This document shows positions 1-64,000 of a stretch of 64,000 nt of DNA, piece after piece (positions within the stretch are counted from its first letter, which is position 1; each line of letters begins with the position of its first letter). The DNA is from an uncultured Candidatus Saccharibacteria bacterium (GTDB lineage Bacteria > Patescibacteriota > Dojkabacteria > GCA-002793355). The stretch is taken from contig CAZGEO010000002.1 in NCBI GenBank assembly GCA_964525295.1, forward strand, positions 1,230 to 65,229, given 5' to 3'. Below the pieces are notes generated by a model. That model had not been told where the DNA came from, searched no databases, and saw only the letters and a list, made by a program, of their open reading frames with translations. Position numbers and translations under genes: made by a program.

Positions 1-1
1 A

Positions 2-103
2 CGTGTTTTAATACGAGCTGGGTTTACCCATCTTGGTATAGAAGATCATAAAGATGAAGACGGTGAAGTTCACGAGAAATTCGAAATTATATTAGCGAAT
101 TAA
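2..103 (+). CDS. 3' end of an unidentified protein (partial, runs off the window start)
   Basis: Open frame from the window edge to a TAA at 101-103 (..RVLIRAGFTHLGIEDHKDEDGEVHEKFEIILAN*). No recognisable motif. Confidence 0.2.
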   Translation, partial: RVLIRAGFTHLGIEDHKDEDGEVHEKFEIILAN

Positions 104-110
104 AACTTTC

Positions 111-758
111 CTAAGCTTCTCCTTCCCACTCTTTATAAAACCTATCTAGAAAAGTAAGCATAAATTCGTGCCTTTCTTGCGCTAATTCTTTTCCAGTTTT
201 CGTGAACATTAAGTCTTTTAGTAGTAAAAGTTTCTCGTAAAAGTGATTAATACTCGTGTTTGAAAGTCGTTTGCCGAATTCGTTAGCATCTGCTTTTTCG
301 GAAGGTTCGTGAATTGGCAATCCTTTTTTACCACCAAAGGTAAAACATCTGATAATGCCTATTGCGCCAATAGCATCGAGCTTATCGGCATCCCAAACGG
401 CTTTTCCTTCGTTAGAGAGGAGTGTAACGTCTGTATTACTAATTCCTTTGAAAGAAATATTATCAATTATTACAAGTATTTGCTCTAGTTCATCTTCTGA
501 AATTGAATACTTTGATAGCATTTCTTTTGCAACACTTCTACCTTTGCTTGAATCCAGATCATTTTCTTTCCAGTCAGCTACGTCATGGAGTAGCGCAGCG
601 ATTTCAACAACAAAACTGTTAAGATTATCCCTTTCTGCTATAGTTTTAGCAGTTTGCCAAACTCGATAAATGTGCCACCAGTCGTGCCCAGAGCCTTCTG
701 AAACAAATTTACTCTTTACAATTTCTGATACTTGTTCGATGACTTGATTCTTTTCCAT
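111..758 (-). CDS. HD-domain metal-dependent phosphohydrolase
   Basis: 215 aa ORF. Contains the H..HD motif (IAALLHDVAD) and an upstream WWHIYRV His region typical of the HD superfamily. Confidence 0.7.
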   Translation of the reverse strand: MEKNQVIEQVSEIVKSKFVSEGSGHDWWHIYRVWQTAKTIAERDNLNSFVVEIAALLHDVADWKENDLDSSKGRSVAKEMLSKYSISEDELEQILVIIDNISFKGISNTDVTLLSNEGKAVWDADKLDAIGAIGIIRCFTFGGKKGLPIHEPSEKADANEFGKRLSNTSINHFYEKLLLLKDLMFTKTGKELAQERHEFMLTFLDRFYKEWEGEA

Positions 759-795
759 AAATAAGTGATTAAATGAATATGTAATTATACTCCTT

Positions 796-824
796 TTTAC
801 AACTCTCGAAAAATCAACTATAAT
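796..824 (+). promoter_or_regulatory. Sigma70-type promoter (TTTACA-17-TATAAT) placing the TSS at the ATG of the downstream gene (leaderless)
   Basis: TTTACA at 796-801, an exact 17-nt spacer, TATAAT at 819-824. The ATG lies at 830-832, 6 nt after the -10, and no SD is present. Confidence 0.5.
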
Positions 825-829
825 TCGAT

Positions 830-1570
830 ATGGCAGAAATTATTACAACAAACGACGAAAAAGCTTCGTCAGCAGGTCAAAATAAATCAATAGATTATGG
901 TAAATCATTATCATGGTATTTTAATGATCCCAATTTTGGCAAGACACTCCTTGTCGCGTCACTTTGGATATTATCGTGTCTTTTAATTTTGCCTTTGTTA
1001 TACGTCCTTCCTGTTTTTATGGGGTTTTACGTCGATTTGATTCGAAATATTCAAAACAATAAATGGGAAATTCCAGCATTCGGTACTTCCGAGCAATGGG
1101 TTACTGGTATGAAATACTTCGTTTGGTCATTTACCTTCGGTATCGTTATCCTTATTTTAATGGCTTTGGTGATGTTCCCGCTCGTTGCCCTCACTTCTGA
1201 GGTCGAAGCGATGGCAATAATCATGCCATTTGTCATGATTGCATTCATTGCGCTCTATTTCTTAATCGGAGTAATTAGTACTTTTACTCCAGGGATGATC
1301 TTTGCGCGCACCGGAAGTTTATCTCAAATGTGGAATGTAAACTTACATGTAGCAATTTTCAAAAAAGAATGGAAGAACATGTTAATAGGCTTTCTGGTTA
1401 TGATGATTGCAAGTTATGCACTGTCATTCATCGGAGCAATTGCTTGTTATATCGGAATCTTACCAGCAATAGTAGTAACGTACTTGATTATGGCTGGTGT
1501 TGTTGGCCAAATAAGTACAAGTGAAATCGATAATTTAAAGACCGAAGAAAATGTTGCAAAAGTTGCCTGA
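830..1570 (+). CDS. DUF4013-like polytopic membrane protein (paralog 1)
   Basis: 246 aa with multiple hydrophobic segments. The N-terminal WYFNDPNFGKTLLV..LSCLLILP motif matches the next gene. Confidence 0.55.
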   Translation: MAEIITTNDEKASSAGQNKSIDYGKSLSWYFNDPNFGKTLLVASLWILSCLLILPLLYVLPVFMGFYVDLIRNIQNNKWEIPAFGTSEQWVTGMKYFVWSFTFGIVILILMALVMFPLVALTSEVEAMAIIMPFVMIAFIALYFLIGVISTFTPGMIFARTGSLSQMWNVNLHVAIFKKEWKNMLIGFLVMMIASYALSFIGAIACYIGILPAIVVTYLIMAGVVGQISTSEIDNLKTEENVAKVA

Positions 1571-2192
1571 AACATTAACGTGGTTTTTTAAAGATCCAAA
1601 ATTTGCATCGATTCTGATTAAACTTTCACTTTTAGTACTTTCCTGTGTTTTAGTTCTACCAATGATTTACGTTATTCCGCTCTTAGTGGGTTATCAAATA
1701 CGTGTAGCTCGTCATCTTCAGGGAAATTTATTTGAACTACCAGAAATTGACACACAAATGTGGCTTGACGGTTTGGTATATCTTCTTGTAGTTGGCGGAA
1801 TTTCAGTGATAGTAAGTTTAGTATTCTTGGGAATTCCTACAATTATTACAGTATTCGCTGGCATTGAAACGCAAGGCGTTCTTTATTGGAGCCTATACAT
1901 TTTTACTACTATTTTGCAAAACATTGTTCCTTTTGTGTTGGGCTTATGGGGCTTTTTTGCAATGTCAATCTTTGCACGAACACGAACAATCGGTGACATA
2001 TTTTCTGTACTCGAATATAGAAATATGTGGGAACTTAACAAATGGAATATGTTTATCGCATTTGTCTTGAATCTAGTTATTCCAAACTTCGTTCTTGGCG
2101 TTGGATTGATGCTTCTTTGTATTGGGATAATTCCAGCTACAGTAGTCGTTGTAATGATGGCTGGTTCGCTAGTTTCAACAATCGAATACTAG
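1551..2192 (+). CDS. DUF4013-like polytopic membrane protein (paralog 2)
   Basis: 213 aa. The N-terminal WFFKDPKFASILIKLSLLVLSCVLVLP parallels paralog 1, and the start overlaps the upstream gene by 20 nt. Confidence 0.55.
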   Translation: MLQKLPETLTWFFKDPKFASILIKLSLLVLSCVLVLPMIYVIPLLVGYQIRVARHLQGNLFELPEIDTQMWLDGLVYLLVVGGISVIVSLVFLGIPTIITVFAGIETQGVLYWSLYIFTTILQNIVPFVLGLWGFFAMSIFARTRTIGDIFSVLEYRNMWELNKWNMFIAFVLNLVIPNFVLGVGLMLLCIGIIPATVVVVMMAGSLVSTIEY

Positions 2193-2211
2193 TTTCAGAA
2201 TAGAGCAGAAT

Positions 2212-2799
2212 TTAACCAACAATTGTTTTGTATACAAAGTTCCAGTTGACAATACCGAACCATTTGTCAACGTATTGCGCTCTGTCGTTCTTGTAGTCGA
2301 GATAATAAGCGTGTTCCCAAACATCGAGAGCTAAAACGGTTTTATAGCCCGGTAAGTGATTCAGATTATGTTTTTCGACAGTTGATAAAAGTAATTCGTT
2401 ATTTGGTGTGGAATACATAACTGCCCACCCTGAACCTTCAACGGTTTTTGCTACAGATGCAAATTGTTTTTGAAAGGCTTCAAAAGAACCGAAGGAATTA
2501 TCTAACAATTGAGTCATTTCGGCATCTGGCATGTTATTTTCAACCATTGGTTGCATGACTTGCCAAAATAATTCATGAAGAAGATGTCCGTTTGCATGAA
2601 AAGAAAGGTCACGAAGTACGGCTTTAACATCAATTTCGATTTCACCTGCGCGAGCTTTTTCGAGTTTCTCTAGCGCAGTGTTTGCCCCTGTGACATATGC
2701 AGCGTGATGCTTATCATGATGGAGTTGCATGATTTCACGTGAAATAACAGGTTCTAGTGCCTCATATGCATAGGGTAGTGGTGATTGTGTGTATCGCAT
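2212..2799 (-). CDS. sodA: Fe/Mn superoxide dismutase
   Basis: 195 aa. N-terminal LPYAYEALEP..HHDKHH and C-terminal DVWEHAYY motifs diagnostic of Fe/Mn SOD. Confidence 0.9.
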   Translation of the reverse strand: MRYTQSPLPYAYEALEPVISREIMQLHHDKHHAAYVTGANTALEKLEKARAGEIEIDVKAVLRDLSFHANGHLLHELFWQVMQPMVENNMPDAEMTQLLDNSFGSFEAFQKQFASVAKTVEGSGWAVMYSTPNNELLLSTVEKHNLNHLPGYKTVLALDVWEHAYYLDYKNDRAQYVDKWFGIVNWNFVYKTIVG

Positions 2800-2820
2800 A
2801 AATAAATAGTAATAATTTAA

Positions 2821-4650
2821 CTAGAAATTTCTAACTTTTTTGAGGTAATTCAATAAAACGGTTCTATCATTCCCCGTTGAAACAAAGGTTTTAAGGTCGT
2901 TTGTGTACAGCGTAGTAGTAATTCGTGTTCCCATAAATTGGCCTTTATAGAAGTAATGGGTTAATACTAACCCTTGTCGTGTGGTTAACCATTGATATTG
3001 ATCGAAAAAGAGATTTCCCAGACCATAATAGATCACTTTACCTTTGTAATACTCATATGTTTGCGGTTGGTGTGCTTGCGTGCCAACAACAATATCTGCG
3101 CCAGCATCAATTGCAAATCTAAAGTCTTTCTTTTGATCTGGAATACCTAACGGTGCGTAACAAGATTCTTTGACAGAATAATTGTCAGTATAGCTCCAAC
3201 ATTCTTGGTATTGGAAAGTTACAATGACAACATCAGCATTTTTTCTAGCTTCTGCAACATCTCGTGTAATTTTTTCAGTTGACCAAGAATTTGCTCCAGC
3301 TCGTGAGTTATTGGCAAGAGCTCCCGGACTACCTACGGTGCTATCGTAATAATTGTACCCAACGAAGGCGAGCTTTGTTCCTTTGACCTCTTTGTAAAGA
3401 ATTTTTGCTGCATCTGTTGCATTTAATCCACCACCAAAATAATCCCAGCCTAATTCCTTGTATTTATTTATTGAAGATGTGTTCCAGCTTGAACCATAGT
3501 CGTTATTGTGATTGCCGGTTAGTTCTACAATATCAAGACCTATCTTTTTTAACGCATCTAGCGTCGCGTTTGTCGCGCAGAAAGACATTGTGTTACCCTT
3601 TGGTATGCAGTTGTCTGCAAAGGAAATTTCATTCGAAGTATGGGTTAAGTCGGCATTTGCGAGAAAGTCACCAATATTTTCAGCAATGTATGCGCCATTT
3701 TTCGATGCTGCTGTTTTTAACCCTGCGTTACGAGTTATTGCTGTAACACCAGTCATATTTAAACTGAGAATTTGCTCAGAATCAAACGATTCTGGAATCA
3801 ATTCGCTTGCCCTGAATTGGATCAAATCTTTGGCAGTTTGTTCTTTACCGCGTGCGATTAAATGATATTTAATGCCTCCTTCAGGCTTTTTATCAAAAAA
3901 GTAGTTGTTGTCATAAATCAACGTTTTGAGTCCACCGTTAAGTTTGCTGACATCAACAAGGGCAATACTGTTTTCTTGACCTTTTAGCGTCGCATACAGA
4001 TCATCAACTTCAGTAATGTTTGGTTTCTTACCTAAATATGCTTCTAGAATTTGCTCATACGCTTGTTTGTTTCCCTTTTCAACAAAAATTTGGTCGTTTT
4101 CTAAATTACTTTTCGCCACATGATCACGAATCCAGTAAAGATGCCCAACAGGAATTAAGTAAGAAGTAGTCAAAATACTGTCACTTTCAGATGGTGTAAC
4201 TGAGTATGCTAATTGAGTAACGTTTTCTGAACCCTCAAAAGAGAATCTTTTTTTCCCTTCATAAGAAACGTCATTTAGCGCTTTTTGTAACTCAGTAGAA
4301 AAGTTCGAGGGAAGAGCAGGATCTAACGAAATGACGTAAGTTGGGTAATGTAGTGCAAGTGCTTTGACGCTTTTTCCGGTAACCATATCAAATGTAGATA
4401 CCGTGAGAGGAAATTTCAAGAAATACGAAATAATTACGAGTAGAACGAAGCCAAGTAATGCAGCAGGAAGAACTTTACGAATAGTTGATTTTTTCTTTTG
4501 ATTAGTATTCTTCGGTTGGATGATTACTGCTTTCGTAGCTCTTGCAGCATACGTTGTCAGAGGAGTTGCAGTTTCTGTAGCTTTTCTAACACCTTTTAGT
4601 GGATTTGTGGGGCCTTTGGTTCCCTTTGAAGCAGTATAGTTAATTTTCAT
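2821..4650 (-). CDS. CapA/PGA-cap family membrane-anchored metallophosphatase-like protein
   Basis: 609 aa with an N-terminal TM. Motifs GNHNNDYG and NLFFDQYQW fit the CapA (poly-gamma-glutamate capsule synthesis) metallophosphoesterase fold. Confidence 0.7.
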   Translation of the reverse strand: MKINYTASKGTKGPTNPLKGVRKATETATPLTTYAARATKAVIIQPKNTNQKKKSTIRKVLPAALLGFVLLVIISYFLKFPLTVSTFDMVTGKSVKALALHYPTYVISLDPALPSNFSTELQKALNDVSYEGKKRFSFEGSENVTQLAYSVTPSESDSILTTSYLIPVGHLYWIRDHVAKSNLENDQIFVEKGNKQAYEQILEAYLGKKPNITEVDDLYATLKGQENSIALVDVSKLNGGLKTLIYDNNYFFDKKPEGGIKYHLIARGKEQTAKDLIQFRASELIPESFDSEQILSLNMTGVTAITRNAGLKTAASKNGAYIAENIGDFLANADLTHTSNEISFADNCIPKGNTMSFCATNATLDALKKIGLDIVELTGNHNNDYGSSWNTSSINKYKELGWDYFGGGLNATDAAKILYKEVKGTKLAFVGYNYYDSTVGSPGALANNSRAGANSWSTEKITRDVAEARKNADVVIVTFQYQECWSYTDNYSVKESCYAPLGIPDQKKDFRFAIDAGADIVVGTQAHQPQTYEYYKGKVIYYGLGNLFFDQYQWLTTRQGLVLTHYFYKGQFMGTRITTTLYTNDLKTFVSTGNDRTVLLNYLKKVRNF

Positions 4651-4714
4651 GGAATAGTATACCGCATTTGTGATAAAATTAGCTATATCAAAATCATTTT
4701 TGATTTTGTATCAT

Positions 4715-4788
4715 GCATCCATAGCTCAACTGGATAGAGCATCAGTCTTCGGAACTGAGGGTTGGGGGTTCGAATCCCTCTGGGTGCA
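4715..4788 (+). tRNA. tRNA-Arg (anticodon TCG)
   Basis: 74-nt cloverleaf. 7-bp acceptor stem (GCATCCA/TGGGTGC), 4-bp D stem with a GG loop, anticodon loop CTTCGGA (U33, TCG, G37), T arm GGGGG-TTCGAAT-CCCTC. CCA is not encoded. Confidence 0.85.
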
Positions 4789-4861
4789 AATTAGTATTTT
4801 CCACTTATTAGTATATTTCGTAGTTATGAGATTTGTATATTGTTGTGGAAAATGCTAATTT

Positions 4862-5028
4862 GCCTGAAAAATGAGGGATTCGAAACTCAAGTGAGACAAC
4901 AACAATTTGTTGTCGAGTGAAGAGCGTGGTCACGCCCAAGGTCCTCTAAAAGATAAAGTGCAATTTCAGTGGTGAAGTATGAACCCTGAAATTGTTGGGT
5001 GACCGAATCCCTAGTTTCTCACTCACTA
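4862..5028 (+). ncRNA. Candidate structured small RNA / tRNA-derived region downstream of tRNA-Arg
   Basis: Non-coding ~170 nt with several hairpins (acaacaa/ttgttgt). It carries an inverted copy (4873-4885) and a direct copy (5004-5012) of the tRNA T-arm core CGAATCCCT, and ends at a strong intrinsic terminator. Confidence 0.25.
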
Positions 5029-5054
5029 GTTGAAAGCTTCCTTTCAACTTTTTA
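5029..5054 (+). terminator. Rho-independent terminator
   Basis: Perfect 8-bp stem GTTGAAAG/CTTTCAAC with a 4-nt loop, followed by TTTTTA. Confidence 0.65.
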
Positions 5055-5158
5055 CGTAATTCTTACAAATTGATAATTTAGCATTGAAAATTATCAATTA
5101 AGTTATTGTCTTTTCTCCATTTTCTGGTATCATTCTAAATAACTTCTCTTTTTAGTAG

Positions 5159-6253
5159 ATGAAAAATCCCTGGTACAAATACAAAGTCGATTACAAGTGG
5201 CTTAAAACCACGACTGGTAATGGCGTTACGTACGATTTAGATTCAGTTGCCGGTCGAAGAGAGTATTATCAAGAGAAAGTTGGCCCGGAAATTGAATTTC
5301 TTCGTGATTATTTCAGAACGCAAACATTTCTCGGGTATTGGTTAGCTCCAAAACAAGCCGGAAAGGGCACGTACATGAACGGTCTGAAAGAGATCTTTGG
5401 CACTGAATATTTTCTGCACATGAGTGTAGGAGATTTAGTTCGAAATGCAGATAAAGAATTTCAAGAGCAAGGCAAATTGTCTGAAATTTATGCTTATGCG
5501 CGTGCAAACTACCGTGGTGGCATGCATTTGGATGAAGCATTTAAGGCATTAATGGGCAGAACAACGGCAGGATTAGTTCCTACAGAACTAGTTATGCTTC
5601 TCATTCGCCATGCCATAGATAAGGCAGGTAAAAAGACTCTTTTCATTGATGGATTCCCTCGCAATTTGGATCAGGTTTCATACTCTTTGTACTTTAGGGA
5701 ATTGATTAATTATCGTAATGATCCAGACCTTTTCATTCTTATCAATGCGCCAATAACAGTGCTCGATGAAAGAATGAAGCAACGAAGAACATGTTTGACC
5801 TGTGGTAACTCAAGGAATATCTCGTTGTTGCCAACGAAAGAAATCGGCTATGATGCAGAAAAAGATGAGTATTATCTGGTTTGTGACTTGCCAGGATGCA
5901 CTGGAGGAAGAATGGTCACAAAAGAAGGAGATCATCTAGGAATGGAAACAATTAAAGACAGAATTATGCTCGATATAGAAGTCATGGAGCGTGCACGTAA
6001 GTTGTATGGCATACCGATAATCGAGATGTATAATTCTCTTGAACAAGATAAAGCTTTCGAATATATGGATCCTTATGAATTTACTTCAGAATGCGTTTAT
6101 AGTCGAAATCCCGACGGTTCAATTGAAGTCAATAAAAAGTTGTGGGAAGTAAATGAAGGTGAAGAAAAGTATTATAGCTTGCTCCCCCCTGGTGTTGTTG
6201 TGCAATTGGTCAAGCAATTGGCAAGAGTTTTAGGATTTGGAGCAGAGAAGTAG
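5159..6253 (+). CDS. adk: Adenylate kinase family protein with N- and C-terminal extensions and a Cys4 LID
   Basis: 364 aa. P-loop-like APKQAGKGT, HMSVGDLVR (cf. HISTGDMFR), LVPTEL, FIDGFPRN (cf. LLDGFPRT), and LID Cys pairs RRTCLTCG..CDLPGC. Confidence 0.7.
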   Translation: MKNPWYKYKVDYKWLKTTTGNGVTYDLDSVAGRREYYQEKVGPEIEFLRDYFRTQTFLGYWLAPKQAGKGTYMNGLKEIFGTEYFLHMSVGDLVRNADKEFQEQGKLSEIYAYARANYRGGMHLDEAFKALMGRTTAGLVPTELVMLLIRHAIDKAGKKTLFIDGFPRNLDQVSYSLYFRELINYRNDPDLFILINAPITVLDERMKQRRTCLTCGNSRNISLLPTKEIGYDAEKDEYYLVCDLPGCTGGRMVTKEGDHLGMETIKDRIMLDIEVMERARKLYGIPIIEMYNSLEQDKAFEYMDPYEFTSECVYSRNPDGSIEVNKKLWEVNEGEEKYYSLLPPGVVVQLVKQLARVLGFGAEK

Positions 6254-6302
6254 AAGACGTCAATGTTTCTCTTGGTAGACAAATATTCTACCTAGAGTTA
6301 TA

Positions 6303-6740
6303 ATGCAGTTGATGCAGTTACTTGACTGGAAAATATACAGTATTGAACACGTTCAACCTCATTATGGTGCTACTGTTCACGCACAAGTAGCCCTAGACCA
6401 TTTGTTATCAGATGAACGTTTCGATAAGGTTGAAGAACGATTTTTGCGCGAATTTGGAATGTCAGCGTATTTATTCTTGTCAAATACATTAAAGTGTCTT
6501 ATTGATCCAGCTTCGTGCAATGAGGCAAAATACTTGGTTAGTGCAAACGCAGAGGGAGCAATTTCAATGAAAGTGAGTAACCAATCTGGCTTGGATTTGT
6601 ATATCTTTGACTCAATTCCTTCATTGACTGTAGATGAGGATGCTGGTGTTTTTATTATGGCCGAGAAGCTTGAAACGCAACAAGATTTATTGAATGCTTT
6701 TGTTCGTGCAGATGGTCGACGTAGATTTTTTTGTTTGTAA
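6303..6740 (+). CDS. hypothetical protein
   Basis: 145 aa ORF with no recognisable motif. Not HrcA-like despite its position upstream of grpE. Confidence 0.3.
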   Translation: MQLMQLLDWKIYSIEHVQPHYGATVHAQVALDHLLSDERFDKVEERFLREFGMSAYLFLSNTLKCLIDPASCNEAKYLVSANAEGAISMKVSNQSGLDLYIFDSIPSLTVDEDAGVFIMAEKLETQQDLLNAFVRADGRRRFFCL

Positions 6741-7185
6741 TCATATGTTAACTGAAACTCAACCAAGAACTGCCGATTCTTGTAATGTTGTCACTAAGCA
6801 AGCGGAACGAATGATTGAAGTGATGTCTAAATCTGAATTTTTATTGTCGGTTGCAGGAGCAATTGATTATTCAACTTCGGCGTTAGTTGACGGTAAACAA
6901 TATTTAGAATTTGCAGCTTTAATGATTAGGCAATCAGGACTTCTTGCTTTGGAACGGGAAAATGACGGGGCTACTGAGCGAGTCGATTGTTGCGATCCGT
7001 CAAGAAAGCATGTTTTTGCTGCAAAAAATGGCATTGGGGTAGAGTGGGTAATCTTGCGAAAATTTGAGAAACCTGGGCAACCTGAACAACCTGGTGAATT
7101 CATTGTAGAGATTCTTACTGAAAATACTGATTCTAGGGAGCAAAAACTTACATCACTCGTTGTTGATCTGTCTCGATGCAAGTAA
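6694..7185 (+). CDS. hypothetical protein (true start possibly internal, near 6814)
   Basis: 163 aa ORF in a different frame from the preceding ORF. No motif. Confidence 0.3.
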   Translation: MLLFVQMVDVDFFVCNHMLTETQPRTADSCNVVTKQAERMIEVMSKSEFLLSVAGAIDYSTSALVDGKQYLEFAALMIRQSGLLALERENDGATERVDCCDPSRKHVFAAKNGIGVEWVILRKFEKPGQPEQPGEFIVEILTENTDSREQKLTSLVVDLSRCK

Positions 7186-7215
7186 CGGTTTTCTTTCACT
7201 TAGGGCAACATTCTC

Positions 7216-7243
7216 TTGACAATTTTTCATTCGGTGCTAATAT
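7216..7243 (+). promoter_or_regulatory. Sigma70-type promoter of the grpE-dnaK operon
   Basis: TTGACA at 7216-7221, 16-nt spacer, TAATAT at 7238-7243. Confidence 0.5.
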
Positions 7244-7244
7244 A

Positions 7245-7271
7245 TTAGCAGTCTTATGTAACGACTGCTAG
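7245..7271 (+). promoter_or_regulatory. CIRCE-like inverted repeat (HrcA-type operator)
   Basis: TTAGCAGTC-N9-GACTGCTAG versus the CIRCE consensus TTAGCACTC-N9-GAGTGCTAA. It sits between the -10 and the grpE ATG (7274). Confidence 0.6.
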
Positions 7272-7273
7272 AA

Positions 7274-7783
7274 ATGTCAAAGAAACAAGAAACTCAATCA
7301 AATACAGTAAATGAAGGTTTAGAAAAGCAGGTAGAAGCGCTAACTCAGCAAGTTACCGACCTTGACGTCAAATTGCGTGGAGCTCTCGCAGATTATCAAA
7401 ATATGAGACGTGAGCAAACTCAACAGCAAGAACTTCGTGAGAGTATGATAAAAAAGCATGTTTTTGCTGATCTGATTGAGATATTCTCAGACCTTTTCTA
7501 TGCAGTTGATCAATTGGAGCCAGAAATGCGAAAAGATTCGCACATGGAAGGTATTGTTCAAATAATGATGAAATACAAAGACCTATTGAAGAATCACGGT
7601 GTTACCGAGATCACATTCAATGAAGGTGATGAATATGATGCGCAGGTAGCAGAGGTTCTAGGTATCGTTTCACATACAGAAATGGATAATAAGGTAGCTC
7701 AATTGATTCAACCCGGTTACAAGATTGGCGAAGTGTTGATTAAACCGGCAAGAGTGATGATGTATAGAAAAACACAAAATTAA
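7274..7783 (+). CDS. grpE: Nucleotide exchange factor GrpE
   Basis: 169 aa. Coiled-coil N-terminus with the LADYQNMRRE motif (cf. GrpE ..YQRxxAEFENYRKR) and a C-terminal beta domain. Directly upstream of dnaK. Confidence 0.85.
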   Translation: MSKKQETQSNTVNEGLEKQVEALTQQVTDLDVKLRGALADYQNMRREQTQQQELRESMIKKHVFADLIEIFSDLFYAVDQLEPEMRKDSHMEGIVQIMMKYKDLLKNHGVTEITFNEGDEYDAQVAEVLGIVSHTEMDNKVAQLIQPGYKIGEVLIKPARVMMYRKTQN

Positions 7784-7833
7784 TAGTTAATAGGTAATAC
7801 CCAAGCCATTAACTATTAATTATTAACTATTAA
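7780..7833. promoter_or_regulatory. Inverted/direct repeat of the 11-bp motif TTAATAGTTAA ... TTAACTATTAA TTA TTAACTATTAA upstream of dnaK
   Basis: Exact 11-mers at 7780-7790 (inverted) and at 7809-7819 and 7823-7833 (direct). The same motif pair recurs at 55657-55724 and at 29932-29942. Confidence 0.3.
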
Positions 7834-7854
7834 AATAATATATAAATAAAAAAT

Positions 7855-9771
7855 ATGGGAAAAATATTAGGAATTGACCTTGGAACTACAAACTCGGTCA
7901 TGGCAGTAATGAAAGGTGGTACACCTAGCGTTATTCCAAATCAGCAGGGCTCGAATTTAACGCCTTCTGTTGTTTCTGAAGGTAACGACAAAGAATCTAT
8001 TGTAGGTATTCCAGCAAAAAATCAGGCAGTTTTGAACCCAACTAATACTATTTATTCGATCAAGCGATTGATCGGTCGTAGATGGGACGATGCAGAAGTT
8101 CAACGAGATATCAAACTATTCCCATTTGAAATGAGAAAAGATCAACATGGTGGTGTCGAAATAAAAATGGCTGACAAATGGTATAAGCCACAAGAGATTT
8201 CGGCCCGTGTATTGCAAAAAATGAAGCAGGATGCAGAAAATTATTTTGGGGAAAAGATTACAGAAGCTGTTATTACCGTACCAGCGTATTTTGATGACTC
8301 ACAGCGCCAAGCTACCAAAGATGCTGGCAAAATCGCAGGTCTTAACGTGCTTCGTATTTTGAACGAACCAACAGCAGCAGCACTTGCATACGGTCTTGAT
8401 AAGAAGAAAGAAGGTAAGATTGTTGTTTTTGACCTTGGTGGGGGAACCTTCGATGTTTCAATTCTTGAAGTCGGTGATGGTGTTTTTGAAGTACTTTCAA
8501 CAAATGGTGATACTCACCTTGGTGGTGATGACTGGGATCAAATGTTGATCGATATGCTTGCAAAAGAGTTCAAAGATAAAGAAGGTATCGACCTAAAGGA
8601 TGATAGTGCAGCATTGCAACGATTAAAAGAAGCTGCAGAAAAGGCAAAGATTGAACTTTCTCAGGCACAAGAAACAAATATTAACATTCCATATATTACC
8701 GCAACCAAGGAAGGTCCAAAGCACTTAATGCGCAAGATGACTCGTTCAGAGCTTGAGAAGTTGACCCATGAATTGATTAATGCAGTTGAAGCACCATGCA
8801 AAAAAGCAATGGCAGATGCAAAACTTTCGAATTCTGATATCAACGAAGTCATTCTTGTTGGTGGTATGACTAGAATGCCGGCAATTCGCGAAAAAGTGAA
8901 GAACATCTTCGGTATGGAACCAAAGCAGGACTTAAACCCTGACGAAGTTGTCGCAGTTGGTGCAGCTGTGCAGGCAGGCGTACTTAAAGGTGAAGTTACC
9001 GATATTACTTTGCTTGATGTAACACCTTTGTCACTTGGTATTGAAACTATGGGAAGTGTTATGACAGTTTTGATTCCACGAAATACGACAATTCCAACCG
9101 AGAAGAAGCAAACTTTCACCACAGCATCTGATAATCAGCCATCAGCAGAGGTCCACGTTTTGCAAGGTGAACGACCAATGGCGGCAGATAATAAAACTCT
9201 TGCAAAATTCATTCTTGATGGCATTCCACCAGCTCCACGTGGAGTTCCTCAGATTGAAATCGTCTACAAAATCGATGCTAACGGTATCTTAAATGTATCT
9301 GCAAAAGATACTGCAACTGGCAAAGAGCAGAAAGTTACAATTACCGCATCGACAGGTCTTTCAGATGAAGAGGTTAACAAGCTTGTTGAAGAAGCAGAGA
9401 AGCATGCCGAAGAAGATAAACAGCGCAAAGAAATTGCAGAAGTTCGCAATAATGCTGACTCATTAACCTTCTTAGCAGAGAAAACCATGAATGACCTGAA
9501 AGATAAAGTCGACGCAGACGATAAGAAGAAAGTCGAAGAAAAGGTCAAAGAAGTTCGTGAACTTCTTGCTAAAGACGCAACTCAAGTCGATAAAGACGAG
9601 TTGAAGAATAAGGCTGACGAATTAGGAAAGCTTCTTCAAGAAGTAGGTGAAAAAGCCTATAAGGCAACCGGTGGCACTCAACCAACTGGCGATGCCTCAG
9701 AAGCAGCACCAGTTGGTGACACCGAGCCAAAGAAGGAAGAAGGGCCGGTAGAAGGCGAAGTCGTAAAATAA
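7855..9771 (+). CDS. dnaK: Molecular chaperone DnaK (Hsp70)
   Basis: 638 aa. [17 protein letters not shown] and the full Hsp70 ATPase and substrate-binding domains are recognisable. Confidence 0.95.
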
Positions 9772-9923
9772 TTGTCAATTTTCAATTGCTAATTATTGAT
9801 GCGATTGATGGGGCGATTCTTATATATGTAGTATTGCGGTGCAGAATGGCAGTTGCCAGATATGCACCGCAACTGCTACTATAACGAATCGATTTCTCTT
9901 GATTGAGAATTGAAAATTAATAA

Positions 9924-10178
9924 TTGATAATTATAAGCTTGTCATTTTTCGATTTTTTCAAAAAGAAACCAGTGGCACAAGTTGCTGGCACTTTGGGATA
10001 TATTCCTGGCAGTACAACGCCCACGCAAGATCAGCCAATCACTTTTACCGGAGGAGAATTACAAAAAAGATTGTATGTTCAGCCAAATGTTAGAGCTGAG
10101 ACTGAATACACGGTAATTCCGATTTATACAGGAAATCCCTTTAGAGGAACTAAAGTCGCGACAGATGTTGTTTTATGA
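9924..10178 (+). CDS. small hypothetical protein
   Basis: 84 aa ORF whose stop overlaps the next start (ATGA coupling). No motif. Confidence 0.25.
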   Translation: MIIISLSFFDFFKKKPVAQVAGTLGYIPGSTTPTQDQPITFTGGELQKRLYVQPNVRAETEYTVIPIYTGNPFRGTKVATDVVL

Positions 10179-11077
10179 GGTACGTTGTAACCACAGGATA
10201 TGCGTTTACTGACATAGATTCGTATGCCTGTGTCATTGCCTACGCAGATTTATTACGATTGCAGGGTAAAGATGCCGTGGCCATTATTCCTGGTCCACTG
10301 AATGAATCAGTTATAAGAGAAGTTCGAGAATGGCCTGTTGATTACTCTACAACTTATTTTTCAATTACCGATGACGTATTCGTATTGCAAGACATTTCTA
10401 ATCCTGAATTTTTTGCAAAATTTGTTGATGAAAATCGAGTGGTGGTGGTCTACGACCATCGTCCAGGCTTTGAGGAATATTGGAAAAGTCGAGTAGATGT
10501 TATGTCAGTAATTGAAAAAGTAGGTGCATGTGCTACATATATCGTTGAAGACGCGGTTGCTCTTGGGCTGTTAGATAAACTCTCTCCGGTTTCGTGTGAT
10601 TTACTTTACACAGCAATCATCGGTAATTCACTAAATCTTAAAGCCGGCGTAACAACAGAACGCGATACTACTGCTTTATCAGCATTGACCCCATATATTA
10701 GTGTTTCTGCCGATTGGCCAGAAAAATTCTTCCGTTCAATGCAAGCAGGGATATTGAATGACCCTGTTGATGCCATGAAGAATGATACAAAGATAATGAA
10801 ATTTGCGAATGGAGAATGGGTTATTGGCCAGTTAGAATTATGGAATGCGAGTGAAGTTCTAAATAGCAATCAAAGTGCCTTATTGAATGCAATTCAATCA
10901 TTTCCGCAGCAATTTGGTTTTGTCACATTACCGAGTATCTCAGAGGCTGTCACCTATGTTTTGCCAAAGAACGATGAATCGCGGGAAATTTTAGAATCTA
11001 TAGGGCTTGAAGGTAATAAAGTTTCTCAACTTCGCTTAAGAAAAGAGTGGCTAAAGCTACTTCAATCACTAGAATAA
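10175..11077 (+). CDS. DHH-family phosphoesterase resembling family II (Mn-dependent) inorganic pyrophosphatase PpaC, with substituted His ligands
   Basis: 300 aa. [20 protein letters not shown] aligns to PpaC [29 protein letters not shown] stands in place of the DHH motif, VGACATYIV matches VGCTATIL, and AIIGNSL matches AIISDSL. Confidence 0.5.
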   Translation: [300 protein letters not shown]

Positions 11078-11085
11078 CGTATTCC

Positions 11086-11688
11086 TTATTTTCGAAAGTT
11101 ATTTTCAAACATCTTCCCATGCCCAGGAATAATCCATTTTGCTCCGCTGTCTAATACCTTTCGTCGGGACTCTTTCAAGGCTTCAAAGTCAATCATAAAG
11201 GGATCCGGCTGGTTAATCAGTATATCACGTGATGTTGTATCTTGTTTCCCGTCTTCCCACCAGAAGACGTCTTGCGAGATGCTGACAATTCCATGCTCTG
11301 CGGTATCGATAAGTAATGAGTACTCTTCTTGTGCATGCCCTGGTGTTGCTAGCATCTGAAATTCTTTATGAATCCAGTAATCTTTGTGTGGTTCTTCAAG
11401 ATCATTCTCCCAACGCATTATTCCGTCGTATAAAGGTGTATCCGGGAACAACCTGATGTTCAACGTATGATCAAGGTGGTAGTGCGTCAAGAAAATTGCT
11501 GAAACGTCGCTTGGAGCAAGCTGTAATAATCGAAGTTTTTCAAGTAAAAGTGGTGCATTACAGCCAGGATCAACTAAATAATTACAGCCCTTAAATCGTA
11601 ACAGTATAGTCGAGGGAGTAGCAAAGTAACGTTCATCTTCACCAGGATATGCGTACCCCTCGATCAATATCGTCAGTGATGGTTTCAT
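11086..11688 (-). CDS. MBL-fold metallo-hydrolase
   Basis: 200 aa. THYHLDHT (HxHxDH) and downstream His and Asp ligands. Confidence 0.8.
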   Translation of the reverse strand: MKPSLTILIEGYAYPGEDERYFATPSTILLRFKGCNYLVDPGCNAPLLLEKLRLLQLAPSDVSAIFLTHYHLDHTLNIRLFPDTPLYDGIMRWENDLEEPHKDYWIHKEFQMLATPGHAQEEYSLLIDTAEHGIVSISQDVFWWEDGKQDTTSRDILINQPDPFMIDFEALKESRRKVLDSGAKWIIPGHGKMFENNFRK

Positions 11689-12293
11689 AAGTGCACCCCC
11701 TGAGCTTTCAGGAATTCAATATATTTTTCGAAGGTAGTATACACTGAAGTAATTATTCCTAATGACTGTGCTCCTAGCAGTTTGGTTTCTTGGTCATCTG
11801 CATAGACTATTTCGTTTGGCTCGAGTTCTGCTGCCTCAACCATTTTTTGGAAGATCCCGATATCTGGTTTTGATATTCCAACTTGATAAGAAAAAATTGC
11901 TACGTCGAAAAGAGCTAAGAAATTGAATTTTTCTTGAAGTACCTCGACTCGTGTTTTGTAATTATTTGAACATATCAGTGTCTTGTACCCTTGTGATCGA
12001 ACACTTTTTACAACACTCAAAACGTTTGGATCAATTTGATAATGTTTTGCATATAAGTTTCGGTATTCCTGTACACTCCACTGAATGCCAAGTCTGATAT
12101 TAACGCTCTGCCAGAAAGCTTCTTCGGAAAGTTTTCCGTTTTTGTAATCAATCATCTCATTTCCTGACAAGATCGCCTCTTTTACCTTCGTCTCGTCACC
12201 TCCTGAAACTTCGGTTAGTTCTTTTACTAATGCAACTAGTCCGGCTCTTGTGAAAAAAACTCCGTCAAGATCAAAGCATATTCCTTTAATCAT
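11685..12293 (-). CDS. HAD-superfamily hydrolase (subfamily IA-like)
   Basis: 202 aa. N-terminal FDLDGVFF (the DxD motif). Overlaps both neighbours by 4-8 nt. Confidence 0.8.
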   Translation of the reverse strand: MIKGICFDLDGVFFTRAGLVALVKELTEVSGGDETKVKEAILSGNEMIDYKNGKLSEEAFWQSVNIRLGIQWSVQEYRNLYAKHYQIDPNVLSVVKSVRSQGYKTLICSNNYKTRVEVLQEKFNFLALFDVAIFSYQVGISKPDIGIFQKMVEAAELEPNEIVYADDQETKLLGAQSLGIITSVYTTFEKYIEFLKAQGVHL

Positions 12294-12843
12294 TAGAAAA
12301 TTTCTTAATAAATAATTTCGATTCCCAATCTAATATTGCGTAACTTGGCATAGGTATAGTGTTATGCAGTTCCAGGGCTGTCCTTTCCTCGAATTGTGAT
12401 GCAAAGAGTGAAAGTACATTGGCATGCGCGACTATTCCAATTTGATCGGCTGATTCTTTCATTATTATGTCTTCAACTGCGGTCGAGAATCTGCGTAGTG
12501 CCTCTTCAGTCGTTTCTCCCTCGTTAATTCTTGTACCCGGGTTGTTATACCAGTTTGTTACCGTTTCCTCGTAATTTTCGAAGAATTTTTTTGTAATTGA
12601 GGTCGCCTCGGTTAATTCTGGAATAACCTTGATCGGGATATAATTGTCTTTTGCTAACAATATTGTCGTGTGCAGGGCTTTGGTCTGATCACTACAATAA
12701 ATAACGTTAAGAGTTTTTATGATGGGGTCACGCGCCAACGTCTCCGCCATTTGTACTCCTTCTGGTGAAAGTCGCCATTGCAAATTGCATACTTCCGGTT
12801 GGAATATTGTCTTCGAATGTCTTATGAGTATCAGTTTTTTCAT
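12286..12843 (-). CDS. Histidine phosphatase (phosphoglycerate mutase) family protein
   Basis: 185 aa. N-terminal LILIRHSKT (the RHG-type catalytic motif) and a later HAN motif. Confidence 0.7.
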   Translation of the reverse strand: MKKLILIRHSKTIFQPEVCNLQWRLSPEGVQMAETLARDPIIKTLNVIYCSDQTKALHTTILLAKDNYIPIKVIPELTEATSITKKFFENYEETVTNWYNNPGTRINEGETTEEALRRFSTAVEDIIMKESADQIGIVAHANVLSLFASQFEERTALELHNTIPMPSYAILDWESKLFIKKFSND

Positions 12844-12851
12844 ACCAATTT

Positions 12852-13907
12852 CTAAAATTTAACTAATTCACTCGTATTAGTCGTTCCCTTGAAATCGCTA
12901 CCTTTTACCGTGGCAGAATAATTGTGCTCGTGCACACTTCCGTCGTCAAGCGTTAGCTTCATTTTCCAGGACATTGTTGCATCCATCTGATTACGAGAAA
13001 TTCCATAAGAAACTTCGTGCGAGGCGATATCGTAAGCGGTATTTATATTTGTCGATCTGGCAACATCAATGTATTTAAAGCGTAAACCAAGAAAGCCCAT
13101 CTTGCGAGCTACTTCATCATTGTAATCACAGCTGTAATCTGCATTGCAAATTTTTGGTGAATATGTAGTTCCAAGAGAAGGCATTCGTTCATAATCTGCT
13201 GCGGTATAGTACCCGAATGAATTCCAGTCTTCAAATTCTTGGGTTGATCCAATGGTTCCGCCATTTGCAGACTGACTCACGTGTGAATGTGGCAAAATGT
13301 ATAATTTTCCTGAGGGCAGTTTCGTTTGAATTGAAATATCTGAAATCTCAGCTTTTACAACGTTTCTGGTTTGATCGTTGACTTGGTAACTAAACCTCAC
13401 TGTGTAAGTAACGTGTTTAGAGACCGTTTTCGCCGAATTTGAAGTTATGTGACTGCCAACCCAGATGTTCGCATAACTTCCTTCAGTAAAGTTTATGGCA
13501 GGTATTGGTGTCGGTTCGTTGTTACTGATCGAATCAGAAGTAGGAGATTTTATTATGACAGTATCGTAAACTCGTCTGTTTGGAAAAATTAAACTGAGTA
13601 TGATGAAAAGAATCAGTATTAAGAACGTTGCTACCTCTATCGCAAAATTACTTAATGGTGGAGGAATTTTTAAGACAGTGAATATGTTGCTAAGTTGTTG
13701 CTGCAAATAAATATCCCTTTTAGCAAAGAAAATTATCAATAACGCAAATAAAATGAAAAAAATGATCAACCGTACGAAGTGATAATTTAAGGAATTTAAG
13801 CCGTAGGGGAGTAAGTAAAATTTCATTATCAATAACGTTACGAGTAGTAATATTGCAAGAATTGCAATATTTGGATGCTCTGAAATAAATTGTTTTATCT
13901 TCTGCAT
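12852..13907 (-). CDS. Membrane protein of unknown function (N-terminal TM segments, C-terminal extracytoplasmic domain)
   Basis: 351 aa with 3-4 hydrophobic helices in the first 110 aa followed by a hydrophilic Cys-containing domain. First gene of the hydrolase operon. Confidence 0.45.
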   Translation of the reverse strand: MQKIKQFISEHPNIAILAILLLVTLLIMKFYLLPYGLNSLNYHFVRLIIFFILFALLIIFFAKRDIYLQQQLSNIFTVLKIPPPLSNFAIEVATFLILILFIILSLIFPNRRVYDTVIIKSPTSDSISNNEPTPIPAINFTEGSYANIWVGSHITSNSAKTVSKHVTYTVRFSYQVNDQTRNVVKAEISDISIQTKLPSGKLYILPHSHVSQSANGGTIGSTQEFEDWNSFGYYTAADYERMPSLGTTYSPKICNADYSCDYNDEVARKMGFLGLRFKYIDVARSTNINTAYDIASHEVSYGISRNQMDATMSWKMKLTLDDGSVHEHNYSATVKGSDFKGTTNTSELVKF

Positions 13908-14009
13908 GTCTTTAGTGTAATCCTTTTGCGTAGAATTTCAATAAGGAAAACCTTTCTAAGATTTGCTTTTTAGGGTAGAATGGAATGAAAACTTGAAAAA
14001 ATAAAGTCG

Positions 14010-15665
14010 ATGTCAGTACTTAAAACCAATATTGCTAAAATCCTCATAGTATTGGCTGTTTTTGTATCACTTCCAATTGCAGTTATTGTTCCCCGAGTAA
14101 TTGCGGATACAACAACAACTCAGGTAACAGTTTCTAATTCAGCTCCTTCGTTTTCGATAGCTCCCTACGAGTCACCTGCCTCAACTGCAACTGCCCCTAC
14201 AAGTGTTGGAAATACAGTAACTTTTTATGCAACCGCAACCGATTCAAATGGCGATGCTTATCGTCTAGTACTGTGTAAAACAAATGCAATTACTGCGAAT
14301 GGTGTCTCAGATCCAATTTGTGGTGGCGGCTCCTATTGTTTATCATCATCAACCACTTCAGGAAATCAAGCAAGTTGTGCCTATACCGCACTTTCTGGCG
14401 ACCCAGAAAGTAATGCATGGTATGCATTTGTGTGTGATGTAGTTTCTGGTTCTGCATGCTCTTCGGCTGCACAGGGCACTGGCGATGCTGGTTCACCATT
14501 TTCTGTAAACCATCAACCAGCTTTTACAGCAATTACTGAGAATTCTGCCTTACCTGGGGCAGATATTACGTTTAGCGCGACAGCTAGTGATTTTGATGTA
14601 GAAAGTACTGCCGATCAGGTTCGTTTAGTAGTTTGTTCAACCGCAGGCGCAACTGCTGATGGTTGTACTGTTCCAGCAAATCAGCTCTGCATAAGTTCTT
14701 ATACTGCAACAAATCCTAGTTGTTCCTATACCTTACCGAGTGTGAGGCAAGATGGAAATGTTACGTATTATCCATATGTATTTGATTCACATAACCTTGG
14801 TGCAGCAAATAACCCGCTGGCGAGCCAACAATATACCGTGCTGAATAGTGCTCCAGTTGTTTCAGATGTCGTTATTAACGGTGGAAATCCAATTTCATTG
14901 ACTGCTGGCACAGCAACGAATTTCACGGTAACGGGCACAGTAACAGATATCAATTCTTGTCAGGATATTGCTAATGTTCGAACAAGTACCTATCGTTCAG
15001 GCGTCGGATATTCAGCATGTGACGAAGTTTCGGAACAGAATTACAATTACTGTTATGCTTTAGTGAGTTGTAGTGTTGTTGGTGGTACGTGTTCGAGCGC
15101 ATCAGATGGAGTGAGTGATTATTCTTGCACTGTCTCAATGCAATTTAACGCGGATGCAACTACTTCTGGAACGTTGTTTCCAACTGAAAACTGGTTGGCA
15201 ACATTACGTGCTGCAGATTCCTCATTAGTTGGAACTGCCGAAACTGTTACCGGTGTAGAGGTTAATACCTTGTTGGCATTATCGCTTGATGCATTGGTAG
15301 CGTATGGTAATGTTGGTGCAGGTACTGATACAGGTGCAACAAATGCTACAACAACGGTATCGGCTGTTGGAAATGTTGGGCTGGACATTGAAGTCTCTGG
15401 TACAAGTATGACAAATGGTACCGATACCATTCCGGTCGCAAATCAGAAGTATTCGACAGCATCATTTACTTATTCATTAGCGGGAACGGCACTATCTACA
15501 ACGCCGACTTTTGTTCCTTTGCATGTGACTAAAACTACTTCTTACTCAACACCAGCTTCAAAATTGATGTACTGGGGAATTGCAATTCCTGCTGGAATTA
15601 GTATGGGAACATATACTGGTACAAATACGTTAACAGCTATATTAAGTGATACGGTGAATTGGTAA
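14010..15665 (+). CDS. Secreted Cys-rich surface protein with a C-terminal WxL-like domain
   Basis: 551 aa with an N-terminal signal/TM. Internally duplicated Cys-rich modules. The C-terminal ~130 aa (..DIEVSGTSMTNGTDTIPVA..YWGIAIPAG..GTYTGTNTLTAILSD) resembles the WxL cell-wall-binding domain and is shared with the 1359-aa protein. Confidence 0.55.
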   Translation: MSVLKTNIAKILIVLAVFVSLPIAVIVPRVIADTTTTQVTVSNSAPSFSIAPYESPASTATAPTSVGNTVTFYATATDSNGDAYRLVLCKTNAITANGVSDPICGGGSYCLSSSTTSGNQASCAYTALSGDPESNAWYAFVCDVVSGSACSSAAQGTGDAGSPFSVNHQPAFTAITENSALPGADITFSATASDFDVESTADQVRLVVCSTAGATADGCTVPANQLCISSYTATNPSCSYTLPSVRQDGNVTYYPYVFDSHNLGAANNPLASQQYTVLNSAPVVSDVVINGGNPISLTAGTATNFTVTGTVTDINSCQDIANVRTSTYRSGVGYSACDEVSEQNYNYCYALVSCSVVGGTCSSASDGVSDYSCTVSMQFNADATTSGTLFPTENWLATLRAADSSLVGTAETVTGVEVNTLLALSLDALVAYGNVGAGTDTGATNATTTVSAVGNVGLDIEVSGTSMTNGTDTIPVANQKYSTASFTYSLAGTALSTTPTFVPLHVTKTTSYSTPASKLMYWGIAIPAGISMGTYTGTNTLTAILSDTVNW

Positions 15666-15666
15666 T

Positions 15667-16635
15667 ATGGAGAAAAACTGCCCGAAAATTATTTTTCAAA
15701 TGAGTGGAATTGTCGCATTGCTTCTGTGCAGCTTTATTGTAAATTTTGCTCCCGTAAATGCTGCCAACTCAAGTTTGGGCGTTTCCCCTTCGGAAATAAA
15801 GAACGAATATTTGGTTCGTGGCGCGAAATATACAGAAGTAATAACTATTTCGCGCACAGATGCATCTGCCGAAGCGAAGATTCGATTTATTGTTGATGAT
15901 TCAACCATAGAAGATTGGATAGTTTTCGCAGATGGTGCCCAATTGCAGATGGCAAAAGGAGTGCATCGTATTGCACAGAGAGTAGAAATTACGATTCCTG
16001 CAAATGCTGCGTATAAGGCCTATGATGGTTCAATTCGTGTCGTTATGGAGGGGCCTTCGGCTGGGCAAGTGAATATACTCCCCGGTGTCAAACTTGATGT
16101 ATCTCTGGCAGTTTCTGATAAAGTGTTCACAAAATTACGCGTTCTATTTATCAAATTTTTACCTTCTGCTCAGGGGCAACCCTATGCTGCAAGTATCAAA
16201 ATTGCAAATGAGGGCAACAGTGAGATAGCCCCCGATAAACTAGTAGTTAAAATATTTGATACAAGTAAGAATTTACTACGCACGATAACAATAAAGGATA
16301 TTCCAAAGGTAAAAGCCTTTACTACTGCAGAAATTCCATTGTTCCTGACCGATAGAGAACCTTTAGGAGAAGGTGAATATCTGACTGAAGTGGCCTTATT
16401 CCAAGGTGAAAACGAAATTTTTTCAGATGTAGCATCATTGGTAGTTTTTATTGGAAAACCAACTGAAATTACGGTATCACCAACCCCAACTGGGGCGACT
16501 TCGGGTACTCTCTCTCTCTTGCAAATAATGACTGGTTTATTAGTATTGATCATTGTATTGTTACTCGCAGGCCTTATTGGTATTTGGTTTGTTTTTGTCA
16601 AAAAGAAAAATAAGGATGATGACGTTCCTAGGTAG
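15667..16635 (+). CDS. Cell-surface protein with N-terminal signal and C-terminal TM anchor (DUF916/DUF3324-like partner of WxL proteins)
   Basis: 322 aa. Signal peptide, Ig-like middle, and a C-terminal hydrophobic helix followed by KKKNKDDD. Its position between two WxL-like proteins mirrors csc/WxL loci. Confidence 0.45.
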   Translation: MEKNCPKIIFQMSGIVALLLCSFIVNFAPVNAANSSLGVSPSEIKNEYLVRGAKYTEVITISRTDASAEAKIRFIVDDSTIEDWIVFADGAQLQMAKGVHRIAQRVEITIPANAAYKAYDGSIRVVMEGPSAGQVNILPGVKLDVSLAVSDKVFTKLRVLFIKFLPSAQGQPYAASIKIANEGNSEIAPDKLVVKIFDTSKNLLRTITIKDIPKVKAFTTAEIPLFLTDREPLGEGEYLTEVALFQGENEIFSDVASLVVFIGKPTEITVSPTPTGATSGTLSLLQIMTGLLVLIIVLLLAGLIGIWFVFVKKKNKDDDVPR

Positions 16636-19600
16636 ATTACTTCGTAAACGTGTCGTGCTGTTTTTAATTTTTCTTACCTTTTTAGTTCCCGGTATAGAGC
16701 CAGTTTCTGCAGTTAATGTTACTGGTACAATTTCGACAAATACAACATGGAATACCTCGGGAACGCCATACGTTATGACAGGAAATGTGACGGTTGCAAG
16801 TGGTGTCACCCTCACGATTGATGGAACTGCAGGCTTAGTTGAAGTAAGAAGCGGTGGTAATTACAGGTTGACGGTAAATACTGGTGGCACGCTAATTGTT
16901 ACTGGAACTTCAGCGAATCCTGTTAGATTTACGCATAATACATCAACGAGTTTAGGCGCATGGGGGGGAGTTAGGGTCGCTTCTGGCGGTACTGCAACGG
17001 TAAACTACGCAAGAATGACCTATTCGTCTACGTCATTCATGGCAGATGGTGGGACCTTAGTAGTAAATGACTCAGTATTAGAATCAAATACAAATGGTCT
17101 TGTTGTCGCGAGTACTGGAAATATTACGACTGCAAGAAACACTTTTATCAAGAATACCTATCCAATATCTTTGGAGTGGGAGTCCACATATTCGTTTGGT
17201 ACCGGTGCAGACGCAGATATTCTTGGAACAGATACGAATAAAAATACGTACAATGTTTTGGCAGTTGGTAATTATGATCCATATGGAAACAACTGTCCTG
17301 CAAATGTATGTACAATATCACAGAGAACTTTTGCGGGAATCGCAAATATTCCCTATCAAGTTGTGCCTACAACATATTTTCTCGATTCAGCCGATGACTT
17401 ATATATTTTTGATGCAGGTGTCATAATAAAAGTTGCCAGTAGATTGCACTTTAGACAGGCAACTCGGGTACAGTTCAATAGTTCAAGTGGTAATAATGTA
17501 ATTTTCACGAGTATTCACGATGATACGGTCGGTGGCGATAGCAATAATAATGGCACAGCAACTTCGCCCGCAGCCGGAAATTGGTATGGAATTGTGGTTC
17601 AGTCGAGTCAAGCACAGACATATTCATTTTGTACTATAAAGTATTCGATTTATGGCATTTATGCGAGTGCTGCCACAGCAAATGTTTTGATAACTGATTC
17701 AATTTTCGATAGAAACACTGATGCAGTTAATGCGACAAATGGGGCAACAATTCAGACCGCTCGCAATACCTTTACTCGTAATGATTTTGCAATAAGTGTC
17801 GATTGGGAGGCAACTTACAATTTTGGTGCTGGCGCAGATGTCGACATAATTGGAATAGGTGCTGATAGCAATAAGTATAATGCCATTGGCGTAGGGAATC
17901 AGGATGCTACCGTCTCAGATTGTCCGGCAAATAGCTGTGTGGTTCAAAAGAAAAACTTTGCTGGTATTACAAATATTCCATATATGCAGACATCCACATA
18001 TTATTATATTACTGGAAACGATGACACGACTACCATAGAACCCGGAGTGATTATTAAGAGTACAGGACGTATGTATATTCGTGGTACGTCCAAACTTGTC
18101 GCACAGGGTACTGTAGGCGAACCAATTTATTTTACGAGCTATCGAGATGATTCAATTGGTGGAGATTCAAATAATGATTCAACAACAACAACTCCAGCTG
18201 CAGGTAACTGGATTGGGGTGATTTTTGAAAATTCTGTGAATCAAACGGTAAGTAATTGTGTCGTTCGATATGCAGAACACGGCATTACTGCAAGTGGAAA
18301 CACTGGCCTTGTAACTATTCAAGATAATGTATTTGAGAATAATTCTTATGCGGTTAATTCATATAGTAGAGCTGCAATTTCGACAGCTCGAAATACCTTC
18401 AAAAAGAATGTTTTTCCTGTAAGTATGGATTGGGAAGCGCAAGTAACTTTTGGTCAAGGTGCCAATACCGATATTCTGGGTAGTGGGGCAGATAAAAACA
18501 CATATAAAGCAATATCAGTCGGTGCATATGACAACAATAATACTGATTGTATTGCGAACCAATGTACCATAAGTCAGCTGACTTTTGCCGGAATTTCAAA
18601 TATTGATTATGTACTAGAACCTTTCATATATTACTTCAATAGTGCAGATGATGTTATAACGTTTGATCCTGGGGTTGTTATCAAAATGGATGGTAGAGTA
18701 CAGGTAAGCAATTCAGTAGTCTTCAACTTTAATGGTACCTCTGGTTCACCAGTTTACTTTACCAGTATTCACGATGATACTATCGGAGGTGACATTGCAG
18801 AAAATGGTTCAGCTACAGTACCTGCCCGTGGTGACTGGTATGCTTGGATATTTTTGGGGACTACTGCAGTAAGCTTTGATAATTGCGTTGTCAAGTATGG
18901 AAATGTAAGTGTTATTTCAGGCGCAGCCTCGGCTGTTGTGTATGTAACAGATAATGTTTTTGAAAATAATATCTATCCAGTAAGTGCAAATAATAATGGC
19001 GTAATTCATACGGCAAGAAATGTATTTCGCAAGAATCAAGCTCCAGTATCACTTGAATGGGACTCAACTTTAGTTCCTGGAACAGATAGCAATGCTGATA
19101 TCTTAGGTACTGGCATCGATGCAAATGATTTTAATGCTATTAAAGTAGGAGCACATGACAAAAATGCTACTAACTGCCCAGCAAATACGTGTACGGTATC
19201 ACAACTCACCTTTGGTGGAATTCAGAATATACCCTATTACGCAACGAACGAAATTGTCTTTGAAGGTACCGATGACACACTAGTATTTTCACCTGGAGTA
19301 ATAATGAAATTCGACGGTGGTAGCGTAACGGTAAGAAGTGGTGCAAAAATTTCGATTGCAGGAACTTCTGCAGGTCGAGTAGTTTTTACCTCTGCGAGAG
19401 ATGACTCGGTTGGGGGAGACACAAATAATAATGGTTCAACCAATGCACCTGCAAAAGCCGATTGGAATTCTTTGAATCTTCAATCTGGTGCTAATTCGGT
19501 CGCATTTGTGGAAGTCCGTTATTCCCGTGATGGTATTTATGCAACTGGGGGCACACTATCAGTTTCGGATGCAGACTTAACGACTAATACAAATGGAATG

Positions 19601-20632
19601 TGGGTCGTATTAAGTGCATCACCAACTCTAGCGAGAATAAACTTTCAAGGGAACACCACAGGTTTACGTAATGGTAATAGCACGATAATTCAAGCACAAA
19701 ATCTCTGGTGGAATAGTGTCAATGGTCCCAATGATACGAGCAGTACCGGCCAGTGTCCACTTAATGTATCAACTGGCGATGCAGTAATCGATACCTCAAC
19801 AAATCCAGTTCTGTATTGCCCATTTGCAGTAACCAAATTTAACGCGAATTCATTGCCATCTGCTGCAGATACCTTGATTGATGGTGGAAATATTGTCGTA
19901 AATTTGACCGAGTCAACGACTACTTCAGTAACCTGCACTACCAATGTTATTGATGCTGATGGTTATACTGATATCGCGGGGGTAAATGCGATTTTATATA
20001 GAACATCACTCGGCGATAGTGGATCGAACAATGACAATTATCGGTACTCAGTTGCCTGTTCTGCAGGTTCTGGAAGTGGCACCTTACGTGCGTATTCATG
20101 CAACTTTACTGTTTGGTTTCATGCAGATCCGACAGATGCCTCTTCAGCAAATTCAGGTGATGATTGGACTTGCAAGGTAAGTCCTTACGATGCAGGTGGG
20201 GTTGGGGTAACTGATACAGATACCATTGAAATGGGATCGGTTATCGGAATTGAAGTCTCTAGTCATATTAATTATGGTAACCTAAACGGTGGCGACAATA
20301 CAGGAAGTACAAATATTACGAGTGCAATAGCTAATTCAGGAAACGTAGCAATCGATATTGAAATGTATGGTCAAGATATGTGTACAGACTTCCCAGCCTG
20401 TGCAGCTGGGGTCATTCCCGTTACTCGTCAGCAATATAATACTAGTTCGTTTAGCTATGGAGCTGGAACAGCATTAACTGCTTCACCAGTATTTATTCCT
20501 CTTAATATTGCAAAATCAACGGCTCATCCACCAAATCTGTCGAGTACACTATATTGGGGGCTAGGTATTCCTGCTGGTGCGCAAATGGGGGCATATACGG
20601 GGCAGAATACTTTTACAGCGTTGTTACATTAA
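16616..20632 (+). CDS. Giant secreted beta-helix repeat protein with a C-terminal WxL-like domain
   Basis: ~1339 aa from the ATG at 16616 (the longer ORF from 16553 overlaps the upstream gene). Signal peptide MMTFLGRLLRKRVVLFLIFL..VSA. Four ~209-aa modules with PbH1-like NxxGI turns. The C-terminus is homologous to that of the 551-aa protein. Confidence 0.7.
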   Translation: MMTFLGRLLRKRVVLFLIFLTFLVPGIEPVSAVNVTGTISTNTTWNTSGTPYVMTGNVTVASGVTLTIDGTAGLVEVRSGGNYRLTVNTGGTLIVTGTSANPVRFTHNTSTSLGAWGGVRVASGGTATVNYARMTYSSTSFMADGGTLVVNDSVLESNTNGLVVASTGNITTARNTFIKNTYPISLEWESTYSFGTGADADILGTDTNKNTYNVLAVGNYDPYGNNCPANVCTISQRTFAGIANIPYQVVPTTYFLDSADDLYIFDAGVIIKVASRLHFRQATRVQFNSSSGNNVIFTSIHDDTVGGDSNNNGTATSPAAGNWYGIVVQSSQAQTYSFCTIKYSIYGIYASAATANVLITDSIFDRNTDAVNATNGATIQTARNTFTRNDFAISVDWEATYNFGAGADVDIIGIGADSNKYNAIGVGNQDATVSDCPANSCVVQKKNFAGITNIPYMQTSTYYYITGNDDTTTIEPGVIIKSTGRMYIRGTSKLVAQGTVGEPIYFTSYRDDSIGGDSNNDSTTTTPAAGNWIGVIFENSVNQTVSNCVVRYAEHGITASGNTGLVTIQDNVFENNSYAVNSYSRAAISTARNTFKKNVFPVSMDWEAQVTFGQGANTDILGSGADKNTYKAISVGAYDNNNTDCIANQCTISQLTFAGISNIDYVLEPFIYYFNSADDVITFDPGVVIKMDGRVQVSNSVVFNFNGTSGSPVYFTSIHDDTIGGDIAENGSATVPARGDWYAWIFLGTTAVSFDNCVVKYGNVSVISGAASAVVYVTDNVFENNIYPVSANNNGVIHTARNVFRKNQAPVSLEWDSTLVPGTDSNADILGTGIDANDFNAIKVGAHDKNATNCPANTCTVSQLTFGGIQNIPYYATNEIVFEGTDDTLVFSPGVIMKFDGGSVTVRSGAKISIAGTSAGRVVFTSARDDSVGGDTNNNGSTNAPAKADWNSLNLQSGANSVAFVEVRYSRDGIYATGGTLSVSDADLTTNTNGMWVVLSASPTLARINFQGNTTGLRNGNSTIIQAQNLWWNSVNGPNDTSSTGQCPLNVSTGDAVIDTSTNPVLYCPFAVTKFNANSLPSAADTLIDGGNIVVNLTESTTTSVTCTTNVIDADGYTDIAGVNAILYRTSLGDSGSNNDNYRYSVACSAGSGSGTLRAYSCNFTVWFHADPTDASSANSGDDWTCKVSPYDAGGVGVTDTDTIEMGSVIGIEVSSHINYGNLNGGDNTGSTNITSAIANSGNVAIDIEMYGQDMCTDFPACAAGVIPVTRQQYNTSSFSYGAGTALTASPVFIPLNIAKSTAHPPNLSSTLYWGLGIPAGAQMGAYTGQNTFTALLH
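17132..19639 (+). repeat. Four in-frame tandem coding repeats of exactly 627 nt (209 aa) inside the giant beta-helix gene
   Basis: Modules begin ARNTFIKN (17132), ARNTFTRN (17759), ARNTFKKN (18386) and ARNVFRKN (19013). ~50% aa identity with a conserved CPAN-C, FAGI-NIPY, FTS-DD-GGD and AAGNW skeleton. Confidence 0.8.
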
Positions 20633-20646
20633 ACGCATAAACGTTT

Positions 20647-21483
20647 CTATTTCTGTTTGCGCAACATAATATAAATTCTGTTATGACTTGGAGAAAACGT
20701 AATTGTTTTAGAATAGTTATCTTCTTTCCAGGTCATCATTTTTGATTTTGCAGAATACTCATAATTTTCTTTTTTGTCGAATGCTGTAATGAATTTTTTC
20801 TCTAGAAAAGCGAATTCATCGACATCGTCTTTGCCATCTTTATCTTGGTCACCTGTGTTACTCACGGTAAAATATTGGGTATATTCTATTTCACCTCCCT
20901 TCTGATTAAGAAAACCGTAAGATTTTTCGTGTTCTGTCAGGTATGTTTTATCGGTGAGTGTATCTGGCATATTTTCAAAGTATCTTATGTTCTCAGTAAT
21001 TTCTGAAGTAACGTAAACTTGGAGATATGCGGTTTTTCCACTTCCATAGTGAGATGCGGTAATTTTGTATTGTCCTTTGGTACCCTTGACCATATCATCA
21101 TTGGGATATTCATCGGTTATTTGAGAATCAAAAAAAGATTTGTAATAGTTCAGAAACTCTTCTTTCGAGGCATCTGTATCGAATACAACGTTGAAGTATG
21201 CAAAATTCTTTTCTCCAAATATTGAACTATTTTTTGGATCATTATTCATAAAGAATTTGCTAGAAGAAATTTTTATGACTTTATAAAGTGGAACAGTTTC
21301 TTTTGGAAATTCTGCTAAAAGAAATTCATTTTCAATTGCGGTCGTTGTTTGTGTCGTAGCTGGAGTTTCTGATGTAGGCGTTTGTTTTTTCAATAGATTT
21401 GGCGCGAGAACGGGTGTAAGTAGCGCAAATAAAATGACGAGTGCAAGTATACTGCCAGTAATAATTTTCTGCTTTTGTGTCAT
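20647..21483 (-). CDS. Secreted/anchored hypothetical protein with one canonical EF-hand-like calcium-binding loop
   Basis: Start most plausibly at Met25 of the ORF (MTQKQKIITGSILALVILFALL signal anchor). A DQDKDGKDDVDE 12-residue loop lies near the C-terminus. Confidence 0.45.
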   Translation of the reverse strand: MTQKQKIITGSILALVILFALLTPVLAPNLLKKQTPTSETPATTQTTTAIENEFLLAEFPKETVPLYKVIKISSSKFFMNNDPKNSSIFGEKNFAYFNVVFDTDASKEEFLNYYKSFFDSQITDEYPNDDMVKGTKGQYKITASHYGSGKTAYLQVYVTSEITENIRYFENMPDTLTDKTYLTEHEKSYGFLNQKGGEIEYTQYFTVSNTGDQDKDGKDDVDEFAFLEKKFITAFDKKENYEYSAKSKMMTWKEDNYSKTITFSPSHNRIYIMLRKQK

Positions 21484-21545
21484 ATCGTATTGTACCAGAG
21501 CTTCGCGATAATGTGACAATTGAGGATTGTACGTTATAATTATGA

Positions 21546-22088
21546 ATGGAAACATTCTTTATATCAAAAACTGGAGCGCAATATCGATTAGGGAAATTGG
21601 AAGCGCGTGATATTCAAGCATTAAAAGAAATTTCTGAACAATGGGTGCGTAATCGTATTACAGGCGAAATTGTATTTTCAGAAATAGCTAGTATTGAGCA
21701 AAGAATGCTTAAAAGCTTAGAATCTGAGGAGTATCGTTACCTCGTTGTGCGAGATAGCAATGGAAAAGCGGTAGGGATGTGTGCAATTCGTGAGCCTGAA
21801 GAAGCAATGCAACAATACAAAAGTAATGAAAGTGCAGTAACCTTCGAACTGATTAATGTGTTTCTTGATAAGAATTTGCGTGGTCAAGGAGTTGGAAAGG
21901 CTTTATTAGAGTACATGTTTGAGGTAGCGAAATCTTTTGGCGCTGTTGAGGTTATTTGGAATAGTGGACCTCGTTATAAAAATTCTGCTTGGGAATTTTA
22001 CACACATCTTGTAGGTCAACCTTTTGCCATTGCTAAAGAATTTTACGGCGAAGGTGGCGATGCACCTGTTTGGCGGAAGATATTGTGA
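21546..22088 (+). CDS. GNAT family N-acetyltransferase
   Basis: 180 aa. Motif A LRGQGVGKALLEYMFEVAK (the R/QxxGxG/A acetyl-CoA loop). Confidence 0.8.
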   Translation: METFFISKTGAQYRLGKLEARDIQALKEISEQWVRNRITGEIVFSEIASIEQRMLKSLESEEYRYLVVRDSNGKAVGMCAIREPEEAMQQYKSNESAVTFELINVFLDKNLRGQGVGKALLEYMFEVAKSFGAVEVIWNSGPRYKNSAWEFYTHLVGQPFAIAKEFYGEGGDAPVWRKIL

Positions 22089-22096
22089 AAGTACTG

Positions 22097-22116
22097 TTTT
22101 GACGGTAGTGAGTGAG
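22097..22116 (+). repeat. Direct repeat copy 1 (TTTTGACGGTAGTGAGTGAG)
   Basis: 19 of 20 identical to the copy at 22357-22376, 260 bp away. The interval contains a 9-bp-stem hairpin (GGGAATATG/CATATTCCC) and an inverted AAATACGGGG/CCCCGTATTT pair. Confidence 0.6.
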
Positions 22117-22356
22117 CGGAATTAATAAATACGGGGAATATGGGTGCATATTCCCGAGATTCGCCCACCTCACGGCTTTACTCGGTGCCTCTGCTTGAGT
22201 TCAGCACGTTCCTCGACCCACGGTTGTTCGCATATGAAATCGTTCATATGCTCATTCAACCGTTTCTCATCCCACAATTCTTCCCTTTTTCAATTTCTCT
22301 CACTCGCCCCGTATTTTTCAATTTCGGTTCACGAGCGTAAACCGTTAAAACGAATG

Positions 22357-22376
22357 TTTTGACGTTAGTGAGTGAG
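22357..22376 (+). repeat. Direct repeat copy 2 (TTTTGACGTTAGTGAGTGAG)
   Basis: See copy 1. It lies immediately left of the element attL. Confidence 0.6.
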
Positions 22377-22390
22377 AGAAATTTGAAAAA

Positions 22391-22411
22391 CGGAGGGGGA
22401 GGGATTCGAAC
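22391..22411 (+). repeat. attL direct repeat (copy of the tRNA-Ser 3' end)
   Basis: Identical 21-mer to 32978-32998. The flanks diverge on both sides. Confidence 0.75.
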
Positions 22412-22439
22412 ACCCACCAAATTTCGGACTCGTTAATCT

Positions 22440-22453
22440 ATCCTTGCAAGGAT
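22440..22453. repeat. Perfect 14-bp palindrome ATCCTTGCAAGGAT just inside the element left end
   Basis: Self-complementary 14-mer 29 bp from the attL core. Possible recombinase arm site. Confidence 0.4.
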
Positions 22454-22753
22454 TTTACTTGGGCAGGATTACGCACACTTGTCACGAAATTTGCACTTGA
22501 TGTATTCAAAGGTTGTTAGGCGCGTTCCCGCTCTGCGTCGAATGCAAATTGTTGCATTCTCCTTGAGTTTCTCATCCCAACATAATAAATGTAGGTGTCT
22601 GCCACTGTTTACACAGTACCAAACACCTACACGGAAGTTCTGTTCGCTTGTTCGCAACCTCATTATATTTGATGGACAGGCACTTTTCAATGTTTTAGGA
22701 ATGATGAAATCAACCAATGAAAGAAATAATACTTTATTAATTAACCTGCATAT

Positions 22754-25027
22754 CTAATCGTCATTTGAAAAGTGGTTTTCTTTCGGATTTAAAAATAAAT
22801 CTACAATCTTCTTAGACTCTTCATCCAAATTTTTTAATTTTAAAACTTTTTCCTTTACGACATCATATTTGTAGAACACCTCGAAGTTCTTTTTTATAAA
22901 GTTTTGAGTCTTTTTATAGCTATAATCAGACATTCCCTGACTTCTTGTTGTAGAGATAAATGCTTTAATGATGTACTTTAAATTCTTTGGCTTTTCTGCA
23001 TTTTCAAGAAATTTGGATAAGTCGGTATTGTCTCCCCATTCTTTCCATGTAAACAAAATATAAGCTAAATCTTTATGCTCAATCAATATATTAAACTTTG
23101 CCTTATTGAGCTTTTCTACACATAGCGTTTGTAATTCGGTTATATTTGATGTATCTAAAATGAATTTTGATTCGTCTTTTGCTTCATCTTTCTTTGGAGT
23201 CTCTAAGGAAACAAATTTTATTGGGCCGATAATACCTTGTGATAGTGGGATAAGCTTACTAATAAGTTCATTGTTTGCCTTTTTGTCCTTTATGTTTTTA
23301 AGAAGATGAAAAATAACTCGTTGTAAATCCATGTCTATTCCAAAATCCCACATTGAATCTTCGGTTTCTGGCAAAATATCGGAGACATTAAATAATGCAA
23401 GAATTATATTTTCGTAGTTTGTAGAAGGTATTAATTCCGTATCCGAAGTGTATGAAAGCATCTTTTTAAGTAGCTTTCTAATTCTCTTACTTTCTATATA
23501 TTTTCTAATTTCTGTTTCAAAGTCCTTTTGAATATTTGCTAGACTAAAAATGTATTCAATCTCAAATTGAGAAATTTCCCCTTCATCTCCACCTGGTATA
23601 AGAGTGAAATATTGATCAAAACAACTTGTAGCACATATTCTAAGTGTTTTTTCCCATACCTCTTGCCATTCATGTCCATACGAAGTATTGCCAAACCCAT
23701 CTACATTACCTTTAACCTGAGGGAATAACTCAAAAATAATTTTTCTAGTGCTCTCTCTTTGTTCAAGAGAAACTTTATCAAAGGCAGACGATATTTTGCT
23801 TTTTCGTTCCTCTCTTGGTTTTGTACTTGAGCCAATATAATTTGATTCTGTGGTGGTAAACAAGATTTTTTCATATTTTAGAAAATTGTAAAACTCAGGA
23901 GCAAATATTCGTACAGATTCTAATGCAAAGAAATCAACAGGATTAATTTCTAAGATATTTTTATTAATTAATTGTTTTATTGAGAACTCTAACCCATTGA
24001 TAAACCTTTTAATATCCCTAATGGTTACAAAATAGTCTTTAAATCCTGAATTATAAATATTTGCCCAGTAGGAGTCTTTGTCGAAGTAAATAGATGATTT
24101 TTCAGGTAACAACGACAAGATTCTATCTAATTCCGAAAACAAATATTGATGTATTTTAGATTGGTGTCTTAATGGAAGATCTAAATTTACCTGTACTATT
24201 TTTTCTAAGTACTCTTTTCCATTCACCTTTAAATAGTCTCCAATACTATTTTCGATTATATCCTTATCGTAAGCTAACAAATAGATTGTATTAGGAAAGT
24301 TAGCATTTGCTCTAATAAGTCTGAATACTTCATTCATTTCAGCTGGAGTCAATCTATCAATGTCGTCAATTACAATAAGTAATTTCTTATCTCGGTTGTT
24401 TAAGTTCTTTTCAATAGAACTCTTTACTTCATCAATTGAATAACTTTTATCACTGACCTTTGCTTCAAAGTATGCAGATACTTTCCTGAAAAATGTCTTG
24501 ATAATCCCTAAAATTAGCAATATAAGTCCTACAATGAATAGTATGAGCGATACTTCTTTTGAATATGGGTTTAAGGATGAGATGATTCTATCTGCTGTAA
24601 TTCCAATAATTCCTATGAGGATTACAACAACTTGTTGAAAGCTTATGGTGTCCTCAACGGTGGGAATGATCTCTAAAAAACTAGCATATTTTTTAAACTG
24701 CTTTGCGAGTGCTAAATCTTTTTCATTTTCATTTTTTGACTCGAGTTGAGTAGAAATTTCGTTGAAAAACTTATTTGTAATATCTGCATTAGAGAATTCC
24801 CAAGGATTAAAGCTAATAAGCGTTGGCGTTTTTTCCTCTTGAAATAAAGATTCTTTAACAAGGTTGATTATTGAGGTTTTACCAGTACCCCATTTACCAT
24901 TTAATGATATAACTAGGCTTTCTTTGTTTTTCCATTCCTTTATTGCGTTTGATAGTGAATCGGAAAAATGACTTCTATTTAGTATGTCGTCATTTCTTTT
25001 TTCGATTGGTTGATCTGGTTTAAACAT
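22754..25027 (-). CDS. KAP-family P-loop NTPase
   Basis: 757 aa. N-terminal Walker A SLNGKWGTGKTS, an internal pair of TM helices interrupting the NTPase (a KAP hallmark), Walker B IVIDDID. Confidence 0.8.
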   Translation of the reverse strand: MFKPDQPIEKRNDDILNRSHFSDSLSNAIKEWKNKESLVISLNGKWGTGKTSIINLVKESLFQEEKTPTLISFNPWEFSNADITNKFFNEISTQLESKNENEKDLALAKQFKKYASFLEIIPTVEDTISFQQVVVILIGIIGITADRIISSLNPYSKEVSLILFIVGLILLILGIIKTFFRKVSAYFEAKVSDKSYSIDEVKSSIEKNLNNRDKKLLIVIDDIDRLTPAEMNEVFRLIRANANFPNTIYLLAYDKDIIENSIGDYLKVNGKEYLEKIVQVNLDLPLRHQSKIHQYLFSELDRILSLLPEKSSIYFDKDSYWANIYNSGFKDYFVTIRDIKRFINGLEFSIKQLINKNILEINPVDFFALESVRIFAPEFYNFLKYEKILFTTTESNYIGSSTKPREERKSKISSAFDKVSLEQRESTRKIIFELFPQVKGNVDGFGNTSYGHEWQEVWEKTLRICATSCFDQYFTLIPGGDEGEISQFEIEYIFSLANIQKDFETEIRKYIESKRIRKLLKKMLSYTSDTELIPSTNYENIILALFNVSDILPETEDSMWDFGIDMDLQRVIFHLLKNIKDKKANNELISKLIPLSQGIIGPIKFVSLETPKKDEAKDESKFILDTSNITELQTLCVEKLNKAKFNILIEHKDLAYILFTWKEWGDNTDLSKFLENAEKPKNLKYIIKAFISTTRSQGMSDYSYKKTQNFIKKNFEVFYKYDVVKEKVLKLKNLDEESKKIVDLFLNPKENHFSNDD

Positions 25028-25029
25028 AC

Positions 25030-26553
25030 TTAATCAAAATTCTTAATTGAATCTTCGTAAAGCCTATCAAATAAATTGCTGGTATGCATTATGTACTCTG
25101 GAATCTGAAACTTTCCATTTGTTAATTTTTCATATAAATCCTTTATTGTTTTATCTAAACTTTCTGAATAAATAAACGGGATTTTTTTAATATAATTCGC
25201 AGAGTTATTTGCAGTATGGTTAATGACCTTCAATAATTGAGTACAAATCTCCGAGTTAAGAAAAGTAAGTAAATATAAATAATGTTCATCATTCTCAGGA
25301 AAAATCCCCACGATTGATTGATCAAAAAGCCTATCTTTCAATTCAAACGCAAATAGTCTCGAGCCTTTTACCATTGGGATACCAATCCCTTTTTTAAAAT
25401 AATACTTTGAGTTTTGGAATCTAGCTTTTTTATCTTTTCTATAATAATCAACACTTGCTTTATTCCAATTTATAAACCACTCATTTTCTTTGACAAGATG
25501 TGATCCTCCACCTTTAAGGATTGGAATATATGAATTCTTGCCATTGATTCCATTAATATCAATTTCTTGATTGAACGATATTAAGTCTTTATCTACGGGA
25601 ATTAAGTCTTTTGCCCCTTTAACCGTATTTGAGATGGGCTTTAAATGCAATTTATTATCACCTGAATAAAAACCTGTGACACAATTAGCAATATCTCCAA
25701 CTTTTGTATGATAATTAGTAATGAAACTTCTAACTTTTTCATCACCTCCTATATAAAAAGACAAAGAGTCTGTTGTTTTTATATCATTTTGAAGTACAGA
25801 ATAATTACTATCTCCTTGATTCGAAGCTGTTTTTAACAAATTAATATCTTCGACTTTTGTTGAAACTGAAACGATTTTAATTCTATCTTCTTCAGTATTT
25901 GGTCTTTTAACTAAAGTGATTATACATAGGTTTGAATAACCAAAACTTACACCCGGAAAAAACTTTGATGGAATAAGTAGTATTTCTTCAATTGTTGTAC
26001 TGAATAACAATATTTTCCTTATCTTCTTATGGAGATTTAATGCTAGAAATGTATCTGGCACTATAAATACAAGCCTGCCATTCTCTCGAAGTAATGAGAT
26101 GCAACGTTCAAGGAATAGTGTATATGTTTCTTTGACATATCCACCATACTTTTTTTTGAGATTTGCTTTCTTTTTTTCATCTTGCCAAGCACCATACGGT
26201 GGATTTCCAATTATTTTTGTAAAGTATCCACCACTATTCGCATATAAGTCAAAAGTCAAATCAAACAAAGTATCAACTTCACGAATTTTTATACCTTTAT
26301 CTTGAAACTTTCTTTTCAGTTCTTTAACTGCTTTGGGGTTTAAATCAACTGCTTCGATGAATTCTGATGAAAAATCTTGAGATAATATTTTCTCAATAAA
26401 TAATCCATCTCCAGCACAAGGCTCTAGAATAACATCCTTTTTTACTAATTTCAGTTTGTCTACCATATAATCCAAGATAGGATCTGCATCCGTATAATAC
26501 GAACAGTATTCATATCTCTTTCTTGTTTTTCCGTTAATTATGTTGTCTACCAT
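25030..26553 (-). CDS. N6-adenine DNA methyltransferase (gamma-class, NPPY) with a C-terminal target-recognition region
   Basis: 507 aa. Motif I VILEPCAGDGLF, motif IV IIGNPPYG. Overlaps the upstream gene by 7 nt. Confidence 0.8.
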   Translation of the reverse strand: MVDNIINGKTRKRYEYCSYYTDADPILDYMVDKLKLVKKDVILEPCAGDGLFIEKILSQDFSSEFIEAVDLNPKAVKELKRKFQDKGIKIREVDTLFDLTFDLYANSGGYFTKIIGNPPYGAWQDEKKKANLKKKYGGYVKETYTLFLERCISLLRENGRLVFIVPDTFLALNLHKKIRKILLFSTTIEEILLIPSKFFPGVSFGYSNLCIITLVKRPNTEEDRIKIVSVSTKVEDINLLKTASNQGDSNYSVLQNDIKTTDSLSFYIGGDEKVRSFITNYHTKVGDIANCVTGFYSGDNKLHLKPISNTVKGAKDLIPVDKDLISFNQEIDINGINGKNSYIPILKGGGSHLVKENEWFINWNKASVDYYRKDKKARFQNSKYYFKKGIGIPMVKGSRLFAFELKDRLFDQSIVGIFPENDEHYLYLLTFLNSEICTQLLKVINHTANNSANYIKKIPFIYSESLDKTIKDLYEKLTNGKFQIPEYIMHTSNLFDRLYEDSIKNFD

Positions 26554-27476
26554 TCCAAATATTGCAGTAAGCTATTCTTTTTTAAATGGGAATACATTAC
26601 TGAGTCGAAATCCTTTTCCCAGTCAATAAAAGTATTCATCCAATTTGCTAAATTAAAGCCAGTTACTTCCTCAATTTTCTTGTATGTTTCTGTCCCACAA
26701 TAAACCGTCCAGAGCCCTGATCTTTTTAATGTTTGTAGATAATGGTTATTGTTTTCTTCACTTGCTCGTACAAATAGTAAACATTGATGACCTTCTTCAA
26801 GTATTTTGTATATACTTGCGACTAAAAGGAGTCGATTAGTATTGCCTTTTTCGTTTGAGCTAAAGCCACTCTTAAAGTCAACGACAAATTTATCCTGTCC
26901 GTTTTCAAAATGTAAATCAAGCTCAAGGCTTATTTCGCCAGATGTGACTAATGTCCAAACTTTTTGATAATATTTTCTTAATTCCGCCTTTTCTTCCTCA
27001 GTGATATTTAATGAGTCGATAAAATCATTTAGTTCTGCTGACAGTTTTATGCGGACATCATTGAAAAGTGGAGGAATAATATACTTAACATTCTGATTAA
27101 TTGGATTTTCCCAACATAATTGACAAAATGGCTCCCATAGTTCACCTATCCTTCTTGCAAATGTCATGTACTCGTATGGCCATACTTCATTTCGTGATTC
27201 CATCATTACTATGTAGTTTGTATATGTAATCAATAAGACACCTTCTAAAATTGCTTTTGAAGACCAATTCTCAGACTGGGCTTTTTGTTTTAGTGTTTTT
27301 ATTAAATTCTCCTTGCATGAAACTAATTCACTATTAATTGCTGAAGCCCGCAGTTTGTAGTCTTTTTCTCCATAGGTTTGCTTGATTTGAGATAGAAACT
27401 CTCTAGATCTGCTTCTAAAATATTCTAGAAGTTCAGTCTTTTTTGTTCGGATATTATTGTCTATTAGTTCAGACAT
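26547..27476 (-). CDS. Putative restriction endonuclease (PD-(D/E)xK-like) partner of the MTase
   Basis: 309 aa. Candidate ELDLH ... VVDFKSG catalytic residues. Sits between the C-protein gene and the MTase gene in a translationally coupled operon. Confidence 0.4.
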   Translation of the reverse strand: MSELIDNNIRTKKTELLEYFRSRSREFLSQIKQTYGEKDYKLRASAINSELVSCKENLIKTLKQKAQSENWSSKAILEGVLLITYTNYIVMMESRNEVWPYEYMTFARRIGELWEPFCQLCWENPINQNVKYIIPPLFNDVRIKLSAELNDFIDSLNITEEEKAELRKYYQKVWTLVTSGEISLELDLHFENGQDKFVVDFKSGFSSNEKGNTNRLLLVASIYKILEEGHQCLLFVRASEENNNHYLQTLKRSGLWTVYCGTETYKKIEEVTGFNLANWMNTFIDWEKDFDSVMYSHLKKNSLLQYLEW

Positions 27477-27477
27477 T

Positions 27478-27699
27478 TTATTTATATAATAATTTATCTA
27501 TTGTTACTTCCAAAGCTTCTGCAACTTTCATTATAAAGTTGATTGATGGCTTTTTTATTACCTCAGTTTCAACTTTTACTAGAGTAGTGAGTGGAATATC
27601 AGCCTTTCTTGCTAACGCTTCCTGCGACAAATCTTTTTCCTTTCGCCACTTCTTTATTTGCTCTGCAATATTAACTTTTTGCGTATGTCGTGTTTCCAT
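27478..27699 (-). CDS. XRE-family HTH regulator (R-M controller C-protein-like)
   Basis: 73 aa. LSQEALARKADIPLTTLVKVE helix-turn-helix. First gene of the R-M operon. Confidence 0.75.
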   Translation of the reverse strand: METRHTQKVNIAEQIKKWRKEKDLSQEALARKADIPLTTLVKVETEVIKKPSINFIMKVAEALEVTIDKLLYK

Positions 27700-27793
27700 T
27701 TATTGCAAGTCTATTAATGTTACTTTGTATAGTTTAGCATTCAAAAATTAAATCTACAAATAAAATGCTTGTATTCAAAATCTGCTCAGATTG

Positions 27794-27822
27794 TTGACAA
27801 ACTATTTAGAGTGGTATATATT
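27794..27822 (+). promoter_or_regulatory. Sigma70-type promoter for the plus-strand element genes
   Basis: TTGACA at 27794-27799, 17-nt spacer, TATATT at 27817-27822. Divergent from the C-protein gene. Confidence 0.45.
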
Positions 27823-27860
27823 AGTATAGTGACAAACATTAATATATTTAACTCAATACT

Positions 27861-28640
27861 ATGAATATCGTAGATAAAACAATAAGTAACTTTGTAAAAC
27901 AGATGTATGAATGGGGTTTAACTTCCGATACAACAAATAGATATGATCTTTCCTCAGATACAGTTGTCGATTTGATTACAAAAAGCTCATGGAATATTGA
28001 ATTTGATAGAAAGAAACTCATTTACTATTCACGACATAGTTTTCTTCCCTCAGCTAAGAAAATGGGCTTAACCTCTGCACTTGGTGGAACAGTTGGTTAT
28101 CACAAAATCAAAGTACCAATGATGTTATGGTACATTCACCAGTTGTACAAACGAGGATATAAGCATGATGAAATACGCATCCATGTTTACAACTATTTTT
28201 CAAGCCAGTTGCCACCAAAACCAGTTGAAAATACTCCAATGGAAGAAAGAGTCCTCTACAATCTAAGACTTAATAAAAAGCTCTTTGTAGCCCTCCCAGT
28301 TGTTGAAGAAATGACTGTGTATACTCAAAAGGTATCAATACCATGTTGGAAACTAACAGTATTTGACTATTACCACTCAAAATTAGACCCATTCTATGTG
28401 GTTTTAATCCCTAAAAATAACTTAACAACTCAAGAAGCTAATATCCTTTCAGTTTTACGAACTGATAACGAGTATCTCAAACAAGAGGGATTTAAACGAG
28501 TTTCAATTGTTGATGGGGTATCAAGCATTGAATATCTTGAACCTTTAATGATTTACAAGAACTACGCCATGAAAACCGATAACGATAGTACCGATTATTT
28601 AGATTTATTAGATCAAAATATCTCTTATGACACAATCTAA
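27861..28640 (+). CDS. hypothetical protein (element cargo)
   Basis: 259 aa with no recognisable motif. Confidence 0.4.
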   Translation: MNIVDKTISNFVKQMYEWGLTSDTTNRYDLSSDTVVDLITKSSWNIEFDRKKLIYYSRHSFLPSAKKMGLTSALGGTVGYHKIKVPMMLWYIHQLYKRGYKHDEIRIHVYNYFSSQLPPKPVENTPMEERVLYNLRLNKKLFVALPVVEEMTVYTQKVSIPCWKLTVFDYYHSKLDPFYVVLIPKNNLTTQEANILSVLRTDNEYLKQEGFKRVSIVDGVSSIEYLEPLMIYKNYAMKTDNDSTDYLDLLDQNISYDTI

Positions 28641-28842
28641 AGTATCACCTGAACTAAAAAAACAATATCTTGAGCTATTACAAAGCCCTGAAATATACAA
28701 TATTCACTTGGAAGATCTCAAAAAGATAATTGAAGAATTTACAAAATTTGAGTTTGGTACTTACGAAATTAAAATATCAAATAAAAGGATTGATAGCACG
28801 ATATTACATATAAAAACAGGTAAAAGAAAAACGAAACAATAA
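28627..28842 (+). CDS. small hypothetical protein
   Basis: 71 aa, overlaps the upstream gene by 14 nt. Confidence 0.3.
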   Translation: MTQSKVSPELKKQYLELLQSPEIYNIHLEDLKKIIEEFTKFEFGTYEIKISNKRIDSTILHIKTGKRKTKQ

Positions 28843-28890
28843 GTAAATAATTTAGATATTAGCCCTCAGCTACCCTTAGTTGAGTTGTAG

Positions 28891-28967
28891 AGAGGTCTAA
28901 GTCTTAAAGGTCATTTGTTAAGCATAACGCTTACAGCCTTTTTGATTTAGACCTCTTTTTTGTTTTT
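28891..28967 (+). terminator. Candidate intrinsic terminator (10-bp stem AGAGGTCTAA/TTAGACCTCT with a structured loop, then TTTTTGTTTTT)
   Basis: Perfect 10-bp inverted repeat 28891-28900/28947-28956 followed by a T-run. Confidence 0.4.
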
Positions 28968-29146
28968 AAAACATATGAAGAAGCGAAAGCAGAAAACAAA
29001 AAATGAAAAAGTAATGCGTGAGTTTGCAAGAAACTGGATTCTGCTATTCCTTGAGCAAAATGGATATTCGCATTTAATTGGTAAATCTAAAAAGGTAACG
29101 AAATCGTCAGTAGATATAAACCCATTAAGCAACTTTTTGAAAAACA

Positions 29147-29935
29147 ATGATAAAAGCAAATAACCAAGACAAAGTAATATTTCGAGAGTTAGAAAAGCAA
29201 TACGGTTTTGCTCAAATTAGCCATTTAATAACGGAAGATAGATTGCTTTCAGACCTTGCAGTCAGAGTTTATTTAGCTTTGCTCAAATATGCCATGAATA
29301 AAAACTACTGCTTTCCAGGACAAGACAGACTATCCGAAACAATCGGCAAAAGCAGAAGCTCAGTATTTAGAGGATTAAATGAGCTTAGAAATCGTGGGCT
29401 TGTGTCTTGGAAAACACGAGGACTTAACAAAACGAATATGTATATCCTTGAGCCAATTTCAGAAATATATGCTGAAAAACTCAATACTATTGCGGATGTG
29501 TCAGAATTGCAACATCCAGATGTTGCAAAATTGACACATCAAGGTGAGTCAGATTTGACCTACAAAGAATATAAAGTTAAAGAAGAAAAGATTAAAAATA
29601 ATAAGTTAACGTTAAACGATGATTTTAAATCTTATTTAGAGGAAGCGATAGAACTAGCTAAAGAACTAAACGACCTCAAAAGCATCAAATATTATCAAAT
29701 GCTAATCAGCCAAAAGAACAAAGGCATTGTTAATTCAGAAGATATTACAGATTCTCTTATTTTTACACGCACTCAAATTCGTACAGCTCAAGTTGATGGA
29801 ACAAAACCTCTCAGCAATCCTGCTGGACTATTTGTAAAAACACTTAAAGATTTACAGGAGAAACGAAAACGCAAAGAGCAATTGGCAAAACTTGAAACTA
29901 TGAGGAATAAATTCTTAGAAAAATCTAAATTTTAA
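29147..29935 (+). CDS. HTH_36-type replication initiator / replisome organiser-like protein
   Basis: 262 aa. FPGQDRLSETIGKSRSSVFRGLNELRNRGLV matches the winged-HTH of plasmid/phage Rep proteins. Charged coiled-coil C-terminus. Confidence 0.5.
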   Translation: MIKANNQDKVIFRELEKQYGFAQISHLITEDRLLSDLAVRVYLALLKYAMNKNYCFPGQDRLSETIGKSRSSVFRGLNELRNRGLVSWKTRGLNKTNMYILEPISEIYAEKLNTIADVSELQHPDVAKLTHQGESDLTYKEYKVKEEKIKNNKLTLNDDFKSYLEEAIELAKELNDLKSIKYYQMLISQKNKGIVNSEDITDSLIFTRTQIRTAQVDGTKPLSNPAGLFVKTLKDLQEKRKRKEQLAKLETMRNKFLEKSKF

Positions 29936-30067
29936 CTATTAAAAACCATGATTGATAAAGTGTTGAATGTACCTCACCGAAAAGGGCTTTTGGAGGGATC
30001 CAGTTTCTCACCATGTTGTCAAATACGAAAGTTACGGTCTGTCGGACTTTTACAGAACCTCGTGACT

Positions 30068-30115
30068 GATTGGGTGGAAGACGAAACTGCGTTTCCTAAT
30101 GTCTTCCACCCAATC
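30068..30115. repeat. 15-bp perfect inverted repeat with an 18-nt loop containing a nested 5-bp hairpin (candidate replication origin or regulatory stem-loop)
   Basis: GATTGGGTGGAAGAC (30068-30082) and GTCTTCCACCCAATC (30101-30115). The loop holds GAAAC-TGC-GTTTC. Flanked by GAGGGA/TCCCTC. Locally GC-rich. Confidence 0.7.
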
Positions 30116-30219
30116 ACTCCCTCGACAACGATTAATGTGTGTGAGTTACACATTAAGTTCTGTGAAAAGTGTGTGATCGACAGACCTTACTTTATTTAAT
30201 TTTTTAGTTATTTATTTTT

Positions 30220-31197
30220 ATGAAAGACAGTTATATAGCAAAGTACAATGATATTGCGATATTAGGGATAGTTAATAGTTTTAGATTTTTACCGCTTCAA
30301 GTTTTGACTAAGATTTTGATTGAGAAGAAGTTATACGGAAGTTATCAAGCTGTTAGTAGAACAGTAAACAGATTAAGGGAACATGGATTAATTAGAACGA
30401 CTTACTATACCAACAATGCCAAAATTATATTTTTATCTCGTCTTGGGGCAAAACAGCTCGCAACTGGTACAGGTGTGAGTGAAGATTCCATTAATTGCCC
30501 TGAAAGGCTAACAGGTGTGAATTTCTTCGCATTGGAACATACAGTTAAAGTTGCAAATCTGTATTTATTACTGCTTCGAGAGTGTCAAAAACACAATTTA
30601 ATCCTCAGAAAATTTACAGGTGACCATTTTACACGGTACGAATATCAGTTTCGCAATACTTCATCGGGTAGGATTATCAAGCGATATGTAATGCCTGATG
30701 CAGAAGTTGAAATACAAATAGAAAATATCGTTTTTTCATTTTGGATTGAATACGACAGAGGAACGGAATATTCAAAAGATGTTGCGGTCAAATACATGAA
30801 ATACTTTGAATATTTTGATCAACTCAAACAACAAAAAGTTTATACTTATCCAAATATCCTCTTTATCACCGAAAGCACAAAAGAAAGACTTAAAAACCTT
30901 GTTGTATTTGAGCCTGAATATACAGGTAATTGGAGTTGGAGTCATGCCAGTATGAACTTCAAGAATGTTGTTTTAAAGGGTGTAACAATGGCAGATGATA
31001 TTCGCAGTATGACGGATTATGTTGTAGATGATTTTTTGCAAAAGGATAGATTTCTTTTTACCGACTATGCGACCTTTGAGCAAAAGGGATTGAGTACAGA
31101 GTTTCTCAATATGAACGCCGAAAACTTCGATTTACTTAATTTCATAAAAAAGGAAGTCGAAAAATTAACAGAAAATAAAAACGATGGTAGAATATAA
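30220..31197 (+). CDS. Replication-relaxation family-like protein (N-terminal wHTH)
   Basis: 325 aa. Its N-terminus resembles the winged-helix of plasmid replication-relaxation proteins. Confidence 0.35.
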   Translation: MKDSYIAKYNDIAILGIVNSFRFLPLQVLTKILIEKKLYGSYQAVSRTVNRLREHGLIRTTYYTNNAKIIFLSRLGAKQLATGTGVSEDSINCPERLTGVNFFALEHTVKVANLYLLLLRECQKHNLILRKFTGDHFTRYEYQFRNTSSGRIIKRYVMPDAEVEIQIENIVFSFWIEYDRGTEYSKDVAVKYMKYFEYFDQLKQQKVYTYPNILFITESTKERLKNLVVFEPEYTGNWSWSHASMNFKNVVLKGVTMADDIRSMTDYVVDDFLQKDRFLFTDYATFEQKGLSTEFLNMNAENFDLLNFIKKEVEKLTENKNDGRI

Positions 31198-31220
31198 GCG
31201 ACCACAACTTAAATATTTGC

Positions 31221-31493
31221 ATGACCCAAAAGCTATTAAAGGGTTATTTGATAGTAATAAGGGCTATTCGTACAATTTCATGCAAATGGAGTTGTGGTCA
31301 ACGAGTAGCCCTTTTTTGTTATGTAAATATGATGATTAGTAAAACATTAAATAAGAATATTAAACACGAACAAACAACCTATTCTGAGGAGGAAATAAGG
31401 CGGTTAGCCAAATATTTTGAGATATTAATAAAAATAAATGACCGTATTAAATTAGTTAAACAACCAAAATGCAAAACCAAGAAAATACAATAA
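31221..31493 (+). CDS. small hypothetical protein (possible recombination directionality factor)
   Basis: 90 aa basic protein immediately upstream of, and overlapping, the integrase start. Confidence 0.2.
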   Translation: MTQKLLKGYLIVIRAIRTISCKWSCGQRVALFCYVNMMISKTLNKNIKHEQTTYSEEEIRRLAKYFEILIKINDRIKLVKQPKCKTKKIQ

Positions 31494-33007
31494 AATCTGC
31501 GGTTATTTATACTCGTGTATCTACCGAAGACCAAGCTAAAAAGGACTTATCACTTCCTTACCAACTATCCCAATGCCAAGAATTTGCTAAACGAGAGGGC
31601 TATACAGTAATGGAACATTTTGAAGACCCTGGAAAATCAGGGAGAAATATTCAAAGACCATCGCTTCAATCAATGCTTCATTACATCACTGATAACAAGA
31701 TCAATGCAGTAATTGTTTACAAACAAGATAGGCTTTCAAGAAGTCAGGCTGACTTTTGGGGAATGATTGATTTATTTAAAAGAATAGGTACAGAATTCAT
31801 CTCAATTACTGAAAGATTCGGAAATACAGCAGAGGGAACTATCTCAATGGGTGTAATGTCATCATTTGCTCAATACTATTGTGATTATTTATCAGGCAAT
31901 GTTAAAAAAGGTCAAAAGCAAAAAGTTAATATTGGTTGGTGGCCAACATTTGCACCTTTAGGATATGAAAATTTTGGTGAAAAGAGTTTCAAGAAAATTA
32001 GACCAGTAAAAGAAATTGCAGAACAAGTTGTTCATGCCTTTAAATTGTTTGCAACTGGTCAATATTCAATTACAGAGCTTACAGAAACAATGATAAAACG
32101 AGGTATGACTTCAAATGGAGGAAACCCAATATCAAGAACAGCAATAGGTAGAATGTTAAGAAATCCTATCTATTATGGAAGCTTCTATTGGAACGGAGAG
32201 TTATACAAAGGAGAACATGAGCCAATACTCGACAAAGAACTTTTCGATAGCGTACAGGCGGTTCTAGACCTCAACAGAACGAAAGGTACAAGGGATTGTA
32301 AACACAATTTCATGTTAAGAGGCTATCTTTACTGTAAATGTGGTTCAATGCTTACAGGTGAGATTAAAACCAAGAATTACAAAAACGGAAATTCTCAACA
32401 ATTTGCATATTATGGTTGTAAGAGCAGAAAAAAATCAAAAGATTGCTCAAGAACATATATTGCTATGAATAAAATCGAAGATATGGTTACGGATTTATTC
32501 AAAAGTGTGCAGTTTTCTGATGAATTCAAAAAGATAGTATTGTCCGAAGCTAAAAAGATTATTTCTGAGATACGAGATACTGAAAGCGATGAAGAAAAGA
32601 TAATCAAGCAAAGGATAGCTAGACTTAATCTAAGAATGAAGAACGCAGAAGACGACCGCTTTGACCGAGTAATTACAAGAGAGCATTTCACACAAGTTTA
32701 TGAAAGGATAAAGGCAGAACTTGATGAAGCTAACATTGAGTTGTCAAAACTCAATAAAGACCATACAAAAACTATTAAAGTACTTGATGAACTACTTGCT
32801 TTTACTGATGATATTCAAAAATCGTATATTGAGGCTGATAATGAGCTTAAAAGAAGATATCTGCAAATCTTCTTTGAGAAAATAATTGTGAATGATGGAC
32901 AAATTGTTGATGTGATATACACACCTGCAATTTCTCAACTTTTAGAAATTGATCGAGTCCGAATAACGAATAACTGGCGGAGGGGGAGGGATTCGAACCC
33001 ACGATAG
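31469..33007 (+). CDS. Large serine recombinase (integrase)
   Basis: 512 aa. Resolvase catalytic domain AVIYTRVSTEDQ, recombinase domain, Cys-rich zinc ribbon (CKCGS..YYGCKSRKKSKDC) and coiled-coil. The last ~11 codons are encoded antisense to tRNA-Ser. Confidence 0.85.
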   Translation: MQNQENTIKSAVIYTRVSTEDQAKKDLSLPYQLSQCQEFAKREGYTVMEHFEDPGKSGRNIQRPSLQSMLHYITDNKINAVIVYKQDRLSRSQADFWGMIDLFKRIGTEFISITERFGNTAEGTISMGVMSSFAQYYCDYLSGNVKKGQKQKVNIGWWPTFAPLGYENFGEKSFKKIRPVKEIAEQVVHAFKLFATGQYSITELTETMIKRGMTSNGGNPISRTAIGRMLRNPIYYGSFYWNGELYKGEHEPILDKELFDSVQAVLDLNRTKGTRDCKHNFMLRGYLYCKCGSMLTGEIKTKNYKNGNSQQFAYYGCKSRKKSKDCSRTYIAMNKIEDMVTDLFKSVQFSDEFKKIVLSEAKKIISEIRDTESDEEKIIKQRIARLNLRMKNAEDDRFDRVITREHFTQVYERIKAELDEANIELSKLNKDHTKTIKVLDELLAFTDDIQKSYIEADNELKRRYLQIFFEKIIVNDGQIVDVIYTPAISQLLEIDRVRITNNWRRGRDSNPR

Positions 33008-33064
33008 GCATACACCTATATCAGTTTTCAAGACTGACGCCATCAACCACTCGGCCACCCCTCC
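32975..33064 (-). tRNA. tRNA-Ser (anticodon TGA), with encoded CCA
   Basis: 90-nt type II tRNA. GGAGGGG acceptor, 3-bp D stem, anticodon loop CTTGAAA, long variable arm (ATAGG/CCTAT), T loop TTCGAAT. The 3' 21 nt form the element attR core. Confidence 0.85.
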
Positions 33065-33129
33065 AATTTTTGAGAGAAATCAACGAAATCAGGTTGACAG
33101 CTGAATTATACCTCTTTTGAGAAAAAAGT

Positions 33130-34041
33130 TCAATTCAATGCTAGTTGCATTACAGGAATAATAACCGATCTTTCGGTTGATTGCTTAATTGTAGAGGAAG
33201 CTGATCCAGCATAGAAAAGTCTACCAGGAGCTATGCAAAAGGCATCGAACGTGACATTATCGGTAGGCGTTGGGTGAAAGTAATTATCGAGGGTTGAGAT
33301 TCTTGCATTGTGTAATGGAAGAGCCCAGGTAGATGAATTGGTAACCATTGAAAGTGGTGCCGATACGCCATTGATTGTACTAGCTACGTGCGCTAAAACG
33401 ATACATTCGCTATTGTTTGGTGCGCCGGAGATATTTCCTGAAACGGCTATCTTCTCCTGTGTAGCGACGAGAGTTTTTGGTAGTTGCAAAGCCTTTGTTA
33501 TTGGGGATGCTCCAACAAAGTAATAAATGTTCTCTGGTTTCAGATTTTTTGCGGTGGCGCTATGCAAATATGATGGAGAAATAACTCCACGGTCATCAGT
33601 TACCTTGTTTGTTAAAGCATTTTGTGAATTTCCGTGAGATAAAAGTGTTGGTTGTGGAGCTTCAGTCAGCCAGATGAGGGTAAACGACGAATCTGAAATA
33701 TTTGATAACAGTCCTGTTGTTGTTAGTTCAGTGTAAAAAGAGGGAGTCTGTTGTTTTGTAACTGTCGAGGGGGTCATTGTTTCAATCGGAATATATGGGG
33801 CAGGTGCTTGTAAAAGTGATTCAGCAACAGAAGAAAGTACACTAACTTGATCTATCTGCTCGGGTGTAGGAGAGGCCTCAACAATTGGAGTGTTTGGATA
33901 ATAAATTGTTGCTGATGCGTTACGCGTGTGACCATTTTTGATATAAGGGATAATTACCAAAAGAGCAAGAAAAGTTACAGAAACAACAAATATACCAATT
34001 GGAAAAACGATTGAGAATTTTTCGGGCAATTTCATACTCAC
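33130..34041 (-). CDS. Secreted hypothetical protein (N-terminal signal anchor), last gene of the T4SS-like module
   Basis: 303 aa. N-terminal hydrophobic helix, then a Ser/Thr/Pro-rich extracytoplasmic region. Confidence 0.45.
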   Translation of the reverse strand: MSMKLPEKFSIVFPIGIFVVSVTFLALLVIIPYIKNGHTRNASATIYYPNTPIVEASPTPEQIDQVSVLSSVAESLLQAPAPYIPIETMTPSTVTKQQTPSFYTELTTTGLLSNISDSSFTLIWLTEAPQPTLLSHGNSQNALTNKVTDDRGVISPSYLHSATAKNLKPENIYYFVGASPITKALQLPKTLVATQEKIAVSGNISGAPNNSECIVLAHVASTINGVSAPLSMVTNSSTWALPLHNARISTLDNYFHPTPTDNVTFDAFCIAPGRLFYAGSASSTIKQSTERSVIIPVMQLALN

Positions 34042-35906
34042 TCTGAACCTGGCTCAAATACTAAAGATCCCTCGCTGATATCTTCATCTCGGATTTCAAA
34101 ATTTTCAGCTTTCATCTTCGCTAATTCTTTCGGGTTTGAGGTAATTAATCTATGTTCAGCTCTACTTGCAATGATTGAGATTCCAACATGACTCTTTCCT
34201 GCGAAGAAAAGACCTTCACCGACCTTTGTACTGAGAACGAAACTGCGTTCACCTGAAGAGAGATTAAAAGTTCTTTCAATAATATCGATTGCAGCAGGGC
34301 TTTGCTTTAATAGAACTTGAATACTAGAGTTAGTCACAACCGCTTTGCCATATCTTGACGTAAGAAATTCGTCAACGTCTTGGCTGATTGTAGTTAACCC
34401 AAGATAATATTTTCTTCCACGTTTTGCAATACCGTACAGGAACTTGGCTGAATCTTCATACTGCATCATTGTCCAGGCTTCGTCTACAATGAGTATTCGG
34501 GGGCGAATGTCTTCGCGAACTCGGGTCCAGATGAAATCAAGAATCATGTACATTGCAATTGGGCGAAGGTCATCCTGCAAGTCACGAATGCTAAAGACGG
34601 TAAATTTGTTTTTAATATCTATGTTAGTACTCTGATTGAATACTCCGGCAGCGCTTCCGAACACGTACTTTTCAAGTCTAGCGGAAAGTGCTCGAGCTTC
34701 AGGCTCTGCCATTCCTTTGAGGATTTTATACAAGTCTTCAAGTAAAGGAGCAGGATTTTTCCATGTTTCAGGATCGTTGTTGATTCCTTTTTCGTTATAG
34801 GTAAGCATGAATGCTTTATCGAGAATAGAAACTTCGACATTGGTTAATTCACCGAGAAGGAGTTTAATTAATGTATGCAGTGACAAAACTTTGTCGCGCA
34901 GTACATTGCGAACACCTTCTTTAGACTCTTTTAGGAACTCGAACGGATTGATTTTTGATCCTTCATCTTGTGAGAAAGTAATGAATTCTCCATCGACAGC
35001 GCGTGCCAATTTCTCGTATTCATTTTCAGGGTCGATAATAATAATTTGTGTGCCTGTAAGAAGATAGCGTAGCGCCTCGAGTTTAACGAAGTAACTTTTA
35101 CCAGCACCAGATGTCGCAAATACGACCTCGTTTAAGTTGGGCATACTAAAACGATCAAATACTACCATGCTATTGTTGTGCATGTTGACTCCGTAAAGTA
35201 TTCCTTTATCCATGGTAAGATCAGACGTCACAAATGGAAAAGTCATGGCAATTGAAGTGGTGTCCATGTTACGTACACGGTAGATTTTGTCGAGCGCGTA
35301 GGGAAGTGTTGAGTCAAAACCTTCATCCATCTTGAGGGTAAGAGGTACAGCTTCAAGGCCAACTGCCTTTAAGGTTGATACGACATTTTTTGACATTGTT
35401 TCAAGCTGCTCGAGATTGTCCGAGTTCAATCGAATGTACATCCCCATATTGAAGAATTTCTCTTTTCCTGAGGCAACGTTGTCGATTAATTCTTGAGCAT
35501 CTTGGTAAGCGACCTTGCTCTTTGGGTCGAGAACGACACCCTTTTCGTATTGAGTAGACAAGGTCGCCTCGAGTTCTGCAATTTTCTTTTTAAGTTTGTC
35601 GATAACTTCGTCAGAATCGACCAAGTAGTAAAAAGTGCTGATCGCAAGGGAAGATTCGAAGTTAATGAGTGGTGAGAGCCAAGTTGAACGCACAACACGT
35701 GGGAAGTTCACCACCATGAGAATTCGATAATACCGATTGTTAACCTGCACGTGATTAAAATCTACCTCGTAATATTGAGGTGCTAGTAGATCAGCAATAG
35801 TGAATTCATCTGAAGCAAACTGTTGTTCCGCCTGTTCAATTTGAATCTGTTCAGAAGTCTTCTGTTCAGGTAAAAATGGAATTTTGAATGGGAGTTTGAA
35901 TGCCAT
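34038..35906 (-). CDS. VirB4/TrbE-family type IV secretion ATPase (Gram-positive PrgJ/TcpF-like)
   Basis: 622 aa. N-terminal YYRILMVVNFP motif, Walker A FATSGAGKSY, Walker B ILIVDEAW, and a downstream LTTISQ motif. Confidence 0.75.
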   Translation of the reverse strand: MAFKLPFKIPFLPEQKTSEQIQIEQAEQQFASDEFTIADLLAPQYYEVDFNHVQVNNRYYRILMVVNFPRVVRSTWLSPLINFESSLAISTFYYLVDSDEVIDKLKKKIAELEATLSTQYEKGVVLDPKSKVAYQDAQELIDNVASGKEKFFNMGMYIRLNSDNLEQLETMSKNVVSTLKAVGLEAVPLTLKMDEGFDSTLPYALDKIYRVRNMDTTSIAMTFPFVTSDLTMDKGILYGVNMHNNSMVVFDRFSMPNLNEVVFATSGAGKSYFVKLEALRYLLTGTQIIIIDPENEYEKLARAVDGEFITFSQDEGSKINPFEFLKESKEGVRNVLRDKVLSLHTLIKLLLGELTNVEVSILDKAFMLTYNEKGINNDPETWKNPAPLLEDLYKILKGMAEPEARALSARLEKYVFGSAAGVFNQSTNIDIKNKFTVFSIRDLQDDLRPIAMYMILDFIWTRVREDIRPRILIVDEAWTMMQYEDSAKFLYGIAKRGRKYYLGLTTISQDVDEFLTSRYGKAVVTNSSIQVLLKQSPAAIDIIERTFNLSSGERSFVLSTKVGEGLFFAGKSHVGISIIASRAEHRLITSNPKELAKMKAENFEIRDEDISEGSLVFEPGSE

Positions 35907-35907
35907 A

Positions 35908-36540
35908 TTATACGTAAATTTGAGGTAATCCTTCGAGCTGAATCGAAGAGTTTGGATTATACACAGAGTACAAGTATTTCGCTATTTCTGGGCTAGTCAT
36001 CTGTTCGCCGTCTAACCCCATTCCTTTAAGCATTTTTATTACGTGATATTTCTTAGGATAGAGGTAGTTGATAGCATTCTCAATCATTTTCTTCTTATCC
36101 TCAAATGGTGTTGCACTGGTGACGGTAGTCATTGTTCTAAATGGAATCACGATCATGAATTTTTTGTCGAGAATTTCTTTATTGGTGATAAGGTTTCGAA
36201 TGAATTGTTTATAGATAGTGAATTGGCGTTTTAAGCCAGGGCTGAGATCTGGAGTATCAAGTTCATCAAGATAATCGGCATATTTACTAATGTTGATCTT
36301 CCTTGTTTCAATTAAAATTTGTAGCTGAAAATCTAACGAATTGACCATATTTCCGAAAGAAGCTATTTTGATATCCTGTTCTTCTTCTGAAAGCAGATCG
36401 AAGTTAACAGAAGAGGTCATGATCAATAAACAAACCGTTCCATTTCTCGTTATTAATAAATCATTGATGATATCTGCTGCTTCAACTATGCCTTGAGTGC
36501 CAATTGCAATTGGGCTCGATCCTATGCCAGTTTCGCTCAT
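35908..36540 (-). CDS. T4SS-associated hypothetical protein (translationally coupled to virB4: TAATATG)
   Basis: 210 aa. Its stop is 1 nt from the VirB4 start. No TM. Confidence 0.4.
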   Translation of the reverse strand: MSETGIGSSPIAIGTQGIVEAADIINDLLITRNGTVCLLIMTSSVNFDLLSEEEQDIKIASFGNMVNSLDFQLQILIETRKINISKYADYLDELDTPDLSPGLKRQFTIYKQFIRNLITNKEILDKKFMIVIPFRTMTTVTSATPFEDKKKMIENAINYLYPKKYHVIKMLKGMGLDGEQMTSPEIAKYLYSVYNPNSSIQLEGLPQIYV

Positions 36541-37331
36541 ACTGTAATTGGTGACAAATTAATTAATGGATAGGTATTTCCCTCAAGCAGAATACGTACT
36601 CGGGGAAAATTAAGTGCATCAGATTGAAAATCGATTTCATAGACACCGTTGTTAAACCCTTGATTGAAGTAAATAATACCATCTGCATTGCTACGAAGTG
36701 CTGCTACAACGGCATTTGACTGGTCTTTCATATAAGCAACGACTCCTTCGATTGGTAGATTGTCGTCGATAATACGAAAAACAAGTGTATTTGGAATCTT
36801 GGGAATATTTGTCATCATATCGGCATAGTCGGTGATATTTTGCGATGTAATCTCGAGAGTTGGGATAATTTGTGGTTGGTCTTGAATTTGCGAAATCATT
36901 CCAGGAGATGCGACAGAACCGGCATCGCGCATTAATTTCTTGTATTCATCTGCATTCATGAAATATGCAGCCAGATAGTTTGGCAATACAGCAGGTTTTG
37001 TTGAGAAAAATTGCTCCTTTTTAATAACGTCAGTACCTTTCTTCCAAACTCGGCGAAGTGGAGTGTTGAGATTGCGAACGTATGCAGTGAGCCATTCTTC
37101 CATCGTTCTCTTTTGGTATGAACCAAGACCGAGTATAATTCCTACAAGCACGACAATAGGAATAAGTATCCAGGCAAAAAAACTTGGGAGTATTTCGACC
37201 TTATTTAATTGAAATAAGGCGAATGCAATAGCACCTGCTGCTGCAACATAAACGAATTGACGCAAACTTAAGCCTGCAAACAGCTTAAATTCATACTCCA
37301 TAATATTTTGTGGAATTGCGTGTTCGTACAT
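36537..37331 (-). CDS. Membrane protein, VirB3/PrgI-like candidate (two N-terminal TM helices)
   Basis: 264 aa with two adjacent hydrophobic helices near the N-terminus. Overlaps the downstream gene by 4 nt. Confidence 0.35.
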   Translation of the reverse strand: MYEHAIPQNIMEYEFKLFAGLSLRQFVYVAAAGAIAFALFQLNKVEILPSFFAWILIPIVVLVGIILGLGSYQKRTMEEWLTAYVRNLNTPLRRVWKKGTDVIKKEQFFSTKPAVLPNYLAAYFMNADEYKKLMRDAGSVASPGMISQIQDQPQIIPTLEITSQNITDYADMMTNIPKIPNTLVFRIIDDNLPIEGVVAYMKDQSNAVVAALRSNADGIIYFNQGFNNGVYEIDFQSDALNFPRVRILLEGNTYPLINLSPITV

Positions 37332-37376
37332 GCTACGCTAGTGTAGCAAAAAACTAATAAAACTGCGAGTCATAAG

Positions 37377-38186
37377 ATGGCAAACGAGGCAAAAAAGATA
37401 ATTCAAGAATTGAAGCACAACTTTGGTTGGCCATTTGATTGCCTTCGCTACGGTTATAATTCGGATAATAGATTCATTTCGCTCGATGGCCGTGAATCAT
37501 GGAGTCCTTCTCTTGAAGTTCAGCAAAAGATCAAAAATTCATTGAAGAAGCTTGAAACCGCCAGAAAGGCTACTGAAATTCTCGCAAAAATTCCCTGGGT
37601 CAAGGGAGTATTTGTTACTGGTTCCGTCGCTTCATTGAATGCTCAATTCGATGATGATATTGATTTTTGGCTTATCGTCTCGCCAAGGAGAATTTGGCTC
37701 ACCCGTGCCTTGGATTGGTTGATTTTCACACTTCGAGGTAAAAGAAGACTCGCAATTCATGGAGTTGACCAACACAAGGTTGCAGATAGATTCTGCTTTA
37801 ACTTCTATACAACAACAGCAGCATTAACGCTACGCAAACAAAATGTTTCTTATGCGATGCAGTTTGTAGACGCAATACCACTGTGGTTAGAAAGTGAAGT
37901 ACTGTACAAAGAATTATTGCAATCAAATCGTTGGGTTGAGCAGTATTTTCCTGAATGGTACAAGAAGTATGATGCAGTCTATCGTGAAATATCGGGCGAT
38001 TTCAATACGCAAACTTTCTTTGTTTTAGATATCTTTGAATATATTGCTGGTGTTCTCATGTTATTGAAATCTAGGCATAAATTAGTGCTAAGCCCAAAGA
38101 ATATATTTGCCGAACAATTTACAACCTGGGGCACAGAGCGTATACTCTCAGATTATGACGAGAAAACTATCACCGAAAGAAGTTAA
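37377..38186 (+). CDS. Nucleotidyltransferase-domain protein (Pol-beta superfamily)
   Basis: 269 aa. TGSVASLNAQFDDDIDFWLIV fits the GS-x(n)-DxD minimal NTase motif. Confidence 0.5.
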   Translation: MANEAKKIIQELKHNFGWPFDCLRYGYNSDNRFISLDGRESWSPSLEVQQKIKNSLKKLETARKATEILAKIPWVKGVFVTGSVASLNAQFDDDIDFWLIVSPRRIWLTRALDWLIFTLRGKRRLAIHGVDQHKVADRFCFNFYTTTAALTLRKQNVSYAMQFVDAIPLWLESEVLYKELLQSNRWVEQYFPEWYKKYDAVYREISGDFNTQTFFVLDIFEYIAGVLMLLKSRHKLVLSPKNIFAEQFTTWGTERILSDYDEKTITERS

Positions 38187-38709
38187 GAAATTCAATAAGC
38201 AGTTTAAAAAGAAAACTGAGATTGTCTTGGTATGTGAAAATATGGAATATGCAAGGAATGTCGCGAGTGTTTTTCGTATTGCAGATGCACTTGGCGTGAA
38301 GAAGGTATTTCTAACTGGAGCTTCGCATAAACCACCATTTGGTAAAGATCTACAAAAGGTCTCACGAAGTAAAGAGATGAAAGTAGCATGGGAATATTCG
38401 GAGACTGCAGCTGATGTATTGAGCAAGCTAAAAAAAGATGGATTTACTACCATTGCAATCGAGCAATGCGAAGGTGCAGTAATGTATACTGACTTTGAAT
38501 ACCCAGAAAAGATTGCGTTTGTTGTAGGTAGTGAAATGTTTGGCATGTCAAAAAAGACTGCAGAAATGTGCGATGCAGCCGTAGTTCTTCCGATGTTCGG
38601 AAAGGGCGGCTCTATCAATGTTCATGTTGCCATGGCAGTTGTAGCTTTCTATGCTGCAACGGTATATGCAAACATCAAGGGTGAAGATGAACTAGAAGCT
38701 GAAGAATAA
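38155..38709 (+). CDS. SpoU/TrmH-family RNA 2'-O-methyltransferase
   Basis: Start chosen at Met17 of the 200-aa ORF. SPOUT motifs VLVCENMEYARNVASVFR, VVGSEMFGMS and the C-terminal INVHVAMAV knot. Confidence 0.7.
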   Translation: MTRKLSPKEVKKFNKQFKKKTEIVLVCENMEYARNVASVFRIADALGVKKVFLTGASHKPPFGKDLQKVSRSKEMKVAWEYSETAADVLSKLKKDGFTTIAIEQCEGAVMYTDFEYPEKIAFVVGSEMFGMSKKTAEMCDAAVVLPMFGKGGSINVHVAMAVVAFYAATVYANIKGEDELEAEE

Positions 38710-38726
38710 TAATCGAAAATTGAGAA

Positions 38727-40526
38727 TTAATTAGCATTAATTATTTTTAGAAACGCCTCACTCGGAATGTTTACTCGTCCACTAAGTTTCATTTCGCGTT
38801 TCTTCTTTGCTTGATTGTTGCGAAGCTTCATTTTTCTGGTGATATCACCGCCGTAAAGCTTCGCAGTAACATCTTTTTTGTATGCTGCAACGTCCTCGCG
38901 GGCGATAACTTTACCACCGACCATCGCCTGAAGAGCTATAGAAAAGATGTGTGGAGGAATATTCTTTTTAAGTGTTTCAAGCATAGCGACTGAACGTTCT
39001 CTTGCGCGTTCTGGGATCTCAAGGAATGATAAAGGGGCGACGATTTCATGATTTACATAGATATCAACTTTCGATAATTGTGTCGGCTTATAAGTGAAAT
39101 CGCCATATTGTAATGATGCATAACCATGGCTTGAGCTTTTCATCGCAGAAAAAAATCCCTTGAGCAGTTCAGCGTAAGGCATATCAACTTCTAGTGTTAC
39201 ATAATGCAAGTTACTGATGTGCGAAGAAAAGGTATCTTTCGTATTCATAATGACACCTCGATACGACATAATTATGTCATAAATTGATGAGATGTAATCA
39301 CTTGGTGTTAGAATTTCTGCTTTGATAAATGGTTCTTCAAGTGTTTTAATTTCGGGTAGAGAGGGTAGGTCATAGGCTGATTTCACTGAAATATGTTCAC
39401 CTGTGTGCAGGGTGGCGTGATATTCAACGCTTGGCACGGTCACTACAGTATTAACGAGAAATTCTCTTTCTAGGCGTTCTTTTGTGATTTCAAGGTGCAG
39501 AAGTCCAAGAAAACCAACTCGGTAACCTTGCCCGAGGAGTGGCGAATATGCTTCTTGTATATCAAGCGAGGCGTCATTTAATGCTAGTTTTTGAATACTT
39601 TCCTTCAAAAGCAAATAATCTTGTTTCTCTTCAGGGAAGAGAGAAGCAAAGACTTTTGGTGCTGGTTTATCAAATCCAGGGATCGGATTGTCGTTTGTTT
39701 TCTCTGAAATAGTGTCTCCAATACGAACCTGCTTAATATCTTTGATTCCGGTAGCAATGAATCCTACATTTCCAGCCGTTAAGACGCCGGTTTCGATCAT
39801 TTTCGGCGAATAAATGCCTGCATCCTTAGTCAGAAAAGATGCTTTTGTATTCAGTAAATTGTAGTGACTACCTTTTTTAATCTCTCCGCTGAATACCCGA
39901 ACGGAAGCAATGATTCCTTTATGTTCATCATAAATGGAATCGAATATGAGTGCTTGTGCAGAGTTAGATTCGACCTTTGGTGGTGCAATTCTTTCAGTTA
40001 TGGCATCAAGTAGTGACGCAACACCTTGACCGGTTTTGCCTGAAGTGAGAACTATCTCATCACGAGTGAAACCGAGAATTTCTTTTATCTCTTCTAGTCT
40101 TTCTTCAATTAAATGTTCACCTACATCGATTTTATTCAAAACGGGAATTATTGTTAAATTCGCTTCCATTGCGAGAAGTAGGTTAGAGATTGTCTGAGCT
40201 TGCACTCCTTGAGTTACATCGATGAGTAAAAGGGCGCCTTCACAGGCTTTCATTGAACGCGAAACTTCGTAGGTGAAATCAATATGCCCAGGAGTATCGA
40301 TTAAATTCAATGTATGCCCCTTCCATTTCATGGTCGCAGGTTGAAGTTTGATGGTAATACCTCGTTCCTGTTCAATTTCCAAAGTGTCGGTGATTCGATC
40401 TTGGTTATTTAGTTGTCGAGTGAAATCTTGAGTCGTAAGTTCGAGCATTCGGTCGGTAAGTGTTGATTTACCATGATCGATGTGCGCAATAATACAAAAA
40501 TTTCGAATCTGTGATGTATCTGACAT
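38727..40526 (-). CDS. lepA: Elongation factor 4 (LepA)
   Basis: 599 aa. IRNFCIIAHIDHGKSTL G1 motif, DTPGH, NKID, and the LepA-specific C-terminal domain. Confidence 0.95.
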   Translation of the reverse strand: MSDTSQIRNFCIIAHIDHGKSTLTDRMLELTTQDFTRQLNNQDRITDTLEIEQERGITIKLQPATMKWKGHTLNLIDTPGHIDFTYEVSRSMKACEGALLLIDVTQGVQAQTISNLLLAMEANLTIIPVLNKIDVGEHLIEERLEEIKEILGFTRDEIVLTSGKTGQGVASLLDAITERIAPPKVESNSAQALIFDSIYDEHKGIIASVRVFSGEIKKGSHYNLLNTKASFLTKDAGIYSPKMIETGVLTAGNVGFIATGIKDIKQVRIGDTISEKTNDNPIPGFDKPAPKVFASLFPEEKQDYLLLKESIQKLALNDASLDIQEAYSPLLGQGYRVGFLGLLHLEITKERLEREFLVNTVVTVPSVEYHATLHTGEHISVKSAYDLPSLPEIKTLEEPFIKAEILTPSDYISSIYDIIMSYRGVIMNTKDTFSSHISNLHYVTLEVDMPYAELLKGFFSAMKSSSHGYASLQYGDFTYKPTQLSKVDIYVNHEIVAPLSFLEIPERARERSVAMLETLKKNIPPHIFSIALQAMVGGKVIAREDVAAYKKDVTAKLYGGDITRKMKLRNNQAKKKREMKLSGRVNIPSEAFLKIINAN

Positions 40527-40544
40527 TAGGCGAATTGTGCCAGA

Positions 40545-41129
40545 TTATGGCTTTTCAGTAAAGACCAAGGTGAGAGTTGGTTGTACCTGTAACTTGGTAG
40601 TAGGTTCAAGAATAATCGTAACAGGTACTATAGAATTTGCTGAGACAACCATTTCTACGGGTGAAATGACCCCTTCTGCCGAGATGATTTCCATTTTTTG
40701 ACCTTCATATAGTACTGAAATCTTTGTATAGGAACCTTCAATTGAGTATGTCGGTGTCAACATTACTTTCTTGTCAGTTAGTGAAGTATTCTTAATGGTA
40801 GTGACGGTAAATTCATACGTAGATGGCTCCAAGGTTGAGAATTGAATGTCAGCGGTAGCCTGGCCAGAGAAATCTGTCGTACCGGCGAAACTTGAAGCTG
40901 TAATGTACGGAACTTTTGCTAAAGATTGGGGAAAATAGGTGAGGGTTCCCACATTGTCACTTTTTGCGCCTAGAACATTGCTATTATTCTGTGCAATTTG
41001 TACCGCTGATTTTGGCGTTAAGGCAGAAAGGCCATAGAACGTTAAACCCAAGATGCTTACCGATAAGACGGTAAGTAGAGCATCGCCTACTAGGGCAGTA
41101 ACGCTACGCTTTTCTTGTTTTCTCTCCAT
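40545..41129 (-). CDS. Secreted hypothetical protein (signal anchor, beta-rich)
   Basis: 194 aa. N-terminal hydrophobic segment. Confidence 0.4.
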   Translation of the reverse strand: MERKQEKRSVTALVGDALLTVLSVSILGLTFYGLSALTPKSAVQIAQNNSNVLGAKSDNVGTLTYFPQSLAKVPYITASSFAGTTDFSGQATADIQFSTLEPSTYEFTVTTIKNTSLTDKKVMLTPTYSIEGSYTKISVLYEGQKMEIISAEGVISPVEMVVSANSIVPVTIILEPTTKLQVQPTLTLVFTEKP

Positions 41130-41661
41130 ATAAATAGCTGATCATATCTGAAATATGAGTATCGAGGTATGCAAATACCTGATACGTGTAGAATACCGCA
41201 AAAACCGCAAGAATGAAAGGGATGTAAAGTGGGATTATGTTCGACCTGAACTCACCAAAGAGTGAGATAACTGCGAGCCAAAGGAATATTCCCCATGAAA
41301 AGAGCTTGGGATACATATCTTTACCATCTTCAATCCAAGAGCTGAGATTGTAATGAATGACTTTAACCAAAACTCTTGGTGATCTAGTTAAGTCATTAAA
41401 TAATATCGTTTTAGCAAGAATAATCATTACGGCAATAACGATAATAGAAATAAACACAAGCCCCCCAATAATTGAAACTGATTGGACTTGTGCCGTAGAT
41501 TCTACAACTATACTATTTATGATGCTCCCTTCGGTCGCAACAAACGTAAATCTACTACCAGTTGCTAACAAACCTACCCAAATGCCAACAAGTTTTGCGA
41601 CAAAAAGAGTAGTTGCTGCATAAATAGAGGTTTCGAAGAATTTTTTCAGAAAGCTACTCAT
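41104..41661 (-). CDS. Polytopic membrane protein of unknown function
   Basis: 185 aa with ~4 hydrophobic helices. Confidence 0.45.
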   Translation of the reverse strand: MSSFLKKFFETSIYAATTLFVAKLVGIWVGLLATGSRFTFVATEGSIINSIVVESTAQVQSVSIIGGLVFISIIVIAVMIILAKTILFNDLTRSPRVLVKVIHYNLSSWIEDGKDMYPKLFSWGIFLWLAVISLFGEFRSNIIPLYIPFILAVFAVFYTYQVFAYLDTHISDMISYLYGEKTRKA

Positions 41662-41707
41662 AATAAGTCAGTATACCGTACTTTGAAAATCTATGCTACA
41701 CTAATTC

Positions 41708-42478
41708 ATGAATGCTGCCATGAAATGGTTTCTAGTAATTGGGATAATTGCGGTAACATTCGTATTGCCCGTAATTTTACAATCAATGACCGAAAATAAG
41801 AGTAAAAATCTGCAACAAGTTGAGCAAGAATCGGCGAATGTGCCAACTCCTTCACCTGTTGTTGTGAAATCTATTCCTCCGACTTCTGTCATTGCAGGAA
41901 GTGATTTTACCTATCGAATTTCAGTAGAAACCAATCCAATTCAAGAAATTGTCGCAGTTGTAACCGAAAAGCCCGATTGGCTCGAATGGGATGAGACACA
42001 GAAGATATTAACAGGTAAAGTTCCTGAAAAACCTGGTACCTTCACTGCTACAGTGGTTGTAACAACATTAGCAGGTGATTCTGTCACGCAAAAAATGACA
42101 GTAATAATAACAGCGAACGAAGCAGCTGTTCAAGGTGCTTCAACAACAATGACGTCATTTGATCCTTTTCACCCTGAAGTTACAACTACTGTTGAGCCAA
42201 CACCAGAAGAAATAATTCCAACGACGGTTGTTCCTACAGCTGTTTGGCAACTTTCAGGCGATTCTTTCACAGGCATTGGAACAACACCAGAAACGGCTCA
42301 AGTTCTTGGTGAATCTACCTCAACAAATGTTGCTATCCGTGTAGATTATTTACTTTACGGCGCAGCAGGTTTGCTCTTGGTATCTATTGGTTACTTGCTT
42401 GCACGTTTGTTCTCAAAAGATAAGAATATCGCCAGAAAAACCTCATCAGGCGTTGTTGTTCAGTCAGTTAGGTCATGA
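41708..42478 (+). CDS. Surface protein with a putative Ig (dystroglycan/cadherin-like) domain and C-terminal TM anchor
   Basis: 256 aa. Signal anchor, SIPPTSVIAGSDFTYRISVE domain, C-terminal helix LLYGAAGLLLVSIGYLLARLF. Confidence 0.45.
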   Translation: MNAAMKWFLVIGIIAVTFVLPVILQSMTENKSKNLQQVEQESANVPTPSPVVVKSIPPTSVIAGSDFTYRISVETNPIQEIVAVVTEKPDWLEWDETQKILTGKVPEKPGTFTATVVVTTLAGDSVTQKMTVIITANEAAVQGASTTMTSFDPFHPEVTTTVEPTPEEIIPTTVVPTAVWQLSGDSFTGIGTTPETAQVLGESTSTNVAIRVDYLLYGAAGLLLVSIGYLLARLFSKDKNIARKTSSGVVVQSVRS

Positions 42479-42900
42479 AAAATTTTTTACCGAAACTCGC
42501 CATAATTAGCGGATTATTTGTTATAGTCACCCCACTTGTGATGGTACTTCTATGGGGAAGGTATGTTCGCGAACAAGAACAACTCGAAGGAACACAGTTG
42601 TTAGTAAAATCTGAGTGCGAACCATACAATATGTCGCTCGATCGAGCAGATGATGGGAAATACCGTATTTCTTGGCAAACCAAAGGAGTATGTGAATCAC
42701 ATGTTTTACTCGCCTCGACCTACACTGACTTTGCCAATATGCCGTACCAAGTGTCACCAATAACCGTGAGTCTTGAGAAAAATTCTTATCAAGTAATTCT
42801 TCAGGCACAAGATGAGATTGACTATCGGTATGCGGTTATTGTTTCTAACGGGGAATGGTATGGACTACAGGGAAGTCCTTTCTTGCTTGAGAAAAGATAG
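42475..42900 (+). CDS. hypothetical protein with an N-terminal TM helix
   Basis: 141 aa, ATGA-coupled to the upstream gene. Confidence 0.4.
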   Translation: MKNFLPKLAIISGLFVIVTPLVMVLLWGRYVREQEQLEGTQLLVKSECEPYNMSLDRADDGKYRISWQTKGVCESHVLLASTYTDFANMPYQVSPITVSLEKNSYQVILQAQDEIDYRYAVIVSNGEWYGLQGSPFLLEKR

Positions 42901-42976
42901 AGTTTTTATTAATTTTCAATCGTAAATTTTAGTGACCTCAGAGAACAATTACGAATCATCAGTCATAACGTATCAA

Positions 42977-43900
42977 TCACATCGTTGCTAACAATATGTC
43001 TAACCCGAATTGTTCATCATCGAATTTCCCAGATTTGAGTGCTAATTCAAGGTTCATGAGACGCGTTATTGCTCGGTGTAATTTTTGAATGGTAATGTCT
43101 CGTTCAGAAATTGTTTTTGCTAAAGAAGAAATGTAAAAAGGGTGTTTACCTAGTTTTGTTGCAATTGATGTGTTATCAATACCGTCTTTTCTGCCATGAA
43201 GAATGGCCAACGCAACAAAAACTGTGGTTTTTGCAAATGAGATAACTTCATAGGGGGAAAGGACCTCGATAAGCGCTGTAAAATAGGCGTGTTGTCGATC
43301 TTTATGCGGATTAAAAAGATTGGTAAGAATATCCCATTGATTAACTTGATTCGCCGTTGCTGAAAGTAAATCTTTCAATAATTTCTCTGATTCCTGTGGA
43401 TCTTCTGTAGCCAGTGCCTGCATGCGACGTTCCAGGATTCCATATAAAAGAGGTGAAAGCCGTTCTTTTCCTTGTTCGTTAGGGACTGTGATACTTTGAT
43501 ATAGTTTGAGCAATTCATCTCGGCCGAGATTAATGTTGTATTTTGCGAGTAGAGTAGCAACCTTAGTCTTAATTTGCTGATCAGTTACCGCGTCACTAAG
43601 AAGTTTCGCGCCTTTTATTGATTCTGGTTTGATCTTACCTTTTGGTGAAACCAAAAAAAGTGTTTCTGTTGTTGATGTGAATCTTTTAACTAAATCTTCG
43701 GTCAATTCAACATTATGAATGATATAGATTTGTTCGGATGGTAAGAAAGATATTGCCTCAAGATAGCCGAGTGCAATTGCTAATTCTCTATCATTTGAAC
43801 CGTCAAAACGTAAGAATTTTTTGCCTGCAAGCTTTTTCGTTTCAGCTTGTAGAAGAATGAGATCTGTATCTCTATCTCCGGTTTTTATGACGGTAATCAT
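42977..43900 (-). CDS. Possible DNA polymerase III delta subunit (HolA)
   Basis: 307 aa. C-terminal RLMNLELALKSGKFDDEQ resembles the HolA C-terminal helix. Weak overall similarity. Confidence 0.4.
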   Translation of the reverse strand: MITVIKTGDRDTDLILLQAETKKLAGKKFLRFDGSNDRELAIALGYLEAISFLPSEQIYIIHNVELTEDLVKRFTSTTETLFLVSPKGKIKPESIKGAKLLSDAVTDQQIKTKVATLLAKYNINLGRDELLKLYQSITVPNEQGKERLSPLLYGILERRMQALATEDPQESEKLLKDLLSATANQVNQWDILTNLFNPHKDRQHAYFTALIEVLSPYEVISFAKTTVFVALAILHGRKDGIDNTSIATKLGKHPFYISSLAKTISERDITIQKLHRAITRLMNLELALKSGKFDDEQFGLDILLATM

Positions 43901-43902
43901 AA

Positions 43903-45519
43903 TTATTTTGCTACGGCGATGGTGATAACGCTACCGCTTGGTCGAGGGGCATCAACTTCGGGATTAGTTGCGTCAACATAGGTATAGCCATATACTTTTG
44001 CAATAAATTGTGCGGTACTAGCGTAATTTTCGCCACCAACATTATATACATAGTTATTGTCACGTTTTTCAATAGTGCCACAATCTTTGATTGGAGCATA
44101 GTAAAATCGTGATGCCATATTTTTGTAAGTATTCTTGTAATCACTTTTTCCTGCACCGTAAACGCAAACAGAACCACCCATTCCAACTACCAATGTAGGA
44201 TCTTGTGCATAATCAGATAGATAGGCCTTCACCTGCGACCAATTTGTGCGCCCAGCAGAGGGTTGTAGCGTATATAAATGTCCTGAACCGCGAGTAATCA
44301 ATCGACCATAGCGACCACCGGCTGCCGGATCAAGTACTTGCGAATACATTGAGGGCTTACCTTTTTCAAGTAAAATAGTTAAGCCAGCTTCGATATCTTC
44401 GGGGGTAACTTTGTTGAACTTGATATTATTAGCGACTGTACCAATAATCTCCATAATTACCTTAGGATTTTGTAATGTCTCCATTTTTGTTGCTTTATCA
44501 ACTACCGCTTGAATAATCTTTTGCTGTCTTCTGGCTCGGGCAAAATCTGATGCTTCTGAACCTGGGTAAGCATGGCGAATTCTTGCGTATTGTAGGGCAG
44601 TCGCACCGTTCATATGTTGCATACCTTTTGCAAAGGTGACTTTCATCCAGCCGTAATTTTCTGTTGGGTAATCACCTTTAAATGCGGTGTCAACCTCAAC
44701 GTCAACGCCGCCGAGTTGATCAATAACTGTTGTAAACCCTTTCAAGTCGACCATGACATAGTACTGAATAGGAACGCCAGAGATGTTTTGAATTAAAGTT
44801 CGTAAATAATCCATTCCACCGCCTGCGCGCTTCTGTTCACCATAGTAGTACGTAGCATTTATCTTGCCAATACTCGGGGTGTTTGGATAGTTGACGTCCA
44901 GGTCTCTAGGAAAAGAAACCATAGCAATTTTATGTGAAGCGTTATTGTAACTAGCGAGAATAATAGTGTCGGTATTAAGTAGACGGCTTCCTTTTTCTCT
45001 TGTGTCGATACCAACAATAAGTATTGATGTCAAATTGTTACCATCTTTTTGGAGTGTTGCTTTTTTCTTGAGAGTCCCGAACGCGCCGTTGTTTCCAGTT
45101 ATTGTAAAGTTTGCTGCTTTGAAAAATGGTTGGATTATTGCTGAACCAATGTAAATGCCATAAGGAATCGCTCCTGCGAAGAGTAAAAGTGGAATAATTA
45201 TTACAAAAAAGCTTCGCAAAAAGTTGAGAAATCGCCTACCTTTACTGAGTGGAGGTTTTGTAGGCTCAATTTTCTTAACTTCAGGAATATTTTCTTTTAC
45301 CTCTGTATCAATCGATACACTCGTTTTTTTCTTGCCAATAAAAGGTAGTTTTAATTTGGGCCAGTTGAATTTCGGAAAAGAAAAGTGAGTACGTTTTTTC
45401 GCTTGAGGAGAGCTTACGGGTTCAGGTGTTGTTGAGTTACTAATTTCTTTTGCTGTAGTTAGCTGTTTTTTTACGCGACTACGGTGCTTTTGCTCTTTTT
45501 CCATACCGCATTTTCGCAC
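43903..45519 (-). CDS. LCP (LytR-CpsA-Psr) family cell-envelope phosphotransferase
   Basis: 538 aa. N-terminal TM, ILIVGIDTREKG...DTIILASY...VSFPRDL core motifs. Confidence 0.8.
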   Translation of the reverse strand: MRKCGMEKEQKHRSRVKKQLTTAKEISNSTTPEPVSSPQAKKRTHFSFPKFNWPKLKLPFIGKKKTSVSIDTEVKENIPEVKKIEPTKPPLSKGRRFLNFLRSFFVIIIPLLLFAGAIPYGIYIGSAIIQPFFKAANFTITGNNGAFGTLKKKATLQKDGNNLTSILIVGIDTREKGSRLLNTDTIILASYNNASHKIAMVSFPRDLDVNYPNTPSIGKINATYYYGEQKRAGGGMDYLRTLIQNISGVPIQYYVMVDLKGFTTVIDQLGGVDVEVDTAFKGDYPTENYGWMKVTFAKGMQHMNGATALQYARIRHAYPGSEASDFARARRQQKIIQAVVDKATKMETLQNPKVIMEIIGTVANNIKFNKVTPEDIEAGLTILLEKGKPSMYSQVLDPAAGGRYGRLITRGSGHLYTLQPSAGRTNWSQVKAYLSDYAQDPTLVVGMGGSVCVYGAGKSDYKNTYKNMASRFYYAPIKDCGTIEKRDNNYVYNVGGENYASTAQFIAKVYGYTYVDATNPEVDAPRPSGSVITIAVAK

Positions 45520-45543
45520 ATTTAAACAAAATAGTACATTCTC

Positions 45544-46659
45544 TTAACGAAGATAGAGAGTAATGTTCTTTTGATGCTCTGCTTCGTTCTTTGCGTAGCG
45601 AATTTGCCCGTCAGTTCCGTGAAGATAATACCAATAGTCACTTTGAATCGGTGATAATACCGCTTGAATACTTTCAACACCAGGGTTACTAATTGGCGTT
45701 GGTGGTAAACCTGCTCGAATATATGTGTTGTAAGGGGTATCCGTCGCAATATCAGTTTTGTAAATGGGTGCTTTCCAATTTTTCTTTTCATAAAGAAATG
45801 CAGCATCTACATTCAATAACCAGCCAGATTTAAGGCGCTTTAAGAGAATGCCAGCAACTGTTTGCTTTTCTGTATATGATTTTCCGGCTTCTTTTTCGAT
45901 AATTGATGCGAGTACAACGACTTCGTAAGGGGTTAATTCAGTAGATTTTAATAATGTAGTGGTATCTATTACTTTTTTGGTGAACGTATTTAATAATAAT
46001 TCAGCAACTTTTCGTGCATTGGCATTCTTTTCGATTTCGTACGTATCAGGGTACATAAATCCTTCAAAGGAAGTTTTTCCTTTTGTGATCACAAAAGAAT
46101 CTAAGAATTCACGATTTGTCATTAATGACATAAATTCGGCTTTATCATATTGTTTAATTGAGTTCTCTTTCCCCATTGCAATATCGATTTTTTCTGCGAT
46201 TTCATCCATTCTGAGGCCTTCTTGAATCGTAACTCTTACTGTAGGAATTCTCGAATTTTGTAGATAAGGAACTAATTGTTCGAGACTGATTGGTGAAGTA
46301 ATTTCGTAGTAGCCAGCCTGAATCTTTGCTCCAGCGTCGATTTTCTTCACATAACAAACAAAATCATAGGCAGAGGATACTAATTTCTTTTCTTCAAGTT
46401 TCTTGCCTATTGCTAACGAATCTTCCCCTGTGCTGATAGTGAATGGAGTAACACTTTTCTCTGTGCTATTTTGTTTTGTCGCAATGGCGTCATCTACGTA
46501 ACAGCGATAAAGTGCAATTTTTTGCTGAACATCAGCTCGAGATAATGCGTAAGCACCACCTGCAATAAGAAATATGAGTATATAAAGAAAGAATTTGAGT
46601 ATGAAACCGGATTTCTTCTTTGGCTGTTCTTTGACGATTGTGCTGTTGTAAAAGGCCAT
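45544..46659 (-). CDS. mltG: Endolytic murein transglycosylase MltG (YceG family)
   Basis: 371 aa. N-terminal TM, then YceG motifs ASIIEKEAG and NTYIRAGLPPTPISNPG. Confidence 0.85.
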   Translation of the reverse strand: MAFYNSTIVKEQPKKKSGFILKFFLYILIFLIAGGAYALSRADVQQKIALYRCYVDDAIATKQNSTEKSVTPFTISTGEDSLAIGKKLEEKKLVSSAYDFVCYVKKIDAGAKIQAGYYEITSPISLEQLVPYLQNSRIPTVRVTIQEGLRMDEIAEKIDIAMGKENSIKQYDKAEFMSLMTNREFLDSFVITKGKTSFEGFMYPDTYEIEKNANARKVAELLLNTFTKKVIDTTTLLKSTELTPYEVVVLASIIEKEAGKSYTEKQTVAGILLKRLKSGWLLNVDAAFLYEKKNWKAPIYKTDIATDTPYNTYIRAGLPPTPISNPGVESIQAVLSPIQSDYWYYLHGTDGQIRYAKNEAEHQKNITLYLR

Positions 46660-46665
46660 ATAATG

Positions 46666-47043
46666 TTATTTCATATTATCTGTGTGCCACTGGGTCAAGA
46701 TTTCAACGGCACTCATTGAATCTAAGTTCTCTTGTTGCTTCTTAGATGTTATCAGTTTTTTAGTCACAATCGAAGTATTATCTTCTGTTGTAAAATGGGT
46801 CTCGATTGCAAATTTCTCTTGTAAGGCTTTGGCGAACTTCTCGACTTTTTTCAAAGTATTTTCGTAAGATGGCTTACCAAGCACTACTTTCGTAATACGA
46901 TAATCAGTAAGTATTTTGGCGATTTTCGAGAAAAGCTCTCGGTCGTTAAGCATTTTTGGCAATTGACTGACGACTCCGCTGGTGGGCTCTAAAATCGCCA
47001 ATCCAAGTTTTTTTGTTCCAAAATCTATGCCAAGAATGTACAT
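46666..47043 (-). CDS. ruvX: Holliday-junction resolvase-like nuclease RuvX/YqgF
   Basis: 125 aa. MYILGIDFGTKKLGLAI RNase H-like N-terminus. Confidence 0.85.
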   Translation of the reverse strand: MYILGIDFGTKKLGLAILEPTSGVVSQLPKMLNDRELFSKIAKILTDYRITKVVLGKPSYENTLKKVEKFAKALQEKFAIETHFTTEDNTSIVTKKLITSKKQQENLDSMSAVEILTQWHTDNMK

Positions 47044-47045
47044 AC

Positions 47046-48941
47046 CTATTTACTTTCAGTTATTGGACTGATTACTGCTTTTACTCTAAGAATGCCGTTG
47101 CCAATTTTTTCTTGTTGAGTAATTTTGAAGACACCTTTAATATCGCCTGTATTTTGAACATGAGGACCATTGCAAAGCTCTTGTGAAAAGAGCGTGTCAC
47201 CGGTTCCAATTGAATAAACTTTTACACGGTCGCCATATTTGCCCTCGAATGCTGCGAATGGAACTAATTTGAGTGCAGGTTCTCTATCCATTTCTTCAAA
47301 TGAAACAGGTAGTGAAGCCTGGATTTTCTCATTGATAAGATTCTCAATTGCTGAAATTTGTTCCGTTGTTAATTTGTCAGCATTCGGGAAGTCGAAGCGC
47401 AATCGTTCTGGGGTGATGTTACTACCTTTCTGGTAAATGTGTTCTCCAACGAGTTTACGCAACGAAGCTAAGAGTAGGTGTGTTGCGGTGTGATACCAGG
47501 TCGACATTTCAGAAGTATCGGCAAGGCCACCCTTAAACAGACCTTGTGAGGCAGTTCGTGATTTTTCTTGATGTTCTTGTACTTTCTTTTTGTGGTTTGC
47601 CCAGAATTCGTCTTCATTAACCGAAAGACCGTTGGTACGCAGTTCCTCGATAAGCATTTCTGGAGGAAATCCGAAAGATTCGTAAAGAAAGAATGATTCA
47701 CCAGTTTCATTTGTAAACGCAGTATCCGCATTGTTTTCTTGTTTTACTGCTTGATTGTTTTTATCTTGGATCTCTTTCATTATTTTTGCAACTTGCGCGA
47801 TTCCACCCTTCAAAGTGTTTCTAAACTTCATTTCTTCTTGTTCTAGCGCAGTTAAAATTGCCTCTTTTTGCGTTTCTAGCTGTGGGTATATAGGCTTGAA
47901 TTGCTCAATACAAATAGAACCAATTTCGCGCGTAAATGGTCGCTCTACACCGAGTGATTTACCGTGACGAATCGCACGACGGATGATTCTTCTGAGAATA
48001 TATTCTTTCTCAGTTTTGCCAGGTAGTACGCCATCCATCATTATCCAGGTTGCAGATTTAATATGATCAACGATTATACGCGCAGATTTCACGTGATTTC
48101 CGTTCCCTTTATCGAAACCGGTTGCTATACTCGTGACAGTTTCATAAATTGGCCGATAGATATCGATTTCATAACTGCTTTCAACTCCTTGGACGATACG
48201 GACAATTCTCTCGAGACCACCGCCGAAGTCAACGTTATGACGACCTAAAGGTGAATATTTTCCATCTTTGTTGAGATATTCCATGAATACATCGTTGCCA
48301 ATTTCTACATATTTACCACAATCACAATTAATGTGGCAATCATCGGAACACTTCTCTTTGCCAGTATCGTAGAAAATCTCTGAAGTCGTACCACATGGTC
48401 CACCTCCAGCTAATCCCCACCAGTTCTTTTTCTTTCCGTAGAGTTGAATACGTTCGCCTTTTCCAATATTTACGTTGGTTACACCGTATTTTGCAAAAAT
48501 TTCTTTCAATATTTTGATCGATTCTTCGTCACGTGGTGCATCTTCGTCACCTTCGAATACTGAACCATACAGTTTATCTGCAGGCATTCCAAGAATTTCA
48601 ATGAAATAGGCATAAGTTTGCTTAAGAGCCTGCTCTTTGAAATAGTCATTGAGTGACCAATTTCCAATCATTTCGAAAGCCGTTAAGTGCGTAGCATCAC
48701 CAACTTCTTCGAGGTCTTCAGTTCTAACGCATCTTTGCACGTTTGTTATGCGTGTTCCATCTGGATGTTTTTCACCCAGCAAAAATGGCACAATAGGAAA
48801 CATTCCAGAGTTTACAAACAATAAAGTTGGATCATTTTCTGGAACTAACGATGCATTGACGATTTCTGCGTGCCCTTGTGACTTCATGAAGTCCAGATAA
48901 GCCTGGCGAATCTGAATGTATGAGAGGTTTTTCATTGACAA
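47046..48941 (-). CDS. alaS: Alanine--tRNA ligase, short form lacking the C-terminal (C-Ala) domain
   Basis: 631 aa. Class II core (DPTLLFVNSGM, GGPCGTTSEIFYD) and editing-domain HTATHLL/CNGPH motifs. Ends about 240 aa short of typical AlaRS. Confidence 0.9.
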   Translation of the reverse strand: MSMKNLSYIQIRQAYLDFMKSQGHAEIVNASLVPENDPTLLFVNSGMFPIVPFLLGEKHPDGTRITNVQRCVRTEDLEEVGDATHLTAFEMIGNWSLNDYFKEQALKQTYAYFIEILGMPADKLYGSVFEGDEDAPRDEESIKILKEIFAKYGVTNVNIGKGERIQLYGKKKNWWGLAGGGPCGTTSEIFYDTGKEKCSDDCHINCDCGKYVEIGNDVFMEYLNKDGKYSPLGRHNVDFGGGLERIVRIVQGVESSYEIDIYRPIYETVTSIATGFDKGNGNHVKSARIIVDHIKSATWIMMDGVLPGKTEKEYILRRIIRRAIRHGKSLGVERPFTREIGSICIEQFKPIYPQLETQKEAILTALEQEEMKFRNTLKGGIAQVAKIMKEIQDKNNQAVKQENNADTAFTNETGESFFLYESFGFPPEMLIEELRTNGLSVNEDEFWANHKKKVQEHQEKSRTASQGLFKGGLADTSEMSTWYHTATHLLLASLRKLVGEHIYQKGSNITPERLRFDFPNADKLTTEQISAIENLINEKIQASLPVSFEEMDREPALKLVPFAAFEGKYGDRVKVYSIGTGDTLFSQELCNGPHVQNTGDIKGVFKITQQEKIGNGILRVKAVISPITESK

Positions 48942-49061
48942 TTATACCACCAATTAATGATTAATTTTCAATTAATCATTCCGAACGACAAAATTGATAG
49001 AACAGTGCAAAATATTTTCATTAAAACTTTCAATTGGTAATTAACGATTGCGAATTGTTAA

Positions 49062-52000
49062 TTACTTTGGTAGTGCAGGTGATTCTGGTGGAATATCAAC
49101 GTTCGCACTTTTTGCCTTTCCTGGAACAGTTGGTGGAGCAGATGGTTTTACTGCGACAGGAGTGTTATTTTTCTGTTGTTGAACAGGTTTATTTTGTGGC
49201 TGGAATGTTGGTTTATTCTCTTGTTTATTAACCGCAGAATTTGTAATTTGTGGCACTTTTGCAGGTGTTTCTTCTTTTACTGAAGGCAGGATCGTCGGTT
49301 TCACCGGTTCTGGGGAGCGTTGTGGAGCTGGTTGCGGTGTTACCGGGCGAACAGGTGGCGTAGCGGGTTGTTGCGCAGGTGTATCATTTGCCGTTTGTTT
49401 ATTCGCAGTTTGTGCCATAAATGCTGCCATTGCTTGTTGTGGTGTGAGTGCTGGCCCAGAGGTTGGAACTACTGGTTTTGTTTCTGTAGGAACAGTTGTT
49501 GTTGAAACTGCTGGAGTGATTGGAGTGGGTGAGGTGGGTGGGGTGACAACTGGTGTTGGTTGGGGTTGCACGCGAGGAGCACTCTGCTGAATTGGTCCTG
49601 AATTTGCTGGTGCGTAAGTTTGTGGTTGTGCAACAGGTCGTTGTGGCTGGAACTGTACGGGAACCGTTGATGCAGGAGTTAACGGTATATTTTGTCTTGT
49701 TCCTGAGGCGAACGATGCAGTTGGAGTTCGTAATTGTGGTGGAATTACTGGCTGTTGCGGAACGATCGGTTGACGATAAGGTTGCTCAGAATCAGACTTT
49801 CTATAGGCAAAATAAAGAATAACAGGGAGCAATATTGCGAGTAATATGAGAATTCCTAAGGCAGCATAGTTGATAAGTGCCGATTTTTCAAAATCAAAGC
49901 CAAAAATATTTATGGTATCTTTATTGGTTTCGGTCGGATCTGCAATCGTAAATGAAACTTTAACCAATTTATCTTTTTTAGCAGAATCTACACCGCTAAC
50001 TTCGATCTGGTGAACTCCTTTTGCTAAAAGTACAGCTGGTTTATAGGCAGCAGTAAGAGTATTTCCTTTATCAGGTTGAATTGTTATTTTTTCGGTGATG
50101 TCGGTTCCATCAAGTTTTATTACAATATCTTTTTTCTCAATTTGCGCATCTTTTGAAGCAGTAAAGGTAGCGACGAATTGAAAATCAGCAGGCGCGATAG
50201 TAGCCTGATTTTGAGGGTTAGTAATTTGAATCATGAGTTCATTTGCTTCTGGGATTTCTTCAGTTGGTGTTGGGGTAGCAGTTGCGGTCGGAGTGGCAGT
50301 TGCAGTAACACTCGGTGTTGTAGTTGCTGTAGCCGTTGGTTTTGGTGTTGCGGTTGGTGTAACGACAGGCTTTGCAAGAATTCTTACCATTGCGGTGTAT
50401 TGAGTCCCCGTTGCTGGTGGTGTGTGAGAATCTTTTGCTGTTAATACGAAGTAATAATCCCCTGGTGGAATATTAGCAGTGCTGACTGCCATACTACGCA
50501 TTTTATAATCAATTGAAGGAATAAGTGTTGTGCGCGCATCGTTTGGTGCGAGTGATTTCGTATAGTAAAGTGCGAAGCCGACTACTTGGTTTCTGTCTTC
50601 AACATCCCAACGAAGTTGAAAGGTTTGTCCCTGGGTTCTGGTTATTGCAGTATTCGGTTCAAAAATAGTTAATCGGGGAATATCATTGTCGGGGTAGTCA
50701 ACATTGATAACCCACGTTCGTGTTATGAAGTTTCCTGCACCATCATTAATGGAAAAACTAAAGAGATTACTTCCGGCATCGCGTGCAACGGGAGTTCCTG
50801 TAATTTGCAAGGCAATTGTAGAACTGCTTCCGGGTACATTTGTTTGAGTTACCGCGACAGAGGCCCATTGTGGCTTAGTAACGGTCTTATACTGCAAAGG
50901 ATCGCCATTTACATCTTGTGCACGTAAAGTAAAGGAATATGCTGTGCCATAAACAAATGAAACGCTTGGGGCAGATCCACCGCTAGATGCTGGTAACATC
51001 GGATCAGATGAAAAGGTTGGTGCACTGTTTGTGCCAACATTAACACCACCAGTTGCAGCTTTAACGGTTTCTATTATGTTTGTGAAGGCACTCGCGATTG
51101 CATCTTTGACGAGCTTTCCAACTGAAGCAACGGGATTTTCGAGTTCGCAAGTAAATGTTTGCCCTGTTACAGTTGTAAACGCGGCTTCTCCGGTATAACT
51201 ACCTTCGGAGAATTGGTACTCTAAGGCAGGGTTGCTATTTTTGTCTAGAATGACAGATTTAGTTTCTTCAGTAAACTGGTAATTAAATGTCTTTTCTCGT
51301 GTTCCCGCGCGGAAGAGGTCAATTTCGGCAGATTTTAAAGGTTCTGAACTATTAGCAATTATGACGAGTGGGGTGACTTTGCGGTAGTCGAGAATTCGTA
51401 CCGAAATAGCTGGAGTAAATGTGCAGGTAAAGTACGTTTCGTTGATATCTAAAACAGTAACGGCAAACGATTGTGAAGAGATACTTTTACCATCGTTGGC
51501 GTAAACAGTAATAATGTATGGTTTATCTGAAGGCTTTGGTTTTGACCAAGTAATTTTATTGTTTTCGATCTTCATTCCATCTGGAATGTTACCTTGATTT
51601 TCGCAGAATACTGCCTCTGGACAAGTTAGTGAGTAAACGATAGGGTCGTTATCTGCATCTGTTGCGATAACCTCGTATAGATAGTCTTCGGTGGTTTTTG
51701 CGTAAATTGTTGGTTCGCTAGTAAATAACGGTGACTCATTTTTTATGGCATTGCCTAATTTGAGCGAAGGTAAGAAGACTTTGTCATTCCAAATATAGGT
51801 AGATGCCCCTTCGGATACTCCAACTATTGAGACTTTTATCGGTCTTTGTTGTTCAGTTAATTCAGTAATTAAGGTCCCGTTAATACTGAATGAAATTGTT
51901 GACGAGATCGCTTCATCAAGAACACAGGTACCTTCTTCTTCGCATTTGGGTGGTAATAATTGAGCGAACTCAGAGGGTTTTATAGAATTTTTTGGATAAA

Positions 52001-52355
52001 CAAGATAGCCATTCTTGAATTCAACAACTGAAAATTTAGTTGAATCTTGGGTTATTACGCTGCTAACCGAGACGCGTGTTCTATCAAATTCAATGAATGC
52101 AGCATAATGGCGAAAGGGTAGCGCTTTTGGTGCAACAGTATCAATTTTTACTGAGAAATTCCCACCTTTAGTGACATTTTCAGAACTAACATGCGTTACA
52201 ATGTATGCAGCGTCGCTTCTTTGAAAAGGTTTACCGAACGCACGGCTAAAAAACGAAGAAAAGTTGCTGTAGCCAACAATTGCTGTTGGTAAGACCAGTA
52301 AAATCAGGAGTGATAATACGGTTAGTATTTGTTTCTGGCGCAGATTCTGTTGCAC
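49062..52355 (-). CDS. Giant surface protein with cadherin/Ig-like (He_PIG-type) domains, a TM helix and a Pro/Thr/Gln-rich C-terminal tail
   Basis: 1097 aa. Signal peptide. Repeated ATDADNDPIVYSL / RAQDVNGDPLQYK motifs. TM LINYAALGILILLAILLPVILYFAY, then ~250 aa of low-complexity Pro-rich sequence. Confidence 0.7.
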   Translation of the reverse strand: MQQNLRQKQILTVLSLLILLVLPTAIVGYSNFSSFFSRAFGKPFQRSDAAYIVTHVSSENVTKGGNFSVKIDTVAPKALPFRHYAAFIEFDRTRVSVSSVITQDSTKFSVVEFKNGYLVYPKNSIKPSEFAQLLPPKCEEEGTCVLDEAISSTISFSINGTLITELTEQQRPIKVSIVGVSEGASTYIWNDKVFLPSLKLGNAIKNESPLFTSEPTIYAKTTEDYLYEVIATDADNDPIVYSLTCPEAVFCENQGNIPDGMKIENNKITWSKPKPSDKPYIITVYANDGKSISSQSFAVTVLDINETYFTCTFTPAISVRILDYRKVTPLVIIANSSEPLKSAEIDLFRAGTREKTFNYQFTEETKSVILDKNSNPALEYQFSEGSYTGEAAFTTVTGQTFTCELENPVASVGKLVKDAIASAFTNIIETVKAATGGVNVGTNSAPTFSSDPMLPASSGGSAPSVSFVYGTAYSFTLRAQDVNGDPLQYKTVTKPQWASVAVTQTNVPGSSSTIALQITGTPVARDAGSNLFSFSINDGAGNFITRTWVINVDYPDNDIPRLTIFEPNTAITRTQGQTFQLRWDVEDRNQVVGFALYYTKSLAPNDARTTLIPSIDYKMRSMAVSTANIPPGDYYFVLTAKDSHTPPATGTQYTAMVRILAKPVVTPTATPKPTATATTTPSVTATATPTATATPTPTEEIPEANELMIQITNPQNQATIAPADFQFVATFTASKDAQIEKKDIVIKLDGTDITEKITIQPDKGNTLTAAYKPAVLLAKGVHQIEVSGVDSAKKDKLVKVSFTIADPTETNKDTINIFGFDFEKSALINYAALGILILLAILLPVILYFAYRKSDSEQPYRQPIVPQQPVIPPQLRTPTASFASGTRQNIPLTPASTVPVQFQPQRPVAQPQTYAPANSGPIQQSAPRVQPQPTPVVTPPTSPTPITPAVSTTTVPTETKPVVPTSGPALTPQQAMAAFMAQTANKQTANDTPAQQPATPPVRPVTPQPAPQRSPEPVKPTILPSVKEETPAKVPQITNSAVNKQENKPTFQPQNKPVQQQKNNTPVAVKPSAPPTVPGKAKSANVDIPPESPALPK

Positions 52356-53704
52356 TATAATCGCTTCAAAGTTATCTTGTTGATCTCTACTTGCATTTCT
52401 TCGAGATCATTTTGAGTTACACCACCTTTATCTTCGAATGCTAAAAAGCCCTTTCTAAAGACTTCTTCCCAAACGCCATAATCATAAAGTGGCCAGCTCT
52501 TCATTCTTGGAGCCATTTTAACAACAGCACCGATGTAAGGAGCTTCTGTTTGTTCAGCTGCCATATCAATTCTTGGATATGGATTGCCGATTAAGCGTTG
52601 CTTCAGTTGTGCTGCGTAGATGCGACGTAATTGTGCGGGTTCGCCAAGCCATGCCAAGAAAGCCCACGCTTCGCGTGGGGATTTTGACTCTTTAGAAACA
52701 ACATCAACCCAGTAAGAGGCAATAAATTGGGGAACATTAGAATTCGCTCCAGGGAGGGTGGGGAGGGGGATTGTCGCGAATTGTAGATCTTTATTCATAG
52801 CAACAAGGTCAATTGCGCGCCAACTTGGAGCGATCATAAGTGCAAGACGACCATTTGCAAATTCTTGGAGATCATCTTCCATTCTTGATGACCACGTTCC
52901 GAGTTTTGAAAATTCGTAGTATCTGTTGACCGCAGCTGCAGCTTCTTCAGAAGCAAAAGAAGCTTGTAATGTTCCGGTTGATGCATCTTTAACTGAAACT
53001 ACTGGAATTGCTGCCTGTGTCATCATTGTTAATAAGATTTCGAAGGAACTTCTGATATTTGCAACGCTACCCATGTTGATGCCTGCAACTTTTAAAGTTC
53101 CATTAGTATTCTTCTGTGTTAGTTTCTGAGCAGTTTTTAATGTTTCATCCCAGTCTTTCGTCGCAGTTTCAGGATCGGTTATGCCTGCCTTTTTCAATAT
53201 TTCTACATTGTAAAAGAGTACCATGCCATCAATAATTTGAGGGGCAGCAACTACTTGATTCGTTGTAGTAACCAGCGATTCGGTGATTGCAGGATAATAA
53301 ATTTCGCGTGCTTTTGCGCCTGACAAAATATCTGAAGGAGCAGCGGTAATTTTTGATGCGAGCTTAGGTAGCCACGCTTGATGTACGCGCACAATGTCAA
53401 CGGTGTTGCTCTTCAATCTATCTTCAATATCAGTTTGATACGCGCCCTTGTAGGTAAGTGCGTTCTGATTTTTGAAGGTTTGCCTCGCATATTTAATCTT
53501 TACGTTTGGATGTGATGCTTCGTATTCTTTTATTAGTTCCTCATAAACGACGGGCTCGTCCCACAGTCCGAGGTAATTGAGTTCTACGGTTGTTGTGGTG
53601 TTTCCTCCTGGTAATAGGCGTGTTACAAGAAATGCTGCAACACCAACTATTGCGATAACACCGACAAATAATAATACGATAAGGGGGCCTTTATTGTTGT
53701 TCAT
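52355..53704 (-). CDS. Extracellular solute-binding protein (ABC transporter family 1-like), signal-anchored
   Basis: 449 aa. N-terminal TM anchor and the overall SBP_bac_1-like pattern. No permease or ATPase genes adjacent. Confidence 0.45.
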   Translation of the reverse strand: MNNNKGPLIVLLFVGVIAIVGVAAFLVTRLLPGGNTTTTVELNYLGLWDEPVVYEELIKEYEASHPNVKIKYARQTFKNQNALTYKGAYQTDIEDRLKSNTVDIVRVHQAWLPKLASKITAAPSDILSGAKAREIYYPAITESLVTTTNQVVAAPQIIDGMVLFYNVEILKKAGITDPETATKDWDETLKTAQKLTQKNTNGTLKVAGINMGSVANIRSSFEILLTMMTQAAIPVVSVKDASTGTLQASFASEEAAAAVNRYYEFSKLGTWSSRMEDDLQEFANGRLALMIAPSWRAIDLVAMNKDLQFATIPLPTLPGANSNVPQFIASYWVDVVSKESKSPREAWAFLAWLGEPAQLRRIYAAQLKQRLIGNPYPRIDMAAEQTEAPYIGAVVKMAPRMKSWPLYDYGVWEEVFRKGFLAFEDKGGVTQNDLEEMQVEINKITLKRL

Positions 53705-54498
53705 TGTACTCTGTCTGCTATGACAATTAATCTTTTAGTGCCAATACCTAACGGCCAGCAAGTTAGCAGAACTGCACGTTCTGGAGTGTTTGTCTCGCCC
53801 ATGAAGAATAAATCTTCGGGCTCGACAATCCTTTTACTCGAGACAACATAATGCAATTCCTTGCCATCCTTCTGTATTGACATTGTATCACCAATCGAGA
53901 CGCCATCAAGACGTGAAAAGATGATTTGTGGATTGTTTCTGCCTGTTAATACGCCAGATATACCACTGTGACCATAAATAACCGAAGTTCCGGTATCTCC
54001 AGGTACCGCTGTTCCTTTGAGGTGGGCAACTCCTTTTTTTAATGAAGCCTCGTAGATTTCGGGAGAGTTGCCAGGAATATTTGGATCTAATGCAACATTT
54101 TTGATATCAACTTTTGGAATTGAAAGTTTCATGCCACGTGAGTAATTCAAATCAACAAATGGAGTATGGTTTTCAGCAACAATTGAGGTGAAATAGCCAC
54201 TCCCAGGATCAACATAACTTACTTCAATCATCGATTTTATAAATGATTCAGTAACTGGAACGAAACCTTTGCTGTTTGCCGAAATTGGAGCAGTAGAAAT
54301 CATTGATAATGCCAACGGAACAATCTGACTCAATATAAGAGCAATGCCTAGAAAAAAAAGTAACCCCGGAAGAAACATTTTCGCCGTTGATATACGTTGC
54401 TCTTTCTTCTTTTGTTTCGTTTCTATGGGCTTTGAAGCTTCTTGAACAACCTTCTTGACTTGTGGTTTGACCTGTATTTTTGGTAGAATCGGTTGCAT
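53701..54498 (-). CDS. Sortase family transpeptidase
   Basis: 265 aa. N-terminal TM, catalytic His region (VIYGHSG) and the LLTCWP (TLxTC) Cys motif with a downstream Arg. Confidence 0.7.
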   Translation of the reverse strand: MQPILPKIQVKPQVKKVVQEASKPIETKQKKKEQRISTAKMFLPGLLFFLGIALILSQIVPLALSMISTAPISANSKGFVPVTESFIKSMIEVSYVDPGSGYFTSIVAENHTPFVDLNYSRGMKLSIPKVDIKNVALDPNIPGNSPEIYEASLKKGVAHLKGTAVPGDTGTSVIYGHSGISGVLTGRNNPQIIFSRLDGVSIGDTMSIQKDGKELHYVVSSKRIVEPEDLFFMGETNTPERAVLLTCWPLGIGTKRLIVIADRVQ

Positions 54499-54525
54499 TA
54501 TCTAGTATATTGGTAGTAACGAACT

Positions 54526-55653
54526 ATGTCAAAATCAGGAAAAGACTTTTATGAAATATTGGGAGTTTCGAAAACCGCGTCACCAGACGAGATAAAACGT
54601 GCGTATCGAAAGCTTGCAGCAAAATATCATCCAGATCGAAATAAAGAAGCAAACGCAGAAGAAAAATTTAAGGAAGTAGGTGAAGCATACGAGATTCTCT
54701 CTGATCCGCAGAAGCGTCAAATGTACGATCAATATGGAGAAGCTGGCGTAAAAGGTGGCTTCCCGGGCGGTCAGCCAGGTTATGGAGGTTCTCCAATGGG
54801 TGGAGATTGGTCGCAGTATTCACAAGTTTTCGATATGGGCGACATGTCAGATATTTTTTCAGGTCTCTTTGGTAATTTTTTCGGCGGTTCTTCTGGTATG
54901 GGCGGCTCAAGACGAGGTAAGAAACGAGACGCAGCCGAAACTGGTGAAGATCGCGAATTGACTCTCAAAGTATCATTTGATGAAGCCAACAACGGGGGAG
55001 CTGTAACTGTCGAATATGAGCGTTACGGTGCCTGTTCAACCTGTGAAGGAACAGGAAGTGCTTCAAAGAAGCGTACAACATGTACGAAATGTCAGGGCGC
55101 AGGATATGTGCAATATCAGCAAGCAACAATGCTTGGTAATTTTGTATACGAGTCACCATGTCCAACCTGTCAAGGAACTGGACAAATGATTGCGGATCCG
55201 TGTTCCCGTTGTCGTTCAACTGGACGAGTTGTTGAGAAATTCAAATTGGATATTAAAATTCCACGTGGTTCGTATGATGGGTTGATTTTGAAATTCCGTG
55301 GCGGTGGTAATGTTGGAAAACTTGGTGGGCAACCTGGAGATTTGTACATTACCTTAAAAGTTTCTGATTTCAAGAACTTTCGTCGAGACCGAGAGACACT
55401 TTTTGGTAACCTTGATATCTCGCCTGCACGAGCTACTCTTGGCGGGCCAGTCGAAATTGAAACGCCTTACGGTAAAGTTGAAGTAAAAGTTCCTACTGGA
55501 ACGCAACCGGGTGCTGAATTAATTATGCGAAATTATGGCGCATACAAGCTTGGAACAGAACAAAAAGGCGACATTAGATTAAAAGTAAACGTGATAATTC
55601 CAAAGAAATTGAGTAAGAAAGAGAGAGAGTTGTGGGAGAATTTAATAGATTAA
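54526..55653 (+). CDS. dnaJ: Chaperone DnaJ
   Basis: 375 aa. J-domain with HPD, G/F-rich linker, four CxxCxGxG zinc-finger repeats. Confidence 0.95.
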
Positions 55654-55656
55654 TAA

Positions 55657-55724
55657 TTAATAGTTAATTGATATTTGTGAATTTTATTACCTGCTTTCTT
55701 TGTATATTACATATTAACTATTAA
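55657..55724. promoter_or_regulatory. Second inverted pair of the 11-bp motif (TTAATAGTTAA at 55657-55667; TTAACTATTAA at 55714-55724) between dnaJ and nusA
   Basis: Exact matches to the motif pair upstream of dnaK. Confidence 0.3.
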
Positions 55725-55774
55725 AAGTTTCCTGTGATATAATTCTCAAGTAACTAACATCACCGTTTTTTCAC

Positions 55775-56959
55775 ATGGGTAATGAACTCATAACTGCCGT
55801 CAATCAAATTTGCGCAGAACGCGGTCTCGATCCAAACATAATATTCGTTGCATTGCAGAACGCAATTGCCGAAGCATATCAAAAAGAAAATGGCGAAAAT
55901 GCCAAAGTAAAGGTCGAAATTGATAGACTTACCGGGCAGTTTCACTTGTATGTTGTAAAAGAAGTTGTAAAGAAAGTTGAAGATGAGAAGTTAGAGCTTT
56001 CGCTTGCAGACGCAAAGAAATTTTCAAAGGACGTAAAAGTAGGCGATGAACTAGAAATTGAAATTCCAGTAGGATCACTCGGTAGAATTGCAGCACAGGT
56101 TGCTAAGCACGCAGTATTGGGTAAGATTCGTGATGCTGAACGCGAAGCTGTGGTTCTCTTTTATCAGGACAAACTTGGTGAAATCGTCAGTGGAAAAGTT
56201 CAAGGCGTTCGAGCAAATCTCGTATTGGTTGAACTCGAAAAAGGTGTTGGTGAAATGCCAGAAGAAGAGCAAATTAAGAATGAATTCTACGAAATTGGTA
56301 AGCGCTATCGTTTCTTTGTTAAAGAACTTATCAATGAAGAGAATAATAGACACGTTGTGCTTTCACGTGGTGACAATGGCTTTATTAAGGCATTGTTCGG
56401 TATGGAAGTTCCAGAAATTATGAATGATCAAGTCGAAATTAAAGGAATTGCGCGTCTTCCTGGTCAGCGAACTAAAGTCGCTGTTGCAGCCAACGTTGAT
56501 GGCTTAGATCCACAAGGTGCATGTATTGGGCAAAGAGGAATGCGAATTAATGCAATTTTGAATGAACTTGGTGAAGAGAAAGTAGATGTTGTTAAGTGGG
56601 ATCTCGATATTGTTGAATATATCAAGAATGTTCTTTCTCCAGCTCAAGTTTTACGCGTTGTGTATAACCACGATGCTGGTTCAGCTGTTGTAATTGTTGC
56701 CGAAGATCAGCTCTCTCTCGCAATTGGAAAAGAAGGAACAAACGTCCGACTTGCTTCTCAATTAACAGGAGTCGAATTAAGCGTTGTTCCTGAAGGAACA
56801 GAAGTTGCTGAAGTTGTTGAAAAACCAGCAAAGAAAGCACCAGTAAAGCGAGTAACGAAAGTTGCAAAAGTAGAGAAGACAGAAAAGGTAGAAAAACCAG
56901 CTAAAAAAACTCCAGTCAAAAAGACTGTCGCTAAGAAAGCTGTAGCAAAAAAGAAATAA
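55775..56959 (+). CDS. nusA: Transcription termination/antitermination factor NusA
   Basis: 394 aa. N-terminal domain, S1 and tandem KH domains, Lys-rich C-terminal tail. Confidence 0.9.
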   Translation: MGNELITAVNQICAERGLDPNIIFVALQNAIAEAYQKENGENAKVKVEIDRLTGQFHLYVVKEVVKKVEDEKLELSLADAKKFSKDVKVGDELEIEIPVGSLGRIAAQVAKHAVLGKIRDAEREAVVLFYQDKLGEIVSGKVQGVRANLVLVELEKGVGEMPEEEQIKNEFYEIGKRYRFFVKELINEENNRHVVLSRGDNGFIKALFGMEVPEIMNDQVEIKGIARLPGQRTKVAVAANVDGLDPQGACIGQRGMRINAILNELGEEKVDVVKWDLDIVEYIKNVLSPAQVLRVVYNHDAGSAVVIVAEDQLSLAIGKEGTNVRLASQLTGVELSVVPEGTEVAEVVEKPAKKAPVKRVTKVAKVEKTEKVEKPAKKTPVKKTVAKKAVAKKK

Positions 56960-56979
56960 GTTGATACGACCAAGTACCT

Positions 56980-58521
56980 ATGCCAGAAAAACATAATCTT
57001 CAAAGAAATCCAATCGTTGTAGTGCTTGGTCACGTTGACCATGGTAAAACTTCGCTTCTTGACGCAATTAGAAATACGTCAGTGCAGAAAGGAGAGCCGG
57101 GCGGTATTACACAAAATATCTATATTTCGAATGTCCAATGGAAAGATGGTGTTATTACCTTTGTAGATACTCCAGGGCACGAAGTTTTCGGACTTATGCG
57201 ATTAAATGGTGGTAAAGTTGCCGATATTGCATTTTTGATTGTCGCTGCCGATGAAGGCGTCAAGCCACAAACTCTCGAATCTATCGACATCATTCAGTCA
57301 AATCACATGAAGTATATTGTTGTTATCACGAAATGTGACAAGGAAGATGCAAATCCAGAGAAAGTTAAAACTGAACTAATGACACGTGGTGTATATCTCG
57401 AAGGATTCGGTGGTGATGTGCCATTTGTCGAAGTCTCAGCAGTAAACCGCCAAGGATTAGATACATTGCTCGATTTGGTCTATTTGTACGCAGATGTTGA
57501 GCAATTGCTTGATGAACAGCACGAGAAATTGAAACTTATTGATGCGTTTGGTGAATCAGCAGAAGCAGTTACGGTACACGGAGTTGTTCTTGATAGTTCT
57601 GTTGATAAGGCAATGGGTAAGCAAGCCTTTTGTGTCATGAGAATGGGTAGTATTAAGCGTGGCGATGAAGTTTTGATTGGGCCTAAGAAAGAACGAGTCG
57701 GTTTACTTTTTGATTCGCAGAAAAAGCCAATTACAGAAGCTGTTGCGGGTATGGCTTTTATTATGACTGGTTTAACAGAATTACCTGTAACTGGTGTTGA
57801 TATCGTTGATACGAAGTCAGATGAGGTCGCAAAAGTTGTCGCAGCAAAATATGAAATTCCAGAATTGACTCGCGAAACCTCTTCACAAGCCTTTATGGAT
57901 TCGTTGTTTGGCGATACTCATGAATTTGTCATTCCAGTAGTACTAAAAACTGATGTAAATGCATCACTTCTATCAATACTTCCTACCTTTACAAAATTCA
58001 ATAATGAGAAGATTTTGATCAAAGTTGTGTCAAGCGGTGTTGGTGATATTACGGTGAATGATGTTGAAACCGCAAAAACTTTCAATGCATTGCTACTTGG
58101 CTTTAGAGTTAAAGCACCATCGCAGGTTCAAGACTTTGCGAAGCAAAATGGTATAACCGTCTCAACTTTCGATATTGTGTATCATTTGTACGATTTGATC
58201 GGTGATTACACCAAGAAGTTAGCAGGTGGCGCAGAAGCGCAGGAAACCGTTATTGGTCAAGCCAAAGTGAAGAAAGTATTCGTACTCTCTGAAGGTGAAA
58301 CTGTAGCAGGTGCTGTTATTACCGAAGGTGAGGCAAAAAGAAGTGCAACAGTTCGCGTCATGCGCGAAGGCGAGAAGATTGGAGATTATGCAATCAAGTC
58401 GATCAAGGTCTTGAAAGATGAACGTAATGAAGTCAAAAAAGGTACTGAATGTGGATTCAATCTTGGCAAAGAGGTAGATGTTAAGGAAGAAGACACACTG
58501 ATTTTCATTGCAAAAGCATAG
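56980..58521 (+). CDS. infB: Translation initiation factor IF-2 (short form lacking the N-terminal region)
   Basis: 513 aa. VVVLGHVDHGKTSLLD G1, DTPGH, TKCD, and the C-terminal beta-barrel domains. Confidence 0.9.
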   Translation: MPEKHNLQRNPIVVVLGHVDHGKTSLLDAIRNTSVQKGEPGGITQNIYISNVQWKDGVITFVDTPGHEVFGLMRLNGGKVADIAFLIVAADEGVKPQTLESIDIIQSNHMKYIVVITKCDKEDANPEKVKTELMTRGVYLEGFGGDVPFVEVSAVNRQGLDTLLDLVYLYADVEQLLDEQHEKLKLIDAFGESAEAVTVHGVVLDSSVDKAMGKQAFCVMRMGSIKRGDEVLIGPKKERVGLLFDSQKKPITEAVAGMAFIMTGLTELPVTGVDIVDTKSDEVAKVVAAKYEIPELTRETSSQAFMDSLFGDTHEFVIPVVLKTDVNASLLSILPTFTKFNNEKILIKVVSSGVGDITVNDVETAKTFNALLLGFRVKAPSQVQDFAKQNGITVSTFDIVYHLYDLIGDYTKKLAGGAEAQETVIGQAKVKKVFVLSEGETVAGAVITEGEAKRSATVRVMREGEKIGDYAIKSIKVLKDERNEVKKGTECGFNLGKEVDVKEEDTLIFIAKA

Positions 58522-58611
58522 AGAGAATTAAAGCGCTAGAGCTGTAAAGATGTAGTGTAGTAGTTTGAGTGGTTTGTTGAAATAATCGTAGTTTTATCCT
58601 ATAATACGGGT

Positions 58612-60096
58612 ATGGCGCAGGCAACACAAATTGTCAATTCTTTGCGAAATGCAAAACAAGTGTTGTTCGTTATTCACGAATATTTACCACTTCAGCTAGC
58701 ACTTTGGGTCCCATTAATGGCGAGAATGCTATCAGAACAAGGAAAGCAAGTCGCCGTTTTGATTTCAGAAGAAAGTAAGGGGTGGTTGCAACATGTCGAC
58801 AAATTTTATCCCACAGATATGCTCCTTTCTCTTGAACAATTGCGTCAAGAAATAGTGATTCCTTTTGAAGGTGATACGATAAGTGATCTTTCTTATGTTG
58901 TAGAAGATGGGAAATTAAAGCTTTCGGTTGTTCCTGAAGGAGATCCGTTAAAAGTAGAGGGGTTAAGTGCGACAATAAAGGGAAATTCCTTTGACTGTGT
59001 TGTTATGGTAGGAATTACTGGTAAACATACAATTTTCGAGACGCTACGTGAAGCGAAATCATCATTGGCGCATGCAGAAGTTTACTCACTTGGCTCAGCG
59101 ATCCAGCATGCATCATTATCTCAGCAGTTGCCTCGAGTTAAGTCGGTAGACGTGATTGAAGGAAGCTCAGTTGAACTGCTCGAAAATATCATAATTGATC
59201 AATTCGATAAAGCAAAAGCGAGCGACTCTCTTGTTGAGCAGGCTGCTTTGTTCATTTATAGCGCAACGCAATTGCATCATAAAGAAATGTATTTGTCTGC
59301 AAAAGCGCATGCTTTTCTTGCCAAAATCTTTGAAAAGCCGATCAATACCGCAAATGTAACAGCAGTAACAGCGCATGATGAAAATCAAGTGGCACGCTCA
59401 CTACAGCCATTATTATCATCGCAGCAAATTACAGATTCTTCGAAGATAATTCTGCTTCATAATAAGGTTGCCGCTAATGAAATTGAGCAATGTTTGCGAG
59501 CTTTATATCATTTACCGAAATATGAGAATGCGAATGCGGTTGTCGTGATTCTTTCTGAAAATGACTATACTCATCACATTTTTGTATCAGCGGAACGAGC
59601 TCAAATCAAGCAAGTCGCGTTGAAATATGCCTTGCCATTTACCGATATTATGACAGGAGGTTTGATCCGAGAGGTGTATGGAGAAAAACTTTCGCAAGAT
59701 CTTCTGCGACTTCTTGCAGGTGAAGAAGTTACCACGATTTCTTCGATATCAGATGTATCATCAGAAGTAGACGAAGTTGCAAAAAATGAGAACGTAGAGC
59801 AGGCAATAGAAACTGAAGAGGTGCCTTTGCCACCAGCAAAAAAAGAGATGGAAGTACGAAATTCGCCAAGTTTAGATGAAGTCTTGGCGCGAACAACAAT
59901 GTCAGCGAATAATTCGGTTGTAGATGATGAAGTGCCAACACCACCAGAAATCGACACGCCACCCGCCCCGCCCACCCCAGCTCCAGTACCCACAATTCCT
60001 GCTGTTTCACCATCTATTCCAGTTCAAGAGAAGGCTTCTGTTGGTCTTGACTTCGCAACAATTGCGAAGAAGATGCGCGAAAGCATTCAGAAATAA
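58612..60096 (+). CDS. hypothetical protein with a Pro-rich C-terminus (occupies the rbfA/nrnA slot after infB)
   Basis: 494 aa. Its N-terminus is loosely DHH-like but lacks the DHH motif. C-terminal PTPPEIDTPPAPPTPAPVPTIP. Confidence 0.35.
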   Translation: MAQATQIVNSLRNAKQVLFVIHEYLPLQLALWVPLMARMLSEQGKQVAVLISEESKGWLQHVDKFYPTDMLLSLEQLRQEIVIPFEGDTISDLSYVVEDGKLKLSVVPEGDPLKVEGLSATIKGNSFDCVVMVGITGKHTIFETLREAKSSLAHAEVYSLGSAIQHASLSQQLPRVKSVDVIEGSSVELLENIIIDQFDKAKASDSLVEQAALFIYSATQLHHKEMYLSAKAHAFLAKIFEKPINTANVTAVTAHDENQVARSLQPLLSSQQITDSSKIILLHNKVAANEIEQCLRALYHLPKYENANAVVVILSENDYTHHIFVSAERAQIKQVALKYALPFTDIMTGGLIREVYGEKLSQDLLRLLAGEEVTTISSISDVSSEVDEVAKNENVEQAIETEEVPLPPAKKEMEVRNSPSLDEVLARTTMSANNSVVDDEVPTPPEIDTPPAPPTPAPVPTIPAVSPSIPVQEKASVGLDFATIAKKMRESIQK

Positions 60097-60277
60097 ACTA
60101 TCTGCATTGTACCTGCAAAACTGTACTTTCCGATAAGTGTTGCCTTAATCAGTTAAGTATTACATTTCAATTATTAATCTCAAAGGCTTGATATCCCCGC
60201 CTTCCTTTGGTATAATTTACTTACACCACTCCTCTAGTTGATGGAAGTGAAATCTAAGATTGTTATTTTGCCGAACT

Positions 60278-60547
60278 ATGGCACTTGTAAAAGACGAAAA
60301 GCTTGAAATAATTCAGAAGTTTGGACTTTCAGCAACAGACACAGGCTCCCCAGAGGTGCAAATTGCATTGTTAACCGTTAGAATTCAGCGACTTACCGAT
60401 CACTTTACCAAACACGGTAAAGATCACAGCTCACGCCGTGGTTTCATTAGACTTGTCAAACAGAGGCAGCGAATGTTAGCATACCTCAAGCAGGAAGATG
60501 AAGCACGTTATGCGAAGCTTATTGAGGTACTTGGTCTAAGAAAATAG
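60278..60547 (+). CDS. rpsO: 30S ribosomal protein S15
   Basis: 89 aa from the internal Met (MALVKDEK..). Conserved GSPEVQIALLTVRI and HSSRRGF motifs. Confidence 0.9.
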   Translation: MALVKDEKLEIIQKFGLSATDTGSPEVQIALLTVRIQRLTDHFTKHGKDHSSRRGFIRLVKQRQRMLAYLKQEDEARYAKLIEVLGLRK

Positions 60548-60701
60548 AACAAGCCCGAATACTTCGTGTATTGCGAAGTGTTACAATCTTTCCTTTGACA
60601 ATATTGTATGGAAGAGAAATGGTGAATTTCTCTTGTTAAATAGAGAAGTTACGAATTTCTTTTTCATGCGATACATTTAAGTAAATTACAATTTATACAG
60701 A

Positions 60702-62813
60702 ATGACAAAATATTCATTCGAATTTGCAGGAGCTCCAGTTACTTGGGAGTTCAAAAAGTTTGCACATTTGTGCAATTCAACCATTTTTGCGACTTGGGGT
60801 AATACCGCAGTCAATGTTTCTGTCCTGAGAGGGCCAGCAAGAGAAGACGCAGATTTTTTCCCACTTCAGGTTGAGTATTTAGAAAAATATTATGCTGCAG
60901 GTAGAGTTATGGCTTCGCCATACATAAAGCGTGAAGGATTTCCTAGCGAAGAAGCTGTTTTGAAAGGTCGAGTAATCGATCGCGCAATTCGTCCACGTTT
61001 TCCGAAAGGAATGCTCGACACCGTGCAGCTTTATGTTACCGTTTTGTCGTACGACCCACAATTTGATCCATTAACACTTGCATTTAACACCGCAGTAGCT
61101 GCGTTCATGGCTTCAGATATTCCTTTTGAAGGTGAATTGTCAGGATTGCGAATTTCTTTAAATGCAGAAAATAAGCCGTTCGTAAACCCAGTAGATGTTA
61201 CTTCATTAGCACTCAAAGCGAATCAAACCGAAGTTCCAATGAATATGTTTCTAGGTCTAGATAAAAATGGTGTGACGATGTTTGATGCTGATATGAATGA
61301 AACGCCAGAAGCATTGGTTAAAGAATGTCTTTCATTTGCGAAAGAGCAGTCAGAAGTTCTCTGGAAAGCTCAATCAGAATTTGCATCAATGATTGCAACC
61401 GAAAAGATTGCAGGCACAATGATGTTATTACCAGAAGAAGTTGTGCAAAAAGTTGAAGGTGTATATCTCGAAGAACTTCGTGCAGCAGTAAGTGAACCAG
61501 CAAAAGCCGAGAGAAAGAAGAAACTTGAAGCTATCACGGCGAAAATTCAAGCAGAGTATGCAGAAAGTGAAGAGATTATGCCATTCCACGTTGCTGCAGT
61601 AATTGATAAAGAGTTAAAGAAAATTGTTAGAGCATCAGTTCTTGACGAAAATCACAGAATTGATGGTCGCCGATTCGACGAGATTCGCCAGATGTCAGCA
61701 GAAGTTGGCGTACTCAAGCGAACTCACGGTTCAGCAATCTTCAAGCGGGGTGATACTCATCTCCTTTCAATTGCAACTTTGGCTTCACCAGCTAAAGGGC
61801 AAACAGTTGAAGATATGTCTGGCGATGGTTTAATTCATTATATTCATGAATATAGCGGTCTTCCATATGCTTACGGCGAACCAGGAAGAATGGCGTATAA
61901 GCCAGGTAGACGTGATATTGGTCACGGAGCTTTGGCAGAAAAAGCAGTTGAAAGACTAATTCCTTCACAGGAAGAGTTCCCATACATGATTCGTGTTGTT
62001 AGTGAAATTATGACTGAAGCTGGTTCAACCTCGATGGGCTCAATTAGCGGAAGCTGTATGGCACTTATGGACGCTGGTGTTCCTTTGAAGAGACCAGCAG
62101 CCGGTATTTCAATCGGAGTAATCGCAAACGATGACTTTACAAATTACCACTTATTGACAGATATTGCCGAAACAGAAGATTTCTGGGGCGAAATGGATTT
62201 CAAAGTAGGTGGAACTGAAGTGGGTATAACTGCAATTCAGATGGATACGAAGCGTTATGCAATTCCTTACCAAGTAATTTTTGAAGCAATTGATGCTGCA
62301 AAAGTTGCAAGAACGCAAGTTCTTAACGTAATGCTTGGTGCAATAGCAACACCACGTGCTCAACTTTCAGAATTTGCTCCACAGATTGAGAAGATTCAAA
62401 TTGATCCAGAGAAGATCGGTAAATTAATCGGTCCAGGTGGAAAAGTAATCAAAGAAATCGTTAGGCTTTCAGGTGTTGATTTGAATATTCAAGACGATGG
62501 AACTGTTGAAATTTTCGGTTCACCAAAAGAAGCTCGCGAAAAGGCGAAAGCTATGATTGATGGTATTTTCGAGGAATTCAAGGTCGGTGAAGTGTACGAA
62601 GGTGTCGTCTTAGAAGTTCGCCCATTCGGCGCAATCACTAAAATTGCTCGCGGTAACATGGAAGGCAAGGGCCTTATTCATGTTTCTGAACTCGCAGATG
62701 GTTTTGTAAAAGATCCTAATGAATATGTGAAAGCAGGTCAGAAGGTCTTAGTAAAGGTTGTCGGCGTCGATGATATGGGAAGGCTTAAGCTCTCAATCAA
62801 ACAAGCGAAATAA
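60702..62813 (+). CDS. pnp: Polyribonucleotide nucleotidyltransferase (PNPase)
   Basis: 703 aa. Two RNase PH domains, KH (GPGGKVIKEI) and S1 C-terminal domains. Confidence 0.95.
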   Translation: MTKYSFEFAGAPVTWEFKKFAHLCNSTIFATWGNTAVNVSVLRGPAREDADFFPLQVEYLEKYYAAGRVMASPYIKREGFPSEEAVLKGRVIDRAIRPRFPKGMLDTVQLYVTVLSYDPQFDPLTLAFNTAVAAFMASDIPFEGELSGLRISLNAENKPFVNPVDVTSLALKANQTEVPMNMFLGLDKNGVTMFDADMNETPEALVKECLSFAKEQSEVLWKAQSEFASMIATEKIAGTMMLLPEEVVQKVEGVYLEELRAAVSEPAKAERKKKLEAITAKIQAEYAESEEIMPFHVAAVIDKELKKIVRASVLDENHRIDGRRFDEIRQMSAEVGVLKRTHGSAIFKRGDTHLLSIATLASPAKGQTVEDMSGDGLIHYIHEYSGLPYAYGEPGRMAYKPGRRDIGHGALAEKAVERLIPSQEEFPYMIRVVSEIMTEAGSTSMGSISGSCMALMDAGVPLKRPAAGISIGVIANDDFTNYHLLTDIAETEDFWGEMDFKVGGTEVGITAIQMDTKRYAIPYQVIFEAIDAAKVARTQVLNVMLGAIATPRAQLSEFAPQIEKIQIDPEKIGKLIGPGGKVIKEIVRLSGVDLNIQDDGTVEIFGSPKEAREKAKAMIDGIFEEFKVGEVYEGVVLEVRPFGAITKIARGNMEGKGLIHVSELADGFVKDPNEYVKAGQKVLVKVVGVDDMGRLKLSIKQAK

Positions 62814-62891
62814 TTGTTAATTCATAATTATCAATTGTCAGTGCAAATGAATTAAGTTTTATTGAGCATTGAAAATTGAAGATTGATAATT

Positions 62892-62934
62892 TTTCAGAAA
62901 CTCGATGAGGCAGAGGCCTGAAGAGTTTCTGAAA
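62892..62934 (+). promoter_or_regulatory. 12-bp perfect inverted repeat immediately upstream of an extended -10 (TGTTAGAAT) of the lon-like gene
   Basis: TTTCAGAAACTC / GAGTTTCTGAAA with a 19-nt loop. TGnTAGAAT at 62938-62946. ATG at 62955. Confidence 0.4.
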
Positions 62935-62954
62935 CTGTGTTAGAATGAAAAATT

Positions 62955-64000
62955 ATGGCAGACCTATCGTTTCTTGATCAGCAAGCGAATACATACGGTG
63001 ATATTACCGAGCTTCTCGAAAGATTAGAATCTAGTAAAGCTCCAGCAGAGTTGAAAGAAGAAGGGAAGAAAATGATTGTTCGTGTGTATCGTATGGCGAA
63101 GAAGGGAAGCTATACTTCGGAGTTTGAGACAGTGGCAAAATACGTCGACTGGGTACTAAAAGTTCCTTGGGGAGTAATGTCACCTGATTCTCTCGACTTG
63201 TCGGCCATTCGTGATGAACTCGATCGTTATCACTATGGATTGGGTAAAGTCAAAGAGAGAATTCTTGCGTATATGTCGGTCATGAAATTACGAGAAGATC
63301 AGAAAAAAGAAAAAGATGTTGCTTCTGGGGTAACAACTTCTTCATATCTTCGTCCACCGGTACTCTGTTTTGTTGGTCTTCAGGGTCTTGGTAAAACAAC
63401 AATTGCAAAATCAATTGCAAATGCACTTGGGAGAAAGTTCGTTAGAATTTCACTCGCGGCATTTGGTAGTATCGCGCAGTTACGCGGATCTGCGAGATCT
63501 AATCCAGATGCTGAACCAGGTCTAATCATTCAGGCAATTGCGCAAGCTGGCACGCTGAATCCGGTTATCATCCTCGATGAAATCGATAAAGCAAGTGGTA
63601 TCGAAACCCTTCGTAATGATATCATGTCTGCGCTTCTTGAAATCTTAGACCCAGCACAAAATGAAGCTTTTGTAGATAGATACCTAAACTACCCGGTAGA
63701 TCTTTCTAAATGCTTCTTTATTACAACAGCAAACACGCTAGGAACGCTAACAGCAGCGCTTCTTGACCGTCTTGAAATCATTCGATTTACAAGTTATTCG
63801 GATGAAGAAAAGATTGTGATTGCAAAATCGTATGTTATGCCTCGCGTTATTGAAGAAACCGGCCTCCGAGAAGATCAATTGCGCATTAGCGACGAAGCCT
63901 GGCCACTAATTGTTCGTCCCATGGGGTATGATGCAGGTATTCGTCAGCTCGAACGTACGATGATGAACTTAGCACGACGAGTAGCTTATCAAATTGTGAC
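62955..64000 (+). CDS. lon: Lon-family AAA+ protease (5' part; runs off the window), with an unusually short N-terminal region
   Basis: The AAA+ module begins near residue 130 (GLQGLGKTTIAKSIANALGRKFVRISLA.., Walker B ILDEIDK), with sensor and arginine-finger motifs. There is no ~300-aa LAN domain. Confidence 0.75.
   Translation, partial: MADLSFLDQQANTYGDITELLERLESSKAPAELKEEGKKMIVRVYRMAKKGSYTSEFETVAKYVDWVLKVPWGVMSPDSLDLSAIRDELDRYHYGLGKVKERILAYMSVMKLREDQKKEKDVASGVTTSSYLRPPVLCFVGLQGLGKTTIAKSIANALGRKFVRISLAAFGSIAQLRGSARSNPDAEPGLIIQAIAQAGTLNPVIILDEIDKASGIETLRNDIMSALLEILDPAQNEAFVDRYLNYPVDLSKCFFITTANTLGTLTAALLDRLEIIRFTSYSDEEKIVIAKSYVMPRVIEETGLREDQLRISDEAWPLIVRPMGYDAGIRQLERTMMNLARRVAYQIV

Follow-up and report, generated by a model that had tools for sequence, protein, structure and literature searches.

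A conserved PrgI-TrsD-VirB4 operon in a Dojkabacteria chromosome, a probable energising core of a Patescibacteria-type secretion system beside a tRNA-Ser-integrated element

[quoted passage not shown] The VirB4 proteins form a Patescibacteria-specific clade nested in MPF_FATA, relaxases are mostly absent, and TrsD and PrgI are the commonest partners of VirB4. VirB6 homologues were detected in 480 cases among 2,417 VirB4-positive genomes, and the genes of the system are frequently scattered or have diverged beyond detection (PMC12102498). S. epibionticum, of the Saccharibacteria, cannot grow epibiotically without its T4SS (SEML1_0006-0019; Wang et al. 2023, PMC10633639). Monoderm MPF_FATA systems, represented by the pGO1 TrsC-TrsD-TrsE subclass, the CTn2 CD1110 family and a Pontibacillus plasmid (NZ_CP062975.1), share the gene order VirB3-like, TrsD-like, VirB4, and in Pontibacillus this core is flanked by pilin-like genes, a 779-aa TrbL/VirB6-like protein and a 1050-aa peptidoglycan endopeptidase. 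An Embleya plasmid (NZ_CP108778.1) has an XF1762 protein in the place of TrsD, in a gene run that adds a TrbL-like protein, a T4CP, a replication-relaxation (MOB_C-type) protein and an NlpC/P60 hydrolase.

Here, we describe a locus in a 64-kb window (the whole stretch of DNA analysed) from Ca. Dojkabacteria, a lineage in keeping with the small-genome episymbiont host supposed in the original prediction. The products of the operon in question include the membrane anchor and the split motor ATPase of a T4SS already described across CPR bacteria, which makes the operon one more ordinary representative of that known system. With a probability of about 0.8, we regard it as the cytoplasmic-membrane energising core of a chromosomal Patescibacteria-type T4SS, derived from monoderm MPF_FATA conjugation machines and independent of the integrative mobilizable element (IME) next to it (Table 1). 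Similar to other systems of the Patescibacteria clade, the locus is chromosomal, has an MPF_FATA-related VirB4 with TrsD and PrgI/VirB3 as its closest partners, is devoid of a relaxase or T4CP within the cluster, and belongs to a CPR host with a reduced genome. Unlike these systems, it is located at tRNA-Ser and LepA rather than near dnaA, its PrgI has a C-terminal transthyretin-like domain, and the operon ends with a lineage-specific FN3 protein.

Table 1. Features of the operon and of the neighbouring element (positions in the window).
Feature	Position	Strand	Size or remark
PrgI/VirB3-family membrane protein	36537..37331	-	264 aa
TrsD-like soluble protein	35908..36540	-	210 aa
VirB4 ATPase body, CD1110 / MPF_FATA type	34038..35906	-	622 aa
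Membrane-anchored tandem FN3 surface protein	33130..34041	-	303 aa from GTG start
tRNA-Ser(tga)	32975-33064	-	ARAGORN and Rfam
IME, not part of the T4SS	22391..32998 with both repeats (22412-32998 without the left one)		about 10.6 kb
Large serine recombinase	31469..33007	+	Pfam Resolvase, Recombinase, Zn_ribbon_recom
Replic_Relax (PF13814), MOB_C-type relaxase candidate	30220-31197	+	39.8 bits, gathering score 25.3
PifA-like KAP NTPase (IME cargo)	22754-25027	-	PADLOC PifA, E 5.6e-86
Type II DNA methyltransferase (IME cargo)	25030-26553	-	PADLOC MTase_II, E 3.4e-36
Type II restriction enzyme (IME cargo)	26547-27476	-	PADLOC REase_II, E 4.2e-90

Operon layout and protein families

All four minus-strand ORFs originally predicted at 33130-37331 are present, and the tight operon with stop-T-ATG coupling is borne out by junctions read directly: an ATGA overlap joins the PrgI-like and TrsD-like genes, TAA-T-ATG links the latter to virB4, and the virB4 stop codon TGA is followed by GT and the ATG of the FN3 gene. 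The gap between this last gene and tRNA-Ser(tga) is 65 nt (33065-33129), not 66 nt as first counted. The assignment to a T4SS-type module also stood: the VirB4 ATPase and the coupled small protein were identified together with PrgI as the VirB3-like component.

The VirB4 body scored 371 bits against NF045971, the VirB4-like CD1110 family (cutoff 325; model positions 172-734 of 752), followed in NCBIfam by Mycoplasma ICE VirB4 (276 bits) and TraC (178 bits). Pfam matches were to P-loop_TraG, AAA_10 and CagE_TrbE_VirB, the VirB4 C-terminal domain structure (PDB 4AG5) was matched with E 3e-45, and the predicted Walker A, Walker B and LTTISQ motifs are found in the translation as FATSGAGKSY, ILIVDEAW and GLTTISQ. 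A Pfam match to the DUF87/HerA central domain (E 6.6e-9) could point to a P-loop protein outside the T4SS families, such as HerA, FtsK or a coupling protein, but this match is generic to the shared ASCE clade; HerA and TraD reached just 15 and 14 bits against the above-cutoff CD1110 score, the CagE_TrbE_VirB N-domain was recovered with 30.4 bits (gathering score 21), and the genes of the partners PrgI and TrsD are adjacent. This alternative is effectively refuted. The VirB4 proteins of Dojkabacteria are 63-86% identical to this one and those of other Patescibacteria 45-47%, and the best plasmid homologues (29-37%) are all from monoderms. The top plasmid match is that of Embleya (35% over 97% of the query), and the monoderm MPF_FATA systems sharing the gene order stand at 33%.

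For the TrsD-like protein, the NCBIfam matches were below cutoff, both to the Mbov_0397 VirB4 model (positions 113-280, E 3.6e-5) and to a TrsD/TraD model (E 2.8e-4), with a TrsD score of 20.8 bits against a curated cutoff of 200. The assignment is built on pairwise and profile similarity and on a fusion protein. The VirB4 body occupies positions 280-892 of the same VirB4 model of which positions 113-280 match the TrsD-like protein. The latter is 25% identical (E 2e-20) to the product of the gene directly upstream of the CD1110 VirB4 gene on the Pontibacillus plasmid, and 24% identical (E 1e-19) to that of the equivalent Berkelbacteria gene; the order VirB3-like, TrsD-like, VirB4 recurs in both. 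An exhaustive search gave 1116 representative homologues, with the TrsD-like region at or near the N-terminus in 150 of the 150 matches listed. In one 787-aa protein (P0096), residues 5-201 are a TrsD-like domain, and the VirB4 body to which it is fused shares 52% identity with the one studied here; the fusion is collinear with the separate genes. The coupled small protein of the original prediction, confirmed as such, can thus be refined: sequence comparison identifies it as a TrsD-like, detached N-terminal domain of VirB4.

The PrgI-like protein matches PF12666 (48.4 bits, gathering score 27, residues 6-91), as do 31 of its 31 homologues (253-288 aa); like the CD1110 match of VirB4, this score is well beyond chance. 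Its predicted structure combines a membrane hairpin of two helices (about residues 23-44 and 50-69) and a basic juxtamembrane stretch with a beta-sandwich of transthyretin/CnaB type at the C-terminus (about residues 158-259). In the AlphaFold model, pLDDT is about 95 for the hairpin and >90 for the C-terminal domain. The top Foldseek match of the latter was a CnaB2 domain (8bdw, E 1.5e-5), with transthyretin-like domains next in line. The PrgI of Embleya is extended too (349 aa).

The last gene of the operon probably starts at the ATG at 34035 rather than at the GTG, given that all sequences of the family alignment share Met-3 and that homologues begin there. The AlphaFold model of its product has an N-terminal TM helix (residues 7-35), a linker of about 70 disordered residues rich in Pro, Thr, Ser and Gln (residues 35-106, pLDDT <50), and beta domains at 107-300 (pLDDT about 90). 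These are two FN3-like beta-sandwiches, for which Foldseek found tandem FN3 proteins such as 4lxo and contactins (E 7e-5); a weak PF16656 match was also seen. The family has just 13 full-length members (276-303 aa), and the protein is 28-35% identical among relatives and conserved in part, not all, of Dojkabacteria; one locus (L004) has a different gene at this position. As modelled, it is a fast-evolving, signal-anchored protein with a surface-exposed ectodomain and not a canonical T4SS part. This description fits better than the earlier one of a secreted protein. The position of its gene in the operon suggests that the protein may belong to the secretion machine.

Chromosomal context and the neighbouring element

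PrgI, TrsD and VirB4 are syntenic in eight Dojkabacteria loci, with NTase/SpoU neighbours in all eight and a LepA-to-YceG flank in the five longest. The tRNA-Ser(tga) gene directly follows the module in L001-L005, and in L006 one is found on the other side and the other strand. Identity in the five closest relatives is 82-86% for VirB4, 78-85% for LepA, 72-78% for TrsD, 56-58% for PrgI and 29-35% for the FN3 protein; VirB4 is as conserved as LepA. The comparison of these loci, which answers whether the module is core or variable, shows a core chromosomal locus in a constant housekeeping context and not a variable ICE.

The IME on the far side of tRNA-Ser is bracketed by two exact copies of a 21-nt direct repeat, CGGAGGGGGAGGGATTCGAAC (22391-22411 and 32978-32998). 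The repeat is the 3' end of tRNA-Ser, which is the attB of the element. DNA at the left repeat matches the L001 sequence downstream of tRNA-Ser (86.5% over 52 nt), marking an empty site in L001. The serine recombinase is CcrB-like (E 3e-46) and the last 10 codons of its ORF extend into the tRNA-Ser 3' end; relatives at 93, 77 and 23% identity likewise overlap tRNA-Ser genes. The defence cargo spans 22754..27476 (Pfam KAP_NTPase, Eco57I and N6_Mtase). With PF13814 equated with the MobC relaxase superfamily (PMC5357655), the element also carries a relaxase candidate of the class that is the commonest in Patescibacteria (MOB_C, 58 of 109; PMC12102498). The earlier claim that the window has no relaxase, VirD4 or VirB6 hence failed for the relaxase and stood for the other two.

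The IME resembles those of streptococci in combining an integrase and a PF13814 relaxase with no mating-pore genes, in its methyltransferase/defence cargo, and in site-specific integration with flanking repeats (PMC5357655, PMC12479173). It differs from them in its CPR host and in its integrase, a large serine recombinase with an ORF ending inside tRNA-Ser, and it has no coupling protein, whereas the PF13814 IMEs of S. suis have a VirD4-type T4CP (PMC12479173).

Alternatively, an ICE could have integrated at tRNA-Ser, with the module as a part or decayed remnant of it, as originally left open. The module adjoins the tRNA gene, a recombinase and relaxase element is integrated on the other side, and a monoderm conjugative element is the presumed ancestor of the Patescibacteria T4SS in general (PMC12102498). 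Any ICE origin would be older than the class. The att repeats leave the module outside, and its G+C of 0.39-0.40 is like that of the host chromosome, unlike the 0.30-0.34 inside the IME. The module and its flank (with tRNA-Ser in the closer genomes) are found in island-free loci down to 63% VirB4 identity, L001 being one with the empty site, and the sole mobile element nearby is the separate IME. An ICE is accordingly highly improbable. The att repeats, low G+C and empty site indicate that the IME is independent of the T4SS module and integrates at tRNA-Ser, and the adjacency of the two is incidental, since an element with the 93%-identical recombinase is found at tRNA-Ser in another genome with no T4SS genes beside it.

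The predicted machine and its function

Profile searches recovered VirB3 (PrgI), and no VirB6-, VirB2-, VirB1-, VirB8- or VirD4-like gene was detected in the 64-kb window. The locus thereby departs from Patescibacteria-clade systems with a VirB6 homologue, a VirB2-like pilin array and a wall hydrolase, and from the Pontibacillus cluster, which is plasmid-borne rather than a conserved chromosomal locus. A VirB6-like gene and/or wall hydrolase adjoins virB4 in the Berkelbacteria, Pontibacillus and Embleya clusters. The three-gene core might therefore be a stripped-down relic that has no secretion channel and serves another membrane-associated ATPase role, the more so as genes for VirB6, pilin, hydrolase and T4CP are absent nearby, and VirB6 is found in a minority of VirB4-positive genomes (PMC12102498). 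We consider this quite unlikely, as VirB4 is conserved to the level of LepA with intact catalytic motifs, VirB3 and TrsD are kept and translationally coupled, and T4SS genes in these genomes often escape detection or lie scattered (PMC12102498).

In the favoured model of an energising core, the PrgI/VirB3-like hairpin would hold the ATPase at the membrane. VirB4 would be made as two polypeptides, the TrsD-like protein as the N-terminal, membrane-proximal domain and the 622-aa body as the P-loop motor, and the coupling through ATGA and TAA-T-ATG may fix the ratio of the three parts. The fourth gene, co-translated with these, would provide the cell surface with a tandem FN3 ectodomain held by a long, flexible stalk, which could act as a wall-spanning or contact element.

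The chromosomal T4SS may have kept a conjugative function, as a mating pore exporting the IME and similar MOB_C elements after nicking by their own relaxase. Such a role is suggested by the relaxase candidate in an IME without T4SS genes, by the prevalence of MOB_C in Patescibacteria (PMC12102498), and by the Embleya cluster, the closest on a plasmid, where a replication-relaxation protein lies directly beside T4CP and VirB4. Near-identical IME backbones in differing genomic contexts also indicate that the IME does move. However, neither the island nor the window yielded a T4CP, no oriT was identified, the tRNA target site alone accounts for the adjacency, and Patescibacteria are naturally competent (PMC10633639), so transformation could spread such elements instead. 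This reading is unlikely.

Patescibacteria depend on nucleotides from outside. This need, together with weak similarity of the VirB4 body to the import ATPases CedB and CedD (41 and 28 bits), agrees with a DNA-import machine like the archaeal Ced or Helicobacter ComB system, a role proposed in the original prediction. The CedB score is far under its cutoff of 700 and far under the VirB4 scores, and the literature offers no experimental support for this uptake role. S. epibionticum needs ComEC for competence and survives mutation of comEC, whereas its T4SS is still essential (PMC10633639). The proposed uptake role was not supported, and an import machine has little probability.

The energising core presumably assembles with partners encoded elsewhere, among them a VirB6-like channel, VirB2-like pilins and a wall hydrolase. 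By extrapolation to Dojkabacteria from one Saccharibacteria study, the machine would carry macromolecules across the envelope in support of epibiotic host-cell interaction, instead of being a device for the self-transfer of an ICE.

The split VirB4 operon

All four ORFs that the original prediction had placed within 33130-37331 are present on the minus strand, with the PrgI-like gene immediately upstream of the TrsD-like gene and virB4 following. The module adjoins tRNA-Ser(tga), as had been proposed, although the gap measures 65 nt and not 66 nt. Read directly from the sequence, the junctions are an ATGA overlap (PrgI-like/TrsD-like), TAA-T-ATG (TrsD-like/VirB4) and TGA-GT-ATG (VirB4/FN3), and the module genes are translationally coupled. 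The Met that is invariant in an alignment of the FN3 proteins falls on residue 3 of the ORF as called from GTG, which makes the ATG at 34035 the most likely start of this gene. Promoter and terminator scans gave counts equal to chance expectation and were thus uninformative, and Rfam found two tRNAs in the window and nothing else. A nucleotidyltransferase-like ORF diverges from the operon, with 45 nt between the two start codons, and overlaps the mechanically called TTG start (38107) of a SpoU methyltransferase ORF by 80 nt, so that the true SpoU start is probably further downstream; the two ORFs together occupy 37377-38709.

Features of the module, its surroundings and the neighbouring island
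Feature	Position	Strand	Basis or remarks
PrgI-like gene, 264 aa	36537-37331	-	ORF call
TrsD-like gene, 210 aa	35908-36540	-	ORF call
VirB4 gene, 622 aa	34038-35906	-	ORF call
FN3 protein gene, 303 aa	33130-34041	-	ORF call, GTG start
tRNA-Ser(tga)	32975-33064	- (shared with module)	tRNA search and Rfam
Nucleotidyltransferase-like ORF	37377-38186		
Small protein, 194 aa	within 40545-42900		N-terminal TM and beta-rich domain
Small protein, 185 aa	within 40545-42900		4 TM helices
Small protein, 256 aa	within 40545-42900		He_PIG Ig domain, TM helices at both ends
Small protein, 141 aa	within 40545-42900		N-terminal TM
Solute-binding protein	52355-53704		
Sortase	53701-54498		
Direct repeat, left and right copy	22391-22411, 32978-32998		21 nt, exact, of tRNA 3' end
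Large serine recombinase	31469-33007		Recombinase domains (Pfam); ORF end inside tRNA
Replic_Relax protein (candidate relaxase)	30220-31197		PF13814, 39.8 bits, gathering score 25.3
HTH_36 protein	within island		
Type II restriction-modification pair	within 22754-27476		REase E 4.2e-90 (PADLOC)
PifA-like KAP NTPase	within 22754-27476		E 5.6e-86 (PADLOC)

The ATPase is of the VirB4 type. It scores 371.3 bits against the NCBIfam model NF045971 ('VirB4-like conjugal transfer ATPase, CD1110 family'; curated cutoff 325) and 276, 178 and 129 bits against those for Mycoplasma ICE VirB4, F-type TraC and VirB4/CagE, respectively. Pfam assigns P-loop_TraG (88.8 bits) and CagE_TrbE_VirB (30.4 bits, gathering score 21), the C-terminal domain matches the solved VirB4 domain PDB 4AG5 (E 3e-45), and the Walker A (GAGKS), Walker B (IVDEAW) and GLTTISQ motifs noted at the outset are all intact in the translation. 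The non-VirB4 models of NCBIfam, in contrast, score 41 (CedB), 15 (HerA) and 13.8 (TraD) bits. Judged by profile scores rather than by a maximum-likelihood phylogeny, the protein therefore does not group with FtsK/HerA or the T4CPs, and the idea that a non-T4SS ATPase has been mistaken for VirB4 is hardly tenable.

The CD1110 model aligned to the 622-aa VirB4 from position 172 onward only, so that this polypeptide is without the N-terminal domain normally present. That domain comes from the TrsD-like protein, which is encoded between the VirB3-like gene and virB4 and is homologous to the N-terminal part of VirB4. In the Mbov_0397 VirB4 model it covers, weakly, positions 113-280, and from 280 on the match is taken up by the 622-aa VirB4. 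A Pontibacillus plasmid carries, immediately before its CD1110-family virB4, a gene whose product shares 25% identity with the TrsD-like protein (E 2e-20), and the product of the equivalent Berkelbacteria gene shares 24% (E 1e-19). An exhaustive HMMER search returned 1116 representative homologues, and in all 150 listed of these the match lies at or near the N-terminus. In one homologue of 787 aa (P0096), the TrsD-like domain (residues 5-201) precedes a VirB4 body that aligns, at 52% identity with no gaps, to residues 41-606 of the window VirB4, making it a collinear fusion of the two proteins. Model coverage, upstream-gene homologues and fusion together identify the gene pair as a split VirB4, which is what the literature names TrsD plus VirB4. 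The name 'TrsD-like' was chosen because the score against the NCBIfam TrsD/TraD model NF041427 (20.8 bits) is below the cutoff of 200, outside that subfamily. PDB sequence searches with the TrsD-like, PrgI-like and FN3 proteins and a 41-sequence TrsD profile gave no significant match, and these searches thus linked no solved VirB4 N-domain by sequence.

Two further candidates for a TrsD equivalent, the Embleya XF1762 protein and the long N-terminal extensions of Peregrinibacteria/Gracilibacteria VirB4 ORFs, showed no similarity (L018 compared for the latter). The VirB4 ORFs of the Peregrinibacteria and Gracilibacteria loci (L009-L022) were 850-1030 aa long by mechanical ORF calling, with an N-terminal ~300 aa unlike the TrsD-like domain in L018; both features may be artefacts of how start codons or the genetic code were chosen. 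The dissimilarity in L018 also agrees with a published observation that in Gracilibacteria virB4 and TrsD are unlinked.

The 264-aa protein belongs to the PrgI family and is VirB3-like (PF12666, 48.4 bits, gathering score 27, residues 6-91). Its AlphaFold model consists of a two-helix hairpin (23-44 and 50-69, pLDDT about 95), followed by a helix, a linker predicted with low confidence and, at the C-terminus, a confident beta-sandwich (158-259) that resembles CnaB and transthyretin-like domains in structure comparison. VirB3 has an N-in/C-in topology and, given nine Lys/Arg within about 35 residues after the second helix and the positive-inside rule, the extra domain is probably cytoplasmic. 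The operon thus codes for a VirB3-like membrane anchor together with a VirB4 motor in two pieces, its catalytic motifs intact.

The FN3 protein is not a canonical T4SS part. Its AlphaFold model has an N-terminal TM helix (7-35), a ~70-residue disordered linker and two confident beta-sandwich domains that match tandem fibronectin type III structures. Bitopic and encoded downstream of virB4, it was considered as a VirB8 candidate and rejected, the model being tandem FN3 and not an NTF2-like fold.

Conservation and missing partners

The window VirB4 is 82-86% identical to Candidatus Dojkabacteria proteins, including one from the complete 0.89-Mb genome CP129470.1, 63-75% identical to those of more distant Dojkabacteria, 45-47% to those of Peregrinibacteria, Gracilibacteria and Berkelbacteria, and at most 37% to any plasmid record. 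By identity ranking it is thus nearest to other Patescibacteria VirB4 and not to plasmid or ICE VirB4. A Patescibacteria-type VirB4 (L016, 46% identity) also turned up on a contig assigned to an Oceanicoccus (Gammaproteobacteria) MAG; this is probably a binning error, and the locus was left out of the comparison.

The order PrgI, TrsD, VirB4 is kept in all eight Dojkabacteria loci, each with the nucleotidyltransferase-like gene and the SpoU methyltransferase beside the module, which settles as core the question of whether these three genes are core or variable among relatives. The wider flank (LepA, four small membrane/surface proteins, holA, LCP and YceG) is present in the five longest loci. 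The tRNA-Ser(tga) directly follows the module in L001-L005 and lies on its other side, on the opposite strand, in L006. Across the five closest relatives (L001, L002, L003, L005 and L008), identity is 82-86% for VirB4, 78-85% for LepA, 72-78% for the TrsD-like protein, 56-58% for the PrgI-like protein and 29-35% for the FN3 protein. Synteny and identities mark the three-gene core as a strongly constrained core chromosomal locus, and its genes are under strong purifying selection. The FN3 family is tiny (13 full-length members, 276-303 aa); in L004 its place is taken by an unrelated gene of 422 aa, and in L006 and L007 the gene is different. Such replacement and the low identity indicate that the fourth gene is a fast-evolving, lineage-specific add-on. 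As in the Patescibacteria clade, the location is chromosomal and conserved (synteny in eight loci), with no relaxase inside the cluster. The cumulative GC skew rises monotonically across the window, in which neither dnaA nor dnaN was found, so the locus is not at the origin, proximity to which has been proposed for other classes.

None of the window ORFs scanned with Pfam and NCBIfam belongs to a VirB6, VirB2, T4CP or wall-hydrolase family, and tblastn with ten virB4-neighbour proteins of related loci (mainly small or multi-TM candidates) revealed no counterpart in the window. Near virB4, a VirB6 homologue and VirB2-like pilin genes are frequent in the Patescibacteria clade but not universal; neither was found among the window ORFs scanned. 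The original prediction that the window holds no relaxase, VirD4 or VirB6 stands for T4CP and VirB6 among the ORFs scanned; for the relaxase it fails, a PF13814 candidate being present in the island. A stripped-down relic would also consist of few genes; the three-gene core has intact catalytic motifs in the window and keeps its order in all eight loci, and we regard such a relic as quite unlikely.

Four small membrane/surface proteins (40545-42900) are encoded ~3 kb from the operon and are syntenic in most Dojkabacteria loci. They were examined as VirB6 or VirB8 candidates and rejected: none matches a T4SS family, and the 194-aa protein gives only weak PKD/cupredoxin (beta-sandwich) hints. 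Large predicted surface proteins occur within 49062-54498 (1097 aa, Big_9 hint) and 16553-20632 (1359 aa, NosD/beta-helix hint), with a sortase and a solute-binding protein nearby; they may belong to the cell-surface or host-contact apparatus that CPR genomes typically encode.

The best plasmid-borne VirB4 relatives are all from monoderms (Embleya and Streptomyces, 35-37%; Priestia and Pontibacillus, 33-34%). The Pontibacillus plasmid cluster shares the order VirB3-like, TrsD-like, VirB4 with the module but, unlike the window, adds to it pilin-like genes and genes for a TrbL/VirB6-like protein and a large peptidoglycan endopeptidase. The Embleya cluster encodes a TrbL-like protein, PrgI, VirB4, T4CP, a replication-relaxation protein and NlpC/P60.

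The island at tRNA-Ser

The direct repeats of the tRNA 3' end bracket 10.6 kb with a G+C content of 0.30-0.34, compared with 0.39-0.40 for the module. The DNA beside the left repeat matches L001 just downstream of tRNA-Ser (86.5% over 52 nt), so that L001 shows the empty site. PF13814 corresponds to the MobC/MOB_C relaxase superfamily (PMC5357655), the commonest relaxase class in Patescibacteria (PMC12102498), and a viral-contig scan with the island relaxase gave no match. The metagenomic contig L026 carries the same backbone of hypothetical protein, HTH, relaxase and recombinase (the last 93% identical) at a tRNA-Ser(tga), next to NDK, ArgRS, ComEC, ComEA and DprA and without T4SS genes. Its cargo, a Fic/DOC protein and a SAM methyltransferase, takes the place of the defence set of the window island, which indicates that the cargo is modular. 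The island combines a recombinase, flanking repeats at a defined target and a candidate relaxase; it lacks mating-pore genes, and a relative has the empty site. It is thus predicted to be an independent integrative mobilizable element (IME), and it lies beside the T4SS operon because its integration target is the tRNA.

The adjacency to tRNA-Ser had suggested that the module could be a remnant or part of a larger ICE. The only relaxase candidate of the window, however, is inside the separately bounded IME, the att repeats exclude virB4, relatives carry the module without the island, and T4CP, VirB6 and hydrolase genes of a self-transmissible element or complete conjugative T4SS were not found in the window. 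Membership of a larger ICE is thus not supported, and an origin as an ICE remnant is very improbable.

In the elements of this family (window 22391-33007, L025, L026 and L027), the large serine recombinase ORF runs into the tRNA-Ser 3' end, the anticodon being tga in the window and L026, gct in L025 and gga in L027. The last 10 codons of the window recombinase are tRNA-derived, so its C-terminus would change on excision, after which the reading frame would run some 35 codons further. The 300 nt from a GNAT gene to the left att repeat (22088-22390) hold 36-nt direct repeats (22088-22123 and 22348-22383, 83% identical) and several 20-nt inverted repeats, with no Rfam match; 57 nt of this stretch (22166-22222) match L001 15305-15360 at 81%.

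Proposed role of the module

The module is an instance of the system described in 2025 for this phylum; its recognition as T4SS-like was correct and the observation real, and its local particulars are novel in detail but not in kind. VirB4 was found in 2,417 of 3,035 Patescibacteria genomes (Quinonero-Coronel et al. 2025, PMC12102498), nearly all VirB4-positive ones falling in one clade nested within MPF_FATA, with TrsD as the most abundant partner, PrgI/VirB3 frequent, VirB6 and VirB2-like pilins variably detected, relaxases rare and a location often near dnaA (PMC12102498). Dojkabacteria are named in the preprint and are VirB4-positive in its dataset (Quinonero-Coronel et al. 2025, PMC12102498).

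In our model, the three core proteins would assemble at the inner membrane into the energising complex of a monoderm-type T4SS, whose channel, pilin and wall-lytic partners may be encoded elsewhere or be too divergent for recognition. The FN3 protein, on its long flexible stalk, could act as a surface or wall-spanning contact element that is quick to adapt. By analogy with Saccharibacteria, the machine would serve epibiotic interaction with a host cell and not self-transfer: the T4SS cluster of S. epibionticum, the one species for which this is known, is essential for epibiotic growth (Wang et al. 2023, PMC10633639), and this essentiality is independent of ComEC-mediated competence (2025 review). 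That the module is a DNA-import machine is in our view highly unlikely. All functional statements on the module are extrapolated by analogy; we put the reading as a T4SS energising core serving epibiotic interaction at roughly 80%, its identity being near certain and its function much less so.

A further, unlikely idea is that the chromosomal T4SS is also a mating pore for MOB_C IMEs such as the neighbouring island. The essential, relaxase-less chromosomal T4SSs of Patescibacteria would then combine host interaction with, speculatively, service as a mating pore hijacked by small tRNA-Ser-targeting IMEs, whose own contribution might be limited to a large serine recombinase and a MOB_C (PF13814) relaxase. 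The island does carry a recombinase gene and a relaxase candidate and no mating pore; its place beside the operon is explained by the tRNA target. If true, this would give CPR bacteria a conjugation-like route to exchange defence islands, with the window IME and its 93%-identical relative in another genome as examples.

The CPR T4SS is among the few machines shown to be essential for epibiotic life. To its description the locus adds the lack in cis of genes for VirB6, pilins and a hydrolase, a transthyretin-like domain at the C-terminus of PrgI, the FN3 partner, the setting beside tRNA-Ser and LepA, and a neighbouring MOB_C IME. It is a clean minimal example: purifying selection acts on the VirB3 and split-VirB4 core as strongly as on LepA, the FN3 surface protein of the operon evolves rapidly, and there are no channel, pilin or hydrolase genes nearby. 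The locus is useful for asking which T4SS parts cannot be dispensed with and at what point contact proteins specific to a lineage join the machine. The adjacent MOB_C/serine-recombinase island is a concrete candidate for addressing whether chromosomal T4SSs still move DNA.
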